Shown here piece after piece: positions 1 through 64,000 of a DNA stretch of 64,000 nt (positions are counted from its first letter, which is position 1; every line of letters begins with the position of its first letter). The DNA is from Thermoplasmatota archaeon (GTDB lineage: Archaea; Thermoplasmatota; JAKEGO01): assembly GCA_028279595.1 (NCBI GenBank), contig JANQNK010000008.1, positions 32,001 through 96,000 of the forward strand. The letters are read 5' to 3'. Under the pieces are notes generated by a model. That model did no database searches and had not been told where the DNA came from. It worked only from the letters and a program-made list of their open reading frames with translations. A program made the position numbers and the translations under genes.

Positions 1-353
1 CCGGGGATATGCAGATGGTCCACGCTGAGGCCCATGCACTTGGCGTTCGTGACGACGACGGCGTCGGGATACCTTCCGAGGATGTCCATGATCCCGCCGG
101 AGTGGTCCTGCTCGGTGTGATTGGTCACGATGTAGTCGATCCTCTCGACGCCCACCTCGTCCAGGTGCGCCATCAGTTCATCCATTTTCTCCGGATCGAC
201 CGTGTCGATAAGGGCCGTCGCCTCGGACCCCACCACCAGGTAGGAGTTGTAGCTCGTCCCGTCCGGTAATGGTATCAGTTCGTCGAAGAGGCGCCTGTCC
301 CAGTCGATTGCTCCGACTGCATATACGCCCTCGACGATCCGGCGTGCACCCAT
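1..353 (-). CDS. fprA: FprA-family flavodiiron protein (A-type flavoprotein), 5' part; runs off the window edge
   Basis: Translated by hand (not in ORF track): [40 protein letters not shown]...ALIDTVD...[15 protein letters not shown], the metallo-beta-lactamase diiron motif of FprA. Confidence 0.9.
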
Positions 354-354
354 C

Positions 355-516
355 TCATGCCACCTTTTCGAAGTCCTCTTTGCCCGCACCGCATATGGGG
401 CAGAACCATCCCTCGGGGACGTCCTCCCATGCGGTTCCGGGATCGACGCCCTGGTCCGGGTCGCCGGCAGCTGGATCGTATATGTAGCCACACACCTTGC
501 ATTCGTACTTGTCCAT
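355..516 (-). CDS. Rubredoxin (53 aa, below ORF-track cutoff)
   Basis: Hand translation [53 protein letters not shown]: CxxCGY...WxCPxCG. Confidence 0.97.
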
Positions 517-538
517 CACATCATTCCTCCGTTCTCCA

Positions 539-1069
539 TCACAGTGCGCTGTCGAACTCCTCGTCGTCGAAGCCCTCGAAGGACTCGTAGATCTCCCAGT
601 AGCCCTCCGCGGTGTCGACGCTCCGGAGATTGTCGAGCTCGAGCCTGATCAGTTCGAAGTGCGAACGCTCCATGTTCGCAAGGACGTTGAGCTGCCTCGC
701 CCTGTCGAGGTCTCCGTCCGATTCGAACCTCTTTGCCATGGATCTGTAGAACTCCTCGGCAGCCGTCTCGGCCTCGAGGGCACCCTCGAGGACCTCTATA
801 GGGGTCATCTGGGTGTCGTACCTGAGCGAGGGGAGGGGGACCTCCGTCGTCTCCGGGACCACTATCTCCTCGTCGGGGCGTATCGCCTTTAGGTTGCGCC
901 TGAGGAAGCGCTCGTGACGCTCCTCCTCCCTCGCCAGGAAGGTGAACCTGTCCTTCACCATGTTGCTCTGGGCGCGGTCGGACATCGATCCGTAGATGTC
1001 CTGGCTCTCCATCTCTGCCTTGATGGCTGCAAGGAAAAGGTCCTTTATCTCATACTCATCGGTCTTCAT
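539..1069 (-). CDS. Ferritin-like / rubrerythrin-family protein
   Basis: Two ExxH-type diiron motifs (AREEERH, ANMERSH) and AIKAEMES / ALEAETAA helices; upstream of rubredoxin and fprA. Confidence 0.85.
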
Positions 1070-1223
1070 CTTTCATCACCTCGCGGACGCCCCATGTCAC
1101 ACGACGGGGCCGGACATTGCCGAAGTGTCATTTTTAACTTTCGCCATTCATGACATCAGCGATCGTCTTGACACGTCCGGGCGTATCCGGCGCCTTTCGG
1201 CACAAATCCTAAATACGGAAGGG

Positions 1224-1280
1224 TATATATGAATAACGCCTAATAGGTGACGAAATCCGTAAAAAAAGCGACGGATTACG
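1224..1280 (+). promoter_or_regulatory. TATA box (TATATAT, 1224-1230) followed by an inverted repeat CGAAATCCGT-N10-ACGGATTACG (1251-1280); candidate Lrp autoregulatory operator
   Basis: 9/10 inverted repeat between the TATA box and the lrp start codon. Confidence 0.5.
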
Positions 1281-1296
1281 TTCAGAAGGTGTTCAC

Positions 1297-1719
1297 ATGG
1301 ACGACACCGACATGAAGATAATCGACGCGCTCGAGAACAATGCCAGGGCCACTTTCACGGAGATAGCGAAGGGGCTCGGGGTCTCAGAATCCACTGTGAG
1401 GAAGAGGGTGGACAACCTCGAGGAGACCGGGGTGATCAAGGGTTACGCCGTCATCCTCGATCCGATAATGATGGGGAAGCGTGCTGTAACATATCTCGGC
1501 CTCGACGCCGAGCCGGAGGACTTCCTCGACATCGTCGAGGCCCTTTCAACGATGGAAGAGGTGAGATGGCTGGCCACGGCCACCGGGGACCACATGATAA
1601 TGGCCGAGATCTGGGCCGAGGACGACGCCACACTGTCGAGGTTCCTGGAGGAGAGGGTGAAGACCATACCCGGCGTCATGCGGGTCTGCCCGACCATAGT
1701 CCAGGAGCGTGTGAGGTAG
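1297..1719 (+). CDS. Lrp/AsnC-family transcriptional regulator (LrpA-like)
   Basis: MDDTDMKIIDALENNARATFTEIAKGLGVSESTVRKRVDNLEETGVIKGY HTH plus C-terminal RAM domain (ATGDHMIMAEIW). Confidence 0.95.
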   Translation: MDDTDMKIIDALENNARATFTEIAKGLGVSESTVRKRVDNLEETGVIKGYAVILDPIMMGKRAVTYLGLDAEPEDFLDIVEALSTMEEVRWLATATGDHMIMAEIWAEDDATLSRFLEERVKTIPGVMRVCPTIVQERVR

Positions 1720-1721
1720 GC

Positions 1722-2441
1722 ATGGACGAAGTCGCCGCGACGGTCCACTGCGACGCAGAGGGAATCCTCGTCGAGAGGAGCAACAGGTTCCTGGCCATCG
1801 TTGACATCGATATCGAAGGAGATGTCTCGAGGGAGAAGGCCCACGTACATGACCCGGGAAGATTGCTGGAACTGCTATATCCCGGGAACAGACTGTTGTT
1901 GAGGAAGGCGGACAACCCGGACAGGAAGACCGGATGGGACGTCATTGCCGCGCGTTACGAGGATGAATGGATACTGATCAATTCCGTTTTCCATAGAGGG
2001 ATCGCCGACTGGCTTCTATCGAAGGACGACAACCCGTTCGGGCGATTGGAGGGTCTGACCCCCGAGGTGACCGTGGGCCACAGCAGGCTCGATTTCATGG
2101 CCGAGGATAGTGAAGGGACTCCGCTTGGTATCGAGGTCAAGGGATGCACCCTGGCCGTCGACGGGACGGCCCTTTTCCCCGACGCACCGACCGAACGCGG
2201 GAGGAAGCACGTGGAGACCCTCATCGGCCTCGTTCGGGGCGGGAAACGGGCGGGTTTGCTGATACTGGTATTCAGACCGGACCCAATGGAGTTCGCTCCC
2301 AAGGACGATACCGATCCCAGGTTCGCGGAAGCGTTCTGGAGGGCCGTCGATCTAGGTGTCGAGGTCCACCCCGTCAAGTTCGGATTCGATGGAGGGAGGG
2401 TCCGGTATCTGGGCGAGATCCCGGTTGCCGACCACCCGTGA
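1722..2441 (+). CDS. sfsA: DNA/RNA nuclease SfsA
   Basis: RSNRF, AHVHDPGRLLELL, SRLDF, IEVKGCTL, FPDAPTERGRKH; true start probably ATG 1722, not 1566. Confidence 0.93.
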   Translation: MDEVAATVHCDAEGILVERSNRFLAIVDIDIEGDVSREKAHVHDPGRLLELLYPGNRLLLRKADNPDRKTGWDVIAARYEDEWILINSVFHRGIADWLLSKDDNPFGRLEGLTPEVTVGHSRLDFMAEDSEGTPLGIEVKGCTLAVDGTALFPDAPTERGRKHVETLIGLVRGGKRAGLLILVFRPDPMEFAPKDDTDPRFAEAFWRAVDLGVEVHPVKFGFDGGRVRYLGEIPVADHP

Positions 2442-2605
2442 TAAAACTGGTGACACGCGTCGATGATGCCCAGGCACACCAACGAGCACCGTCTTCGATT
2501 TACCTGAGTGACAATTCGGCGCCACGCCGGCCATGAGGTGGTACGCCGGCGTGTGCGCCTTCCCGCTGCAAGCCCCCGTGAAAGCGAGGCGAGATCTGGG
2601 GGGGT

Positions 2606-5600
2606 CTATCTCTTTGAGCGAGCGGGTGCCCTTCCGGGCTTTCCGACCTGAGGTGTCTCGGTAACGCGGTCGGAGTTCATGATGCCTAGGTAATCGTTCG
2701 TCAGCCTTGTACCGCCACCCCTCACCGTGACGACGACACCCTTCTCCCGCAGCGCCCTGAGGTGGTAGGCGACGGCGGGCTGCGTTACTTTCATCTTCTT
2801 CGCGAGCTTTGCCTGGGTTATCCCGGGGTTGGAACCGACGATCTCGACAATCCTGACCTCCGCTCCCCTGAGCTGGAACTCGGGGACCTTGTATCCGAAC
2901 GGATAGAAGCGCTTGCGGAAGCCGTCGTTCCTGCTCTTGATGAAGCCGGCCGTCTCCAGCACCCGGAGGTGATAGCCGGCGGAACCGTTCGGCAGTGCCA
3001 GCTGCTTCTTGATGAGGCTGAAGTGCGCTCCGGGATTCTCGAGGATGTACTCGACGAGCTTCCCGCGGGTCTTCTGGTCCGTGATCTTCTTTGTCCTGAG
3101 CTTGGAGTAGAGCGGGAAGAGCATGGAGAGGAAGAGGTAGAACCCGACTCCGGTGAACGCGAAGGCCGTCAGGACCCCCGCAGCGGCGACGCCGGCTATC
3201 AATCCCTGTTCGTCCGAGTTCGGGGGCCGGAAGAAGGGCTTCGCGCCGTCGTCCTCGCCGTCATCATTGTCCACGTAGAGGACGACGCTGTCCTCGTCGG
3301 AGTGGTGGTATCCGTCGTACGATATCACAACGATGGTGTGGTTCCCGTCATCCAGGTCGGCGGTCTTGATCCTGTAGGTCCAGCTCGTCTTCCCATCGGC
3401 GTACTTCCAGGAACCGTTGTCGATCTTGACCTTGACCCACTGGATGATGCCGTTCGAGTCCCAGGCCGTTCCCGAGAGCTCGACCGTCCCGTTGACCTCG
3501 TCGCCTGTCTCGTGGGATGTTATCTCCACTGTGGGCTTCCTGTTGACAATGACCTTGCCCTTGACGGGGTCGCTCTTCACGTCCTCGTCATCGACGGTCC
3601 ACAGGTAGATGTCATGGGTACCCAGTGAGAGTCCGTCGGTCGTGAAGGTCGAGTTGGTGCCCTCGTAGAGCTCCTCGTCGATGCTCGAGGCCCACAGGTA
3701 CTTCGCGATTGAACCGTCGTCGACGCCGCCCGCCTTGAAGGTGACCTCGGCGCCGTAGAGGGCCGGGCTCGGGGATATCGACAGGATGACCGCGGATGGT
3801 TCACCGTTTATCGTCACGGTCCCTTCGACCTCGTCGCTCCAGGTCCCATCGGAGTCCTTGACCTTGAAGTAGATGGTGTGGGTGCCGTTCGACAGCTTCT
3901 TCGTCGAGAACACGAAGTGGGGTCCGTAGTAGAGGAGGCCGTCGATGCTCGAGCGCCAATGGTACTTGATCGTTCCCTCGGAACCGGTCCCGTTGAAGGT
4001 CACGTATTCGCCCTGGTCGGCCGACTCGGGCGAAATGCCCACGATCTCCGCCTCCGGCCTCTCGGTCTCGTTCTCGTCCTCGCTGCCGTTGACGTTGAGA
4101 TAGGTGTAGTAGTAGTCGCTCAGGGCGCCGTCGTCGTCCCTGACCTTGACCTTTATCGTGTGGTTCCCGTCAGAGAGCCCGGTCTCCTGGAAATGGTCGG
4201 ACTCGCCCTCGTAGAGCTCGCCATCCTTGAACGAGTACCAGAAGTACCAGACCACCTCGCCGTCCGGATCGGTGGCGTTCACGTGGAAGTACACCGTATC
4301 GTTCTCTTCCGCCGGGTCCGGTGTGATATACACATCGGTGATACTGGGTCCGACGTTCTTCGTACCGTTTATCGTGACATGGTCGTAGGCGTAGTCGCTT
4401 GCCAGCTCCTCATCATCGTAGACCTTGAGCTTGATGGAGTGGTTGCCGACGGACAGATCATCGGTGGTGAAATGGCTCTTGTTGCCTGCATACAGCTGGC
4501 CGTCCTTTGAAGAATACCAAACGTACCATATGATATCGCCGTCGGGATCGGACCCGCTTCCGTAGAAGGTCACTGCCTCACCTTCCTCCGCGTGGTCTGG
4601 ATCGATCTCGAGGATGGTCGCGTTCGGCTTCTGGTTCTCCGAGCCGTTCACGACCAGATGGGAGTATGCATAATCACTGTGTGCGTCGTCGTTGTCGTAG
4701 ACCTTCAGCTTGATCGTGTGGTTGCCGACGGACAGTTCACTGCATGTGAACGAGGTCTCGTTTCCCTCGTAGAGCTCTCCGTCCTTGGATGAATACCAGA
4801 CGAACCAGTCCACGTAGCCGTCGGGGTCCTGACCGCCTCCCTTGAAAGTGACGTTCTCGCCCTCCTCGGCCGGGTTTGGCGTGATGTCGAATATGGTGGC
4901 ATTGGGCCTCTGGTTCTCGTCGCCCTCGATGACGACATAGGATTGAGCGTAATCGCTGTGGGCATCGTCATCATCCCACACCTTGAGCTTGATGGTATGA
5001 TTTCCGATGGACAGGTCGTTCGTAGTGAACGAGCTCGAGTTTCCCTCGTGGATCCAGCCGTCGAAGGAGGAGTACCAGTCGTACCACACGACCTCACCGT
5101 CAGGATCGGTACCTTTGCCGTAGAAGGTGACGTTCTCGCCCTTCTCGGCGGGATTCGGATCGATCTCCAGGATCTCGGCCGTAGGGCTCTGGTTCTCAGT
5201 ACCGTTGATGACGAGGTGATCGTAGACGTAATCGCTCGTCGCGTTATCATCGTCCCTGACCTTGTGTTTGATCGTGTGATTCCCCGAGGACAGGTTGGTT
5301 GTCGAGAAATGGCTCTCGTTACCTTCGTAGAGCTCGCCATCGATGGACGAATGCCAGTAGTACCAGACGACCTCGCCGTCGGGATCGCTGGCATTGCTCG
5401 TGAATGTTATGGAATGGCTGTTGTTGGCCGGGTTCGGCGATATCCCGCCGATGTCGGCGATCGGTGCGTGGTTGCTGTCCTTTACCTTGAGTGTCTCGTG
5501 ATCGTACTCGCTCCAGGTGTGATTGTTGTCCATCACCCAGAACTTGATCTTGTGCTCCCCTATCGAAAGGTTCGAGTACGTTGTCGAGTTGGAGGATCCG

Positions 5601-6808
5601 TTGTAGAACACTCCGTCGATATCGGAGGCCCACCGGTACTTGATGATGGTGCCGTCCTCGTCCTCGCCGTAGCCTGTGAACGTCACATCATCGTCATCGA
5701 AGGCTGGTGCTGGTGATATCGATGAGATGTGGGCCGAAGGTGCCTTGTTTCCGGTGGATCCACCATCGGGTTCCATGAGTGGATACCGGTCCTCGTTGTT
5801 CCCTTCACCATCGATCTGGTACGCGGTATCGCCGATCCCGTCCTCGTCGGCGTCCGTACCTTCGTAATCGTCCCAGTAGTTGCCTTCCTCGCCGTCGTCC
5901 CAATCTAAGTTGTCATCGGAATTGGACACGCAGAGGGTCTGGGTCGAATTCGTATGATTGGTATCATTGCTTCCATAGAATTGGTTGTGATGGATGGTGA
6001 TGTTGTTGAAGCCGCCGCTCCCGATCTGGATGCACCATCCCCAGTGATCCGTGATGTTATTCCCGGTGATCAGCACGTGGTTCACTCCACCTGGCCAGCC
6101 GTAGAAGATTATTCCGAGATGGCTATCGGCGATGTAATTGTCGGTGATCTCGACGTCCCGGCAGTCGACCAACCTGATGCAGTTCTCTGGAGCACCTGTT
6201 ATCTCATTGCCATCTATCGTCAGGTTATGGGAATTCTTCCACTGGATCCCTGCTCCGAAGCTCGCAGTCCTGATGATGCATTCGCGCACTTCGGACCAGT
6301 TGGCGCACTGTGCCTTGATGGCATGGGAATTGATCCCCTCTATCAGGCAGTCCTGGATGAGGATCTCCTCAACATACCGCATACCGATGACCCCGTAGGA
6401 CCAGTGATGGTCGGAACCTGTGATGTTCATCTCCTTGATGACGACGTTGTAGCCATTGATCTCGATGGTGTCGACCCTGTACTCCTGGGAGTGGAGCCAG
6501 GTCTCACCCGTCCCATTCCCGATCAGGGATACCGAGTTGTTGACGTAGATGTTGCCGGAGTACTGTCCAGCGTATATCCGAATGGTATCCCAGTCACTGG
6601 ATGCGTTAAGGGCGTCCTGGATGTTGTCGTGATCTGCCCATGCCCCACCGTCGTCGTCCACGACGATCTCGTTGCCGGCGGAGGCCCCGGATGAGACCAG
6701 GTACAATGACGCCAAGAGGAGCGATACTATCGCCAGCATCCGGAGTCCTGCCGCCAGATTGATTTCCATTCTCGAACAATCGGGGATATTCCTACTTATC
6801 GAGCTCAT
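2606..6808 (-). CDS. 1400-aa membrane-tethered transcription factor candidate: signal peptide, NosD-like beta-helix, 8 PKD/Ig-like repeats, Ig-like domain, TM segment, tandem winged-helix (COG3398-like)
   Basis: N-terminal hydrophobic signal; NLDWDDGEEGNYWDDY; ~92-aa repeats; TM GLIAGVAAAGVLTAFAF; two NPG-initiated HTHs (NPGAHFSLIKKQL..YHLRVLE; NPGITQAKLAKKM..YHLRAL). Confidence 0.85.
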   Translation of the reverse strand: MSSISRNIPDCSRMEINLAAGLRMLAIVSLLLASLYLVSSGASAGNEIVVDDDGGAWADHDNIQDALNASSDWDTIRIYAGQYSGNIYVNNSVSLIGNGTGETWLHSQEYRVDTIEINGYNVVIKEMNITGSDHHWSYGVIGMRYVEEILIQDCLIEGINSHAIKAQCANWSEVRECIIRTASFGAGIQWKNSHNLTIDGNEITGAPENCIRLVDCRDVEITDNYIADSHLGIIFYGWPGGVNHVLITGNNITDHWGWCIQIGSGGFNNITIHHNQFYGSNDTNHTNSTQTLCVSNSDDNLDWDDGEEGNYWDDYEGTDADEDGIGDTAYQIDGEGNNEDRYPLMEPDGGSTGNKAPSAHISSISPAPAFDDDDVTFTGYGEDEDGTIIKYRWASDIDGVFYNGSSNSTTYSNLSIGEHKIKFWVMDNNHTWSEYDHETLKVKDSNHAPIADIGGISPNPANNSHSITFTSNASDPDGEVVWYYWHSSIDGELYEGNESHFSTTNLSSGNHTIKHKVRDDDNATSDYVYDHLVINGTENQSPTAEILEIDPNPAEKGENVTFYGKGTDPDGEVVWYDWYSSFDGWIHEGNSSSFTTNDLSIGNHTIKLKVWDDDDAHSDYAQSYVVIEGDENQRPNATIFDITPNPAEEGENVTFKGGGQDPDGYVDWFVWYSSKDGELYEGNETSFTCSELSVGNHTIKLKVYDNDDAHSDYAYSHLVVNGSENQKPNATILEIDPDHAEEGEAVTFYGSGSDPDGDIIWYVWYSSKDGQLYAGNKSHFTTDDLSVGNHSIKLKVYDDEELASDYAYDHVTINGTKNVGPSITDVYITPDPAEENDTVYFHVNATDPDGEVVWYFWYSFKDGELYEGESDHFQETGLSDGNHTIKVKVRDDDGALSDYYYTYLNVNGSEDENETERPEAEIVGISPESADQGEYVTFNGTGSEGTIKYHWRSSIDGLLYYGPHFVFSTKKLSNGTHTIYFKVKDSDGTWSDEVEGTVTINGEPSAVILSISPSPALYGAEVTFKAGGVDDGSIAKYLWASSIDEELYEGTNSTFTTDGLSLGTHDIYLWTVDDEDVKSDPVKGKVIVNRKPTVEITSHETGDEVNGTVELSGTAWDSNGIIQWVKVKIDNGSWKYADGKTSWTYRIKTADLDDGNHTIVVISYDGYHHSDEDSVVLYVDNDDGEDDGAKPFFRPPNSDEQGLIAGVAAAGVLTAFAFTGVGFYLFLSMLFPLYSKLRTKKITDQKTRGKLVEYILENPGAHFSLIKKQLALPNGSAGYHLRVLETAGFIKSRNDGFRKRFYPFGYKVPEFQLRGAEVRIVEIVGSNPGITQAKLAKKMKVTQPAVAYHLRALREKGVVVTVRGGGTRLTNDYLGIMNSDRVTETPQVGKPGRAPARSKR
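3545..5750 (-). repeat. Eight tandem ~92-aa PKD/Ig-like coding repeats
   Basis: Recurring NxxPxAxIxxIxPxPA...DPDGxxxWYxWxSxxDG.LY.G...LSxGNHTIKLKVxDDD. Confidence 0.85.
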
Positions 6809-6850
6809 GATGATCCCTCGTTCCTTTCGTGGTTTTCATCCGGGAGGAGC

Positions 6851-6890
6851 ATATAAGTAAAGATTGGAACGAGTCTTTATAACGTCGACC
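6851..6890 (-). promoter_or_regulatory. TATA box and conserved upstream motif TAAAGATTGGAACGAGTCTTTA (6858-6879, + strand) of the 1400-aa gene
   Basis: AGATTGGAAC-N3-TCTTTA recurs upstream of the paralog at 13114-13132; the TAAAGA/TCTTTA arms are inverted repeats. Confidence 0.6.
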
Positions 6891-6925
6891 GAACGTGGAT
6901 CCATTGACTGGCTATTCCATCCAGA

Positions 6926-9900
6926 TCACTTACGGACCCGTGCGCGGAAGTCCTTTGTCACGAGGCATCCGTCCTTCCTTGACGTTCGGACTACACCCTT
7001 GGATTTCAATGATTTCAGGTGGTAGGAGACTGCTGGAGGTGTCACCTTCATCTTCTCCGCGAGCTTCCTCTGTGAAATCCCAGGATTCGATGCGATGACC
7101 CTGAGTATCTGCTTCTCCTTCCTCGTGAACTCCACCTCAGGCACGTCGTATCCATGTGGGTAGAACCTGCGATAGAAACCGTCAGTCTGGCTCTTGAGGT
7201 AGCCATTCCTCTCGAGTATGCGAAGGTGATGGCCGAGCGAACCGTTCGGAAGGGCCAGGTCCTTCTTGATCAACTGGTAGTGGGCCCCTGGATTGTCGGC
7301 GAGGTAATCGACGATCTCGCCCCTTGTCTCATTCTTCATGACATCCTTGCCCTTGACCCTCGAATAGAGAGGAAGGAACGCGAACAACGCGTATCTACCC
7401 CGGTCCGACGATGCGACCGCACCGAAGGCCAGGACAGCTATCAGTGCCATGGCGCCTATTGCCGGGGTGGACGTAAGAGGGATGTTCAGACCGGTGTCCT
7501 CGTCCCGGTCCGTCGGTTCGACCTCATCCGGATCCTCATCCTCCGCCTCGACCGTGAGGTATAGCTTCCCGAGATCGGAGTAATGGTTCCCGTCATAGCT
7601 CCTGATATTGATCTGGTAGGTCTCGTTCGAGAGTCCCGATGTGTTCCATTTGAACGACCACATTGTCGTACCCGTAGCGGTCTTCCATGACCCGTCGCCT
7701 ATCTGGTACTCGATCCTCTGGATCGACCCATCCTCGTCAGATGATGTCCCGGATACGGTGACGGTTCCATTAACGGTCGACCAGGACGATGGTGAATTGA
7801 TAGTGACCGAGGGTCGTACGTTTACAGTCACCGTCGTCGTCACAGTATCGCTCCATACTCCATTCCCATCCTGGACCTTCAGGGATATCGTGTGTGTCCC
7901 ATTCGACAGGTCGTCAGTATAAAGCGTGCCGTCGGTTCCGTTGTACAGCTCGCCATCGATGCTCGATGTCCAGACATACCTGGTGATCTCGACGTCGTCC
8001 ACGCAGTTCGGTGTGAAAGTAACATTGTTACCCTCTGCAATGATCGACTTGGAGACGGTCCAGATCCGTGCAACAGGTATGCCGTTCACAGTGACATTGG
8101 CGGTCTGCCGTTCACCCCATAATCCTTCATTGTCGATGGAATGGAGCGTGATCTCATGTGTCCCGTTCGATAGGGACGATGTTGACCAGACCTGCGAGGT
8201 TCCGTTGAATAATTCCCCATCGATTGATGATGTCCACACAAGAAGAGCCACCGAGCCATCGAAATCGAATCCGGTGCCGTTGAATGTGATCTCGTCACCC
8301 TCGTCGACGCTTGAGGGGTGGACGCTCTTGATCGTGGCGACCGGTGCGATGTTCTCTCCGGATGAGGACTCCTCGTTCCATGGTTCCATCAGAGGATACG
8401 GGTCCTTGACCTGGCCAGAAGAACCGTTTCCGGTACCGTTGTCGCCTCCCGAGGAATCGGATGCTATGTAATATGGAGTATCCCCGATCCCGTCATCATC
8501 ATCGTCCTCTCCATCATAGTCGGACCAGTAGTTGCCAGCGGACCCATTATGCCAAATTGCAGAACCATACTCATCATATACTTGCGTATTGACCCGATTG
8601 TCGATGAAATCATTGTGGTGGATGGTTATGGTTCCCCCGAGCTTTCGTTCTATGTAGATGCCGCCATGGTTCTCGACGAACCTGTTGAACTTGATCGTGT
8701 GGTTGAACGCATCATCGATCTCGATGCCATATTGGCCAGAGCCATTGACAACACCACATTTCTTGATTGTATTGTTGCGTATGACAATATTATCGGAGCT
8801 TCTTGAAAAAATACCAATTCGGTCGGTCCTCGTTATTAGATTTCCAACGATATGGATATTATCTGCTTCCCTGAGGTAAACGCTGTTCTGGTTCGTTCTT
8901 ATCTCGTTGCCCCAAATTTTAATTGAATATCCTTCGTGGACCTCGATAGGTACGTCAGAATTCACCAGATAGCAATCATGGATCTGACTGTTCCCTGACC
9001 TATCGAAATAGATACCAACGTCGTCTTTTGATGTGATATCGCATGAGGTGATATTTATCTCCATTGAGTTCCTTATCATGAGTCCAGTCGAGTTCGAATT
9101 GAGATCACAATCCTCAACAACCACATCGTTCGACATGACCATATGGATGGAATAATCGCACTTCGTTGTCGTAACGTTCTTTATTATACTATCATTGGTG
9201 AATCCGATAAGTATTGGATACGTCGTATCGCGGAGTGTCTGATCTCTGATCGTGGCTTTGGTACAATTGGCGATGATGATCTGGCCTCCTCCAATTGGAA
9301 CCGTGACATTCTCCTGGTTCTTGATGTAGAGGATGGGGTTCCCGTCGATCGTGTTCGATTGATCGATGTAATGGGATGACCACTCGTCCGCTTCCGACCA
9401 AGAAGGATAATAGGAGGGGTATGTCCGAATGAAAAGGCATCCGTTGTAGAGGGTATTGTTCCGGAACGTCAGGTCGACTGTATCCTGGATGAATATGCTA
9501 AGACCTGGCGATGTGATCGTGTTTCCATGGTAGGACGAATGGTCCGAGCTTGCGATATCAATGCCGAAAACGCTTGCCCATATCGTATTGTTGATGATGA
9601 GGTTGTTGATATTACTGTGGTGATAAATACCGACACGATTCGATTTAATCTCATTTCTAATGATACTCGTTTCAATGTTCCTGTAGGACCAGATCCCGTT
9701 GCTGCTGGCATCGAGAAGTGAGTTGGATATCGTAATATTGTCATTCCATCGTAAATAGATACCAGTAGAAACAGTATCCATTGAATCAGACCCGTTCGGG
9801 CCTCCACCACCTATGACCTTTCCAACACATTGAACATTGTCTACAGTACTGTTGTCGCAGTTCTGTAACCTTATTCCAGTACGAACCTCATGATCGCAAG

Positions 9901-12900
9901 TGATGTTCGTGATGGATACGTAACTGGACCATTCGACAGATATTCCTTCGTCCTTGTGAGACGACAGGTGGATCCCGTCGAGGAATGAGTTGTCACAACT
10001 TTCCAAACGTAGGCCAGTAGAGTCGCCGTTGCTGCCTGTTACGGAAATGTCACTGAGGTTGATCTGGACTCCGATGACCTGGACGATGGGACCCCGGTCA
10101 CCATAGATTTCAGAGGTCGTTCCATTCCCGACTATTGTCACTGCGATTGTGATGTTGATGTATTCGTGATATTCACCGTCGTATATACGGATCTCATCAC
10201 CATCCTGAGCTGCGTCCAGTGCGTCTCCGATCGATGAGAAATCCGCACCAGCCCAATCATCATCGACTATCAAGGTCACGGGGTCGCGGGTCCCATTCCT
10301 TCTCATAAGAGGACGAAGGTCCACAGACCCGGATGAGCCATTGAATGTATATGGGGTGTCACCTATTCCATTGCCATCGCTGTCCACTCCAGAATAATCA
10401 CCCCAATAGTTGCCGTAGAAACCGTCGTCCCAGTAATTGTCATCACTTTCGACGAGTCCCTGCTCGACGCCATCATCGGTGTTGTCGATCGCGTTGTTGT
10501 GGTGTAGAATGTTATCTATTGAGTCCTGATCGATCGTGATCGCGAATTCGTCATTATCCATAATGTAATTGTATACCACTGTGATCCCAGATGTCTCTTC
10601 GAGCACGATTCCGCCACCTGAATTTCCGATTATTCTGCATCTCTCGATAGTTCCATTCGTGACTCCTTCGCAGACCAATCCATCGCCCGAGTTCCTTCTG
10701 ATGGTAGAGTCCCTGAATTTTGCCCGTTGAGAGTTCGATACGATGATCGCATCGGAACCGCTATCCCTGATCGTGGAATTCGCGAACCTGAACGCTATGC
10801 AATCGACTATGGAGAGACCGACTCCCAGGTTGTTTTCGATCACACATTCATCGATGCGCAATCGTGCTACATCTTCCGCATAGAGACCCGACCCGTTCGA
10901 GGAAGAGCCGCCGCCCTGGATCGATAGACCACTGATGATCGTATCATCGGACATCACTGATAATGTAATCCCGGACCCACCTGCATCGACGGTAGTTCCA
11001 CTCGAACCATTTCCTACGATCGTCAATGGCAGGTTCACAACTATCTTCTCGTTGTAGGTCCCCGAATAAACCAGGATCATGTCATTCGATGTCGCGTTTT
11101 GAAGTGCTGATGAGATCGTGGTATGGGATGCCCAGGATCCTGGGTCATCATCGACAATCAGTAGGGACCTGTCGGTCAGAGGGTACCTGTCCCAGATGGT
11201 GATGTTCTCATCGTTATAAATGTAATACGGGGACTCGCCAACTCCATCGTCATCCGTGTCATAACCTTGATAATCGGACCACCAGTTCCCCTCGGACCCA
11301 TCATCGTATTGGTTGTTCAATGTTCCATTCGGATTGCGCCCTTGGTCGGAGATCTGGGGAGAAAGGCCGTTTTCGAGGAAGGTGTTGTGATGGATCAGAT
11401 TGCTATCGCCATCGACGTCAATGCCATATCCTGTATTGTCCTGGAACAGGCACCAGGATATGATGTTGTCGTCACCATTGACAAAGACCGGAGTACCATC
11501 ATTTCCAATGAACCTCGAATTGCGGATCGAGCTGTTCGATTTCAATTTGATACCGACACGTGAATTGTTACTGAAGGTCGAATTCAAGATCTCCAAAAAG
11601 TCGTTGTTTCCCATTTCATTGCCCCACCCTTCAGAATTATTGTGTATATGAACATCATGCAGTACGACCGAATCGAGATTGCGGATAAAGAGCGGATCCT
11701 CTTTGCAATATGAGATGGTCATGTTTTCCATCGTGAGATTTCCTCCTCCGTATTCCCAAGCGAATCCTGGACCCTCTGCCGAGGTCAATATGGTATCCCG
11801 AATGGTGAAATCATCGCAACGATCAACCTGGATCGCTCCGCGCCAATCTCCAGATTCGTTGCAAATGAATCTGCTGTTCGCTACAGTGATTCGACCACAA
11901 CCATCGAATTCTATCCCGTAAAAGATGTCGTACGTCCACCCATCCAGGAGGAGGTCCTCACAGTAGCTGAAGCGAATGGTATCTGAATAATTGAACAACG
12001 AGATATTGGACATCTGAAGACCTTCGACCTTATAGAAATCCAACCACCTAGTATCTGTGAAGGTGAGGTTTTCGACGACCACGTTCACCGAATCATCGAT
12101 GCTCAGTGAATCGCCAGGTCCACTGATCCTGCAGTTCGAAACGGAAGCGTCGTACAGATCGCTAAGTTTCAGTCCAAAATAGTCCATACGATAGATTTCA
12201 CAATTCTCGATCGTCACGTTGTCACAGTATTCTATCCATGCACCGGTCATCTGATCTGAGAAGGAACCGTTAGATAGGGTAACATCTGAACTGAAGTATG
12301 CCTGCAATCCGGATTTCGCATCATTAGTGGTCAGACCATCGACCATCACGCTAGTACAATTGATAATAATGACTTGACCAGCATTGGAAGGTACGATGAT
12401 ATCGCTCTGGTCCGTATACCTGTGGATGTCCTTCCCGTTCGTGGTGCAATCGACCACGGTGGTAGTGCCCGCGTTCGTGGCGTTCGAAACGCGTTCGTAG
12501 AAACCACAATCGAGGAAAGAACAATTTGAGACGTATACGTTCGTGGACGATGAGCTGAGATAGATCCCGCCCCCATTGAATTCGTCGAATATACAGTCCT
12601 CTATCGATACGTTGTCCGACCATAGAATGCTGATACCTCGAGCATTACTGCCCGATCCGTTCAAGCGCAGTCCTTCGACACGAACATCGTCACCCTCGAC
12701 AGCGATCAGAGGGGAACTGCCATCGAGTTCGAGGAATGATGAGGAACCATTGCCGATGATCGTCAACTCTTGATCGACCACGACGGCACCGCCATAGACT
12801 GAGTCCATTGAGTACGTTCCAGAATATACAAGGATCGTATCACCGGCGGAACTGTCATCTACAGCGTCGGCCAGATTGTCGTGATCCGCCCAATCCCCGT

Positions 12901-13060
12901 CGTCATCATCGACGACCCACGTCTTCGCTCCGACCTCCGGCACCAGGAGTAGGGAGACTACCAACACGAGGCCGAGGATGAATAACACAATAGGACGATG
13001 AAACATCCTCGACCCCAGGAACATTCGGGAAACCATATCGCTCTTCCCTTTCCATATCAT
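6926..13060 (-). CDS. 2044-aa membrane-tethered transcription factor candidate: signal peptide, 3 NosD/parallel beta-helix modules, 2 PKD-like repeats, Ig-like domain, TM segment, tandem winged-helix
   Basis: Three modules, each opening with VDDD and closing with GNxWxDYxGxDxDxxGxGxxPY; C-terminus PLYSRV..RGEIVDYLADNPGAHYQLIKKDLALPNGSLGHHLRILE..RRFYP..NPGISQ. Confidence 0.85.
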   Translation of the reverse strand: MIWKGKSDMVSRMFLGSRMFHRPIVLFILGLVLVVSLLLVPEVGAKTWVVDDDDGDWADHDNLADAVDDSSAGDTILVYSGTYSMDSVYGGAVVVDQELTIIGNGSSSFLELDGSSPLIAVEGDDVRVEGLRLNGSGSNARGISILWSDNVSIEDCIFDEFNGGGIYLSSSSTNVYVSNCSFLDCGFYERVSNATNAGTTTVVDCTTNGKDIHRYTDQSDIIVPSNAGQVIIINCTSVMVDGLTTNDAKSGLQAYFSSDVTLSNGSFSDQMTGAWIEYCDNVTIENCEIYRMDYFGLKLSDLYDASVSNCRISGPGDSLSIDDSVNVVVENLTFTDTRWLDFYKVEGLQMSNISLFNYSDTIRFSYCEDLLLDGWTYDIFYGIEFDGCGRITVANSRFICNESGDWRGAIQVDRCDDFTIRDTILTSAEGPGFAWEYGGGNLTMENMTISYCKEDPLFIRNLDSVVLHDVHIHNNSEGWGNEMGNNDFLEILNSTFSNNSRVGIKLKSNSSIRNSRFIGNDGTPVFVNGDDNIISWCLFQDNTGYGIDVDGDSNLIHHNTFLENGLSPQISDQGRNPNGTLNNQYDDGSEGNWWSDYQGYDTDDDGVGESPYYIYNDENITIWDRYPLTDRSLLIVDDDPGSWASHTTISSALQNATSNDMILVYSGTYNEKIVVNLPLTIVGNGSSGTTVDAGGSGITLSVMSDDTIISGLSIQGGGSSSNGSGLYAEDVARLRIDECVIENNLGVGLSIVDCIAFRFANSTIRDSGSDAIIVSNSQRAKFRDSTIRRNSGDGLVCEGVTNGTIERCRIIGNSGGGIVLEETSGITVVYNYIMDNDEFAITIDQDSIDNILHHNNAIDNTDDGVEQGLVESDDNYWDDGFYGNYWGDYSGVDSDGNGIGDTPYTFNGSSGSVDLRPLMRRNGTRDPVTLIVDDDWAGADFSSIGDALDAAQDGDEIRIYDGEYHEYINITIAVTIVGNGTTSEIYGDRGPIVQVIGVQINLSDISVTGSNGDSTGLRLESCDNSFLDGIHLSSHKDEGISVEWSSYVSITNITCDHEVRTGIRLQNCDNSTVDNVQCVGKVIGGGGPNGSDSMDTVSTGIYLRWNDNITISNSLLDASSNGIWSYRNIETSIIRNEIKSNRVGIYHHSNINNLIINNTIWASVFGIDIASSDHSSYHGNTITSPGLSIFIQDTVDLTFRNNTLYNGCLFIRTYPSYYPSWSEADEWSSHYIDQSNTIDGNPILYIKNQENVTVPIGGGQIIIANCTKATIRDQTLRDTTYPILIGFTNDSIIKNVTTTKCDYSIHMVMSNDVVVEDCDLNSNSTGLMIRNSMEINITSCDITSKDDVGIYFDRSGNSQIHDCYLVNSDVPIEVHEGYSIKIWGNEIRTNQNSVYLREADNIHIVGNLITRTDRIGIFSRSSDNIVIRNNTIKKCGVVNGSGQYGIEIDDAFNHTIKFNRFVENHGGIYIERKLGGTITIHHNDFIDNRVNTQVYDEYGSAIWHNGSAGNYWSDYDGEDDDDDGIGDTPYYIASDSSGGDNGTGNGSSGQVKDPYPLMEPWNEESSSGENIAPVATIKSVHPSSVDEGDEITFNGTGFDFDGSVALLVWTSSIDGELFNGTSQVWSTSSLSNGTHEITLHSIDNEGLWGERQTANVTVNGIPVARIWTVSKSIIAEGNNVTFTPNCVDDVEITRYVWTSSIDGELYNGTDGTLYTDDLSNGTHTISLKVQDGNGVWSDTVTTTVTVNVRPSVTINSPSSWSTVNGTVTVSGTSSDEDGSIQRIEYQIGDGSWKTATGTTMWSFKWNTSGLSNETYQINIRSYDGNHYSDLGKLYLTVEAEDEDPDEVEPTDRDEDTGLNIPLTSTPAIGAMALIAVLAFGAVASSDRGRYALFAFLPLYSRVKGKDVMKNETRGEIVDYLADNPGAHYQLIKKDLALPNGSLGHHLRILERNGYLKSQTDGFYRRFYPHGYDVPEVEFTRKEKQILRVIASNPGISQRKLAEKMKVTPPAVSYHLKSLKSKGVVRTSRKDGCLVTKDFRARVRK

Positions 13061-13102
13061 TTGATCCCCTCATCGTCTTCTTCGTGTTATTACCCTTTTG
13101 AG

Positions 13103-13140
13103 GTTATATATGCAGATTGGAACACTTCTTTAATTATCGA
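13103..13140 (-). promoter_or_regulatory. TATA box and conserved motif AGATTGGAACACTTCTTTA (13114-13132, + strand) upstream of the 2044-aa gene
   Basis: Same motif and internal spacing as at 6861-6879. Confidence 0.6.
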
Positions 13141-13262
13141 TCGTCCTGCCTGGATTGGGATTTGGAAAGACGGCCTCCAGATTACCGATCGTTCGATCAC
13201 TCGTTCGGACATACGGGCCGATCCGCATGACTGGCTCTTGCGCTGTCAGGTCGATCTCACGT

Positions 13263-14852
13263 TCAATTCCGGCGTTTTCTCACCAGTACCACGACGGCGA
13301 TGGCCGCGACGACGAACACCATCTCCATCCCGGGGCTGGACCCGCCGCCATCTCCGCCGGCCTTCGGTTCCGTGGTCACATCGATGTATCCTTCATCGTA
13401 CGAGCTGAACCAGGGATCGTAGTTGATCATCCTCAAACCGGCAGCGTTCATCTCGTAGTTGGTGGTGTCGCCGATAGACGACAGCGGGACCACGATGACG
13501 ACCTCATCGTCTTCAGGGATAGCGTAGGAGATCGTGTCTATATCATCGGCGACCTGGTCCATGATCATCGCGGTATCCATCATCGCTGTTGCCACGTAGA
13601 CAGCGTTGTCGAAGTCCGTCAGGTCCTTGGTCCCGGACGGGAACATGTAGACCATGAAGGCATTGAGGTCGTCGCCGGAGCTGACGTTCATGGTCCCGTC
13701 GATCTCGATCTCCAGGAACAGATGCTCGCCGGACGTCAGAGCGGTGAACTGGACGATATCGATCTCCGGATAGCCTCCGACGACCTTGTCATCCTCGTCC
13801 ATCACATCGTCGAGGTCGTCGTCCTCCGCGTATATCTCTTCGGCGATATGGACCATGATATCATCGGATGTCACGAGATCGTCCTCATCCGTCGTTGTCA
13901 ATGTTATGACGAAGGACCCGATGTCATGACTGAGCCAAACTGGATTCTCCGATGTCGACTCCTCCGTGATCCCGTCCGATGCGTTGTAGTCCCATGACCA
14001 GGTGAGCTCCTTCTTCGAATAGATCGTGCAATAGTCCCGCAGCCTCAGATTCTCACCCGGTTCGCCCAGGACGTCCCCGGCTATCGGACCGATCAGCGCG
14101 ACACTCGAGTTGATGAAGACGTTGTCGTCGCAGTATTGGTCCATCTCAAGGGGTCCATCGACGTTGCCGGCGACCTCGTTGAGGATGAACATGTTGTCAT
14201 CGGACAGCGCCATGGATATGCCGTAGGCGCCGTTCGACGAGATGTTGTTTCCGCTTATGTTGTTGTTGTCAGAGAGCGAGATGTACAACCCATCGTCGGA
14301 GTGGTTGATGCACACGTTGTCGACCACAGTGTTGTCGTCGGAGTCGAAGATGTAGATCGCAGTATAGTCGCCCTCCATGATCGTATTCCCGGTGACGACA
14401 CAGTTGAACACGTTGTCCAGCCTGATGCCGTAATCGTTGTCGACGAGGAGGTTGTCCGTGATCGTGGTGTCGTTGGCCTCGCAGTCGATTCCCTTTCCGA
14501 GATAGGGAGCACCCGTCACCATGAAGTCGCTGAACGTGCAGCCCGGAGCCGTTATCGTCACCACGTTACCGAAGCCGGTCCCGATGTCAAGGATTGTCTG
14601 GTCCGAACCGTTCCCCATCAGGTACAGCTGTTTATCGATCTCGACCTCTTCGGAATATGAACCGTTGAAGACGAGGATGGTATCTCCGGCAGTGGCGTTC
14701 TCGATCGCACTCTGTATGGTATTGTAGTCTGCCCATGGTCCGTCATCGTCGTCGACGAAGATCGTCTCTCCAGTCGATGATCCCGATACCAGGACGATCG
14801 CCAGAACGGTCAACAGCACGGCTGGTATCAACTTCGAATATCCCCTCTTCAT
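13263..14852 (-). CDS. Surface protein: NosD/beta-helix plus PKD-like domain, with a PGF-CTERM-like anchor
   Basis: Signal peptide; VDDDDGPWADYNTIQSAI; C-terminus SPGMEMVFVVAAIAVVVLVRKRRN; ATG 14852 preceded by GGTGA. Confidence 0.8.
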   Translation of the reverse strand: MKRGYSKLIPAVLLTVLAIVLVSGSSTGETIFVDDDDGPWADYNTIQSAIENATAGDTILVFNGSYSEEVEIDKQLYLMGNGSDQTILDIGTGFGNVVTITAPGCTFSDFMVTGAPYLGKGIDCEANDTTITDNLLVDNDYGIRLDNVFNCVVTGNTIMEGDYTAIYIFDSDDNTVVDNVCINHSDDGLYISLSDNNNISGNNISSNGAYGISMALSDDNMFILNEVAGNVDGPLEMDQYCDDNVFINSSVALIGPIAGDVLGEPGENLRLRDYCTIYSKKELTWSWDYNASDGITEESTSENPVWLSHDIGSFVITLTTTDEDDLVTSDDIMVHIAEEIYAEDDDLDDVMDEDDKVVGGYPEIDIVQFTALTSGEHLFLEIEIDGTMNVSSGDDLNAFMVYMFPSGTKDLTDFDNAVYVATAMMDTAMIMDQVADDIDTISYAIPEDDEVVIVVPLSSIGDTTNYEMNAAGLRMINYDPWFSSYDEGYIDVTTEPKAGGDGGGSSPGMEMVFVVAAIAVVVLVRKRRN

Positions 14853-14886
14853 AGTGGTCACCGGTTTGACCAACGAGGTAGGGATA

Positions 14887-15969
14887 TTAAAACCTGGCCC
14901 CCCGCTTCCCGAGCGCCTTCAGTGCAATGGCCTTGTCCGGGCAGACCTCGTGACAGCAGAAGCACCGAATGCACTTCTCGTATTCGATCACTGCCCTGTC
15001 TTCGGGGATCGTGATCGCGTCCTTCGGACAGATCTCCTCACACCTGCCGCAGGCTGTGCATCTCTCGGTGATCACCGGACTACGCTTTGGCGTTCGTTTA
15101 CCGGTGGCGATGTGGCCAGCTCCCGAGGGCAGTTTGAACCCCATCACCATTACATCTTCAGGTGTCAGGACCGGGTAGTCGATGCTGTCGGGCCACAGGT
15201 CCCTGAACTTCGCCCTCTTCAGCGTCGGGACGCCGACGGGTTCGATGTTGAGCATCCTGCAGACCGCGATGTCCATTGCCACGGCGTCGGTCGACGCCAT
15301 CAGGACGCCGGTGTCGACAGGGTCCCCGCCCATGGGACCATTGCCCACCATCCCCATGATCCCGTCCAAGATGAACAGGTCAGGAGGTGTGACGGAAAGG
15401 ACGTCCAGGAGCATGTCGGCGAATGCTTGCTTCCTTGGATACACCGCATGGTACCTGGCCTTCTCGGCCCCCGGGACGATGCCGTACATTATCTTCGTGG
15501 CCAGGGTCATGACCTGGTAGACGTGCGTCTTGAGCTTCGGGAGGGCGATGATCCTGTCAGCACCCAGTGCGAAATCGCAGACCTTCAGACGCCGTATGCG
15601 TTTTCCGCCCTTGACATCGACCTTCGTCCAGCCGGTGTCGTAGTTCAGTTCGATCCCGAGGTCATCGGCGATCGCGGTCATCCCGGTGAAGTCGTATGCG
15701 TCCTTCAATCCTTTTTTCGAGAAGCGTCCGGCGGGGGAGTCGCCGATGAACGGCTCCCCGCCCGCGTCGATGACGGATTTGGCGACAGCTGAGATAACAT
15801 CAGGGTGGGTCGTGACGGCGGTCGAAGGGTCGCTGGCCTGGAGCAGGTTCACCTTCAAACAGACCCGGTCACCCTTCGAAACGTACCTGGCCATCCCGCC
15901 AATGGGTTCGACAAGGGACCCGATGTCAACGGCCCGATATTCCTGTTTCGAGATGGCGACCTGGCTCAC
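14887..15969 (-). CDS. DUF362-domain Fe-S protein with C-terminal 2x[4Fe-4S] ferredoxin
   Basis: LKVNLL...TTHP, LPKLKTH, GNGPMGG; CTACGRCEEICP and CIRCFCCHEVCP. Confidence 0.88.
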   Translation of the reverse strand: MSQVAISKQEYRAVDIGSLVEPIGGMARYVSKGDRVCLKVNLLQASDPSTAVTTHPDVISAVAKSVIDAGGEPFIGDSPAGRFSKKGLKDAYDFTGMTAIADDLGIELNYDTGWTKVDVKGGKRIRRLKVCDFALGADRIIALPKLKTHVYQVMTLATKIMYGIVPGAEKARYHAVYPRKQAFADMLLDVLSVTPPDLFILDGIMGMVGNGPMGGDPVDTGVLMASTDAVAMDIAVCRMLNIEPVGVPTLKRAKFRDLWPDSIDYPVLTPEDVMVMGFKLPSGAGHIATGKRTPKRSPVITERCTACGRCEEICPKDAITIPEDRAVIEYEKCIRCFCCHEVCPDKAIALKALGKRGARF

Positions 15970-16052
15970 GGGGGGGAGTCACATCATGGATACTTAATCC
16001 TGACCGCTGAAACCGTGGCAACCCTTTTCTAATCCGGAACGGTTCCCGGACC

Positions 16053-16895
16053 ATGTCTGGCATCGTTTTCCTGGGCACGAGGGACCTGGAGGCCGTCAGG
16101 CGCTTCTACGTCGAAGAGGTCGGGTGCACGATATGGCTCGAACAGGCCGACTGCATCGTCCTGAAGCACGGCAACATGCTCCTCGGGTTCTGCAGCAGGG
16201 ACATACTCGAGATGGGCGGGATCATAACGTTCTTCCTCGACTGCAAGTGCGACGTCGACGTCATGTACAAGCAGATGGGCGAACGCGCGGTCACCCCGCC
16301 GAAGGAGAACTCGAAGTACGGGATCTACCACTTCTTCGCCGCGGACCCGGAGGACAGGCCGGTCGAGTTCCAGTGCTTCCTCCATCCGGTGGCGCCGCAC
16401 CTTCCCGGGGACGACCTGCTGAGGACCAGGAGGAGCGTCAGGAAGTTCGAGGACAGACCGATACCCGAGGACGTCATCGTCCAGGTCTTCGAGCTTTGCA
16501 GATGGGCCCCTACCTCGATGAACAGGCAGCCCTACTATTACATGATAATAGATGACAGACCGACGATGGACTTCCTGGCCTCGGTCCGGGGTTCCAGTTC
16601 GGCCCCGATAGCGGCTGGTCCGCTGGCCATCGCTATCGGTTCGGACCCGGAGCTCTCGAAGAGGCACATCGAGGACGGGGACATAGCCGCCTACCACCTC
16701 CTCCTGGCCGCCTGGGTCCATGGTCTGGGCACCTGCTGGATCGCTGACATGGACCGGTCCGAGGTCAAGGAGCGATTGAACATCCCGCAGGACCACTACG
16801 TCGCGACGGTGACGCCTCTCGGTTATCCCTCGACCGTTCCGCAGCCGCCCGGACGGAAGGACGTCGCGGAGTTCCTCAGGTTTCCCGAGGACTAG
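16053..16895 (+). CDS. VOC/glyoxalase-nitroreductase fusion protein
   Basis: N-terminal TRDLEAVRRFY...HFFAADPEDRPVEFQ; C-terminal RRSVRKF, WAPTSMNRQP, GLGTCW. Confidence 0.85.
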   Translation: MSGIVFLGTRDLEAVRRFYVEEVGCTIWLEQADCIVLKHGNMLLGFCSRDILEMGGIITFFLDCKCDVDVMYKQMGERAVTPPKENSKYGIYHFFAADPEDRPVEFQCFLHPVAPHLPGDDLLRTRRSVRKFEDRPIPEDVIVQVFELCRWAPTSMNRQPYYYMIIDDRPTMDFLASVRGSSSAPIAAGPLAIAIGSDPELSKRHIEDGDIAAYHLLLAAWVHGLGTCWIADMDRSEVKERLNIPQDHYVATVTPLGYPSTVPQPPGRKDVAEFLRFPED

Positions 16896-17440
16896 AACTT
16901 GTAGGGTCTCATTACTGTAGTATAGTAGCCACTGCCCGTGTATAGCGCAGGCCGTACGTCCACGATGTCGATGCCCTTCTTCCTGTGGGTGTAGACCGCT
17001 TCCGCTATGATCAACTGGTGATCTCCCGCCTCGACCTCGTTGACGACCTTGCACTCGTAGATGACTATGGCCTGCTCGATCAGGACAGAGGAGGTCTTCA
17101 CGGGTTCCCTGCGGGTAAGTCCGGTCTCGGCGAACTTGTCCACCTTCTTGCCGGACCGGGTTCCGCAGTAATGGACCTTGTCAGCATGCTCTATCGGCAT
17201 CAGGTTGATCGCGATCTCCCCGGTCTCCTGGACCTTGTCATAGGTGTGCCGGGATTTCCGGAGCGATATCATGAACAGCGGTGGGCTGGCCGATACCTGC
17301 GACAGCCAGGCTGCTGCCATCATGTTGTCGCCGCTGCTCACCAACGCAGCCGGCATGAACTGCATCTCCATGGCAATGGCTTTTGCGTCTCCCGTCTCCC
17401 ATATCTCGTCCTCGGCGTTCATTCGATCCACTCCTTTCAT
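16892..17440 (-). CDS. Flavin reductase family protein
   Basis: NMMAAAW, SRHTY, CGTRSGKKVDKF, ECKVV..GDH. Confidence 0.88.
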   Translation of the reverse strand: MKGVDRMNAEDEIWETGDAKAIAMEMQFMPAALVSSGDNMMAAAWLSQVSASPPLFMISLRKSRHTYDKVQETGEIAINLMPIEHADKVHYCGTRSGKKVDKFAETGLTRREPVKTSSVLIEQAIVIYECKVVNEVEAGDHQLIIAEAVYTHRKKGIDIVDVRPALYTGSGYYTTVMRPYKF

Positions 17441-17916
17441 TCCGTGAACAGTGAAGAGATGATCCGGCAGGCATCCTCCAGGAGCCTGCGGTGGTGAGGG
17501 GGGAAGGCGTCCGGCCTGTGCGAGTCGATGTCCAGTTCACCCACGATCATGCCGTCCACGAATATCGGTAAGACGATCTCGGACCTCACGCTGGGACTGC
17601 ACGAGAGGTAGTTCGTCTCCTCGAGGACGTCCGGTACCACGAAGGTCTCAAGCGTCTCGGCGGCCTGTCCGCAGATGCCCCTGCCGAACGGTATCCTCGT
17701 GTGGTCTGTCGGATCGCCCACGTATGGCCCGAGGACGAGCATCCTCTCCTCGACCGGATCTACCAGGTAGAATCCTGTCCAATCGTAGTCCTCGAACCTG
17801 TCGTCCAGCAGTTCGCATATAGTCATAAGTTTCTGGTCCCTTTCACCTGGCCCGTCGACTATGGCACGGATCCCATCGATGACGGCGGATGCGGTCAAAG
17901 AGAAGTCGTCGCCCAT
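17437..17916 (-). CDS. GAF-domain protein, free methionine-R-sulfoxide reductase (MsrC)-like
   Basis: DWTGFY, LGPYVG, IPFGRGICGQAA, YLSC, SEIVLPI, LDIDS; start probably ATG 17916. Confidence 0.85.
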   Translation of the reverse strand: MGDDFSLTASAVIDGIRAIVDGPGERDQKLMTICELLDDRFEDYDWTGFYLVDPVEERMLVLGPYVGDPTDHTRIPFGRGICGQAAETLETFVVPDVLEETNYLSCSPSVRSEIVLPIFVDGMIVGELDIDSHRPDAFPPHHRRLLEDACRIISSLFTE

Positions 17917-17920
17917 AACA

Positions 17921-18352
17921 TCACTCGCCGAAAGCGCCGATGAGGAAGGACCTGATGTCCTCCCGCAGCTTCCTGAAGGCTTCGAGCCTGTCCTTGGCAT
18001 AGTAGGGATCGGGGAATCCGTGGTGCATGACGAACCTCGCGTTCGAGAACGTCGGACAGATCTCCTGGGCATTGTCGCACAGGGTCATCACGTAGTCGAA
18101 TGTCCGGTCCTCGAAATCACGGATGTGCTTCGACTTCTGCGCGGAGATGTCTATCCCGACCTCCTCGAGTACCTTGATCGCCCAGGGGCTGACTGGCGAC
18201 GGCGCGACGCCGGCGCTGGTCACCTCGTACCTGTCGCCGTACATCTCCCGCAGGAGTCCCTCGGCCATCTGCGACCTAGCAGAGTTCGCGGTGCAAACGA
18301 ACATGACTGTCTTCTTTTCCTTCCCGCCGGTTCCCTTCTTCGCCTTGGCCAT
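17921..18352 (-). CDS. arsC: Arsenate reductase / low-molecular-weight phosphatase family
   Basis: FVCTANSARSQMAEG P-loop; TLCDNAQEICP; FPDP. Confidence 0.88.
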   Translation of the reverse strand: MAKAKKGTGGKEKKTVMFVCTANSARSQMAEGLLREMYGDRYEVTSAGVAPSPVSPWAIKVLEEVGIDISAQKSKHIRDFEDRTFDYVMTLCDNAQEICPTFSNARFVMHHGFPDPYYAKDRLEAFRKLREDIRSFLIGAFGE

Positions 18353-18426
18353 GATAACCACTCCCTGGAACGGTATCGAGACTTATTAGTTTTACCTGAA
18401 ACGGGGGCCCTTCATAAAATTCGCCA

Positions 18427-19062
18427 TCACTTGAAGACCTCGCCGGCCTCCAGGTACCATAGGACGAGGTCCAGTTCGTCCATCGGGATCCCGATGCCGT
18501 CCGAGAACCCCGCCATCGCCTGTTCTATCTCGATATATCGTTTCGGGGTCGTCGACGATGGGACCTCATCCAACACACCGAGCTCGACGAGGTTCCCGAG
18601 GATGTGCCTGTCGAGGATCGCGAGGCGCTGACCGCGGCCGACGTTCCTCAGGAAGTGGCTCGCCTCCTTGTATCCGAGACCGTTGACGTTATCGACCAGC
18701 CATTCCCTTGCAGCGGCGGGAGGTCCATCGATATGCTTCCGAACCGCAAGGACGCCGTCCTCAGTGAACAGCTCGCGGGCTGTGACCACGCGCTTCGCCT
18801 TCGTGAACCTGAAACGCACCCGCCGTAATGGTTCGTGCAGCTCTTCCTCGGTGCACTGCTCGAGTAGGCCCAGGGATTCGATGTCGAGGAGAGCGTTCCA
18901 GCAGCTTCTCGCCTTCGACTGGGGCGTGAGCAGACAGAAGACGAGTTCCCTGAACAGGACCTCATCCGTGCCGTCGCGCCAGATGGCGTCGAACTCGGCC
19001 AGACGGTCCCGTACGTCGTGGATGATGGATTCATGGACCTTCTTCAATTCATTGACCGTCAA
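18427..19062 (-). CDS. ogg: 8-oxoguanine DNA glycosylase/AP lyase (archaeal Ogg2 type)
   Basis: ELVFCLLTPQS, GLGYKEASHFLRNVG, AILDRHIL, LDLVLWY. Confidence 0.93.
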   Translation of the reverse strand: MTVNELKKVHESIIHDVRDRLAEFDAIWRDGTDEVLFRELVFCLLTPQSKARSCWNALLDIESLGLLEQCTEEELHEPLRRVRFRFTKAKRVVTARELFTEDGVLAVRKHIDGPPAAAREWLVDNVNGLGYKEASHFLRNVGRGQRLAILDRHILGNLVELGVLDEVPSSTTPKRYIEIEQAMAGFSDGIGIPMDELDLVLWYLEAGEVFK

Positions 19063-19086
19063 TCCGTCCGTGGGACCATCTCCCCT

Positions 19087-19434
19087 TCAATCGTCCTTCA
19101 GGCCGTCCCATGCCTCGAATGCCCGTCTGAGATGCGGGATCGTAATCGAGCCTCCGACGACGAGGCCGATGGACATGGCCTCCTCGACCTCCGCGTCGGA
19201 GACGCCCTCCTCGTGACATCGGATCAGGTGGTATTCGATGCAGTCGTCGCAGCGTAGCACGAGGGACGCCACGAGCCCGAGCATCTCCTTCGTCGAGGCG
19301 GGAAGCGCGCCCTCACGATAGACCTGGCTGTCGAGTCCGTAGAAGCGTTTGATCCCCTGTCCCGCGTATTGCATCACAAGGTCGTTCAGCCTCTCCCTCT
19401 CGGCCTCGAAATCCCTGTCGTGATCGTGTGACAT
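19087..19434 (-). CDS. Carboxymuconolactone decarboxylase/AhpD-family protein
   Basis: KEMLGLVASLVLRCDDCIEYH, VGGSITIPHLRRA. Confidence 0.88.
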   Translation of the reverse strand: MSHDHDRDFEAERERLNDLVMQYAGQGIKRFYGLDSQVYREGALPASTKEMLGLVASLVLRCDDCIEYHLIRCHEEGVSDAEVEEAMSIGLVVGGSITIPHLRRAFEAWDGLKDD

Positions 19435-19490
19435 TCACATCTCCCCCGTCGGTGAAATGAATCGCCGCATAAAACATCTCGCCCGGGCCG

Positions 19491-21902
19491 TCACTTGGCC
19501 GGCTCCCATTTCCGAAGCAGGAGCGAGAGAGATATAACGCTGAACGAGCTGAGCGCCATGGCCATGGCCCCGAGCTCCGGTCTGAACGTCCATCCCGTGA
19601 CCGGGAACAGCATGCCGGCGGCCAGCGGTATCAGGGCGGTGTTGTAGGCGAAGGCCCAGAAGAGGTTCCCGCGTATACGCGACATGACCTTGCGTCCTAG
19701 CTGGACCGCTGCCGCGGTGTCGAGAGGATCATCGCCGACCAGGACGACCTCGCCGGCCTCGACTGCCACGTCGGTGCCGCTTCCGATGGCGATCCCCACA
19801 TCGGCCTGGGCCAGTGCGGGCGCATCGTTGATCCCGTCGCCGACGAACGCCACGACCTCTCCGCTCTCCTGCATCCTCCTGACGACGTCGGCCTTCCCTC
19901 CGGGGAGCACCCCCGCGTGGACGTTCTGGATACCTATCCGACGGGCGACCGCTCCGGCAGTATCGGGGTTGTCGCCGGTGACCATCGCAACATCGATGCC
20001 CATCCCCTTGAGAACCTTCACGGCCTTCCGCGACGTTCCCTTGACGGGGTCCGAGACCGCGATCAGTCCGACCACCTCGCTTCCGGAGGCGACCGCTATG
20101 ACCGTCTTCCCCGCCATCTCCATCTTCGCCATCCGGGCGGAGACCTTGCCGTCGATCGACACGGACCGCTCCTCCATCATCGACCTGTTGCCAACGGAGA
20201 CCACGTTCACGCCGACCGCGGCAGAGATGCCCTTGCCCTCGACCGTTTCGAATCCCGTGGCCTCCATGGCACTTGCGGCCTCTTCCTTGGCGGCATTGAC
20301 GACAGCCTCCGCGAGAGGGTGCTGGGACCCAGCCTCGACCGCTGCCGCCATCCCGAGGAGTTCCGGACGTTCGACGCCGTACGTAACGACGTCGGTAACC
20401 CTCGGTTCTCCCTCCGTAAGGGTGCCTGTCTTGTCGAAGAGGACGACGGAAATGTCATCGGCCCTCTCGAGGGCCTCCCCCTCCTTGATCAGGATCCCGA
20501 GCTCTGCTCCACGGCCGACCCCGACCGTTACGGCCGTCGGTGTCGCAAGTCCGAGAGCGCAGGGACAGGCGATGACGAGAACCGCTATTGCCGTCGTGAG
20601 TGCGAAGAGGAGGGTCGAGCCCCCAACGAGATACCATCCGAGGAATGCCACGATCGCTATGGTCAAGACCGCTGGTATGAAGACCGTCACGGCCCTGTCG
20701 GCCAGACGCTGTACTGGAGGCCTCGATCCCTGGGCCCTCTCGACCATCTCGATGATCCTGAACAGGGCGGTATCGCGTCCGACGGCGGTGGCCTCGAACC
20801 TGATCAGGCCGTTCCTCACGAGGGTTCCGCCGGTAACATCAGCGCCGACGTCCTTGACCACCGGCATCGGCTCTCCCGTCATCATGGACTCGTCGATCGT
20901 GCCGGAACCATCGATGACCTTGCCGTCCACCGGCACGCGGGATCCGGGCTTGACAACGACCGTATCCCCCTTCCTGACCTCGTCTACCGGCACCTCGACC
21001 TCCTGGCCGTCACGAAGGACGATGGCCACGTCGGGACGCAGGTCCATCAGCTTCCTGATCGCGTCGGAGGTCCGGCCCTTTGCCCGGGCCTCGAGGTACC
21101 GTCCGAGGGTGAGGAACGACGCCAGCATGAGTGCCGTGTCGTAGAACATGAAATGTGGTGTCAGGACGATGCGGAACGTACCCAGGACGGAGGAGCCGTA
21201 GGCCACTCCGATGCCCATGGCGTACATCACGTCCATGTCCAGATGTCGATTGCTGAGCGAACTGAAGGCGGCGGAGAAAATGGGATAGGCTAGATAGACG
21301 AAGAACGGGAGGGAGATGGCGAACATGAGGATGCCCATGGGGAGCGGGAGTTCCGGACGGAGGTGCATGACGGCCATCATAGGGATCGATACCGCGAAAC
21401 CCATGACTATCCGCCTGAACTTCGAGCGGAGGTCAGCACGGTGCTCCTCCTCGGCAGCGTCCCTGGCCTCACCCGCGAGGCCGAGGTACTTGAAGCCGAG
21501 GTCCTCGATGGCGGTCTTCATGTCGCCGAGGCTCGCGGACCTTGGATCGTACTCGATGGTGGCGGTCTCGGTCGCGAGGTTGACGTTCGCCTCGCTGATC
21601 CCGTCCACCTTGTGGAGCGCCTTCGTGACATTGGCCACGCAGGAGGCGCAGTGCATTCCTCCGATACGGATGTCAACGTGGTCGGAGACCACTCCGAAGC
21701 CGGCTTCCTCGACGGCCGTCTTCAGGTCGTCCGGGGAGACGTCGAGATGGCTAACGGTAGCGATCTCGGTCGCAAGGTTGACGTCTGCGGCCTCCACACC
21801 CTCTACGTTCCGCAACGCTTTCGCTACGTTCGAGGAACATGCGGCGCAGTGCATTCCCGATATGCGGAGCTCGGTGATGCTGGTCCCTTCGTCGTCCGCC
21901 AT
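19491..21902 (-). CDS. copA: Cu(I)-translocating P1B-ATPase with two HMA domains
   Basis: GMHCAAC / GMHCASC, TGE, CPC, DKTGT, GDGINDAP, YN...MALSS. Confidence 0.95.
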   Translation of the reverse strand: MADDEGTSITELRISGMHCAACSSNVAKALRNVEGVEAADVNLATEIATVSHLDVSPDDLKTAVEEAGFGVVSDHVDIRIGGMHCASCVANVTKALHKVDGISEANVNLATETATIEYDPRSASLGDMKTAIEDLGFKYLGLAGEARDAAEEEHRADLRSKFRRIVMGFAVSIPMMAVMHLRPELPLPMGILMFAISLPFFVYLAYPIFSAAFSSLSNRHLDMDVMYAMGIGVAYGSSVLGTFRIVLTPHFMFYDTALMLASFLTLGRYLEARAKGRTSDAIRKLMDLRPDVAIVLRDGQEVEVPVDEVRKGDTVVVKPGSRVPVDGKVIDGSGTIDESMMTGEPMPVVKDVGADVTGGTLVRNGLIRFEATAVGRDTALFRIIEMVERAQGSRPPVQRLADRAVTVFIPAVLTIAIVAFLGWYLVGGSTLLFALTTAIAVLVIACPCALGLATPTAVTVGVGRGAELGILIKEGEALERADDISVVLFDKTGTLTEGEPRVTDVVTYGVERPELLGMAAAVEAGSQHPLAEAVVNAAKEEAASAMEATGFETVEGKGISAAVGVNVVSVGNRSMMEERSVSIDGKVSARMAKMEMAGKTVIAVASGSEVVGLIAVSDPVKGTSRKAVKVLKGMGIDVAMVTGDNPDTAGAVARRIGIQNVHAGVLPGGKADVVRRMQESGEVVAFVGDGINDAPALAQADVGIAIGSGTDVAVEAGEVVLVGDDPLDTAAAVQLGRKVMSRIRGNLFWAFAYNTALIPLAAGMLFPVTGWTFRPELGAMAMALSSFSVISLSLLLRKWEPAK

Positions 21903-21986
21903 CGCTACCGATTATGCCTTGACACCCTTATAATGGCCTTTCCCTAAATTAGAGGTCAAGCGTTGGAGCGTCATTTCGAAGCGGGC

Positions 21987-23201
21987 TCAGAGCAGTCTCT
22001 TCTCGCCCTCGAGCTTCTGCAGCCTGGCGATGTCCTGTGAGGCCTCGAGGACGCCCAGGTACTTTCCGTCCTGGTCGTGGACTGCGAAGTACTGGATGAG
22101 GACCTTGCTGTCACCAAGGTCGATCCAGAACTCGGCCTCGGTCCTCGTGCCGTCACGCATCTCGTCCAGGATCTTCTGGACCATGTGCATGCTCTTCTGC
22201 GGATGGCAGCCCTGCACCGTCCGCCCGATGACCGACTTGGACCTCGGGAAGATCCTGTCCGGGGCGTCGTTGAAGTAGCGGACGTGGTCCTCGGCCCCGA
22301 CGAACGAGATATCGATGGGCAGCCTGTTCAGGATGGCCTCGAGTTCCACGAGTGTCAGTGTCCCCGTATCGAAGGCAACCTCGCCCTCGCCCATCTCCAC
22401 GCGGGCGGCCTCCTCGCCCTCGACGGGGTCCGGCGTGAATCCGCAGTAACCGAAGTCGTCGAACTCGCTCCTTATCTGCTTCCATTCGTCCCCCTCGATG
22501 ACCGTCAGGGCGGTCGGGAAGAGGATGTTGTTCTCCTTGTAGAAGTGGTTGACCATGAGCTCGTTGAGTTCCGAGCATACCCTCTCGAGCGACTCGGAGA
22601 AGTCGCGATGGCCCATCTTCTCCCTGTCCTCGAAGAGCGTGAAGAGGGCCTTCTTCCCCTCGCGTATCTGATCGTGGTCCATCCACATGATGGCGGGCGG
22701 ACCGGTGATCCCCTTCTTCTCCAGGGTGGGGAATAGGACGTTCTCCTCGCGGACGTAGTGGACCTCTGCGTCCCTGAGGTGCTGGACGATGTGCTCGGCC
22801 TTCTCGAGCGCCTCGGCGTCGGGTTCCGTCCCGCTGTTGCGAAGGACGTCGGCAGCGTCCTGGAGGGAGCACATGAACTCCTTGAACATGTCATGCTCGC
22901 GCATGAGGATCCCGATGGGATGGTCTAGGGGCGCCAGTGGTTCGCCCTTCTCGAGCTGCTCCTTGAACACCTCGATGTGGACGTCGCAGAGCCGGTGCAT
23001 CTCCTTCTTCTGCATGCCCTCCTGGAGAAGCTCCTCCTCGATCTTCGATATCTGATCGGGACCGACCTCGTCGAGGATGCCCTTGAACTCGGCCTTCAAC
23101 TCCTCCGGGTCGGCTCCCTCGTGCAGGCGTCTGATCATGTCCTTGAGTGCTTCCTTCCGATCGTCGTCCATCTCATCATCTCCATTATCAGTGATAGTCA
23201 T
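21987..23201 (-). CDS. DUF438 + hemerythrin + PAS domain protein
   Basis: RLCDVH; HPIGILMREH; HYVREENVLFP; MWMDHD; HFYKENNILFP; GRTVQGCHP. Confidence 0.85.
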   Translation of the reverse strand: MTITDNGDDEMDDDRKEALKDMIRRLHEGADPEELKAEFKGILDEVGPDQISKIEEELLQEGMQKKEMHRLCDVHIEVFKEQLEKGEPLAPLDHPIGILMREHDMFKEFMCSLQDAADVLRNSGTEPDAEALEKAEHIVQHLRDAEVHYVREENVLFPTLEKKGITGPPAIMWMDHDQIREGKKALFTLFEDREKMGHRDFSESLERVCSELNELMVNHFYKENNILFPTALTVIEGDEWKQIRSEFDDFGYCGFTPDPVEGEEAARVEMGEGEVAFDTGTLTLVELEAILNRLPIDISFVGAEDHVRYFNDAPDRIFPRSKSVIGRTVQGCHPQKSMHMVQKILDEMRDGTRTEAEFWIDLGDSKVLIQYFAVHDQDGKYLGVLEASQDIARLQKLEGEKRLL

Positions 23202-23214
23202 CTACTAGGTCCCA

Positions 23215-23571
23215 TCACCGTGATCTTATCATCACGAGGAGCATCTTGAAGGGTTCGGGCGCGTGCAGCGAGTGCGGCACGTTCGCGGGCATTATGATGA
23301 ACTCGCCCGCCTTGACGTGGTGCGCCTCGCCGTCGATCATGACGTGGGCCAGGCCATCGAGGATCTGCACGTAGGCGTCGAACGGCGCAGTATGCTCGCT
23401 CAGTCCCTGGCCGGCTCCGAAGGCGAAGACGGTGATCGTCCCTACGTCCCTGTCGACGAGCGTCCGGCTGACCACGGACCCCTCCTGGACAGCTATCATT
23501 CCGGCGAGGTCGAGCGCCACGGCGGCGTCGACCTTCCTGCCCTCGTCACCAGACGAACCTTCCATTGTCAC
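23215..23571 (-). CDS. Cupin domain protein
   Basis: GQGLSEHTAPFDA; MPANVPHSL. Confidence 0.9.
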   Translation of the reverse strand: MTMEGSSGDEGRKVDAAVALDLAGMIAVQEGSVVSRTLVDRDVGTITVFAFGAGQGLSEHTAPFDAYVQILDGLAHVMIDGEAHHVKAGEFIIMPANVPHSLHAPEPFKMLLVMIRSR

Positions 23572-23787
23572 AGCTCCGGCTGAAGATTCGACCTTGGGGT
23601 TATATCCTTTTCCCTAACTGATTCCCTGATAGAGTGTACTGGTGATGCGCGTTGATGTCCTACCGGATCGACATCGAGCGCGTCCTTCCATGAATTATCG
23701 TGAAGGGATCAGGTGAAGGACCAAGGCTCGTCACTTCCGCACCGGTCCCCGGGAAAGATATATTACCACTCGCGCCGGTCAGGGAGC

Positions 23788-24531
23788 ATGACCGGTCTCA
23801 GGGACGTCCTTCTCAAGAGGATGACTCCAGAGGAGTTGGACCAGAGGGTCGAAGGCGTCCGTAACGAGTTCGCGGGCCTCATCGACGAGGAGGCGGCGAC
23901 CTACATCATCGCCGGGGACAGGGGAGACCTGAAGGGCGCCCTGGTGCCGATATCCCAACTCGAGGATGGGATGTGGGCCAGCATATCCGGGAACGTCCTC
24001 TCGACCGGTTCCTCGAGTGGCGGCAAGGACGTCGCATGGGCCGTCGTCGGGGACGGGTCCGCGAGGATAAGATGCGTGTTCTGGAGGCGGGAGCACATCG
24101 AGATGGTCCGATCCAAGACCCTGGTCGAGGGTGCCACCGTCCGGCTCATCAACGGCCGGGTCAGACCGGGGCAGGACCTGGAGTTCCACATCGATTCGAA
24201 GGGCGTCATCGAGATACTTGGGGACGACCTCGTGGAGATATCTTCCATTTCCGTCGGCGACGTCGTGAGCATCAAGGGGGTCGTCAGCGACGCCGCGCCG
24301 ACAAGGGAGTTCAACCGCCGGGACGGTAGCGTCGGGAGGGTCGCCTCCATGACGCTGTTCGACGGGTCCGGGGATGTAAGGGCCGTTTTCTGGGACGACG
24401 ACGCTTCCCGCTGCTCCGATGTCCTCGTTGGCGACGAGGTCTCGCTCCGCGGCGGACTGGTCAAGGAGCGCAACGGCCTCCTCGAGGTCCACGCCTCCCG
24501 GGGGACCCGGATCGAGGTCAAGAGGGGCTGA
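23788..24531 (+). CDS. Replication protein A-like single-stranded DNA-binding protein (2 OB folds)
   Basis: GDGSARIRCVFW; REFNRRDGSVGRVASMTLFDGSGDVRAVFW; start probably ATG 23788. Confidence 0.8.
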   Translation: MTGLRDVLLKRMTPEELDQRVEGVRNEFAGLIDEEAATYIIAGDRGDLKGALVPISQLEDGMWASISGNVLSTGSSSGGKDVAWAVVGDGSARIRCVFWRREHIEMVRSKTLVEGATVRLINGRVRPGQDLEFHIDSKGVIEILGDDLVEISSISVGDVVSIKGVVSDAAPTREFNRRDGSVGRVASMTLFDGSGDVRAVFWDDDASRCSDVLVGDEVSLRGGLVKERNGLLEVHASRGTRIEVKRG

Positions 24532-24580
24532 CCGGAAGCGATAAATGGTGCCCGGCGATTCCAACCGTTGAGGGGAGCCG

Positions 24581-25174
24581 ATGGATACCAGGATGACCAT
24601 GCAGACCGGGACGATGGTACTGATCTTCGCGTTGATGGCGATCATAGCATCCGGAATACTGGCGGTAGCAGCCCACCAGAGGGCGGCCGACCACTACGTG
24701 GATGGCGAGGAGATGATGGAGGGCTTCCCATCCAGTGCGGAGGTCAAGGCCTGGAACGAGGAGATGGACGGGATCTACGACGCCATCGCCCTCGCCGGTC
24801 TTCTCCTGATGACGGGAATTGCCCTCGGATTCCTCGGGAGCGTGCTCGTGATACTTTCCGCAGCAATGATGTCCGGGACCGAGGATTCGGCATCCATCAT
24901 GAAGGGCATCACTGGCACGCTGATGATGTTCGTGGTAATAGGCACTGTACTTACGATTGCGGGCCAGGGGATGATCTACGGCGCCGCCGTCGATGACGTC
25001 GATGGTTTCGACGGTGAGGAGCTCGCCGCCCGCGAGAGGACCTTCGGACAGGGAAGCATCATGACGGCCCTCGGACTGACGCTGCTGCTCTTCACGATGC
25101 TGTCCCTGGGTTTCACACTTGACCGTTGGATGGACCATAATGATGGGGAATGGCCGAGATCGCCCTATCCCTGA
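24581..25174 (+). CDS. Hypothetical membrane protein (~4 TM)
   Basis: Four hydrophobic segments with acidic loops. Confidence 0.65.
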   Translation: MDTRMTMQTGTMVLIFALMAIIASGILAVAAHQRAADHYVDGEEMMEGFPSSAEVKAWNEEMDGIYDAIALAGLLLMTGIALGFLGSVLVILSAAMMSGTEDSASIMKGITGTLMMFVVIGTVLTIAGQGMIYGAAVDDVDGFDGEELAARERTFGQGSIMTALGLTLLLFTMLSLGFTLDRWMDHNDGEWPRSPYP

Positions 25175-25558
25175 TCAAAGGTCGTCGGGGCGAAGGACCG
25201 AGGACCTCTTCGATGCCCAGATCCCAACGAGGAACACGACCAGAATTATCTGCACGGCGGCAACGATTATGCTCGGTATCATACCGGGATGGTCCTCGGC
25301 CAGTTCTACGAATCCAGGTCCCACCAGTCCGAGGAACAGGAGGAAGTACAGCAGGAACCCGATGGAGCCGGTCTGAAGGGACTTCAGGGCTGCACGTTCA
25401 CGGTCGTCGGGGTATTTCGAACCGACATAGTATCCTGCCATTATGATGCACAGAAGGGCGATGATCGGATGGATCAGGGAACCTAGGAGTATCAGCAGCG
25501 AGCCCTTCCACCATGCCGGCATCGCCTCGATGGCCCTCAAGGTCCACAGTCTCCTCAA
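25175..25558 (-). CDS. Hypothetical membrane protein
   Basis: 3-4 hydrophobic segments. Confidence 0.6.
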   Translation of the reverse strand: MRRLWTLRAIEAMPAWWKGSLLILLGSLIHPIIALLCIIMAGYYVGSKYPDDRERAALKSLQTGSIGFLLYFLLFLGLVGPGFVELAEDHPGMIPSIIVAAVQIILVVFLVGIWASKRSSVLRPDDL

Positions 25559-25627
25559 TCTATCACTTCCGTGGTATCCCGGTAACCTGTATAATAATGT
25601 TCAGTAACTGGGGGAGTCTCAGCCTGA

Positions 25628-26137
25628 TCATCGACGTCTCCGGAACGACAAGGCAGTGACAGCTAAAAGCGCAGCGACAACGAGGCCCGCTCCGAACCCC
25701 GGGGTCTCGTTCCCGTCGTCCTTCTTCGGCGGCGGCGCTGCGCCCTCGAGGACTGTGAGGTCCAGCTCCCTGCTCACCTTCATGTGGGTGGCGTTCTCAG
25801 TGTAGTCGACCGTGATGTTGAAGCCGACGTATCCCGGCGGGAACTTGTGCGCCATGAAGGTGTACGTGAATGTCCCCGAATGATTGACCATCGAGATCGG
25901 GATCGAACAGACCGTGTCGGTGCAGTAGGTTATCTTGACCCCAGTGACGTTCTCGAGGTTCTGCACGGTCGCGTTTATCGTGATGTCCTGGTCGGACCTC
26001 GGCTCCGCCGGAAGCGCCGAGATCGACACTATCTCCGGAGCGGCCTCAACGCTGGTCGGAACGAGCGCAAGGACCACTGTTAGGACCATCAGGAAGCCGA
26101 CGATGCGGCCGTGGGTGGATGCCATCATCTCATTCAT
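25628..26137 (-). CDS. Small secreted Ig-like protein with PGF-CTERM sorting signal
   Basis: Signal peptide; several N-x-S/T sequons; ETPGFGAGLVVAALLAVTALSFRRRR. Confidence 0.8.
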   Translation of the reverse strand: MNEMMASTHGRIVGFLMVLTVVLALVPTSVEAAPEIVSISALPAEPRSDQDITINATVQNLENVTGVKITYCTDTVCSIPISMVNHSGTFTYTFMAHKFPPGYVGFNITVDYTENATHMKVSRELDLTVLEGAAPPPKKDDGNETPGFGAGLVVAALLAVTALSFRRRR

Positions 26138-27153
26138 TGAAGAAGCTCCTTGTTAAATCCCTCGCCGAAAATCGAGTAACCTGCGTCCAACGCGGCACGC
26201 CTGACCTCGGGATCGGGGAATGAGGAGGCCTCCGAGATGGCCCATCTGGAGAACTCGTTGGTCAGGTCGTCGCCGAACCCCTGGACAAGGGTCATGGCGG
26301 CCGTCATCTTCGACGGTGCGCCGAGATGCGACGGGTCGGCCCCGAGGTAATCACGTATCATCCTCTCCTTGTCCGGGGTGTTCTCCCTCAGCCATGGAAG
26401 CACGACCGCGCTTATGTCACCGTGGATCTCCGAGGGGACGTCGATGGTCCGGGAATCGATGAGGTCGACCTCGCGCAGCCTGTCGGCCCAGAACCTCTGG
26501 GTGTAGGAGCCGTCGATGACCGACGCCGAGAACCGCCTCTTCTCCTTGGTCGGAACGGTCCTGGAGCGGAGGTAGGAACCGACCAGCTGCCCGGAGATCC
26601 CCCACGATGGCTCTGCCGTGCTGAGCATAACGCCGAGCATCACGCTGGCCCCCGGACCCTTGGCCGCCCTCGATGCCACGACCGAGTCGAACAGGGAGAC
26701 GAAATGATTGGGGTCCGATGCGACGAGGACCTCGGGATGGAGGTCGTAGGCGATGAGGACCATCTCGAGAAGCTCCCTGTCAGGGCCCCTGAGTCTCACG
26801 ACATGGTGGAAAAGGGTAATCATGAACGCGGGGAATGCGTCCTCGGCGTACTCCTCCAGGTCGATGTTCCCGAAGGCGTCGAGGATTATCCTGTCGACGA
26901 CCACCTGGTCGAGCCCGGGATCGTTCAGTGCCTCCCTGACCAGATAGCCCGTGATGAAGGGCCTCTCCAGCCGGAGCTTGACATCCAGATCGTCTATGTC
27001 CATGTCCCCGAGGTTGGGGTCCGTGTCCGTAAGGTATGCCCTGACCGCTGCATAGGCCAGTGGTTCGAGCTCGTCGGCCTGCTCCGGGGACAGTCCGAGC
27101 CTCCTCCTCAGGTAGTTCACGACCATTACGATGTCTCCGCGTTCGTTGGACAT
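26134..27153 (-). CDS. Hypothetical protein (helical)
   Basis: 339-aa ORF with typical composition; stop overlaps the next start; no motif recognised. Confidence 0.65.
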   Translation of the reverse strand: MSNERGDIVMVVNYLRRRLGLSPEQADELEPLAYAAVRAYLTDTDPNLGDMDIDDLDVKLRLERPFITGYLVREALNDPGLDQVVVDRIILDAFGNIDLEEYAEDAFPAFMITLFHHVVRLRGPDRELLEMVLIAYDLHPEVLVASDPNHFVSLFDSVVASRAAKGPGASVMLGVMLSTAEPSWGISGQLVGSYLRSRTVPTKEKRRFSASVIDGSYTQRFWADRLREVDLIDSRTIDVPSEIHGDISAVVLPWLRENTPDKERMIRDYLGADPSHLGAPSKMTAAMTLVQGFGDDLTNEFSRWAISEASSFPDPEVRRAALDAGYSIFGEGFNKELLQ

Positions 27154-27242
27154 TCGTACGTTCCAGTTCTATAATAGTGTTTCTGGAGCACGAAGTGGAG
27201 TAATGTGAAATGGGCTGGTCGTCGGACCCTTCCCTGATCCGT

Positions 27243-28565
27243 TCAGAGGCCCTTCTCTGCCAGGAACCCGCCGATGACCTCGTCGAGCTTCGGCCTGCCG
27301 ATCTCCTCGAGGTCGTACCTGACCCTGAGCATCACCTTGTCCGGCTTGATTATCCTGTTGAGGTCTATCGGGGTCCCACTGACCACGACCTCCGCGTCAG
27401 AGCGGTTGATGGTCTCCTGGAGGTCGGCCACCTGCTGCGGGCTGTAGCCCATGGCCGGCAATGTGTACTCGAGGTGGGGGAACTTCTCGTACGTCTCCAG
27501 GATCGTTCCGACGGCGAACTCCTTCGGCCTCACGAACTCGCTCGCCCCGAACCTGTCACCGGCAATGAATGCAGCTCCGTACGGCATGCCGCCGTGGGTG
27601 GTCGTCGGGCCGTCCTCGATCAGCAAAGCCCGCTTCCCGCGGATCATCTCCGGGTTGTCGACAGTTATTGGTGACGCCGCCTCGACGATGATGGCGTCGG
27701 GATTGACGGCCCTGACGTTCTGCCTCAGGACCCTGACGTCGTCGAGGTCGGCCGTGTCGACCTTGTTGATGAGGATGACGTCCGCGAGAAGGACGTTCTC
27801 GTGGCTGGGATAGTATATCGTCTCGTCGCCCGACCTGTGGGGGTCGGTCACCGTGATGTACAGATCGGCCTTGTAGAACGAGGCGTCGTTGTTTCCGCCG
27901 TCCCAGATCACCACGTCGGCCTCCGCCTCGGCCTGTCTGAGGATGGCCTCGTAGTCTACGCCGGCGAAGACTATCGACCCCGCGTCGATGTGGGGTTCGT
28001 ACTCCTCGCGCTCCTCGATGGTGCACTTGTGAGTATCGAGGTCATCGTACGTGGCGAACCTCTGGACGGCCTGTGCCTCGAGGTCCCCGTAGGGCATCGG
28101 ATGCCTGATGACGGCGACCTTCTTGCCGTTCGCTGCGAGTATCTGCGCGACCCGTCTCGTGGTCTGGCTCTTTCCGCAGCCCGTCCTCGTCGCGCATATT
28201 GCGATGAGCGGCCTGGACGAGGAGATCATCGTCCCCGACCTGATGAGCTCGAAGTCGGCACCGGCAGCGTTCACGAGGGCGGCCTTCTCCATCACGTACT
28301 GGTTGGTGACATCGCTGTAGGAGAAGACGACCTTCGTCACCCCGTGCTTTCCGATGAGCTCCACGAGGTTGTCCTCGGGATATATCGGGATGCCGTCTGG
28401 GTAATTGGGCCCCGACAGGGCCGGCGGATATTTCCTTCCGGCGATGTCCGGGATCTGGGTCGCAGTGAATGCGACCACATTGACGGTCTGATCGTTCCTG
28501 AACCTGGTGTTGAAGTTGTGGAAATCGCGGCCTGCCGCGCCCATTATTATGACGTTCTCTACCAT
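27243..28565 (-). CDS. COG2403 P-loop ligase (annotated as cyclic 2,3-diphosphoglycerate synthetase/GTPase; arginine synthetase ArcE-like)
   Basis: IIMGAAGRDFHNFN, AFTATQIP, TRTGCGKSQT, RHPMPYG, TIEEREEYE, WDGGNND, EDGPTTTHG. Confidence 0.8.
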   Translation of the reverse strand: MVENVIIMGAAGRDFHNFNTRFRNDQTVNVVAFTATQIPDIAGRKYPPALSGPNYPDGIPIYPEDNLVELIGKHGVTKVVFSYSDVTNQYVMEKAALVNAAGADFELIRSGTMISSSRPLIAICATRTGCGKSQTTRRVAQILAANGKKVAVIRHPMPYGDLEAQAVQRFATYDDLDTHKCTIEEREEYEPHIDAGSIVFAGVDYEAILRQAEAEADVVIWDGGNNDASFYKADLYITVTDPHRSGDETIYYPSHENVLLADVILINKVDTADLDDVRVLRQNVRAVNPDAIIVEAASPITVDNPEMIRGKRALLIEDGPTTTHGGMPYGAAFIAGDRFGASEFVRPKEFAVGTILETYEKFPHLEYTLPAMGYSPQQVADLQETINRSDAEVVVSGTPIDLNRIIKPDKVMLRVRYDLEEIGRPKLDEVIGGFLAEKGL

Positions 28566-28804
28566 GCTCTCACCGGCCCTCGTTATGGACGATACCTAAA
28601 TAAACATTTCTCAGAGGCAATGTTCCAAGGGAATGGCAAAGGTCCAATCCCCAAGGGGTCCTTGTCAATGACAATACTCACCGCCATTGGACCAATGGGC
28701 AGTATGACAATAGGTCGCTGATTTCGCAGGTCATTGGGAAAGCGCCCCCCACAACACGGGATGTTGTGCGCGCCCTCCCTCCCTTCTGTCCGATGGATGG
28801 AGCG

Positions 28805-30037
28805 TCAGATGTCCTCGTCGTCCGACTCGTCCGGAGCGATGAGGTAGCAGTGGGTCTGCCGGCCCTCCTTGATCACGTCGATGAGACCCTCGTGGTACAT
28901 TGCCCGCACGTTGAGGTTCACCAGCTGCTTGCGCGCGCCAAGGGCCACGCAGATCTCCTTCTGGGATATGCCGGGATTATCTGCGATCAGATTGAGGATC
29001 CTGAGCTGGAACGTGTCCATCTCGATGGACTCCTCGACCTTCATGCCTATCGGGTAGAACCGGCGGAACCGGCCGTCCATCACGGACTTGACCAGCTTCT
29101 CCCGTTCGAGTACCTTGACGTGATAGGCGAAAAGGCCGTTCTTCAGACCCAGCTTCCGCATGATGCCGGAGTAGTGATCGCCGGGATTCGCGATGATGTA
29201 ACCGTGGATCTTACCTCGGATGTAATTGTTCAGGACCGTTCGGCCGGTGACCTTCGCGTATAGCAGGCCGAAGGCCGAGAAGACCAGATAGATGCCGGAC
29301 TGGGAAAGGGCCAGCACGACGAGGAACGAGATGAGGCCAGCAAGCCAGTAGTAGTACGACGGCACGGATGTCACGGTCTCCCTGCCCGGTTTCGACGATG
29401 CTACCCTGATGTTCACCTGCTGGGTGGTGACACCGTCAGTGGCTAGGATGGTCACATTGCTGCCTCCGAGCTCCGTCGTGTCCACGAAGAATGCGAACTT
29501 CGACGTCCCGGCGGCCTCGGTCCATTCGCCGTCCTCGACCCTGAAACTGACCGAAACGACACCTCGGTCGTCGGTGGCCTCGCCCTCGACCATCACAACG
29601 CTGTCGGCCGGGATGACCTCGGACGTGACGGTGATCTCGGGGGGTGTGGCCGGCGTCTCGGCCGAGACGACGTTCGAGTACGAGAATGCGTGGGAATAGC
29701 CCTCGGCCGATATCATGAAGTGGTAGGTCGCGCCCTCGTCGAGTCCTGAGATGGTCTTGGAGGTCAGTCCGGTGCCTACCACACCGCTCACATACGTGCT
29801 CCAGACCCTTGTAGGGACCATGAGCTCGGAGACGTCCGAATAGTGTATGATGGTCTGGTTCAGCTCGGGGGACGCCTCCTGTGTCCACGTTATGCGCACG
29901 CTCTCGCTCCCGAGGACCTCGATGCCCGTGATCTCGGGGGCGGGCGGTGCGGGTCCCTCCTGGCCGGTAGCGTCACCGGTGAGGTAGAAAGAGGCGATGA
30001 TCACGACCAATATTGCCAGGATACCGACGGCTCGCAC
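28805..30037 (-). CDS. 410-aa membrane-tethered transcription factor candidate: signal peptide, FN3, Ig-like domain, TM segment, tandem winged-helix
   Basis: FN3 (VRITW..GLDEGATYHFMISA); LLYAKV..RGKIHGYIIANPGDHY..NGLFAYHVKVLE..RRFYP..NPGISQ. Confidence 0.85.
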   Translation of the reverse strand: MRAVGILAILVVIIASFYLTGDATGQEGPAPPAPEITGIEVLGSESVRITWTQEASPELNQTIIHYSDVSELMVPTRVWSTYVSGVVGTGLTSKTISGLDEGATYHFMISAEGYSHAFSYSNVVSAETPATPPEITVTSEVIPADSVVMVEGEATDDRGVVSVSFRVEDGEWTEAAGTSKFAFFVDTTELGGSNVTILATDGVTTQQVNIRVASSKPGRETVTSVPSYYYWLAGLISFLVVLALSQSGIYLVFSAFGLLYAKVTGRTVLNNYIRGKIHGYIIANPGDHYSGIMRKLGLKNGLFAYHVKVLEREKLVKSVMDGRFRRFYPIGMKVEESIEMDTFQLRILNLIADNPGISQKEICVALGARKQLVNLNVRAMYHEGLIDVIKEGRQTHCYLIAPDESDDEDI

Positions 30038-30040
30038 GTT

Positions 30041-30078
30041 CGTAACTAGGTTACGTTTATATATATCTAGTTTGGTGC
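30041..30078 (-). promoter_or_regulatory. TATA box (30056-30066) with a perfect 6-3-6 inverted repeat CGTAAC-TAG-GTTACG (30041-30055) between it and the GTG start
   Basis: Direct inspection. Confidence 0.45.
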
Positions 30079-30144
30079 GCCCCGTTACCGATATTTAAAG
30101 GTATTCGATGGATTTATGAGAGGGACCTGTGCCGATGCACCGGT

Positions 30145-31161
30145 TCAGGGCCTCACACCGATGGCGTCGAGTGCATCGGCCAGCGCTCCGTAGGCCTCGG
30201 CATCATGGTAGCCTGTCGATATCCGGAATGCCATCGTGTCGCCGAAGTGTTCCGCTGCGAACAGAAGGATCCCGTATTCGTCCAGGAGACGGTCCGCCAC
30301 GTCGATGGACGGTGGCCCTTCCCCGTAGCGCAGGTATGAGAATGGCATGCCGGTCCTCGCGATGTCGAACGAGGGAAGCATATCTACCAGCAGGGATTCG
30401 CCCTCTGCTACTATCCTCTTCGCCTTCTCGATGAAGCGATCGTGGTCGGCCAGGAACGCCATCGCCGCCGCCTCGCCGAAGGAGTTGTTCGTGGGGCTGA
30501 TGTTCTCCTTGGTCCGTCTCAGCCCCGGGGCGAGGTCCGGCGTGGAGACGAGCCAGCCTATCCTTGCACCACCCATTCCCCCGATCTTCGAGAGCGAACA
30601 TGTCACTATCGTCCGCTCGCCGACTGCATTCACGTTGGTGGGAAGCCCGGCGAAGGGTCGGTAGATCTCGTCGATCAGCATCACGGCGCCCGATCCGACG
30701 GCCGCCCGGTGGATATCGGAAATATCGGTAGTGTCTCCCGAGGGATTGTTGGGATGGCATACGACCACCATCTCGAATTCGTCGTTCTCGATGGCGTCTA
30801 CCATGTCGGACCTCGGGACCTGGACCACCTCGCCCCCGAACGCCTCCGGGATGTTCCTGAGGGGTTCGAATATCGGTGTCTCGACGAGGACCCTCCCACC
30901 GTTGACGCATTCGAGGAAGGAGACGTTGTTGGCCTCGTGAGCGCCCTCGGTGATGATGACCTGGTCCGGATCGACGCCGAACCTGGACGCGAACTCTCCT
31001 CTGAGATCCGATCTTCCGTGGACGGCCCCGTAGTCGGTGCTGATATCGGATAGCCGAAGCCCTAGCTCCTCGATCGAGAGCGGTGGCACAAGGCTGCCTC
31101 CGAGATTGTACCTTGCACCCTCCCCCCGGACCAGGTGCTCGATGAGGGAGTAGCGCTCCAT
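30145..31161 (-). CDS. PLP-dependent aminotransferase class I/II
   Basis: PNNPSG, DEIY, SLSKIGGMGGARIGW. Confidence 0.9.
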   Translation of the reverse strand: MERYSLIEHLVRGEGARYNLGGSLVPPLSIEELGLRLSDISTDYGAVHGRSDLRGEFASRFGVDPDQVIITEGAHEANNVSFLECVNGGRVLVETPIFEPLRNIPEAFGGEVVQVPRSDMVDAIENDEFEMVVVCHPNNPSGDTTDISDIHRAAVGSGAVMLIDEIYRPFAGLPTNVNAVGERTIVTCSLSKIGGMGGARIGWLVSTPDLAPGLRRTKENISPTNNSFGEAAAMAFLADHDRFIEKAKRIVAEGESLLVDMLPSFDIARTGMPFSYLRYGEGPPSIDVADRLLDEYGILLFAAEHFGDTMAFRISTGYHDAEAYGALADALDAIGVRP

Positions 31162-31165
31162 CCTG

Positions 31166-32443
31166 TCACGGCTCCAGGCGCTTCATGTCCCTCGGGAAGA
31201 GTATGCTCTCCCTGACGTTCTCCGCGCCGATCAGTACCTGTACGACGCGCTCGAGGCCGAGGCCCCATCCGGCGTGCGGTGGCATGCCGTACCTGAACGC
31301 CTTGAGGTAGAAGCCGAAGCCCTCCGGGTCGAGGTCGAGCGCCTTCAGCCTTTCGACCAGCAGGTCGTGGTCATGGACCCTCTGCGCGCCAGAGGCGAGC
31401 TCGATGTGACCCTTCATCAGATCGAATCCGAGCCCGTACTTCCCGTCGGGCTGAACGTAGAACGGCTTGGCCTCCAGCGGCCACCGGTCTATGAAGTAGT
31501 ATCCGGGATATCGTTCCGCCAGTATCCTCAGGGCGTCGGAACCCAGGTCCTCGCCCCACGGGACCTCCATCCCGCCCTCGGCGATAACCTCCAGGGCGTG
31601 GTCGTAGGTGATCCTCTCGAATGTACCAGGGACCTCGATCTGGCGCTCGGGGTCCACGGTATTGGCGCTCTCTATCGCCCTCACGAGGGCCGCCTCGACG
31701 ACGTCCATGGCGTCCGAATCAGTGGCGAACGCCAGCTCGACGTCCACCGAAAGGAACTCGTTGATGTGCCTTGTGGTGTCGTGGGACTCGGCCCTGAAGG
31801 CCGGTCCGAACTCGAAGACCCTGTCGAGGCCCGAGGCCATGAGTATCTGCTTGTAGAGCTGAGGGCTCTGATTGAGGAACGCGTCCCTGCCGAAGTAGTC
31901 GACGTGGAAGAGCTCGGTCCCTCCCTCGGTGGCCGTTGCGACTATCTTCGGGGTCGTGATCTCGACGAACCCGTCGTCGATCAGGCTCTGCCGCATGCCC
32001 TGGATGACGGCGGCCTTGACCCTGAATATCCACGCCGGGTCCCCGGAGCGGAGGTCGAGGAACCTGTTGTCCAGCCTCGTGTCGAGGTCAGATTCCACCA
32101 GATCGGCGACGCCGAGCGGGAGCGGTGTCTCCGCTGCCGATATCAGCTCGTAACCCTTTGCCAGGACCTCGAAGCCCATCTTGGCCTGGTCGCTCGCCTG
32201 AACGGTGCCCTGCACGGAGATCACGCTCTCCCGCGTGACCGATGTGATGTCCTTGAAAAGGTCGGGGTCCATCTTCTTGATGACGGTGATCTGCATCCAT
32301 TCGGTCCCCCTCCGGAGACGGATGAACGCGATGCCGCCGAGGTTCCTGATGTCCTCCACCCATCCACCGACGAGGACCTCGCTGCCGTCGTCCGCCGGCG
32401 TGATACCAACTGAATAATCGTTGCGTCCCGGAAGCTCGGACAT
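31166..32443 (-). CDS. aspS: Aspartate--tRNA ligase (archaeal type)
   Basis: OB fold GWVEDIRNLGG; RLDNRFLDLR; LNQSPQLYKQ; FRAE; SGAQR; GMPPHAGWGLGLER; start 32443 or 32449. Confidence 0.96.
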   Translation of the reverse strand: MSELPGRNDYSVGITPADDGSEVLVGGWVEDIRNLGGIAFIRLRRGTEWMQITVIKKMDPDLFKDITSVTRESVISVQGTVQASDQAKMGFEVLAKGYELISAAETPLPLGVADLVESDLDTRLDNRFLDLRSGDPAWIFRVKAAVIQGMRQSLIDDGFVEITTPKIVATATEGGTELFHVDYFGRDAFLNQSPQLYKQILMASGLDRVFEFGPAFRAESHDTTRHINEFLSVDVELAFATDSDAMDVVEAALVRAIESANTVDPERQIEVPGTFERITYDHALEVIAEGGMEVPWGEDLGSDALRILAERYPGYYFIDRWPLEAKPFYVQPDGKYGLGFDLMKGHIELASGAQRVHDHDLLVERLKALDLDPEGFGFYLKAFRYGMPPHAGWGLGLERVVQVLIGAENVRESILFPRDMKRLEP

Positions 32444-32445
32444 GC

Positions 32446-33888
32446 TCATTTCCTCCTGAACCTGCCCTTCTTCTCGGGCGCCTCTTCCCTGCGGTCCCTG
32501 TAGGGCATACGGCCTATGTGGGCCATGGCCTCCTCCAGTTCCCGTTTGGCCCTCATGCCATAGACGTATTCTAGGGTCCCGCCGATGATGAACAGGATCG
32601 CGGCGAGCATCGCCAGGAGGTACCCTATCTCGACGCCCCATGCCATGGAGACCTCGGCTTCCTCCCAGCCCTCGATCTCGCCCTCGTAGGTGCCCTGGAA
32701 CGGCGACGCCTCAAGTTTGGCGAAGACCTCGCCTCCGGCGTCGGGAAGGGCTGTATTGACCTTCGAGAAGATCACGATGAACACTATCAGGAATATCATG
32801 AGCAGGATGCCCGTCTTGATGAACTTCTTCCCGCGCCTCCACGGCTTGTTCCTGGTGAAACGGTAGAACATCGATATCGCGAATATCGAACCCCAGACGA
32901 GTCCCATGGGTATGGGAATGTATCCTTCGAGCGGGTCCTCGGATACGTCGACCGTGTTGTTGGTGGCCGTGAAAGGTGAAACATCCATCTTGATCGGATC
33001 GAAGCCGTTGACCTCGACGATCCTGGTCTCGCCCTCGGTCTCCCACGTTCCGCCCTGGGACCCGTCCTCCGGGGTGGCCTCGAGGTCGATGTAGTACCAT
33101 GGGAGGAGGAAGGTCATGAAGAGTATTATCACCGCGGCGAGGGAGATGAAGGTGCCGATGTTGTAGTTCTTCCACTTCGTCGGCGGTGCGATGGCCTCCT
33201 GGCGGCCCTCAGAGAAGCCCCTTCTGGGTTTGTACACATCGGGGCCCTTCGGTCTCGGCGGCGGTCCCGACCTTCGCTGCCTGGGCTTCACAGGCCTCGG
33301 CGCGGGTGGACGGCGCTCCTTCGGGACATCATCCTCGTCCGGAGCCTCCTCCTCCGAGGGTTCCTCGTCAGGTGCGCGTTCCCCGAACTTGGGTTCGAAC
33401 CTCGGGGGAGGAGCCGGTCCCTTAGCGGGCCCTGGCTCTTCCATCTCGGCGAAGTCGTCCTCGTCCACCGGCTCCTCCTGTACCGGAGCCGCCTTCGGTG
33501 CGGGGGCCGGTTCCTCGGGCCCCTTCGCCTCGGGAGGAGGGGTTCCCTGAGCGCCAACGGGCGCCGGGGCAGGAGCAACTGGCTCAGGCGGCACCTCGGA
33601 CGGTGCTGGTGCTGCCGGGGGCGGTGGCTGTTCGGGCGGTGCCGGAGCTTCCGCAGCTGGCGGTGCGGGTTCAGGGGCCGATGCCGGTTCCGGTTCGGTC
33701 GGCTGTGCAGCCACCGGCGTCGGCGGTGTTTCGGGTTCCGGCGTGGGAGGCGCCTCGGGCTCCTTCGGGGGAGCCTCCTGCGGCGCAGGGGCCTCTGCCT
33801 GCCCGTCCGCTGCCAAGGGTACATTGCACTTCCAGCAGTTACTGTCTGTGGACGCAACGAAGGCCCCACAGCTCGGACAACGCATCAT
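32446..33888 (-). CDS. Zinc-ribbon, Pro/Glu-rich, multi-pass membrane protein
   Basis: CPSC..CWKC; long Pro/Ala/Glu linker; four hydrophobic segments including FLLPWY. Confidence 0.75.
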   Translation of the reverse strand: MMRCPSCGAFVASTDSNCWKCNVPLAADGQAEAPAPQEAPPKEPEAPPTPEPETPPTPVAAQPTEPEPASAPEPAPPAAEAPAPPEQPPPPAAPAPSEVPPEPVAPAPAPVGAQGTPPPEAKGPEEPAPAPKAAPVQEEPVDEDDFAEMEEPGPAKGPAPPPRFEPKFGERAPDEEPSEEEAPDEDDVPKERRPPAPRPVKPRQRRSGPPPRPKGPDVYKPRRGFSEGRQEAIAPPTKWKNYNIGTFISLAAVIILFMTFLLPWYYIDLEATPEDGSQGGTWETEGETRIVEVNGFDPIKMDVSPFTATNNTVDVSEDPLEGYIPIPMGLVWGSIFAISMFYRFTRNKPWRRGKKFIKTGILLMIFLIVFIVIFSKVNTALPDAGGEVFAKLEASPFQGTYEGEIEGWEEAEVSMAWGVEIGYLLAMLAAILFIIGGTLEYVYGMRAKRELEEAMAHIGRMPYRDRREEAPEKKGRFRRK

Positions 33889-33948
33889 CCAACATGAATC
33901 TGGACCTAGGTTTAAAAAGATTGGGTATGGCCATTGCGGGGCCAGGCA

Positions 33949-35835
33949 TCATGCGTTTATGATCGCCGTGTAGATGAGTATGACCGGAATGCCCTCCTCG
34001 AGCACGATGTTGAATAGGTCCTTGCCGGTGGCCTTCTGGAGCAGGTCCTGAGGGAACGTGAAGACCACGGCACCCGGTTTGGTCTCCCCCGCCACCATCA
34101 TCAGGACCTTGTCCGCCTGTCCGGCCTTCTCGGTACCGTAGACCTTCACACCGGCCTCCCTGCCCTTGCGGACGATGTCGTCGATGATGTCGGAGCCCTT
34201 CCCCTTCCTAGGGGTGGGGTCCACCGCCGTGAGAAGGGACTGTTTTGCCCGCTCCCTCCTCGGACCGTACAGGTAGACCAGATTGAGGTCCTTGCCGAGA
34301 TGTTCGGCCAGGTTGAACAGCACCGGGAGGTCGGACTGCGAGAACGGTACCACCCCGAGGGGGATCAGCAGGTCCCCGCTGGTGTCGGAGGACGGTTCCA
34401 CCGCACCTGGCGGGATTATGACCTGTCCCATGGAGGAGTAGTTCTTGACTATTGTGAAGTCCCGCTCCTCGAGCTTCTTGGGCTCGGGGAGGTCGGTCTT
34501 GTAGACCAGGGTACGGTACGGATAGGGTATCTCCACTCCCGCTTCATCGAAGCCGTTCTTGATCGCCTTCATGAGGTCTCCGGACACCTGCCGCATGTCC
34601 CTGGCGTCGCGGACCCAGTACCAGAGTTTCATGTTCACGCTCGATTCGCCGAACGCCTCGACCCGGACGAATGCCATCGGGTTCTTGATGACATGGGGTT
34701 GATCGTTCGCGGCCGCCAGCATCACCTTCTCCGCCAGGGCGATGTCGGACCCGTACGATATAGAGACGTCAACGGAGTCCCTCAGTCTGGGATTGTCATA
34801 TGTGTAGTTCCAGACCTCCTGGGTGCCGACGAGCTGGTTCGGTATGATGACGAGCTCCCCGTCAGGCGTGGCCACCCTTGTGGACCGGAGGCCGATGTCG
34901 ACGACGTCGCCCCACTTGTCGCCTATCTTTATCCTGTCGCCGATGGTGAATGGCTTGTCCACTGCGATCATTATCCCAGCGGCGAGGTTCGCGATGGTGT
35001 CCTGGAGACCGAACGCGAGGGCGAAGCCGATCAGACCGAGGCTTGCAGCGACGGCGACGATGTCGACGCCCTGGGCGATCATCGCAATGCCAAGGGCGAC
35101 GAGGATCGCGATGTACTTGACGAGCTTCTCGACAGGGGATGGAGCATATTTTGTCTTCGGTTCGAGGTATATCTTGGCGCGCCGCAGGTAGACTATCAGG
35201 ACCGCGGCGACGAAGAGGGCAGCGAGGAGGTATCCCGCGAGCATGAGTATGGGGACGAGGTAGCCGGCATACGGAAGCCTGCCGCCGAACTCGATCCTCA
35301 GGAGCTCGCTCACGAGAATGACGATGAGCAGGCTCTTCAGGGGTCTGAGGACCATCTTGTATAGACGGAACTCCTCGCGTCTGTCGACATGCCCCTTGAG
35401 CAGCAGGTGGATGAAGAACCGCGCCAGCGGTGAGAGGGCCAGCTGGATGAACAGGACGATGGCGAACGCCATCACGAGGATGTTTATGAGCCCTCCGGGG
35501 GTGATCGTGGCCTCGCCGAGAGTGTACCTCTCCCCCATGTCGACCCCGAGGACGTTGGTCGAGAGGAGAAGGAACGTGATGAAGATGACCCATCGGATGT
35601 AGGTCGTCAACGCCGTCCGGCTCAGGACCGAGAGGCGCCGGCTCTCGGGGTCCTCGCCCTTGCGCCCCCAGGTCTTGAAGAAGTACAATGAGATCCACCT
35701 GGCGAGGAGATCGGCCAGCATGAGGCCGATGAGAGTGAGCATCAGGAAGAGGATGAGGCTCCCCGCGGTAAGGGGTCCTCCGAGGAGGGGTGTATCGAGG
35801 AACTCTCCCAACGCGTCGAACGGGCCAGCCATCAT
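33949..35835 (-). CDS. MscS-family mechanosensitive channel with extra TM helices and a C-terminal USP-like domain
   Basis: GFALAFGLQDTIANLAAG, KPFTIGDRI, IGLRST, IPN, IPYP; ~150-aa alpha/beta tail ending IPVILI. Confidence 0.88.
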   Translation of the reverse strand: MMAGPFDALGEFLDTPLLGGPLTAGSLILFLMLTLIGLMLADLLARWISLYFFKTWGRKGEDPESRRLSVLSRTALTTYIRWVIFITFLLLSTNVLGVDMGERYTLGEATITPGGLINILVMAFAIVLFIQLALSPLARFFIHLLLKGHVDRREEFRLYKMVLRPLKSLLIVILVSELLRIEFGGRLPYAGYLVPILMLAGYLLAALFVAAVLIVYLRRAKIYLEPKTKYAPSPVEKLVKYIAILVALGIAMIAQGVDIVAVAASLGLIGFALAFGLQDTIANLAAGIMIAVDKPFTIGDRIKIGDKWGDVVDIGLRSTRVATPDGELVIIPNQLVGTQEVWNYTYDNPRLRDSVDVSISYGSDIALAEKVMLAAANDQPHVIKNPMAFVRVEAFGESSVNMKLWYWVRDARDMRQVSGDLMKAIKNGFDEAGVEIPYPYRTLVYKTDLPEPKKLEERDFTIVKNYSSMGQVIIPPGAVEPSSDTSGDLLIPLGVVPFSQSDLPVLFNLAEHLGKDLNLVYLYGPRRERAKQSLLTAVDPTPRKGKGSDIIDDIVRKGREAGVKVYGTEKAGQADKVLMMVAGETKPGAVVFTFPQDLLQKATGKDLFNIVLEEGIPVILIYTAIINA

Positions 35836-35921
35836 CCGGACATCGCAATGGCTGATTATAACCGTTCCGGCCCAGACCAAGCCGGAAAGATTTAATTACG
35901 TCGGACGCCATTGAGTCGTGC

Positions 35922-36890
35922 ATGACCCTGATGGACGGAGCCAAGACCACCATGCGGGTCTGTCTGGGCGTGAAACGTGGGGAACGCGTCCTTGTACTCA
36001 CGGACAACACCCGGCAGCCCATAGCGGACGCCCTTTACCGGGCGGCCGTGGACCTCAACGCGGATGCGATGATGATGGTGATGCTGCCGAGGACCAGGCA
36101 CGGCGAGGAGCCCGCGGACCCGGTCTCGCACTTCATGCGCTCGATGGACGTCATCGTCGCACCAACGGAGTATTCGATATCGCACACCCAGGCCCGGAAG
36201 AAGGCCAACGACTCCGGGGCGAGGATCGCCACGATGCCAACGATCACCGAGGAGATGATGGGCAAGGGCGGCATGACCGCCGATTTCAAGGAGGTCAGGA
36301 AGGCCGTCGGAAAGGCCCATCGCAAGGCCCTCAAGTTCAAGGAGGTCGACGTCCGAACGGAACTTGGTACGGACCTCCACATCGTATTCGGCCGGAGGAA
36401 GTGGATAGAGGACACCGGCGTCCTTCACAGGCGGGGTTCGTTCGGGAACCTCCCGGCGGGGGAGCTGTTCATCGCGCCCATGGAGGGCAAGACCAACGGG
36501 ACACTGGTGGTCGACGGCTCCTTCGGGGGTATCGGGAAGGTCGACAGACCGATCAGGATCAAGGTCGAGGACGGCTTCGCCGAGAAGATAACCGGGGGCA
36601 AGAGCGCCAAGAAGCTCAGGGACGTCCTGAAGAAGCACGAGAAGCTGCTGGACGACCCTAAGATGGCGTACAACATCGCGGAGTTCGGGATCGGCCTCAA
36701 TCCCAAGGCCAAGATAATCGGGAACCCGCTCGAGGACGAGAAGGTCATGGGTACCATCCACGTCGCCATCGGCGACAATTCCACATTCGGCGGAAAGGTG
36801 AAGGCCGGCATCCACATGGACGGGATCGTGAGTTCTCCCAATGTCGGATACGACGACAAGATGTTGATAGTCAATGGCGCCGTGAAGTGA
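35922..36890 (+). CDS. Aminopeptidase (M29/aminopeptidase T-like, archaeal)
   Basis: HGEEP, SISHT, GNLPAGE, IAEFGIGLN, EDEKVMGTIHVAIGDN, HMD. Confidence 0.88.
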   Translation: MTLMDGAKTTMRVCLGVKRGERVLVLTDNTRQPIADALYRAAVDLNADAMMMVMLPRTRHGEEPADPVSHFMRSMDVIVAPTEYSISHTQARKKANDSGARIATMPTITEEMMGKGGMTADFKEVRKAVGKAHRKALKFKEVDVRTELGTDLHIVFGRRKWIEDTGVLHRRGSFGNLPAGELFIAPMEGKTNGTLVVDGSFGGIGKVDRPIRIKVEDGFAEKITGGKSAKKLRDVLKKHEKLLDDPKMAYNIAEFGIGLNPKAKIIGNPLEDEKVMGTIHVAIGDNSTFGGKVKAGIHMDGIVSSPNVGYDDKMLIVNGAVK

Positions 36891-36896
36891 GGACCC

Positions 36897-38540
36897 ATGA
36901 AGGTCTCGGTCCTCGACGGTTACACCGACGAACCGTCGTCCCTCGGCGTTCCACCATACATGGCCCCTCTTCCCAGATACATCGCCGGAGCGGTCGTCGA
37001 TGCAGGGCATGAGGTCGAATACCTCACGATCGACGACAGACGGTCGGATACCCCTTTGTGGAAGGGGTCCGCAACGGCCGATGTCCTCATCGTCGTCGCC
37101 GGAGCTGTGGTCCCCGGGAGATACCTTGCGACGATGCCGGTATCCCCTAGGGAGGCGGAGGAGCTGTCGGATCACAATGGAGTGACCATACTGGCAGGAT
37201 CGTGTGCAGCGATGGGGATAGGGTCGCGCGGGAAGGGTCCGTCCCTCACACCGATCGAGCTCTCGGACCTCTACGATCACACAGTATCAATGGACCCGGA
37301 CGCGTTCGTCCACAACCTGCTCCACGGGGACCCTGAGAAGAGGCGCAGGACTCCGGAGGAATGGGACCGATGGGCGCTTAAGGGCGCTAGGATCGTCCGC
37401 GAGCGGCAGGACCTGGACCACATGATGGTGGAGATAGAGGCGGCCCGGGGATGTGCCAGATATGGATCGGGCGGCTGTTCGTTCTGCATAGAGCCCCTAG
37501 CCGGAGAGCCGGTCTTCAGGGAACCCCAGGCCGTGGGCGAGGAGGTCGGGGCGCTCATGCTGTCGGGAGCCAGGTTCTTCAGGCTGGGCGGGGCCGATAT
37601 CTTCTCGTACAAGGCCAAGGGCATCGACGAAGGCTGTCCGGAACCGGACCCCGGGTCGGTTGAGGACCTGTTGAATACGGTGTCCGCGAAGGGACCGTCG
37701 GTCTTCCACCTCGACAATGCGGACCCCGGGTTGATAGCAGCACATCCGGAACCCTCGAGAAGGATCCTGCGCTCGATCGTGGAGCACTGCACTTCGGGCA
37801 ACGTGCTGTCCCTCGGCCTCGAGTCGGCGGACCCCGAGGTCATGGAGGCGAACAATCTCAACGCGACTGCGGAGGAGACGATGGACGCCGTCAGGACCAT
37901 CAACGAGGTGGGATCCGAACCGGGTCCAACGGGACTTCCCGTACTCCTCCCCGGTCTGAACTTCATAACCGGTCTGAGGGGCGAGTCGAAGGCCACGATG
38001 GATGCGAACACCGCCTTCCTCACGGAACTCATCGACGAGGGGCTCATGGTGCGGAGGATCAACATCAGGCAGGTGGTCTGGCGCGACGGAGAGGTCGGCC
38101 GATCGAGGTCCGCCTTCAAGTTCAAGGAATGGACCAGGGAGAACGTCGACGGACCGATGCTCGAGAGGGTTGCTCCCGAGGGACAGGTCCTCAAGGACGT
38201 CTACACCGAGGTCAGGATCGGTAACGTGGTATATGGAAGACAGCCCGCGAGCTACCCTATCCTTGTTGGCCTGGCATACGACGTCCCTCTCGGGCGTTTC
38301 ATCGACGTTGCGGTGACGACCCACGGATTCAGGAGCATCACGGCGGTGGAGTACCCGCTGGACGTCAACTCGGCACCGATGGGAGCGTTGGGGTCGATCC
38401 CCGGGATCGGCAGGAAGAGGGCGGCCAGGCTCGTCCGCAGGCGCCCCTTCACGTTCAGGGAGGAGGTCGTTGACGCGCTGGAGGACGACGAGGTCGCGCG
38501 ATCGCTCCTGAGGTACACTGGCCCCGACTGGCCCGCTTGA
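36897..38540 (+). CDS. Archaeal radical SAM protein (COG1031-like) with C-terminal HhH
   Basis: DGYTDEPSSLGVPPY; RGCARYGSGGCSFC; LLPGLNFITGL; IPGIGRKRA. Confidence 0.88.
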   Translation: MKVSVLDGYTDEPSSLGVPPYMAPLPRYIAGAVVDAGHEVEYLTIDDRRSDTPLWKGSATADVLIVVAGAVVPGRYLATMPVSPREAEELSDHNGVTILAGSCAAMGIGSRGKGPSLTPIELSDLYDHTVSMDPDAFVHNLLHGDPEKRRRTPEEWDRWALKGARIVRERQDLDHMMVEIEAARGCARYGSGGCSFCIEPLAGEPVFREPQAVGEEVGALMLSGARFFRLGGADIFSYKAKGIDEGCPEPDPGSVEDLLNTVSAKGPSVFHLDNADPGLIAAHPEPSRRILRSIVEHCTSGNVLSLGLESADPEVMEANNLNATAEETMDAVRTINEVGSEPGPTGLPVLLPGLNFITGLRGESKATMDANTAFLTELIDEGLMVRRINIRQVVWRDGEVGRSRSAFKFKEWTRENVDGPMLERVAPEGQVLKDVYTEVRIGNVVYGRQPASYPILVGLAYDVPLGRFIDVAVTTHGFRSITAVEYPLDVNSAPMGALGSIPGIGRKRAARLVRRRPFTFREEVVDALEDDEVARSLLRYTGPDWPA

Positions 38541-38601
38541 TCCTGCGGTGTCAACAACCATATATATCCAATTGCCGTTATTGGACACCGAGGTGTGCGC
38601 G

Positions 38602-40044
38602 ATGCCGGGATCAGATGTAGAGTCATTCTTCGACATAGAGAGGATGGACTATGTCGAGCAGGAGGGGGAGCCCGGCAAGGTCGCTACCGAGGTAGAGAGG
38701 AAGCCCGTGGTCATCTCGCTGGGCGGATCGCTGTTCTACGAGGACGATGAGGACGGCGCTGCCGTCCTGGCGATCGACTACCTGAAGGACGCCGCGGAGT
38801 GGCTCAAGGGCATTTCGAGGAGCTTCAAGGTGTTCGTCGTCGTCGGCGGAGGAAGGGCGGCCAAGGAGATGATCGTCGAGCTGCGCGACGAGGGCGTGAG
38901 CGAGTCGGCCCTCGACACCCTCGGGATCGACATGACCCGTGTGAACGCAAGGGTCCTCCGCTGCATTATGGACCTGCCCGGGCTTCGGGTACCCGAGGAC
39001 TTCGACAGGGCCCTGGCGGAGAGCGCATACAACAAGACGGTGATAATGGGAGGCACACACCCCGGGCACACGACGGACGCCGTGGCTGCCATGCTTGCAG
39101 AGATAGTAGGAGCCGCGGTGTTGGTAATAGCGACGGACGTCGACGGGATCTTCAACGCCGATCCCAACGAGGTCCCGGACGCAAGGCTTTTCGACGAGCT
39201 CTCCCCGTCGGACGTCTGCATCCTGTCCTCCGGATACGACGTGGGAGCCGGGTCCAAGGCGCCCATCGACCCCATGGCGGCCCGCATAATCGCTCGCTCT
39301 GGCATCAGGACCGTCATACTCAACGGAGCCGACCTCGACAATCTGGAGGCGGCGATCCGGGGAAGCGACTTCACCGGAACGTCCATCGAGGTCGAGGTGG
39401 AGAGCACCCTCGACGGATCGGACGCCGCTGACATCGCCGATGCCAAGCGCAAGGAGATCGAGAAGAAGGCGAAGAAGAAAGGAAAGGGCAGGTCCGAGGA
39501 TGACAAGGCCGAGGGGAAGAGATTGCTGCTCAAGAGCTTCTCCAAGGACGGTAAGAAGCCCAAGAAGAAGAAGCGGAAGAGGAAGGATCCAGAGGAAGAG
39601 ACCGCTGAGGAGTCTCCGGAAGAGGAGCCAGAAGCCGTAGAGGGACATGAGCAGGAAGAGGTAGAGGAGAAGGAACCTGAAGAGGAGCCCGAGGACGAGG
39701 AACCCGGGGAGCCTGAGCAGGTAGAGGAGAAGGAACCGGAGGAGGAGCCCAAGGACGAGGCTCCGGATCCCGAAGTGTCTGAAGGCGGTGAGGAAGCCCC
39801 CGATCCCGAGGAGCCTGAGGGTGGTGAGAAGGCACCCGAGCCGGAGCCCGACGAGGAACCGGCCGAAGAGGAAACCCCCGAGGAGGGTGGGACCGAGGAC
39901 GAGGATGGACCGGAGCCCGTGGGGGACCGAGCCGAAGATGACGCGGAGATCGAATGGTCGACGAGCGAGGATAAGGCCGACGGTCCCAAGAGGTCGTCCG
40001 ACCAGGACTGGGACCTTCCGAGCCTCGACGACGTCGAGGTCTAG
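38602..40044 (+). CDS. pyrH: Uridylate kinase with a long Lys-rich/acidic C-terminal extension
   Basis: VISLGGS, VVVGGG, MGGTHPGHTTDAVAA, TDVDGIF..DP, PIDPMAARII. Confidence 0.9.
   Translation: MPGSDVESFFDIERMDYVEQEGEPGKVATEVERKPVVISLGGSLFYEDDEDGAAVLAIDYLKDAAEWLKGISRSFKVFVVVGGGRAAKEMIVELRDEGVSESALDTLGIDMTRVNARVLRCIMDLPGLRVPEDFDRALAESAYNKTVIMGGTHPGHTTDAVAAMLAEIVGAAVLVIATDVDGIFNADPNEVPDARLFDELSPSDVCILSSGYDVGAGSKAPIDPMAARIIARSGIRTVILNGADLDNLEAAIRGSDFTGTSIEVEVESTLDGSDAADIADAKRKEIEKKAKKKGKGRSEDDKAEGKRLLLKSFSKDGKKPKKKKRKRKDPEEETAEESPEEEPEAVEGHEQEEVEEKEPEEEPEDEEPGEPEQVEEKEPEEEPKDEAPDPEVSEGGEEAPDPEEPEGGEKAPEPEPDEEPAEEETPEEGGTEDEDGPEPVGDRAEDDAEIEWSTSEDKADGPKRSSDQDWDLPSLDDVEV
39661..39760 (+). repeat. 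60-bp-period tandem duplication in the pyrH tail
   Basis: GTAGAGGAGAAGGAACCnGAnGAGGAGCCCnAGGACGAGG at 39661 and 39721. Confidence 0.85.
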
Positions 40045-40048
40045 TTCG

Positions 40049-40056
40049 TTTTTTTT
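40049..40056 (+). terminator. Oligo-T archaeal terminator after pyrH
   Basis: T8 run 4 nt after the TAG stop. Confidence 0.6.
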
Positions 40057-40103
40057 ACTTTCGTCAGCGTGAGCCTTATCTAACGGGGAGGACATTCCCG
40101 TTC

Positions 40104-40421
40104 ATGTTCTCGATGGTCGTCGGAACGTTCCCGGACGAGGAGACAGCGAAGGATATCATCAGGACCCTGGTCGATGAGAGGCTGATCGCCTGCGGATCGC
40201 TGTTCCCGTGCACATCGATCTACACATGGGAGGGGAAGACCGAGGAGAACGGGGAGGTAATGGCGGTCATGAAGACGAGGACATCCCTCGCGGACGATGT
40301 CTGCGCCAGGATCGTGGGGCTCCATCCGTACGACGTGCCCGAGGCGGTTTCCGTCCCGATAGGCACTGGACATCTCCAGTACCTGGAATGGATCGCGGAT
40401 TCCACAATGGGAATGAACTAG
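40104..40421 (+). CDS. cutA: Divalent-cation tolerance protein CutA
   Basis: LVDERLIAC, SIYTWEGK, HPYDVPE, YLEW. Confidence 0.95.
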   Translation: MFSMVVGTFPDEETAKDIIRTLVDERLIACGSLFPCTSIYTWEGKTEENGEVMAVMKTRTSLADDVCARIVGLHPYDVPEAVSVPIGTGHLQYLEWIADSTMGMN

Positions 40422-40478
40422 AAGTGGACCCACCCCACTTTGGGACGGATGAATCCTTTTCCGTAATACAGTGACCGC

Positions 40479-43181
40479 TCAGAGGAGATCGTCCTCGTCG
40501 TCCGATACCTCGGCGACCAGGTCCTCGAGGTCGCCCCAGTCCAGGACGTCCTCCTTCTTCTTCTTCTTCTCCCCTTCGGGCTCGGCCTCGACAGGTTCGA
40601 GCAGCACCTCGCCCTGGATCGGCTCCTCCGATTCGATGGGCTCGAACACCGTATCGTCCTCGGGAACGGGCTCCTCGACCGGTTCCGGTGCGGGTTCGTT
40701 AGGCGCCTTTTTCTTCTTCTTCTTCTTCTTCTTGGGCTTCGGCTCAGGCTTCTCCTCGACCGCGGCCGGTTCCAGGACAATGAGCTCGGGTCCGGTGTCG
40801 GGTTCCTTTGGCTCTGATGGGCGCGGCTTCGCCTCTGCGCCCTTCTTGAACTTCTTCTTCCTCTTCTTGACTGGCTCTTTGGGTTCGAGGACGGCCTCCT
40901 CGGCCGCTGCGGGTTCGAGAACGGGTGCCTCTTCCGGCTCCTTCTTTACGGGAGCCTTCGGTTTCGGCCTCGCCCTCTTCTTCTTCCAGACCGGCTTCTC
41001 CGGTTCCTCGGCCTTCTTCTCGAGAACGATGGGCTCGGCTGCCTCAAGAACGGGCGCCTCATCGGGCTCCTCGGCCTTGGGCTTTGGTGCCGGTTTCTTC
41101 GGGGCCTTCTTCTTCTTCTTGGGCTTGGGTTTGGGGGCCGGCTTCTTTGCGGTCGGTTCCGCTGCGGCCTCGACCGTCGCAGGTTCGATGACCGCTGGCT
41201 CATCCTTCCCCTCGGGCTTCACTGGTTCCAGGCCCACGGGCGCCAGCACGGGGATCTCGGTCTTCTCCTCCTTGCCCTTCTTGCCCTTCTTGCCCTTCTT
41301 TGGTGCCTTCGCCTTCTTTCCGGGCTTTCCGGCCGGAACAGGGGCCGCTGGCTTCTCGCCCTTCTTGCCCTTGCCCTTCTTCTCCTTCTTGCCCTTCTTG
41401 AACCTGCCCTTCTTTCCCTTATAGGGTTCGGCTTCCTCCGCGGGCGCCGGTGTCGGTGCCCCTGCACCGATGGGGGCTCCGGCCGGGAGCTTGATCCCGG
41501 GAGCGGCCTCCTCCTTCTTCTCGGGCTCCTCGGGGATCGCGTCGACGGCGACGACCTCGATGCCCTCGGCCTCGAGCTCCGCCTTCCGCTCGGGAGTGAT
41601 GATCTTCTTCTTTGCCACAGGCTTCTCCGGGACCTCGCCCTCTGGCTTGGCCTCCTCTGGAGCCTCGCCCTCGCCTGCCTCGGCCTCACCCTCGGGTGTG
41701 ACCGGCGCCTCTGCCTCGGGTGGCGTCTCCGGCTTGTCACGGAGCTGTGCTATGGCGAGGGTCGTCTTCTCGAGGCCCTTCTTCGCCTTGAGGTTCTCCG
41801 GGTCGATCCTCAGGGTCTCCTCGTAGGTGGCATTTGCCTCCTCGTATCGTTCGAGGTGCCTGAGCGTCAGGGCCTTGTTGTTGAGAACGTGAGTGTCACC
41901 AGGCTGGAGTTCGATGGCCTTGTCGTACATCACGAGGGCCTCGGCGTACTTCTCCTCCTTGAAGAATCCGTCCGCCTGCTCCTTGATACCGACGAAGTCT
42001 ACCGCTGCCATCTTGTCGAGTACGAAGTTGCGCTCCCGGACCACGTCTGGACGGTCTGGTGCCTTCTCGATGGCGGTGTCCAGAACGGTCAGGGCCTCCT
42101 CGTACCGGCTCAGCATGCTCAGGGCCCTTCCCCGGCCGATGAGAGCGTCGATCTTGTTCGGGTCCTCGGCGATGAGAGCGTCGTAGCTTGCCAGGGCAAG
42201 CTCGTAGTTCCCGGCGTCGTAGTGTCCGGTGGCCTCAGCGAACTCGGGCCCCAGCTCGATCGCGGGCTCCTCCTCGATCACATCGATGTCCAGGACCTCG
42301 ATGTCCATGATCTCCTCCTCGCCCTCGACCACTGCCTCGACCGCCTCGACGGTCACGGCCTCTCCCTCGAACTCGGCGCCTTCGGGCACCTCGCCCTCCA
42401 TCGGGAACTCCCCTAGCTCCTCGACGGCCTCCTCGACCTCGACTGTCTCGGGCTCCGGAGGGGGTATGTACTCGTCCATTATCGTCCTGAACAGTGTTTC
42501 GCCGCCCATGATGTCGTCCCATAGGGCGTCCTTCGGCTTCGCCTTGAAGTGCTTCTTCTTGGGAACGAACTCGATAGCCAGCCCGGTGGAGCGGTCCCTA
42601 ACCTCGATACGCTCGTCCGGTGGTCCGGCCGGTTTGGGTGGTTGCTCGGCACCCTCGGGTGCAGCGGCTCCGTCCTCGGCCGGCGCCTCGGGAGGCGGCG
42701 GTGGCGGGGGCGGTGGCGGTGCTGCCCCGTCCGCAGGTGGCGGCGGGGGCGGCGGGGGTGCCGGAGCGGCGCCTTCTGCCGCCGGTGGTGAGGCGGCTTC
42801 TGCAGGGGGCGCCGGAGGAACTGGTTCCTCGGGTGCCGGCGCGGCCGTCGGCTCGGGCGCCGGCGGCTCCGTTGATTTGTGGAATTCGAAGGAGATGGTG
42901 TCCGATACCTTCTTGACCATCGCAGGACCGTCCTCTGGCTCGGACGGGGGGGTTGCGATGGGAGCCTCTATCGTGTCCTCAACGTCGGTGAATCCACCGG
43001 AATCTAGCAGAAGTCCCGAGTCATCCCTCTCGCGTTCCTGACAGGCAGCGTAAACATCCTCGTTGAGCTTCTCACAAAGACTGCAAAGGGCCTCCGGTTT
43101 CAGCATCTTGCAGGGGTCGGAGGGGAGATTATCGAGGAAGGTGTTTACCTCGTTCAGATCCTTGTTGACCATCACTTTCAC
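40479..43181 (-). CDS. TPR-repeat protein with poly-Pro and Lys/Glu-block low-complexity regions
   Basis: Central TPRs (ALASYDALI..ALIGRGRALSMLSRYEEAL; ALVMYDKAIELQP..LNNKALTL); P8/P10 runs; poly-K blocks. Confidence 0.8.
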   Translation of the reverse strand: MKVMVNKDLNEVNTFLDNLPSDPCKMLKPEALCSLCEKLNEDVYAACQERERDDSGLLLDSGGFTDVEDTIEAPIATPPSEPEDGPAMVKKVSDTISFEFHKSTEPPAPEPTAAPAPEEPVPPAPPAEAASPPAAEGAAPAPPPPPPPPADGAAPPPPPPPPPPEAPAEDGAAAPEGAEQPPKPAGPPDERIEVRDRSTGLAIEFVPKKKHFKAKPKDALWDDIMGGETLFRTIMDEYIPPPEPETVEVEEAVEELGEFPMEGEVPEGAEFEGEAVTVEAVEAVVEGEEEIMDIEVLDIDVIEEEPAIELGPEFAEATGHYDAGNYELALASYDALIAEDPNKIDALIGRGRALSMLSRYEEALTVLDTAIEKAPDRPDVVRERNFVLDKMAAVDFVGIKEQADGFFKEEKYAEALVMYDKAIELQPGDTHVLNNKALTLRHLERYEEANATYEETLRIDPENLKAKKGLEKTTLAIAQLRDKPETPPEAEAPVTPEGEAEAGEGEAPEEAKPEGEVPEKPVAKKKIITPERKAELEAEGIEVVAVDAIPEEPEKKEEAAPGIKLPAGAPIGAGAPTPAPAEEAEPYKGKKGRFKKGKKEKKGKGKKGEKPAAPVPAGKPGKKAKAPKKGKKGKKGKEEKTEIPVLAPVGLEPVKPEGKDEPAVIEPATVEAAAEPTAKKPAPKPKPKKKKKAPKKPAPKPKAEEPDEAPVLEAAEPIVLEKKAEEPEKPVWKKKRARPKPKAPVKKEPEEAPVLEPAAAEEAVLEPKEPVKKRKKKFKKGAEAKPRPSEPKEPDTGPELIVLEPAAVEEKPEPKPKKKKKKKKKAPNEPAPEPVEEPVPEDDTVFEPIESEEPIQGEVLLEPVEAEPEGEKKKKKEDVLDWGDLEDLVAEVSDDEDDLL

Positions 43182-43373
43182 CTGTTCGGAACGGCGGGAA
43201 GACTGGGGCGTCTCAATGTCTGTTTGCCCCTATACAGTGATACCCCTTATTTATGTTTCGGTAAAAAATTCGTCCTGGCCAGGGGGGGCCAGAGGCACCG
43301 GATTCGGTCCCCCGCCGGCCGACCGTCCCCGGGGACGAAAATGATAACTACATGCAGAACGGTCCTCGACCCG

Positions 43374-44210
43374 ATGTCCCGGATCGAACGATTGATCGGA
43401 GCGGGGAGGGAACTTCCACTCTCGGGTCCGCTTGTGATGGGCATCGTCAACGCGACCCCCGACTCGTTCTTCGACGGAGGCAGATACAATGATATCGAGC
43501 GGGTTAGGTCTCGCATCGACCGCTTCCTCGAGGAGGGCGCCGACATCATAGACATCGGCGGGGAATCGACGAGGCCCGGCGCTGACCTCGTTCCCGTCGA
43601 AGAGGAGTTGATGCGTATCGTTCCGGCCGTCGAGCATGCGGTCGGGAAGGGAGCCTTCGTCTCCGTCGACACGAGGAAGCCAGAGGTGGCCGGAAGGGTG
43701 CTTGGCATGGGAGCACACATGATCAACAGCGTTGAGGGGCTGAGGTCCCCCGAGCTGACTGGTCTTGTGGCGGATCACGGCGCATCCGTCACGATCATGC
43801 ACATGAAGGGCGATCCGCGGACGATGCAGGACGATCCGACATACGGGGATGTGGTCGAGGAGGTCCGCGGATATCTCGATGGTCAGGTAGGGATCGCCGT
43901 CGAAGCAGGCATCGCCCGTGAGGGGATCGTCATCGACCCGGGGATCGGGTTCGGCAAGACACTCGAGCACAACCTGGCGATCCTGAACGGTCTCGACCGG
44001 TTCCTCGACATGGGTCAGCCCCTGATGATCGGGACGTCCAGGAAATCGGTCATCGGCAAGGTGCTGGACCTGCCGCCCGAAGAGAGGCTCGAGGGGTCCG
44101 TCGCCTCCTGCGTTATGGCTCTCGTGAAGGGTGCATCGATTTTCAGGGTCCACGACGTCCTGGAGACGAGGAGGGCCCTGGATATGGCACATTCGATAAT
44201 GTCGGTGTAA
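43374..44210 (+). CDS. folP: Dihydropteroate synthase
   Basis: MGIVNATPDSFFDGG, DIGGESTRPG, DPGIGFGK, SRKS, RVHDV; start 43341 or 43374. Confidence 0.95.
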   Translation: MSRIERLIGAGRELPLSGPLVMGIVNATPDSFFDGGRYNDIERVRSRIDRFLEEGADIIDIGGESTRPGADLVPVEEELMRIVPAVEHAVGKGAFVSVDTRKPEVAGRVLGMGAHMINSVEGLRSPELTGLVADHGASVTIMHMKGDPRTMQDDPTYGDVVEEVRGYLDGQVGIAVEAGIAREGIVIDPGIGFGKTLEHNLAILNGLDRFLDMGQPLMIGTSRKSVIGKVLDLPPEERLEGSVASCVMALVKGASIFRVHDVLETRRALDMAHSIMSV

Positions 44211-44216
44211 AGAGTG

Positions 44217-44522
44217 CTACTTCTTTGCCATCCTCTTCTTGCGTTCCTTCGCTGTAAAACCGGTTGCCTGGAACAGGAAATCGTTGTAGCGCCTGACAGT
44301 GTCCCCCGCGATCTCGGGATCGACGGTCGGGTCCATCTCGGTCTCGACCTCGAGGACCTTCTTGGAGGCCATCCGGCAGCTCAGCTTCTTCAGGCCGCCG
44401 AATGATGAGATGAAATGATCCCCGTCCTTCTCGACGCTTCCGAATATCTCGCTCATGATGTTGTCCAGCCCGCGGTCCTCGAGCTGGTAGTGGTGACCCC
44501 TCTTGATGTCGTAATCCTGCAT
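44217..44522 (-). CDS. DUF5611-family archaeal protein
   Basis: YDIKRG..SFGGL..YNDFLFQATGFTAKERKK. Confidence 0.75.
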   Translation of the reverse strand: MQDYDIKRGHHYQLEDRGLDNIMSEIFGSVEKDGDHFISSFGGLKKLSCRMASKKVLEVETEMDPTVDPEIAGDTVRRYNDFLFQATGFTAKERKKRMAKK

Positions 44523-44579
44523 GGACAACGGTACGGAATTGCTCTATAAAAATCTGTCCGCAATGGATCAGGTAGAACG

Positions 44580-44849
44580 TCATGCGTCGAACCCTGACTC
44601 GACGGACCGGACGACCTCCCATGCGACGGTCTCATCGGGCGTCTTGACCAGCACCTTTCCCTCCTTGAAGAGGCTGTACTCGATCCCATCCGGTGAACGG
44701 ATGACGAGCAGGACACCTGCGTCCGTGAGGACCTCGTGCCCGGACGGGCAGAGCCTTTCCGCGATTTCATGGATATCCTGAGAGAATTCCCCGTCCGGAC
44801 GGGCGACGTAGGCCTGACCGGAGTTGCACGATCTAAGGACCGAGTACAT
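44580..44849 (-). CDS. Hypothetical 89-aa protein
   Basis: Overlaps the thiI-like stop; SLFKEGKVLVKT motif; natural composition. Confidence 0.6.
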   Translation of the reverse strand: MYSVLRSCNSGQAYVARPDGEFSQDIHEIAERLCPSGHEVLTDAGVLLVIRSPDGIEYSLFKEGKVLVKTPDETVAWEVVRSVESGFDA

Positions 44850-45471
44850 GGACCTCCACCTCCTCGAGAGCGGAAACGGTCAGGTCACCGGGATCCATCT
44901 TTCCCTCCTCGGCGAGTATCCTGTCGAGCTGAGAACGAGTTGCTGGCTTGGGCGGTGCCATCATGCAGCAGATACCCGGAAGGGAGGATATCTCGAAGGT
45001 CCCGATATCCTTCGCGATGTTGATTATCTCCTCCTTGTCCATGGCGATCAGCGGGCGCAGGACCTGCACCGGGGAGGCCGAGTTCTCCGCGAGAAGGTTC
45101 TCAACGGTCTGGGACGCGACCTGGCCGACGGAGTCGCCGGTGACAAGGGCATCGTACCCCTCCTTTTCCGCGAGGGCGCCGGCCGTGCGGAGCATCATCC
45201 TCCGGCAGAGTACGCATTGATACCGCCGTTCGCACTCGCGACCGATGGCCGACTGATTCTCCCCGTGTGGGATGACGTACAGCTTCATCTGGCGGTCGGT
45301 CCGGGACGCGATGACCCTGCCAAGCGAAAGCACACGTTCAACGTAGTCCTCCTCGGTGAAGGGCCTGTTGTCGAAATGGGCGAGGTCGACGTCGAAGCCC
45401 TGCTTCGCGATGAGATAGGCCGCGACAGGGGAGTCGATCCCTCCGGACAGGAGCGCCAGGACTCGCATCAC
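44833..45471 (-). CDS. ThiI-like PP-loop thiouridylase, catalytic domain only
   Basis: LLSGGIDSPVA, CVLCRRMM, TGDSVGQVASQT, RPLIAMDKEEI, IGTFEIS..ICC. Confidence 0.85.
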   Translation of the reverse strand: MMRVLALLSGGIDSPVAAYLIAKQGFDVDLAHFDNRPFTEEDYVERVLSLGRVIASRTDRQMKLYVIPHGENQSAIGRECERRYQCVLCRRMMLRTAGALAEKEGYDALVTGDSVGQVASQTVENLLAENSASPVQVLRPLIAMDKEEIINIAKDIGTFEISSLPGICCMMAPPKPATRSQLDRILAEEGKMDPGDLTVSALEEVEVHVLGP

Positions 45472-45603
45472 TGTCGGATTCGCCCGTGTCTAATAAAGGT
45501 ATTTCCCGAATCCACAAGACCGTCGACCGGTCCGACATCGGTCCCACCAATACTGAAAACGTTAAGTAATCCGGACATCGATTGGCTGTCGGGACTGACC
45601 GTC

Positions 45604-46605
45604 ATGGCCCGGATACTGTTCGTCTACCAGAAGATGCTCTCCTTCGTGCAGCACGACCGGGAGATCCTGGAGAGGGAGCACGAGCTCGTCGACTTCGAGT
45701 TCCCTCTGCAGCCGCCGTCAAGGCGCAAATCCGCGACTTGGATCCTGTCGCATGCCCGCCGGTTGAAGAGGGCGATGAGGGACGTCGATGGCACCTTCAT
45801 ATGGTTCGGCGACATACCGACCGCGTTCGCCGTCAGGAGCGCCCGCAGGCTCGGGAAGAGGAGCATAGTGGTCGCCGGCGGATATGGCGCGGCGTACATC
45901 CATGGGACCGATTATGGACTCCAGAACAGACAGTTCAGAAGACCCTTCGCCAAATACTCGTTCGAGAAGGCGGACCTCGTCGTCACGGTCTCGAAGCGGA
46001 TGCGGAAGGACCTCCACAGATTCGCGAGGCCGAGGAAGGAAGTGATGATCTACAACGGTATCAGAACCGAACTGTATTCTCCCGGCAACAAGCATAGGAA
46101 GGTACTCTCTGTGGCAGAGATGACGCCGATCACTCGGTGGAAGAAGGGGATCGAGACCTACGTCAGGGCCGCGGAACACTTGCCAGACGTACCGTTCATT
46201 ATGGTCGGAAGCAGCGTCGAGGGGACGGAGGAGGAGCTCAAGAGCATCGCATCCGACAACGTCGAGTTCAGGGGATTCATCCCCTTTGAAGAGCTTCTCG
46301 CGCTATTCCAGACTTCTAAGGTATACGTTCAGGTGTCAGCCTACGAGAGCTTCGGTTACGCACCCGCTGAATCGATGCTGTGTGAGGGTGTTCCCGTGGT
46401 GACCAGACGGGGGGCCCTTCCGGAGGTCGTCGGGGACACCGGCTACTACGTACCATACGACGATCCGGTCAAGACCGCGAAGGCCGTCGAACTCGCCCTG
46501 GATTCGGACCTCGGGACCTGCGCCCGGGAACGAGTGCTCGAGAGGTTCTCGCTCGAGCGACGGCAGGAGCTCCTATTAGAAGCGGTCGGGAAGGTCCTTA
46601 GTTAG
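45604..46605 (+). CDS. Glycosyltransferase family 4
   Basis: IYNGI, KKG, YESFGYAPAESM, GALPEVVG; true start ATG 45604. Confidence 0.92.
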   Translation: MARILFVYQKMLSFVQHDREILEREHELVDFEFPLQPPSRRKSATWILSHARRLKRAMRDVDGTFIWFGDIPTAFAVRSARRLGKRSIVVAGGYGAAYIHGTDYGLQNRQFRRPFAKYSFEKADLVVTVSKRMRKDLHRFARPRKEVMIYNGIRTELYSPGNKHRKVLSVAEMTPITRWKKGIETYVRAAEHLPDVPFIMVGSSVEGTEEELKSIASDNVEFRGFIPFEELLALFQTSKVYVQVSAYESFGYAPAESMLCEGVPVVTRRGALPEVVGDTGYYVPYDDPVKTAKAVELALDSDLGTCARERVLERFSLERRQELLLEAVGKVLS

Positions 46606-46618
46606 GCTTCCTCCGATG

Positions 46619-49600
46619 TCACTGTAGGTACTGCTGGCAGGTGTGGCAGTAATGCATCCCGTACTGTGGATAGAACTCGGCAGCGTTGCTGCACGTGGGA
46701 CAGACGACGGGCGGACCGGCAACGACCTCCGGTGTGTAGGGTTCGACCTCGCTGGGACTCTCCCCGCCCCCGCCGAGTGCCAATGCGAGCACGATAACTA
46801 TGATGATGAATATGAACATCCCGGGCAGAACGAACGACTGGAAGTCGTTGCTCGACTCGGACGAGCCCTCGCTCTCGGACCTAACCGTGACCGTGACCGA
46901 TTCCGTCTCGGACCAGAGTCCGTTCGCTCCCTGGACCTGGAACCTGATGGTGTTCACACCTATGGACAGGGAACCGGCCCCGACCACGAGGGTGTCGTCC
47001 TCGCCCAGGACACCGAACTCGTCGGAGGTCCACCTGTAATTGACGATATCGCCGTTCTCCCCGTGGCCGGTGAGAGTTACCGTCCCGGAGAGGTAGACCG
47101 TCTGGGGGTCGACGAGGTCGACAACTGCAACAGGGACCCGGTTGTCCACATCGACCATGACCGAGTCGGTTACTGATGTCAATTCCTCGTCGTCTACCGC
47201 TCGGACGTAGATCGTATAGGTCCCGAGGTCCCATCTCGAGATGTCCAGGTTGATGGTCCATGAATCGGTCCCGACCGCGATGAACGGGTCGGCGAAGGAG
47301 TTGTCGCCCACGGATATCTCGATCTGATCGACACTCCCGTCAGGGTCCGAGGCGGTTCCCTCGATCGTTATGTTGTCAGCGAAGGGACCGTCGCCCGGTG
47401 GCAGGACGGTCACGGAGGGTCTGCTGTCGCCGGAATTGTCCACCGTTACGCTTATGGAGTCATCGGTCGAACCCGCAGCATCATCGGTGGCCCTGACCTT
47501 GATCGATACGGCACCGTCGTCCTCGGATGTGGTGTCCCAGACGAAGGACCATTCGGACCATGGATCCCCGGTCGAGTCGTCTGCGCAGTCCTGCCACGGA
47601 CCGTCCCCGATCCTGATCCTGACAGTGTCGACCTCTCCATCGGTGTCGCTCGCTAGTCCCGATATGGTGACCGTTCCCAAGACGACCTCGCCGGAGCCGG
47701 GTTCAGAGATCTCGACATCGGGACGCTCGTTGGACTCGTCCTCGATCACCGTCAGGGTATGGTCGGTGTGGACGACGACCGGATCGTTGGCATCGTCGTC
47801 TATAACAGCGTATAGGTAGTACTCGCCGCCGGGAACTGATGACACATCCCATAGATGGTCCATATCGTCGTCCTCGCTGAGACCCGCTGTGATGAGGACC
47901 TCATCCTCCGAGTTGCCGTCGTTGTAGACTGAGTTGGAATCCCGGTAGAGAGAGATCTCCGCATCGTCATCGGGATCGCTCGCGACCCACTCGATGAGGT
48001 ATTCGGTCTGCTCGGCAAGGTCGATCTCCTCGTCCTCGTCTGTGAGCACGGTGAACGATATCTCCGGTGCCTCGTTGATCACCGTGACCGTTACCTCGGC
48101 GTGGCCCTTGGCATCTCGTTCATCGGTTGCGCGGACGTGGATCGTGTGGTCGCCTGCGGAGTATCCGTCGGTGTCCCACTCGGCCGACCAGTTCCATGTG
48201 TCCGACGAGACCTTTGCGACGTCCACCGAGAGGGTCCCGCTGGAGAAGGTATCGTCATCGATGGCGACCTCTATTGAGTCGATCTCATCGTCATCGTCGG
48301 TGGCTTGGCCGCGGATGAGTACCGTGTCGTTGTGCTCGGAGCCTGTTTCCGGCTCGATGATCGTGACGGAGGGCACTGTATTGTCATTCTCGACGGTCAC
48401 ATCGACCGTAAGCGTATCCGTCCATTTGCCATCCGTGCTCTTGGCGCGGGCGTGGACCGTGAAGTCACCGTCCTCCCCGTGCGTGGTCTCCCATTCGAAG
48501 CCCCAATCGGAGTACGGGTCCGATGTCTCGGACCGGTCCTCGGCGTTCATCCAATCCCCGGAGCCTGGACTGGACCCGGAGGACATGATGGCGACCTCGA
48601 CCGTTTCGATGTCGTCCTCCTCGTCGACGTCGGATGCGGTCCCTTCGATCTGGACGGTCCCGTAGATGTCGGAGCCGTCAGAGGGAGCATCGAGGGTGAT
48701 CTCCGGAGGCGTCGCACCGCCGCCCGCGCCCTTCTCGACGACCTCGATGTCGAGCGGATCGGCATCGTTGTTGTCGTTGTCGGCATCCTTGGGGGAAACC
48801 GACGATAAACGGGCATGGAGGGTATGCTCGCCGATCTGCCCGGACGTGTTCCAGTCGAAGTAGACATCCGTCGACTCGCCGGAGCCGATATCCTCGAGTA
48901 TGATCGAACCCAGGACCGTCGCGTTGTCTTCGGGGTCACCGTCGTACACGGAAAGATCGGCCTCCAGGGCCGCACCGTCTCCTATGTTCTTCACCCTGAC
49001 AGCGATCTCTACGATGTCATCCTCCTGGGGCCGCTCGTCGTCGACGCCCAACGAAGTGATGGTCAGGTCGGGCAGGTCACCCGACGAGGTCAAGGTCATG
49101 TTCGCGATGTTGCCCGGCATACCGTTGATGGAATAGTTCGTCCGGACCAGCGAGGAGTCCACCTGGTCCGGCGCGGTTAGATTGAAGGTGAGTGTCGGGA
49201 ATGATTTCCAGTAATCCCCTGTATCGCCGTCGCCGGTGTAATTGATCCAGGTGCCGATGACCCATCTTCCGTCCGTATCATTGGCTGTGATGTTCGTCGG
49301 CTCGACGGTCGCGGTAAGGCCCGAGGCCTCCTTCGCGTCGCCGGTGATATCGATCGGCTCGGGCCAATCGCTCGGGATCAATACCTGCAGGTATACGACG
49401 TCAGGGGCGGTGGTTCCCGTCGGCGGACCGTGTGAGTCGCCATTCTGGCCCTGGTCGGTATAGAGGGTCTTCGTGTAATTGAGTGTGTACTCGAAGGTCC
49501 CGTGCGTTCCGAGCTGGAGCGTCGATGGACCGTCGACCACACCTGTGTTCAGGTCCAACGCTCGCTGGACCGCGCCGACGCTGTCGACCGTTCCCCACCC

Positions 49601-50959
49601 GTACTGATTGTTCGGGCTGTACGGCTCGAAGGGATCGGGGCTGTCGCCCCACTCATGTCTGCTCGTCTCGTGGAGGATCTGCTTGATGTGATCTACATTG
49701 TCATCCGGTGCGAGGTCGGGATTCGCCTGAAGCATCAGGGCTGCCAGGCCCGCCACGTGCGGACAGGACATGGATGAACCCGACTGGGATGACGACCCGG
49801 TGTCGCCCGAGGTACCACGGGCGGAGTCGATCCCGGAGCCCGGGGCCATGACGTCCGGCTTTATCCTGCCGTCGCCCGTCGGACCGCGGGATGACGAGAT
49901 AGCACGGTTCCCGTTGTCGTTCACCCATCCGACCGTGATCGCCCTCCTGCTGTCCGCCGGGAAGGTCACCGAGCCAGCGTGGGCAGCGACCTGGGCGTTC
50001 CCGTTGCCGACGGCGACAGTGGAAACGATACCGGCGTCGACCGCACGGTCCACAGCTCGGCTCACGACCGAGTTCCCGTCGTTGGTCGCCCCGGGTATGG
50101 TGATCGCGCCGCCGAGCGACATCGACATGACGTCGATTCCGAAACGGTCCTTGTTGTCGATGGTCCAGTTTATCCCGTGGATTATGTCGTCTGCCGTACC
50201 CCCGCCACCGTCAAGGACGATTACCCCCACGAGGTACGCCTGTGGTGCCATCCCGACATCCACGGCGTCGGTGCCGCCGGTTCCGGCCGCGATGCCAGCG
50301 CAATGGGACCCATGGTTACCGGTGTCGTACGGGTCCGTCTCGCCCCTGCTGCCACTCCTCGCATCGTAGAAACCGATGACCTTGGTGTCGTTCGTCGTGT
50401 CGTTGTCATCGAGGTCGTCGAGATACTCATGATCCCCATTGATCCCGGTGTCAAGGACCGCGATGGTCATGTTCTCGCCCTTGAACCCGTAATCGTCATG
50501 GACGACGTCACCGCCGATCGCGGGTACCGAACTCGCGAGCATCGGGTAGAGTATTACACTGGGTTCTAGCCAATCGAGACCTGGGATGTTTACCAGGTCA
50601 TCGAGGGAATCCAGCGGCACGGTCGCGGCTAGGGAGTCGAACCTGTGCCAGATGTCGGTGATCGTCCCGCCCAGGTCCTCGATGTAATCACGGTCGCCCC
50701 TGTCGAGCGAGTCGAGCCTCATGAGGACGCGGATGAACCCATCCGGAGCTGGCGAGGCGCCGAGCTCGTCCATCTCATCGGGGTGTTCTGCAAGGTAGAT
50801 GAGTGAGCCGTCCACGTGCTCCGATGTTGATAACGAAAAGTACTGCGGCCGGGCATCATCTCCGCCGTCGGTCGAAGAACCGCTCTGGAGAGGAGCCAGC
50901 AGGATCGAGACCATGAGCACCACGGTCAGGATCGTGAACATTCGATTTACGGTGACCAT
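46619..50959 (-). CDS. Membrane-anchored S8 subtilase with CARDB/Ig-like stalk and a cytoplasmic zinc ribbon
   Basis: Triad VLDTG / HGSHCAG / GSSMSCPHVAG; CARDB (PDLTIT..VKNIG); repeated Ig-like units; TM; CPTC..YPQYGMHYCHTC. Confidence 0.92.
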   Translation of the reverse strand: MVTVNRMFTILTVVLMVSILLAPLQSGSSTDGGDDARPQYFSLSTSEHVDGSLIYLAEHPDEMDELGASPAPDGFIRVLMRLDSLDRGDRDYIEDLGGTITDIWHRFDSLAATVPLDSLDDLVNIPGLDWLEPSVILYPMLASSVPAIGGDVVHDDYGFKGENMTIAVLDTGINGDHEYLDDLDDNDTTNDTKVIGFYDARSGSRGETDPYDTGNHGSHCAGIAAGTGGTDAVDVGMAPQAYLVGVIVLDGGGGTADDIIHGINWTIDNKDRFGIDVMSMSLGGAITIPGATNDGNSVVSRAVDRAVDAGIVSTVAVGNGNAQVAAHAGSVTFPADSRRAITVGWVNDNGNRAISSSRGPTGDGRIKPDVMAPGSGIDSARGTSGDTGSSSQSGSSMSCPHVAGLAALMLQANPDLAPDDNVDHIKQILHETSRHEWGDSPDPFEPYSPNNQYGWGTVDSVGAVQRALDLNTGVVDGPSTLQLGTHGTFEYTLNYTKTLYTDQGQNGDSHGPPTGTTAPDVVYLQVLIPSDWPEPIDITGDAKEASGLTATVEPTNITANDTDGRWVIGTWINYTGDGDTGDYWKSFPTLTFNLTAPDQVDSSLVRTNYSINGMPGNIANMTLTSSGDLPDLTITSLGVDDERPQEDDIVEIAVRVKNIGDGAALEADLSVYDGDPEDNATVLGSIILEDIGSGESTDVYFDWNTSGQIGEHTLHARLSSVSPKDADNDNNDADPLDIEVVEKGAGGGATPPEITLDAPSDGSDIYGTVQIEGTASDVDEEDDIETVEVAIMSSGSSPGSGDWMNAEDRSETSDPYSDWGFEWETTHGEDGDFTVHARAKSTDGKWTDTLTVDVTVENDNTVPSVTIIEPETGSEHNDTVLIRGQATDDDDEIDSIEVAIDDDTFSSGTLSVDVAKVSSDTWNWSAEWDTDGYSAGDHTIHVRATDERDAKGHAEVTVTVINEAPEISFTVLTDEDEEIDLAEQTEYLIEWVASDPDDDAEISLYRDSNSVYNDGNSEDEVLITAGLSEDDDMDHLWDVSSVPGGEYYLYAVIDDDANDPVVVHTDHTLTVIEDESNERPDVEISEPGSGEVVLGTVTISGLASDTDGEVDTVRIRIGDGPWQDCADDSTGDPWSEWSFVWDTTSEDDGAVSIKVRATDDAAGSTDDSISVTVDNSGDSRPSVTVLPPGDGPFADNITIEGTASDPDGSVDQIEISVGDNSFADPFIAVGTDSWTINLDISRWDLGTYTIYVRAVDDEELTSVTDSVMVDVDNRVPVAVVDLVDPQTVYLSGTVTLTGHGENGDIVNYRWTSDEFGVLGEDDTLVVGAGSLSIGVNTIRFQVQGANGLWSETESVTVTVRSESEGSSESSNDFQSFVLPGMFIFIIIVIVLALALGGGGESPSEVEPYTPEVVAGPPVVCPTCSNAAEFYPQYGMHYCHTCQQYLQ

Positions 50960-51070
50960 GTTGGCAACTCTAGGACTCTTCTAATAAGAATATTGCCTAA
51001 TCCTTGTTACAATCGGAAGAGGGGACACCGACATTAAAATACCCGAGATCCATTCGATGACGGTGGTATC

Positions 51071-51505
51071 ATGAAACACGTCATCGTCTACTGGTCAAGA
51101 TACGGGAACGGGAAGAAGGTCGTGGAACAGCTCGCAAAGGTCCTCGAGGAGAGGGGCGACGAGACCACCGTCATGACGACCGACGAGGCCGATCCCAAGT
51201 CGTTGCCCGACGCCGACATCTACGTGTTCTCAGCAGCGCAGGAGATGTTCAACCTCCAGAAGAACATGAGGAAGTTCATGAAGAGCCTCAAGGGTATGGA
51301 CGGGAAGAACTTCGGCATCATCAACACGCATTCTATGCCGGAGAAGAACCAACTTGCCAAGATGGAGAAGATGCTCTCCGCTGCTGGAATGAAGAAGGCG
51401 GCCGGAGTCCACATCAGGGTCGAAGGGGATGCAAAGGACGCCCAGGGCCTCCCTGAAGGATGGGAAGCCAAGGTCGAGAAGTTCGCCGATAAGTTGACAG
51501 GGTGA
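51071..51505 (+). CDS. Flavodoxin-family protein
   Basis: VIVYWSRYGNGKKV FMN-binding loop. Confidence 0.8.
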   Translation: MKHVIVYWSRYGNGKKVVEQLAKVLEERGDETTVMTTDEADPKSLPDADIYVFSAAQEMFNLQKNMRKFMKSLKGMDGKNFGIINTHSMPEKNQLAKMEKMLSAAGMKKAAGVHIRVEGDAKDAQGLPEGWEAKVEKFADKLTG

Positions 51506-51511
51506 TCCGAC

Positions 51512-52495
51512 GTGAAGGCCGCATTGTGCACGAGGTACGGACCTCCAGAGGTATTGAAGATCGGGGAAGTGGACACACCAGTACCGAAGGACGACGAGAT
51601 GAGGATAAAGATACATGCTACTACGGTAACCTCAGGAGACGCGAGGATGCGTGGTTTCGACGTCCCACCGCTTGTCGGGATCCCGTATCGCCTGATCGTA
51701 GGTATCACGAAACCCAGGAAACCGATCCTCGGGTTCAGCCTTGCGGGGGAGATCGACAAGGTCGGGAAGGACGTCAAACGGTTCAAGGTCGGCGACAAGG
51801 TCTTCGGTTCCGTGGGATTCAGCGGCGGGACGTATGCCGAATACAAGGTCCTGCCGGAGAAGGCCGTGATCACGACCCTGCCGGAGAACGCGTCATATGG
51901 TGAGTCGGCCGCGATCATGTTCGGCGGGATGACGTCGCTACATTTCCTGAGGAAGGCGGACATCCAGAAGGGACAGAAGGTGCTCATCTACGGAGCCTCC
52001 GGAAGCCTGGGAACGGCCGCGGTCCAGCTCGCGAAACACTTCGGAGCCGAGGTGACCGGCGTCTGCAGCACGGCCAATGTTGAACTTGTCGAGTCGCTTG
52101 GCGCTGACAAGGTCATCGATTACAAGAAGGAGGACTTCAAGGGGGTCAGGGAGACCTACGATGTCATCTACGACACCGTCGGATACAGCCCTTACTCCTG
52201 GAGCGTCAGGTCTCTGAAGAAGGATGGGGTCTACCTTCGAGCTGTCAACATGACATTGGTCATCGTACTCAGAGGTCTCTGGACGAAAATGGTCAAACGT
52301 CGCAAGGTCGTTGGTGGAGTGGCTAGTGAGACGGTCGAGGACATCGAGTTCCTGAAGGGACTGATCGAGTCGGGAGTGCTGACACCGGTGGTCGACAGGA
52401 CCTACCCGTTGGAGAAGATCGTCGAGGCTCACACTTACGTCGACAAGGGCCATAAGAAGGGGAACGTCGTCATTACGGTCGGGGAATTCGAATGA
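51512..52495 (+). CDS. MDR-family NAD(P)-dependent oxidoreductase (zinc-free, quinone reductase-like)
   Basis: YGPPEVL, GASGSLG, DRTYPL, GHKKGNVVI; no catalytic Zn cysteine motif. Confidence 0.9.
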   Translation: MKAALCTRYGPPEVLKIGEVDTPVPKDDEMRIKIHATTVTSGDARMRGFDVPPLVGIPYRLIVGITKPRKPILGFSLAGEIDKVGKDVKRFKVGDKVFGSVGFSGGTYAEYKVLPEKAVITTLPENASYGESAAIMFGGMTSLHFLRKADIQKGQKVLIYGASGSLGTAAVQLAKHFGAEVTGVCSTANVELVESLGADKVIDYKKEDFKGVRETYDVIYDTVGYSPYSWSVRSLKKDGVYLRAVNMTLVIVLRGLWTKMVKRRKVVGGVASETVEDIEFLKGLIESGVLTPVVDRTYPLEKIVEAHTYVDKGHKKGNVVITVGEFE

Positions 52496-53466
52496 AGGCC
52501 ATGGCGTTCCCGAGGTACGGCCCACCTGAGGTCATGGCCATGGCCGATATCGAGAAGCCAGTACCGCAGGAGAATGAGTTGTTGATCCGCGTCCACGCAT
52601 CCACCGTAACCACTGCGGAGATCGCTTCGTTGACGGGCAGCCCGTTCATCGCCCGGCTGGCGACGGGTCTGTTCAAGCCGAAGCAGAAGGTGCTCGGGGT
52701 CGAGGTCTCTGGAGAGATCGAAGCCGTAGGCGCATCGGTATCCCGATTTACAGTGGGCGAACAGGTCTTCGCCTACTGCGGTTTCAACGGTCATGCTGAA
52801 TACATCTGCATGGCCGAGGACGGGATCGTGATCAGGAAACCAGAGAACGTCGGTCACGGAGAGGCGGCCGCCGCGGTGGATGGTATGCTTACAGCGATTC
52901 CCTTCATGAGGGACAAGGGTGACGTCCAGAAGGGGGACCAGGTCCTCATCAACGGTGCTTCAGGGTCCATTGGAACATTCGCCGTTCAGTTGGGGAAGTA
53001 CTACGGTGCCCACGTCACCGGCGTTTGCAGCACCGGGAACGTCGATCTCGTCAAATCAATAGGTGCAGACGAGGTGATCGACTACAAGAAAGAGGATTTC
53101 ACTAGCACTGGACAGACATATGACGTCATCTTCGACACCGTGAACAAGAGTTCGTTCGGTAAATGCAAGGGTGCCTTGACCGAGGGTGGAGTGTATCTCA
53201 CCACTTTCCCCACTCTACCGGTCATGGTCCGAAGGTTGGTACCAGGAAAGAAGGGTAGAAAGAGGGCTGTCTTCCACGCAGCGGGACTGAGGAAACCCAG
53301 GGAGAAGATCATGGACATGGTCTTCATCAAGGACCTGCTGGAACAGGGGAAGGTGAGGTCGGTGATCGACAGGACGTATCCTCTTGAGAAGGTCCCAGAA
53401 GCCTACGAATATATCGAGAAGGGCCACAAGAAGGGGAATGTCGTGATCAAGGTCAGCGAAGATTGA
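52492..53466 (+). CDS. MDR-family NAD(P)-dependent oxidoreductase, tandem paralog
   Basis: YGPPEVM, GASGSIG, DRTYPL, GHKKGNVVI; ATGA overlap with the upstream paralog. Confidence 0.9.
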   Translation: MKAMAFPRYGPPEVMAMADIEKPVPQENELLIRVHASTVTTAEIASLTGSPFIARLATGLFKPKQKVLGVEVSGEIEAVGASVSRFTVGEQVFAYCGFNGHAEYICMAEDGIVIRKPENVGHGEAAAAVDGMLTAIPFMRDKGDVQKGDQVLINGASGSIGTFAVQLGKYYGAHVTGVCSTGNVDLVKSIGADEVIDYKKEDFTSTGQTYDVIFDTVNKSSFGKCKGALTEGGVYLTTFPTLPVMVRRLVPGKKGRKRAVFHAAGLRKPREKIMDMVFIKDLLEQGKVRSVIDRTYPLEKVPEAYEYIEKGHKKGNVVIKVSED

Positions 53467-53492
53467 TCGACCATGTTGCGAGCGTAGGAGCA

Positions 53493-53540
53493 GGACGTTT
53501 GTATCTCCTGACGAGAAGCCAAACGTCCGGGCCAGTCGAT
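53493..53540. repeat. 48-bp hairpin-forming direct repeat, copy 1
   Basis: GGACGTTTGTATCTCCTGACGAGAAGCCAAACGTCCGGGCCAGTCGAT, identical to 54611-54658. Confidence 0.95.
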
Positions 53541-53582
53541 TCAAGCTGAAGAGTGCATGGGGCCCTGACCGATCGTTCCTCT

Positions 53583-54434
53583 CTACGACTCGCATACCTT
53601 CTCGCCCTTAACGCCGATCGTAATATCCTTGATAGGGACATTGACTCCAGCGTCTGCCATCGCAGCCTTTACGACCTGTCCGAGGCCGAAACAGCAGGGG
53701 ACCTCCATGTGCGCTACGGTGATCGATCTCAGGTCATTGTGTTCCATTATGGCTGCGAATTTCCTCTGGTAGAACTCCGCGTCGTCCAGCTTGGGGCATC
53801 CGACGAGAAGCACTTTTCCCTTCAGGATATCCGTATGGAAGTTCGGGTATGCGAACGGGACGCAGTCTGCTGTGATGAGCAGGTCCGCGTTCCTCAGGTA
53901 TGGTGCGTTCGGCGGGACGAGCATGGTTTGGACAGGCCATTGCCTGAGTTCGGTAGCCTGCCTCGGGGATGGACCACTTTCCGTTGATGGCCTGTCATGG
54001 GAAAGGTCGAGGACAGCCGACCCGGGGCATTGGTGCGGGGTCTGGGGCGTCTCGTTACACTCTCCACCTCCCACGACCTCGGCAGGGGGCTCGATGCCCT
54101 GCTCCTCAAGGTACTCAATTGCCTCGCTGAGGAACTCCTCCTCTCCGTGCTCCTTGAGGTGCAACAGGTGCGCTATCATCGTATTCGGCCCCGCCTTAAT
54201 TATGTTCTCCATGACCCGTCTCTCTTCGTATGGTTCCGCTTCCCGTTCCTCGATCTCGATCGCATCCTCAGGGCAATGGCCTATGCAAGCCCCCAGGCCG
54301 TCGCAGAAGAGGTCGCTGATGAGACGGACCTTGCCGTCTATTATCTGCAGGGCGCCCTCTGGACAGTTCGGTATGCAGTCCCCGCAACCAGTGCATTTCT
54401 CCTCGTCGATCTTGATGATCTTTCTGGTCGTCAA
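53583..54434 (-). CDS. 4Fe-4S dicluster-binding protein
   Basis: CTGCGDCIPNCP, CDGLGACIGHCP, QWPVQ, ADC, GCPKLD, MEVPCC; TTG start after GGTGA RBS (start uncertain). Confidence 0.88.
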   Translation of the reverse strand: MTTRKIIKIDEEKCTGCGDCIPNCPEGALQIIDGKVRLISDLFCDGLGACIGHCPEDAIEIEEREAEPYEERRVMENIIKAGPNTMIAHLLHLKEHGEEEFLSEAIEYLEEQGIEPPAEVVGGGECNETPQTPHQCPGSAVLDLSHDRPSTESGPSPRQATELRQWPVQTMLVPPNAPYLRNADLLITADCVPFAYPNFHTDILKGKVLLVGCPKLDDAEFYQRKFAAIMEHNDLRSITVAHMEVPCCFGLGQVVKAAMADAGVNVPIKDITIGVKGEKVCES

Positions 54435-54591
54435 TTTATCACCCACTTCTTCCATTTTGACATTGCTGTGGATCCCCATCGGCCATCCTACTTGATCCCC
54501 GACCGGAATGGATACGCGGGACAGTTCGGCGATCCTCCTGTAGCTGACTCTGGCACCCGCCCTCGGATATTTATATTGATTCACGAACAAA

Positions 54592-54608
54592 TGGTGCGGG
54601 GGGAGGGA
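54592..54608 (-). repeat. 17-bp copy of the tRNA-Leu 3' end
   Basis: TGGTGCGGGGGGAGGGA identical to 54890-54906. Confidence 0.9.
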
Positions 54609-54610
54609 CC

Positions 54611-54658
54611 GGACGTTTGTATCTCCTGACGAGAAGCCAAACGTCCGGGCCAGTCGAT
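54611..54658. repeat. 48-bp hairpin-forming direct repeat, copy 2
   Basis: Identical to 53493-53540; stem GGACGTTTG/CAAACGTCC. Confidence 0.95.
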
Positions 54659-54731
54659 GCGAAGCATCGACGTCTAGAAGCAACCATCAGCATCACCACT
54701 CGAGTACATTCTTCAGTTGACGTGAGAGTGG

Positions 54732-54753
54732 TGGTGCGGGGGGAGGGATTCGA
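54732..54753 (-). repeat. 22-bp copy of the tRNA-Leu 3' end
   Basis: TGGTGCGGGGGGAGGGATTCGA identical to 54890-54911. Confidence 0.92.
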
Positions 54754-54889
54754 CCTAGATGATGCTGCGCATCATCAGGGTTTGGAAAGACATCGCTGAC
54801 AGATCGCTCTTTCCAAACACCCTTTTCAAGAGCGGGTTCTGAATCCACACTAGCACCATTCCTCCAATTACTCACAATTCAAAACGGAA

Positions 54890-54976
54890 TGGTGCGGGGG
54901 GAGGGATTCGAACCCTCGGACCGCTAAGGACAGGGTCCTAAGCCCTGCGCCATTGGCCAGGCTAGGCTACCCCCGC
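54890..54976 (-). tRNA. tRNA-Leu(TAG), 87 nt with encoded CCA
   Basis: GCGGGGGTAGCCTAGCCTGGCCAATGGCGCAGGGCTTAGGACCCTGTCCTTAGCGGTCCGAGGGTTCGAATCCCTCCCCCCGCACCA: acceptor stem, CT-TAG-GA loop, long variable arm, GTTCGAATC; TATA-like box at 55003-55010. Confidence 0.96.
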
Positions 54977-55187
54977 AGGGAGCGTTGATGTATCGCGTCA
55001 GGTATTAATATCATTGCGGGGGGACCGGTCGGCCAATGGCCTCTGTCATTGCGGTATTGGTTCGATCTTGCGTTGGAGAACCCGGCGACGGTTGGGTTGC
55101 GTAAGGAATGAAGTAACGGGAAGCATGAAGGACCGATACGGGAAGAACACCTCTGGAGGTCGTTCACCTCCCGGGTGGGTTCCACCC

Positions 55188-55204
55188 GCTAGGCTACCCC
55201 CGCA
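55188..55204 (-). repeat. 17-bp copy of the tRNA-Leu 5' end with its own TATA-like box
   Basis: GCTAGGCTACCCCCGCA identical to 54961-54977; TATATAT at 55231-55237. Confidence 0.85.
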
Positions 55205-55253
55205 ACCTGTCAATGCTAACGAGAATACACTATATATCAATTTCATGAGGAGG

Positions 55254-55922
55254 TCATGAACATAACCACTTCACGACGTTGTTCATGAAGGTGTCGCTGT
55301 GCCGGTCGTCGGAATTTGGGAACGTCCTATCGAATATCTCGTCGAGGTCCGGGCACCTGTCGAGCAGACGTTCCTTGTTGTCGCGTATCGCCATGAGTGC
55401 ATCGTGCTTGCAGATCTCCGGATGGGACTGGCATGTGAGGATGTTCTCACCATAACTTAGAACCTGGTACAGACAATCGTCGTGGGCGGCCAGGACGACG
55501 GCATCGTCCGGCTTCTCCACGACCTCATCGCCGTTGAGGCTCAGGAAGTACGGGTCCACGAGACCGGCGAAGACGGGGTGGTCCTCTAGAACTGTGATCC
55601 CGTGCCATCCGAAGAAGCGCTTCTCACGCTTTCCGATCCTTCCGCCGAAGGCATGGCCGATGAGCTGGTGGGCAGCGCATGAACCGAATATCCGCTTCTT
55701 CCCGGCCGAGTTGATGAACTCGATCTCCCTCTGGTGGTAATCGAGGAGCCCCTCGGATAGGTCGTAGTAGTCGCCGGTCAGGATGAACGCGTCGAAGTCC
55801 GAGGCGTCCGGGAATTCCGATCCGGTGACCACTGGAAAGGTTTCGTGTTCGACGTCCTCGAGATAGCCGGTGAAGAAGCGGGCAAGACCTGCACTGTTCT
55901 CGATTATCGCGATCCTTGTCAT
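55254..55922 (-). CDS. Type 1 glutamine amidotransferase-like protein
   Basis: ILTG, FGSCAAHQL (nucleophile Cys), QSHPE. Confidence 0.88.
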   Translation of the reverse strand: MTRIAIIENSAGLARFFTGYLEDVEHETFPVVTGSEFPDASDFDAFILTGDYYDLSEGLLDYHQREIEFINSAGKKRIFGSCAAHQLIGHAFGGRIGKREKRFFGWHGITVLEDHPVFAGLVDPYFLSLNGDEVVEKPDDAVVLAAHDDCLYQVLSYGENILTCQSHPEICKHDALMAIRDNKERLLDRCPDLDEIFDRTFPNSDDRHSDTFMNNVVKWLCS

Positions 55923-55941
55923 CCAACCCGTATAATCGACC

Positions 55942-56244
55942 TCAAAGGAAAAGGATTTCCCTATAGAGATGGCCCGTGTCGATAAGGTAGATCAGGAGTA
56001 GGACTTGGAGGAACAGGATCGCCATCGCCTTCACGATGAAGCTCGCTTTCCTCGTCTTGTGATGGAAGGCGGCCATCCCGATGAAGATGCCTGCGATGCC
56101 CCCGACGAGCCCGATGGTGAGGAGTGTGGCCTCTGGGATGCGCCGTCTCCGGCGTCTGGCCTTGGACTTGTCAACGCCCATTGCCACGAGACCGACCACA
56201 TTGATGACGATGAGATAGTACAGGAGATACCTTTCGAGCATCAT
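55942..56244 (-). CDS. DUF1294-family membrane protein
   Basis: MGVDKSKA..RRIPEATL..GG..G..HHKTRK; start uncertain. Confidence 0.85.
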   Translation of the reverse strand: MMLERYLLYYLIVINVVGLVAMGVDKSKARRRRRRIPEATLLTIGLVGGIAGIFIGMAAFHHKTRKASFIVKAMAILFLQVLLLIYLIDTGHLYREILFL

Positions 56245-56370
56245 CGTCGATATGGACCACCTGGTCATAATGCTTTCAGTGGAAAACCTCACATTTCCCT
56301 GAAAAAGCACTGGCCATAAAGGATAAGTAGCCAGGACCCGATACAGCTACAATGAGTTGGGGGACTCAGT

Positions 56371-59300
56371 ATGGGGATTATTCTAATTGAGAAGGATAGC
56401 GACAGCTCCGAGAGCGAGGACACCGTCACCATCTCGATCCAGGAGGCGGTCGACAAGCTCGAGGACCTGGAGAAGAAGTTGGAACAACCGGTGGAGACGA
56501 CAGCTACACCAGATAACGGTTTCACTGACCTCGATGACGAAGGACCGGTGGATGGTCTGGAAGATGAGCCAGAACTACCTCCGAAAGACCCTGATGAGGG
56601 GCCTGAGCAGGCACCCGATGATATTCCCGAAGGGCCAGATGTCCCGAGGAAGACTAAGAAACCCACCCCCTCGAAGGGTTGGCTCTCAGGGAGCTTCAGC
56701 CAGAAGGAGACCATCGGCATCGTCGTGCTGTTCCTCATCGGCATCGTCGCGGCAGCGTTCATCCTGGCGGTCCCCCCCGAGGACAGGATGCGGATGGACG
56801 GCGAGTTCGACGACTGGGACGATGCGAACAGGGTCTCCGACGACACCATGGACGTCGATAAGGCGGGGATCGACATCGTGTCCACCGCCATCAAGTCCGA
56901 GAACTCTCACCTCTACTTCCTCATCGAAGTTAGGGGGACGATCTTCCCTTCGGGTGAAGGCGGACAGATGGCACACATCTTCATCGACAGCAACGGGAAC
57001 CAGGACGGTTACTCGATCATGGGTATCTATGCGGACTACATGGTGGAGGTCTACGGCGAGAACGGCAAGGTCCGTTCCTCGTCCTACTTCAAGTTCATGC
57101 CCATGGACAATTCGTCCAGATCGCAGATGAACTGGAACAACTGGACGTACCTTGGAGGCGTGGAAGCCGCGGCCGAGGGAGACATGCTCGAGGTGGGGAT
57201 GCCCTACCACAACGGGGATGACGCAAAGGTGCTCTTCCACATGTCCGACACCGAGGGTAACCAAGACACCTCGTGGATCCTCCCGATCAAGAGCGGTGCG
57301 GACCATGTCCCGATTATGGTGGAGAGTGGACCGACGCTGCCAGTTGGCTCTAATCTCACGGAGGGTGAACATACCCTGCTCGAGATAACTCTCGAATCGG
57401 TCAGGGGGTCATCGACCGTCGAATCGATCTCCATCGCTCACAAGGGGAATGCCCTCGATGAGGATATCGGGACCCTGACCCTTGTTTCGGCAGGAACCCC
57501 GATCGCATTCTCCAGCATTGTGAACGGCACCGCGACCTTCGACCTGAACAAGTTCGAGTTCATGGACCGCACCACGCTCTACGTCGATGTGGAGGTCATG
57601 GCCTCGGGTTCGGAAAGGGTACTGGACCTCGCCCTGGACAAGGTGCGCTCGAGCGCAGCGACGACGACATACGATGTCGAGAATGGCGCATGGTATCTGA
57701 TCGGACCTTCACAGTATTACCGCATAGACGGTCTGTTCGCCGAATGGAACGACACGGGACTCGATCCCGTCGGAGATGCTCCGGCGGACATCGATATCGA
57801 CGGTTACAAGGCAGCCCGAACCGACTTCAGCACCTATTTCTATCTCTCGGTGGACGGAGAGATGGCCGCAGGCACCCAGGTTCCGCTCAGGAGCCCCGTG
57901 GTGGTCCCGGGAGCCGTGGGATCGCAGGACCAGCGACCGCTTCCGGTGATGACCGGAGAGGACGCGGTCTATATATTCCTCGAGGTCCAACCTGCGGTCT
58001 TCGGCTACCACCCAGCAGGATTCCCCGTTACCGCGAACAGGATGGTCAGGATAGCCGGGATTGACGGCGAGGTGACGACGACGGAGTACTTCAGTTTCGC
58101 CGGGACGGACCCGCTGGATTGGGCATGGGATGAGATACATACCCCAGTGAACGCTGCGGTCAACGGGGACAGCATGGAATCCTCCCTGAACATGGACCTG
58201 CAGGAGTTCCAGGCGTACTTCCACATCGTGGATTGGCGCAATGGATCGGGGGATTTCTCCGAGGACGTCGTGACGATATCGAAGCTTGCTGGCATCGACG
58301 ATCCCTTTGCGATAACCATCGACGGAGCCGCCTATCAGTCACTCACCGGCGAGAACTGGACCTCCCTCAATTCTCCGGGGTCCGGACAGACGTTCGTGAG
58401 CACCGCCGCAGGCTCCGGAACGACGGCCGGATACCTCTATGTCCTGAGAAGCGACGGAGCGGTATTCGTCACGAGGAACGCGGTGGACGGTTGGTATCGG
58501 TATGGCTACGGCGCTCCCGGTCTGCCGGCATCGGACACGTTCGTCGATATCGCGGTCGGCTCGGGGACCACTGTTGGTTACGTCTACATTCTGAGAGCTG
58601 ACGGGACCGTCTATGTTACCAGGAATGCCGTGGACGGCTGGTACGAGTACGGTTACAATTCACCGGACCTCCCTGACAGCGACGGCTACGTCGGAATTGC
58701 TGCTGGCTCCGGTACGACCGCCGGTTACGTCTACGTCCTCCGGAACGACGGAGCGACGTTCTTCACATCGAACGGCGTCGGTGGATGGGGACAGTACGGT
58801 TACGGCTCACCGACCATCCCGTCGTCGACGGCCTATGTCGATATCGCAGCAGGGACCGGGAACACTGCAGGTTACATCTATGTTCTCGAAAACGACGGCG
58901 ATGTCTACGTCGCACGGAACGGTGTCGAGGGATGGTATCAATGGGGCTACGGTGAACCGGACATCGATCCGAGCTCCGCATACGTGGAGATCGACGTCAA
59001 TGACAACGGCGACGCCTACGTTCTGAGGAACGATGGCAACGTATACTTCAGTGACAGTGCCGTGCAGGGGTGGTACAGATACGGATATGGCAGTCCGGCG
59101 CTGACGTCGAGCTCAGGCTACGTCGGTGTCGCCGCTGGATCTGGTAACACTATCGGTTACACATATCTGCTCAACAATGACGGAACGGCATATGTCACGA
59201 GGAATGCCGTGGACGGATGGTACGAGTACGGTTACGGAAGCCCGTACCTGCTCACTGTCTCCTCCTTCGTCGACATCGCCTCCGATACCGGCGCCGTATT

Positions 59301-60030
59301 CACGCTCAGGAACAACGGTAGCGTCTACAGGTCGGACAACGGGTCCGCATGGAGCCACCTCGCGGACGCGGGGACGGACACGTCGTGGACCTCCATCGCT
59401 TCCGGTGAGATAGCGCACATCTTCACCATGAGGAACGACGGGACCGTCGTTCGGATCCATAACACGACGGGCTCGATAACGTCGTGGGGGGATTGCGGTT
59501 CGGATACATCATGGGTCTCCCTCGCGTCCGATGGAACCTATCTGTACGCTCTGAGGGCGGATGGGACCACGGCCTATTCGAGTGTTTCTACGGCGAGCTG
59601 GTCGTCGAAGGGCGACGCCGGGACCGGGGGCTCATGGGTATCGATAGGAACGCTCTCTGGCGAGACCTACGTCTACGCAATGCGGAACGACAGGAGCGTC
59701 TATCGTTCCCTTACAGGAACGTCAACCACCTGGACGTCTTGGGCACCCGCAGGTTCCGACACCTCATGGGTCTCGATCGCGGTGAGTCCGAACTACGTAT
59801 TCGCCCTTCGTTCCGACGGCAGGGTGGACAGAGCTACCCAGGCGCCAAGCCCGGTCTGGAACACATCATTCGGAAACCTGGGAGACGATGGTGCCGTCGC
59901 CCTAGACACGATAGTCAGCGAACTGGCGTTCATGCTCCTCCCGATATTCATGCTTGTCGCGGTGACGCACTTCAACAGACGGAGGAGGAATAAATCGAAT
60001 TCAAGGTCAAACAGAGGTGATGGAAGATGA
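56371..60030 (+). CDS. Surface protein with two DG.F..W-initiated beta-sandwich domains and ~12 tectonin-like beta-propeller repeats; TM segments near both ends
   Basis: Acidic N-terminus then TM; MDGEFDDW and IDGLFAEW; repeats YVLRxDGxVYxxxNxVxGWY; C-terminal hydrophobic helix followed by RRRR. Confidence 0.8.
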   Translation: MGIILIEKDSDSSESEDTVTISIQEAVDKLEDLEKKLEQPVETTATPDNGFTDLDDEGPVDGLEDEPELPPKDPDEGPEQAPDDIPEGPDVPRKTKKPTPSKGWLSGSFSQKETIGIVVLFLIGIVAAAFILAVPPEDRMRMDGEFDDWDDANRVSDDTMDVDKAGIDIVSTAIKSENSHLYFLIEVRGTIFPSGEGGQMAHIFIDSNGNQDGYSIMGIYADYMVEVYGENGKVRSSSYFKFMPMDNSSRSQMNWNNWTYLGGVEAAAEGDMLEVGMPYHNGDDAKVLFHMSDTEGNQDTSWILPIKSGADHVPIMVESGPTLPVGSNLTEGEHTLLEITLESVRGSSTVESISIAHKGNALDEDIGTLTLVSAGTPIAFSSIVNGTATFDLNKFEFMDRTTLYVDVEVMASGSERVLDLALDKVRSSAATTTYDVENGAWYLIGPSQYYRIDGLFAEWNDTGLDPVGDAPADIDIDGYKAARTDFSTYFYLSVDGEMAAGTQVPLRSPVVVPGAVGSQDQRPLPVMTGEDAVYIFLEVQPAVFGYHPAGFPVTANRMVRIAGIDGEVTTTEYFSFAGTDPLDWAWDEIHTPVNAAVNGDSMESSLNMDLQEFQAYFHIVDWRNGSGDFSEDVVTISKLAGIDDPFAITIDGAAYQSLTGENWTSLNSPGSGQTFVSTAAGSGTTAGYLYVLRSDGAVFVTRNAVDGWYRYGYGAPGLPASDTFVDIAVGSGTTVGYVYILRADGTVYVTRNAVDGWYEYGYNSPDLPDSDGYVGIAAGSGTTAGYVYVLRNDGATFFTSNGVGGWGQYGYGSPTIPSSTAYVDIAAGTGNTAGYIYVLENDGDVYVARNGVEGWYQWGYGEPDIDPSSAYVEIDVNDNGDAYVLRNDGNVYFSDSAVQGWYRYGYGSPALTSSSGYVGVAAGSGNTIGYTYLLNNDGTAYVTRNAVDGWYEYGYGSPYLLTVSSFVDIASDTGAVFTLRNNGSVYRSDNGSAWSHLADAGTDTSWTSIASGEIAHIFTMRNDGTVVRIHNTTGSITSWGDCGSDTSWVSLASDGTYLYALRADGTTAYSSVSTASWSSKGDAGTGGSWVSIGTLSGETYVYAMRNDRSVYRSLTGTSTTWTSWAPAGSDTSWVSIAVSPNYVFALRSDGRVDRATQAPSPVWNTSFGNLGDDGAVALDTIVSELAFMLLPIFMLVAVTHFNRRRRNKSNSRSNRGDGR

Positions 60031-63000
60031 AGGCATTTTGGATACTGTTAAGCATGATAGTCATTGTCATGCTGCTTGCATCCGGTACAGCACCGGGTGA
60101 GACATGGTCGCAGTCGACGGACACTGATTTCGGAGCCGGTGAAACGATCGGGACCGTGATATCGGATGGCTCGGTAGAGCTGGATATGGCACCAGTCCTG
60201 AATTGGATGAACACGAGCGCCATCAATTCCGACGTCTACGGGAGGATGGTCTCGACCGCAGGCGACGTCAACGGGGACGGGTGCGATGATCTGATGGCAT
60301 ACAGGTCATCCGATGGAGGGACAGTTGACCTCTATTACGGTGACTTTTCCTCTCTCTCGGGTTCCCCCGATTGGAGTTACTCGGGCGGTAGTGGAGCCGG
60401 CTTCTTCGGGCTTTCGATGGACGGAGGAGGCGACGTGAACGGCGATGGATACGACGACATCCTCATCGGAGATTACGGCAACGATTCCGTCGCAACCGAT
60501 GCTGGAATGGTCCATGTGTTCTATGGTTCCGCTTCAGGCATCCAGATCGACAACCGATGGAACGCGACCGGCAACGGCACCAAGGACGACCGTTTCGGAA
60601 GCTCGGTCTCCTTCGCGGGGGACGTGAACGGGGACGGTTACGACGACATCCTGGTAGGTGAGCCCCGATTCGGCGAAGTGGGAGACAACGAGGGAAGGAC
60701 CTACCTGTTCCTCGGTTCCGCAACCGGACCATCCGCAACCTGGGATTGGAACACGACCGGTGGTTATGCCCTAGCCCAGTATGGAGGCTCCGTCTCGGGT
60801 TCTGGTGACGTCAACGGGGATGGGTACGACGACGTTGTGATCGGTGCTTCGAGGAACCGAAGCAATCGAGGGTGTGTCCATGTATTCCTGGGATCGGCCT
60901 CGGGTCTCTCAACGGATCCGGCGATCATAATCGATGGAGAAGAGTCGGGCCAGGTGTTCGGTTCGACCGTTGCCGGTGTCGGAGATGTCAACGGGGATGG
61001 GTATGACGACATCCTGGTCGGAGTGCCCTACAACGACGAGGTACATCCCAACGGGGGCAAGATCAACGTCTACCCGGGGTCGATCGATGGGATCCGAATG
61101 GAACCGTTGTGGACAGTTCACGGAAGGTTCGAGAGTGATATCCTCGGGGCCAGCAATATCCGGGCCACGGGCGACCTGAACCAGGACGGATACGATGACC
61201 TCCTGATCGGTTCGCCGAACGATGATTCGAACGATGGCGTCGGTACCGTGTACCTCTTCCTCGGTTCTAGCCTTGGTCCTACTCCGGGACCAGTCTGGTC
61301 AATGGGAGGCGAGAGTTCCGGAGACCGGTTCGGGTATGCCGTCTCGGGTGTTGGCGACATCGACGGTGACGGATTCCCGGGTTTCCTGATAAGCGCGGAT
61401 ATGAGCGACGAGAAGGACGGCAACGCGGGAAAGGTCTATCACTACGAGATGTCCGATGTCGAGATCGACTCTATTTCTCAATTCTGGTACTTCAATGCGA
61501 CCGTGGGAGACGACAGACGGTTCGCCGATGAGGTCAAGGTGATCGGGGACGTCAATGCTGACGGATATTCCGACGTTGCCGTTGCCCATGCGAATTACGG
61601 TTGGGTGCACGTCTATCATGGATCACCCTCGGGGCCAAGCCCTATCCCCGATTGGAGTAAAAGCGGGAATTCTACCGGAGAAGCATACGGTAGTGGCATC
61701 GGTGCCGGAGATGTCAACGGAGATGGTTACTTCGACCTGATCGTCGGTGCACTCGCCAACGATGAGAACGGCTCATGGGGTGGAATGGCATACGTGTACC
61801 TCGGATCCGATCAGGGGCTCGAGACCACGGCCCATTGGAACGTCTCCGGAGCTCCGTCATCGGAGCTGGGTCGGTCCGTTGCCGGTGGTGATATCAATGG
61901 TGACGGTTACGACGATATCCTGATCGGCGCCTCGGGTAATAATTCCAATAGAGGGGTCACATACCTGTTCTATGGCGGTCCTAACAGACCGGCAAAGATC
62001 GCGGATTGGAAGCGTGAAGGTAGTTCCACAAGCGACAAGCATGGATATCTGGTAACCGTCGTTGGAGACCGCGATGCCGATGGTTACGAGGATTTCCTGG
62101 TATCGAATGACGCCTACAATTCATACTCGGGTATAGTATGGCAATACTTCGGGAGCGAGACCTCCGTAGATGAAAGTTCCAGCAGGACCGGTGAATCGTC
62201 AGGTGATCAATACGGTGTATCGATGTCGGGGATCGGGGACGTCAATGGTGACGGCTATGACGACATCGCGATCGGCGCTCCTTACAATGACAGCGGAGGG
62301 ATAAGCGCAGGCAAGGTCTACATTACCTACGGCGGACTGTTGTCACCGTCGCTGGAACCTGACCGGACCATCCAGGGAGGCCTTGGGGACAGACTCGGTG
62401 GGGCGGTGAGCGGAGGGGACATCAATGGTGATGGTTTCGACGACCTCGCTGTCGGACACCAAACTTCAGACTCCGATCCCGTGCTGATCTACTTTGGTTC
62501 GGAGGACGGGGTAAGAACGTACCCTGACGTCCGGATCACCCCTGGATTCAGGAGTCGGATGTTCGGAGGCCAATTGGCATGCGGGGACGTGACCAACGAC
62601 GGGATAGATGAAATCATCAACGGGGATCCCAGGGCCGGCAACCCGGCCCGCGGAAGGGTCACCGGCCATGGCCTCCCGCTCCGCTTACATTACGGATACT
62701 ACATCTCTGGCATCTTCAACATTGACGACAAGTCCGTTGTCTGGGACAGGGTAGATTGGGATCCCGGGTCCGTTCCGGACGGCACGGATGTGGCCTTCCA
62801 GATCGGGGTCAGCGACGATGCGACACATTGGACGTTCTACGGGCCTGACGGAACCGATGGAACCTGGTTCTCGGGAGCCAGCATCGATGTGCCCGGAGGT
62901 GCGCGAGGTGAATACTGGCGCTACAGGATGCGTCTGGAAGGTCTCTCAGCTGTCTCGCCTGTCGTGGACAGTGTAAGTGTCCATTATTCGACCTACGAGG

Positions 63001-63527
63001 AACCGGATGTCATGCTTGGCTCACCCAACGGTGGGGAGGACCTCATGGAGGGAGGATCCCACATCGTCACCTGGAGTACGACGGGGGATGTCGAGCCCGT
63101 CGTCGCCCTCCATTACTCCACCGACGGAGGGACCTCGTGGCAGGAGATCGCTGCAGAGACCTCCGATACCGGACATTACAACTGGTCCGTTCCGAGCGTG
63201 GAGACGGCCACGGGGCTTGTGAGGGTGACCGCCTATGGGATGGACGGAACGATGGTGATGGACGTCTCGGACATGACGTTCGCGATCGATCCACCGGCGA
63301 ACTGGCAGTTGCCGGGATCCGGAAGCGGTGACGGTACCGGAGATGGGACTGGTGGTGGAGATCAGACTGGAACTCCAGACCGGACGATCTCGTCCGATGA
63401 CAAGGCTGAGGTCGGAGCTCTATGGATCGCCATTGCGGTCGAAGGCATTGCCATTGCCGTATTGTCGATCATTCTCATTGTTCTCGTAATCAGAAAGATG
63501 GAGTTCAAGAGGAGGAGAAAGAGATGA
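60027..63527 (+). CDS. FG-GAP (integrin-alpha-like) repeat surface protein with C-terminal TM
   Basis: About 14 GDVNGDGYDD-type repeats with FG..V and GAP motifs; SPNGGE Ig-like domain; TM followed by KRRRKR. Confidence 0.92.
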   Translation: MKAFWILLSMIVIVMLLASGTAPGETWSQSTDTDFGAGETIGTVISDGSVELDMAPVLNWMNTSAINSDVYGRMVSTAGDVNGDGCDDLMAYRSSDGGTVDLYYGDFSSLSGSPDWSYSGGSGAGFFGLSMDGGGDVNGDGYDDILIGDYGNDSVATDAGMVHVFYGSASGIQIDNRWNATGNGTKDDRFGSSVSFAGDVNGDGYDDILVGEPRFGEVGDNEGRTYLFLGSATGPSATWDWNTTGGYALAQYGGSVSGSGDVNGDGYDDVVIGASRNRSNRGCVHVFLGSASGLSTDPAIIIDGEESGQVFGSTVAGVGDVNGDGYDDILVGVPYNDEVHPNGGKINVYPGSIDGIRMEPLWTVHGRFESDILGASNIRATGDLNQDGYDDLLIGSPNDDSNDGVGTVYLFLGSSLGPTPGPVWSMGGESSGDRFGYAVSGVGDIDGDGFPGFLISADMSDEKDGNAGKVYHYEMSDVEIDSISQFWYFNATVGDDRRFADEVKVIGDVNADGYSDVAVAHANYGWVHVYHGSPSGPSPIPDWSKSGNSTGEAYGSGIGAGDVNGDGYFDLIVGALANDENGSWGGMAYVYLGSDQGLETTAHWNVSGAPSSELGRSVAGGDINGDGYDDILIGASGNNSNRGVTYLFYGGPNRPAKIADWKREGSSTSDKHGYLVTVVGDRDADGYEDFLVSNDAYNSYSGIVWQYFGSETSVDESSSRTGESSGDQYGVSMSGIGDVNGDGYDDIAIGAPYNDSGGISAGKVYITYGGLLSPSLEPDRTIQGGLGDRLGGAVSGGDINGDGFDDLAVGHQTSDSDPVLIYFGSEDGVRTYPDVRITPGFRSRMFGGQLACGDVTNDGIDEIINGDPRAGNPARGRVTGHGLPLRLHYGYYISGIFNIDDKSVVWDRVDWDPGSVPDGTDVAFQIGVSDDATHWTFYGPDGTDGTWFSGASIDVPGGARGEYWRYRMRLEGLSAVSPVVDSVSVHYSTYEEPDVMLGSPNGGEDLMEGGSHIVTWSTTGDVEPVVALHYSTDGGTSWQEIAAETSDTGHYNWSVPSVETATGLVRVTAYGMDGTMVMDVSDMTFAIDPPANWQLPGSGSGDGTGDGTGGGDQTGTPDRTISSDDKAEVGALWIAIAVEGIAIAVLSIILIVLVIRKMEFKRRRKR

Positions 63528-64000
63528 GGATCAATTGGACGTTAGTAGTGATGGCACTCTTCGCTTTCGCCCTGTTGGGGATAGTGGAGGCTGACACGAT
63601 CACCCACACATCGGACATCGATTTCGAAGGTGGTGTTTTCGACAGGACCGAGGTCTACGGATCAGGACAGGATGCCGTCATACGGAGTGAATTCATCCCG
63701 AGCGGGAACTGGGATGAGTACGCAGGCGAGATCGAGGAGAGGAAGGACCACGCGATGGTCTACGATTCGGGAGCGGACCGGATCATCGTATTCGGCGGAT
63801 GGGACGAGGAGTGCGATAAGGACGATACATGGATGTATGATGTGACCACGAACACGTGGGAACTGAGGAACCCGACGGTCTCGCCACAGGGGAGAACCGA
63901 CCATAGTATGGTATACCACCCGGAAGCTGAAAGGACCGTTCTTTTCGGTGGTTTCGGCTACAATCGGAACGTGCGATTCGATGACACCTGGACATACGAT
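63524..64000 (+). CDS. Secreted Kelch-repeat protein, 5' part; runs off the window edge
   Basis: Hand translation MRINWTLVVMALFAFALLGIVEADTITHTSDIDFEGG...RKDHAMVYDSGADRIIVFGG...DDTWMYD...RTDHSMVY..VLFGG..DDTWTYD; ATGA overlap. Confidence 0.88.
   Translation, partial: MRINWTLVVMALFAFALLGIVEADTITHTSDIDFEGGVFDRTEVYGSGQDAVIRSEFIPSGNWDEYAGEIEERKDHAMVYDSGADRIIVFGGWDEECDKDDTWMYDVTTNTWELRNPTVSPQGRTDHSMVYHPEAERTVLFGGFGYNRNVRFDDTWTYD

Follow-up and report, generated by a model that had tools for sequence, protein, structure and literature searches.

Two adjacent genes encode giant membrane-anchored proteins with winged-helix tails

Two giant proteins, P0001 and P0002, are encoded side by side within the window, the 64,000-nt stretch of Thermoplasmatota archaeon DNA that was analysed (Table 1). 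A reading of the sequence alone had placed two adjacent, co-oriented genes here, and both open reading frames were recovered at exactly those coordinates, separated by a 117-nt gap. P0001 and P0002 are best read as separately transcribed genes for type-I single-pass surface glycoproteins. P0001 opens with a signal peptide (hydrophobic residues at aa 20-38, then an ASA|G site), continues into a beta-helix and repeats of ~93 aa, and ends its ectodomain with a Big_7 domain. P0002 likewise carries a signal peptide and one Big_7, but has only two PKD-like repeats against the eight of P0001, and its three beta-helix modules each end in the cap motif GNxWxDYxGxDxDxDGxG[DE] (aa 591, 883 and 1509). The module counts first proposed, one beta-helix with eight PKD-like repeats and three beta-helices with two repeats, stand, supported by Pfam for P0001 and extended by Big_7 in both proteins. 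The ectodomain of P0002 has a low GC3 of 0.58, compared with 0.72 in its tail.

Table 1. Positions of the genes, domains and promoter elements in the window.
Feature	Position	Strand	Details
P0001 gene	2606-6808	(-)	Intact ORF, 1400 aa
P0001 winged helix 2, HTH_24/MarR/ArsR type	2693..2872	(-)	aa 1313-1372; Pfam, AF2
P0001 winged helix 1, PF24266 (HTH_HVO_0163_N)	2888..3073	(-)	aa 1246-1307; Pfam, AF2
P0001 Gly-rich TM helix, GFY kink, short second hydrophobic stretch, PLYSK	3101..3202	(-)	
P0001 Big_7, membrane-proximal	3326..3535	(-)	Pfam
P0001 PKD/Y_Y_Y-like Ig repeats	3539..5746	(-)	n=8
P0001 right-handed beta-helix (NosD/CASH-type; NosD/Beta_helix)	5774..6667	(-)	aa 48-345; Pfam, AF2, Foldseek
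P0001 promoter, CCAATCT, 4 nt, TTATAT	6851..6867	(-)	43-59 nt upstream of ATG
P0002 gene	6926-13060	(-)	Intact ORF, 2044 aa
P0002 winged helix 2, HTH_24	6968..7126	(-)	aa 1979-2031
P0002 winged helix 1, PF24266	7139..7333	(-)	aa 1910-1974
P0002 TM helix, DRGRY, short hydrophobic stretch, PLYSR	7358..7468	(-)	
P0002 beta-helix modules	8426..12922	(-)	n=3
P0002 promoter, CCAATCT, 3 nt, TATATAA	13104..13120	(-)	
Tail-less paralog	13263..14873	(-)	536 aa; signal peptide, C-terminal TM, short KRRN tail
Third family member in the window	28805..30037	(-)	410 aa; GTG start
Variant promoter of the 410-aa member, CCAAACT..TATATA	30057-30075		

The beta-helix of P0001 was modelled with AlphaFold2 (AF2) at a pLDDT of 87, and a Foldseek search with the model returned the RbmB lyase, AlgE4 and tailspikes. 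This resemblance to polysaccharide lyases, epimerases and phage tailspikes makes polymer or contact sensing by the ectodomain a reasonable prediction from the model.

Hydropathy peaks at 2.0-2.1 about 165 aa before the C-terminus of both proteins, at a TM helix rich in Gly, Ala and Thr. The helix spans aa 1203-1221 in P0001, where it is followed by GFY and by PLYSK at aa 1232, and aa 1867-1885 in P0002, where it is followed by GRY and by PLYSR at aa 1897. Of 148 family representatives, 129 have the corresponding juxtamembrane motif GxY...PLYS[KR], and the linker from the membrane to the first winged helix (wH1) is only ~12 residues long. PF24266 matches the tails of P0001 and P0002 with 62.3 and 66.8 bits against a gathering cut-off of 31, HTH_24 matches directly downstream with 49-59 bits, and MarR_2, HTH_5 and HTH_20 also match. 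The family profile finds 5DUK, a crystal structure of a wH1 homologue, at E 1e-16. An AF2 model of the last 215 aa (pLDDT 83) contains the TM helix, a kink, a long helix, wH1 and the second winged helix (wH2) in that order, and a two-copy homodimer prediction of TM and tail scored 0.40 against a mark of 0.42, which speaks neither for nor against a dimer. The sequence-only reading had likened the tail to a COG3398-type double wHTH and had named structure prediction as a check; the two Pfam families and the tandem winged-helix fold of the model agree with that description, and the tail motif it quoted reads as written in both proteins. Sequence searches match the tail to ArsR, MarR and SmtB regulators, and the best matches of its fold are RPC34, ScpB and SelB, with RPC62 also found. 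Between paralog subgroups the recognition helices of wH2 vary, and wH1 is near-invariant.

A type-I single-pass topology, with the tandem wHTH inside, is supported by indirect evidence from hydropathy, residue charge (D+E 14-18% and K+R 5% in the ectodomains; K+R 20% in the tail), positive-inside bias, N-glycosylation sequons (3.2-3.9 per 100 aa of ectodomain, background 0.8) and the signal peptide. The same predictions favour the layout proposed at the outset, with an N-terminal sensor outside and a C-terminal transcription factor inside.

The tail is conserved while the ectodomain diverges

An ortholog of P0001 lies on a syntenic contig of an independent JGI assembly and shares 83% identity with the P0001 tail. 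Across this pair wH1 is 97% identical with a dN/dS of 0.05, and wH2 has a dN/dS of 0.20, whereas the beta-helix is only 37% identical with a dN/dS of 0.57; these ratios indicate that the tail is functional and that the ectodomain evolves fast. P0002 and the tail-less paralog are extra genes that the syntenic contig lacks. The tail-less paralog shares the beta-helix N-cap.

P0001 and P0002 belong to a large Thermoplasmatota family

The same genome encodes 12 membrane-anchored paralogs, spread over six contigs, and two soluble paralogs. Among 1.8 billion library proteins there are 15,242 relatives, in which the tail is almost always C-terminal behind a TM segment, and the TM directly precedes the C-terminal tail in 148 of 151 representatives. 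The exhaustive search with representatives was the informative one; a word-indexed homologue search gave only four matches. The architecture is not rare: the family extends across Thermoplasmatota and can reach 27 or more copies in a genome. P0001 and P0002 are not a one-off invention but members of a very large family of predicted membrane-tethered regulators. The census of ectodomain variety suggested by that reading identified at least 79 Pfam families. The ectodomains are built from adhesin modules (CARDB, PKD, Ig, beta-helix and propeller), and classical small-ligand sensor domains are not the type. Soluble two-wH relatives, 170-230 aa long, occur frequently and resemble ordinary regulators.

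A CCAATCT element lies in the promoters of several family genes

The promoters of both genes place CCAATCT next to a TATA box (6851-6857 for P0001, 13104-13110 for P0002), which makes the element a candidate operator. A GAGG Shine-Dalgarno-like site precedes the start of P0001, and the promoter of the ortholog is near-identical to that of P0001. The pattern CCAATCT-N3-6-TATA occurs six times in the 2.29 Mb genome, and five of these sites sit 39-60 nt upstream of family genes. With up to one mismatch allowed, eight of ten promoter-placed matches lie upstream of large secreted proteins, six of which are family members. Family genes of three other genomes, and the ortholog, likewise have the element upstream. 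Among 20 relatives, family-linked sites for the strict pattern were found only in G002, G012 and G016, and matches in distant or AT-rich genomes were mostly chance occurrences with no downstream gene. Beyond close relatives the element was present in only two of 39 family promoters, and manual re-reading added two more (loci L074 and L091). The genome-wide BRE is A-rich, CAAAA-NN-T-TATA. CCAATCT overlaps with this consensus yet is not identical to it, and the explanation that it is merely a generic BRE was rejected. The element could be a strong-promoter variant or could have been copied along with duplicated genes.

Comparison with known regulators

By predicted domain content, P0001 and P0002 fall within the published class of transmembrane transcription regulators (TTRs), of which a census counted 1,384 archaeal members, mostly single-pass (Demey, Gumerov, Xing, Zhulin & DiRita 2023; PMC10269533). 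A TTR is a single chain that unites a predicted DNA-binding domain with one or more TM segments, and both parts were found here, from Pfam HTH matches, hydropathy and the AF2 TM helix. The text of that paper does not describe the present architecture, and its characterised examples have an N-terminal DNA-binding domain (PMC10269533), whereas P0001 and P0002 have an inverted, type-I order, giant adhesin or glycan-binding arrays and a tandem wH. Literature searches found no description of a giant type-I protein with a wHTH tail, in line with the earlier remark that no characterised example was known.

Bacterial ToxR, TcpP and CadC, and ArnR and ArnR1 of Sulfolobus, share the one-component logic of an outside domain, a membrane span and a winged-helix or HTH domain inside. 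However, all of these are type-II proteins with an N-terminal DNA-binding domain and a small or no periplasmic sensor, C-terminal in the ToxR/CadC type, and in ArnR and ArnR1 the N-terminal HTH is followed by C-terminal TM segments (PMC13286277); in P0001 and P0002 this order is reversed, the N-terminus being a signal peptide and the HTHs being C-terminal and of ArsR/MarR type. Their HTHs, OmpR-type in ToxR and CadC or of other kinds, are not the PF24266 and HTH_24 tandem. Bacteroides hybrid two-component systems (HTCS) are similar in being single chains in which the extracytoplasmic glycan sensor is N-terminal and the DNA-binding domain C-terminal, and the Y_Y_Y Ig-like domain is common to both, but HTCS relay through HisKA, HATPase and REC to an AraC HTH, and no Pfam match to HisKA, HATPase_c or REC was found in P0001 or P0002 at E up to 0.01. 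Soluble PF24266/COG3398-type proteins (HVO_0163; 5DUK for wH1) possess the same two-wH unit in cytoplasmic chains of 140-230 aa, unlike P0001 and P0002, where it is welded to a TM module and an ectodomain of 1,150-1,800 aa. All that is known of HVO_0163 is that it is of ArsR type and rises in hypochlorite (PMC10294847). Notch and APP, with gamma-secretase, offer a further parallel as type-I receptors whose ectodomain is large and modular and whose intracellular domain acts in the nucleus, and a presenilin homologue is encoded in the genome; the Notch intracellular domain, however, is a co-activator, whereas the tail of P0001 and P0002 is itself of DNA-binding type.

Membrane-tethered regulation and its alternatives

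Archaea have few DNA-binding response regulators, and the tail family could be a main surface-to-gene signalling route in Thermoplasmatota, including abundant marine and sediment groups. The window provides a paralog pair with very different sensors and similar tails. Further handles are the candidate operator beside the TATA box, the strongly constrained wH1 and a topology that makes presenilin-type processing testable. New here are the selection contrast with the ortholog, the extra genes P0002 and the tail-less paralog, and the CCAATCT promoter element, which in this genome is nearly confined to family genes.

The reading of P0001 and P0002 as glycan- or contact-sensing, membrane-tethered one-component transcription regulators has about an even chance of being correct, and action from the membrane is favoured over release. 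The layout that the models and indirect evidence support has a polysaccharide-binding-type beta-helix outside on a stalk of Ig-like domains, followed by the conserved TM module. This module combines a Gly-rich helix, a kink and a short hydrophobic helix at the interface with PLYS[K/R], and leads in a single helix directly to the two winged helices in the cytoplasm. The oligomeric state or conformation of the TM module may shift when the ectodomain binds a glycan or surface, is damaged or is lost, and DNA binding by the tail would then change; wH2 would act as the variable reading head and wH1 as the invariant core. The proteins would probably act on their own genes and on other large surface-protein genes with CCAATCT at the BRE position. 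Co-transcriptional insertion of such giant proteins might keep the genes that encode them at the membrane, close to the emerging C-terminal tail. Against tethered regulation, tandem winged helices can also serve protein or RNA binding, the short linker would crowd DNA binding at the membrane, the family ectodomains are adhesin or Ig-type rather than small-ligand sensors, and the promoter element overlaps the generic BRE and is scarce outside close relatives.

Notch-like regulated proteolysis, in which the ectodomain is shed or unfolded, the TM is cut by the presenilin homologue PSH or rhomboid and the tail moves to the chromosome, is an unlikely alternative; in a variant, a membrane-proximal protease would cut at PLYS[K/R]. 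The genome has genes for one PSH (C11:44599-46200), one rhomboid (C18:385054-386199) and two to three S2P proteases, and the predicted type-I topology fits presenilin or rhomboid and would exclude S2P or SPP logic. PSH cuts the type-I stub C99 in vitro and frees its intracellular domain (PMC9282858), and the Gly-, Ala- and Thr-rich TM and the widely kept GxY/PLYS[KR] module are also consistent with processing. Across 201 genomes of the phylum the tail family is found almost only where PSH is present, and family f4 lacks both (0 of 29 genomes). This co-distribution, however, rests essentially on one clade, with tail-family matches but no PSH in G137 and PSH without the tail family in f10, f17 and most of f31. 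The single rhomboid lies two genes from one paralog (contig C18), but the genes between are unrelated and the proximity looks coincidental. When 368 kb flanking 42 family loci were searched by phmmer with PSH, rhomboid and two S2P as queries, no protease genes were found. After a cut within the first TM, moreover, the fragment set free would still carry the second hydrophobic stretch. The fuller proposal is improbable: that P0001 and P0002 are natural substrates of archaeal PSH (or rhomboid) in an archaeal Notch-like pathway, where contact with or loss of the giant glycan-binding ectodomain would license cleavage and the released tandem-wH fragment would reprogramme a CCAATCT-marked surface-protein regulon.

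It is slightly less probable than regulated proteolysis that these are primarily structural surface proteins or adhesins whose tandem-wH tail has no role in transcription and serves as a cytoplasmic anchor or adaptor, binding a protein partner, or DNA without sequence preference, and so tethering, for example, envelope proteins to a scaffold or the nucleoid. The best fold matches, ScpB, RPC34 and RPC62, are adaptor-type tandem winged helices, the ectodomain modules are those of adhesins, and in the neighbouring tail-less paralog the same beta-helix is held by a simple TM anchor. A wH1 that is near-invariant across paralogs with differing ectodomains is also expected for a common partner. By contrast, the sequence matches are bona fide ArsR, MarR and SmtB DNA-binding regulators, the common soluble relatives are regulator-like, and the recognition helices of wH2 differ from one subgroup to another.

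An assembly, frameshift or gene-calling artefact is refuted by the uninterrupted frames in the window, the 12 paralogs on six contigs, the ortholog with its closely similar tail in an independent assembly, and the like layout of nearly all representatives among thousands of relatives, although one giant homologue (G002, locus L074) is split into frames of 2543 and 274 aa.

Domain architecture and predicted membrane topology of P0001 and P0002

The two giant surface-protein genes P0001 and P0002 lie 117 nt apart. By Pfam, P0001 possesses a single NosD/Beta_helix module, several PKD/K319L-PKD/Y_Y_Y matches and a single Big_7, followed at the C-terminus by PF24266 HTH_HVO_0163_N (scoring 62 bits; cut-off 31) and then HTH_24, MarR and ArsR-type matches. 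P0002 possesses Beta_helix over nine stretches (291 bits), then PKD_4, Big_7, and PF24266 and HTH_24-type tail domains. Motif counting gives one beta-helix and eight PKD-like repeats in P0001, and three beta-helix modules, each ending in a Ca-type DxDxDG cap, and two PKD-like repeats in P0002, which matches the counts of an earlier sequence-only reading. Big_7 is membrane-proximal in both.

In both proteins, a hydrophobic segment with a cleavage site of small residues is present at the N-terminus, and a single strong hydrophobicity peak lies ~165 residues from the C-terminal end. The ectodomains are acidic (D+E 14-18% versus K+R ~5%) and contain 3.2-3.9 N-glycosylation sequons per 100 aa, compared with 0.8 in all long ORFs, and K+R reaches 20% in the tails. 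Net charge per residue across 148 family representatives is -0.06 N-terminal and +0.08 C-terminal of the transmembrane segment (TM). Given these hydrophobic segments, the cleavage site, the charge of ectodomain and tail, the sequon density and the family-wide charge bias, both proteins are predicted to have type I topology.

An AlphaFold2 model of the last 215 residues, based on an alignment of 14 paralog tails (mean pLDDT 83), contains two winged helices, as had been proposed for the tail. The TM helix is followed by a kink at a conserved Gly, a single long helix that spans a short second hydrophobic stretch and a PLYSK motif and merges into helix 1 of the first winged helix (wH1), and lastly the second winged helix (wH2). 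Foldseek matched the model to tandem-winged-helix RPC34, ScpB and SelB and to MarR/SlyA regulators (E about 1e-4). A family sequence profile matched PDB 5DUK, a 77-aa 'putative DNA binding protein', in wH1 (E 1e-16) and many MarR, AdcR, SmtB and ArsR regulators in wH2.

Features of the window and of related loci
Feature	Location	Strand	Remarks
P0001	2606-6808	-	intact ORF, 1400 aa (ORF reading)
P0002	6926-13060	-	intact ORF, 2044 aa (ORF reading)
Tail-less paralog	13263-14873	-	536 aa; signal peptide, beta-helix N-cap as in P0001/P0002
Third membrane-anchored family member	28805-30037
Two extra genes relative to L094	6926-14873
Redox and metal stress flanks	1-2441, 14887-21902
Skew swings	36000-42000
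Further large ORFs	46619-50959 (-), 56371-63527 (+)		1446, 1219, 1166 aa
P0011 as sole gene between DUF362 and SfsA	L094 8849-14780
Presenilin/SPP homologue	G000:C11:44599-46200		534 aa; outside window
Divided giant homolog (L074)	G002:C18:17500-26500		2543-aa and 274-aa frames
Very large secreted ORF	G000:C18 near 210212, outside window	+	CCAATCT-like element

P0001 and P0002 belong to a large family

P0001 and P0002 are not unique but are members of a large uncharacterised family. Their own genome (G000; 2.29 Mb, 86% complete) encodes 14 proteins with the tandem winged-helix tail, two soluble and 12 membrane-anchored, each of the latter having, besides a signal peptide and a TM, a 150-2,070-aa ectodomain and a conserved GxY...PLY[ST][KR] module. 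An exhaustive profile search over 1.84 billion cluster representatives returned 15,242 matches at E <=1e-3 and 1,619 at E <=1e-30; nearly all of the best 150 of the 15,242 have the tail at the C-terminus, in proteins of 164-2,280 aa. The TM immediately precedes the tail in 148 of 151 proteins checked, and the Y[ST][KR] motif occurs in 129. Named relatives come from MAGs of Thermoplasmata, Methanomassiliicoccales and Poseidoniia, and PF24266 is present in 158 of the 201 phylum genomes of at least 90% completeness, with 1 to 27 or more matches each. The ectodomains of 63 complete representatives match 79 Pfam families, among them CARDB (17), PKD (14), NosD/Beta_helix (13), NPCBM_assoc (13) and Big_7 (9), and include FG-GAP and WD40/PQQ propellers. 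An artefactual fusion of ectodomain and tail, absent from related genomes, had been considered in the earlier reading and is ruled out by the 12 membrane-anchored tail proteins of G000, by the ortholog in an independent JGI assembly and by thousands of relatives.

Evolution of the locus

The metagenome contig L094 (JGI) has the gene order Cu-ATPase ... GAF - flavin reductase - DUF362 - P0011 - SfsA, where P0011 is the 1283-aa ortholog of P0001 and the flanking genes are identical in kind to those of the window. The window has two extra genes between DUF362 and P0001, namely P0002 and a 536-aa paralog, which ends in a plain TM anchor and KRRN and lacks the winged-helix tail; therefore, one sensor type occurs with and without the regulator module in adjacent genes. 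GC3 is 0.58 in the P0002 ectodomain, 0.72 in its tail and 0.79 in the P0001 ectodomain. The two extra genes and the low GC3 of the P0002 ectodomain point to a variable surface-protein island, and P0002 and the 536-aa gene look like either an indel or a recently acquired island. The dN/dS values for P0001 and P0011 show selective constraint on the tail, which is under strong purifying selection, and a sensor that is diverging fast.

Comparison of P0001 with P0011 by region
Region	aa identity	dN/dS
Beta-helix	37%	0.57
PKD repeats (one fewer in P0011)	58%	0.30
TM and juxtamembrane	70%	0.34
wH1	97%	0.05
wH2	78%	0.20

The flanking genes make up a conserved neighbourhood linked to redox and metal stress: rubrerythrin, SfsA, a DUF362 Fe-S protein, flavin reductase, a GAF protein and a two-HMA-domain Cu P-type ATPase. 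Their order agrees with the JGI contig; no functional tie between these flank genes and the surface genes was seen. At L074, in a genome of the same order, a giant homolog is divided into two frames, the shorter bearing the tail, that overlap by ~230 nt near the end of Big_7, a split explained by a frameshift, pseudogene formation or misassembly.

The beta-helix as a putative sensor

As modelled by AF2, the P0001 beta-helix (pLDDT 87, pTM 0.89) resembles, at TM 0.5-0.6, solved structures of the polysaccharide lyase RbmB, the mannuronan epimerases AlgE4/AlgE6, PL6 alginate lyases, pectin methylesterase and phage tailspikes. The module is thus predicted to be a general polysaccharide-binding or processing right-handed beta-helix, and it is plausible that it binds, or even cuts, a glycan.

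Promoter element upstream of family genes

CCAATCT, followed by a 3-5 nt spacer and a TATA box, lies 39-60 nt upstream of the start codon of P0001, P0002 and three further beta-helix paralogs, with a GAGG site preceding the start codon. The strict pattern CCAATCT-N3-6-TATA occurs six times in the whole of G000 on both strands, and five of these are family sites; two occur in the window, against 0.01 expected from shuffles. With at most one mismatch allowed and a downstream ORF required, there are 10 sites, of which six precede family members, including the third in the window, and two others precede secreted proteins of 1,205 and 1,232 aa. A CCAATCT-like element adjoins the TATA box of very large secreted ORFs on contigs C18, C4 and C9 (over 3000 aa; 1205 aa with a beta-helix; 1232 aa), suggesting a shared surface-protein promoter class.

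In L094, the promoter of the P0001 ortholog is almost identical to that of P0001. CCAATCT or its variant CCAATCA lies upstream of family genes in three other genomes (G002, G012 and G016), and the L074 promoter has CCAATCTTTATTTATAT. Among loci scanned from other genomes, the element precedes 2 of 39 family genes, a count that excludes an overlooked variant site in L091, versus 1 of 220 other long ORFs, the latter probably the N-terminal fragment of a family gene that has been split. The element occupies the position of the genome's generic A-rich BRE and may have been inherited by paralogs along with duplication. Conservation between paralog promoters is limited to the 7-mer and TATA box, however, which argues for selection on both. 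The promoter is associated with the family, and CCAATCT is a candidate target of the tails; this element and the contrast in selection between wH1 and ectodomain are new, testable points.

Mode of action and relation to known systems

P0001 and P0002 are best read as membrane-tethered one-component regulators, the tail of which would act at the membrane on its own gene and on related surface-protein genes. The architecture, the fold, the size of the family, the constraint on the tail and the promoter association are shown directly; topology, DNA binding and signalling are inferred. The sequence-only reading of a one-component contact- or polymer-sensing receptor was confirmed as to what it observed and supported only in part as to its interpretation. 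The main mechanistic rival is Notch-like release of the tail by proteolysis. Type I orientation suits presenilin-type and rhomboid proteases, the archaeal presenilin homologue PSH cleaves the type I stub C99 in vitro (PMC9282858), and genes for PSH, a single rhomboid and S2P proteases are present in G000. PSH and the tail proteins are also jointly absent from one taxonomic family (each in 0 of 29 genomes), but this is essentially one clade, genome G137 is an exception to the co-distribution, PSH elsewhere occurs without the tail proteins, and no protease gene turned up in 368 kb around 42 family loci. On a third reading, the proteins would be structural adhesins and their tandem winged helix an adaptor and not a gene regulator; fold matches of the ScpB and RPC34 type, together with ectodomains resembling adhesins, are consistent with it.

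The Pfam match of the G000 presenilin/SPP homologue is split (2-81, 90-280) by an insert of ~230 aa; many relatives, in ORFs of 600-810 aa, show the identical split, which marks the insert as a lineage-specific domain of PSH.

By their predicted DNA-binding domains and TM, P0001 and P0002 fall within the definition of transmembrane transcription regulators (TTRs) of Demey et al. 2023 (PMC10269533) and are a variant of this already known class. They lack the N-terminal DNA-binding domain and type II orientation that define ToxR/CadC and ArnR, and the kinase or receiver that defines hybrid two-component systems. Their closest sequence relatives are small soluble HVO_0163-like PF24266 proteins; HVO_0163 is known only by proteomics, as a hypochlorite-induced ArsR-type protein (PMC10294847). 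A literature search turned up no paper describing or testing the membrane-anchored PF24266 form, in agreement with the earlier statement that no characterised example was known.

Elsewhere in the window are further large ORFs, and strong AT and GC skew swings (AT skew +0.24, then -0.39) occur where the long ORFs change strand.
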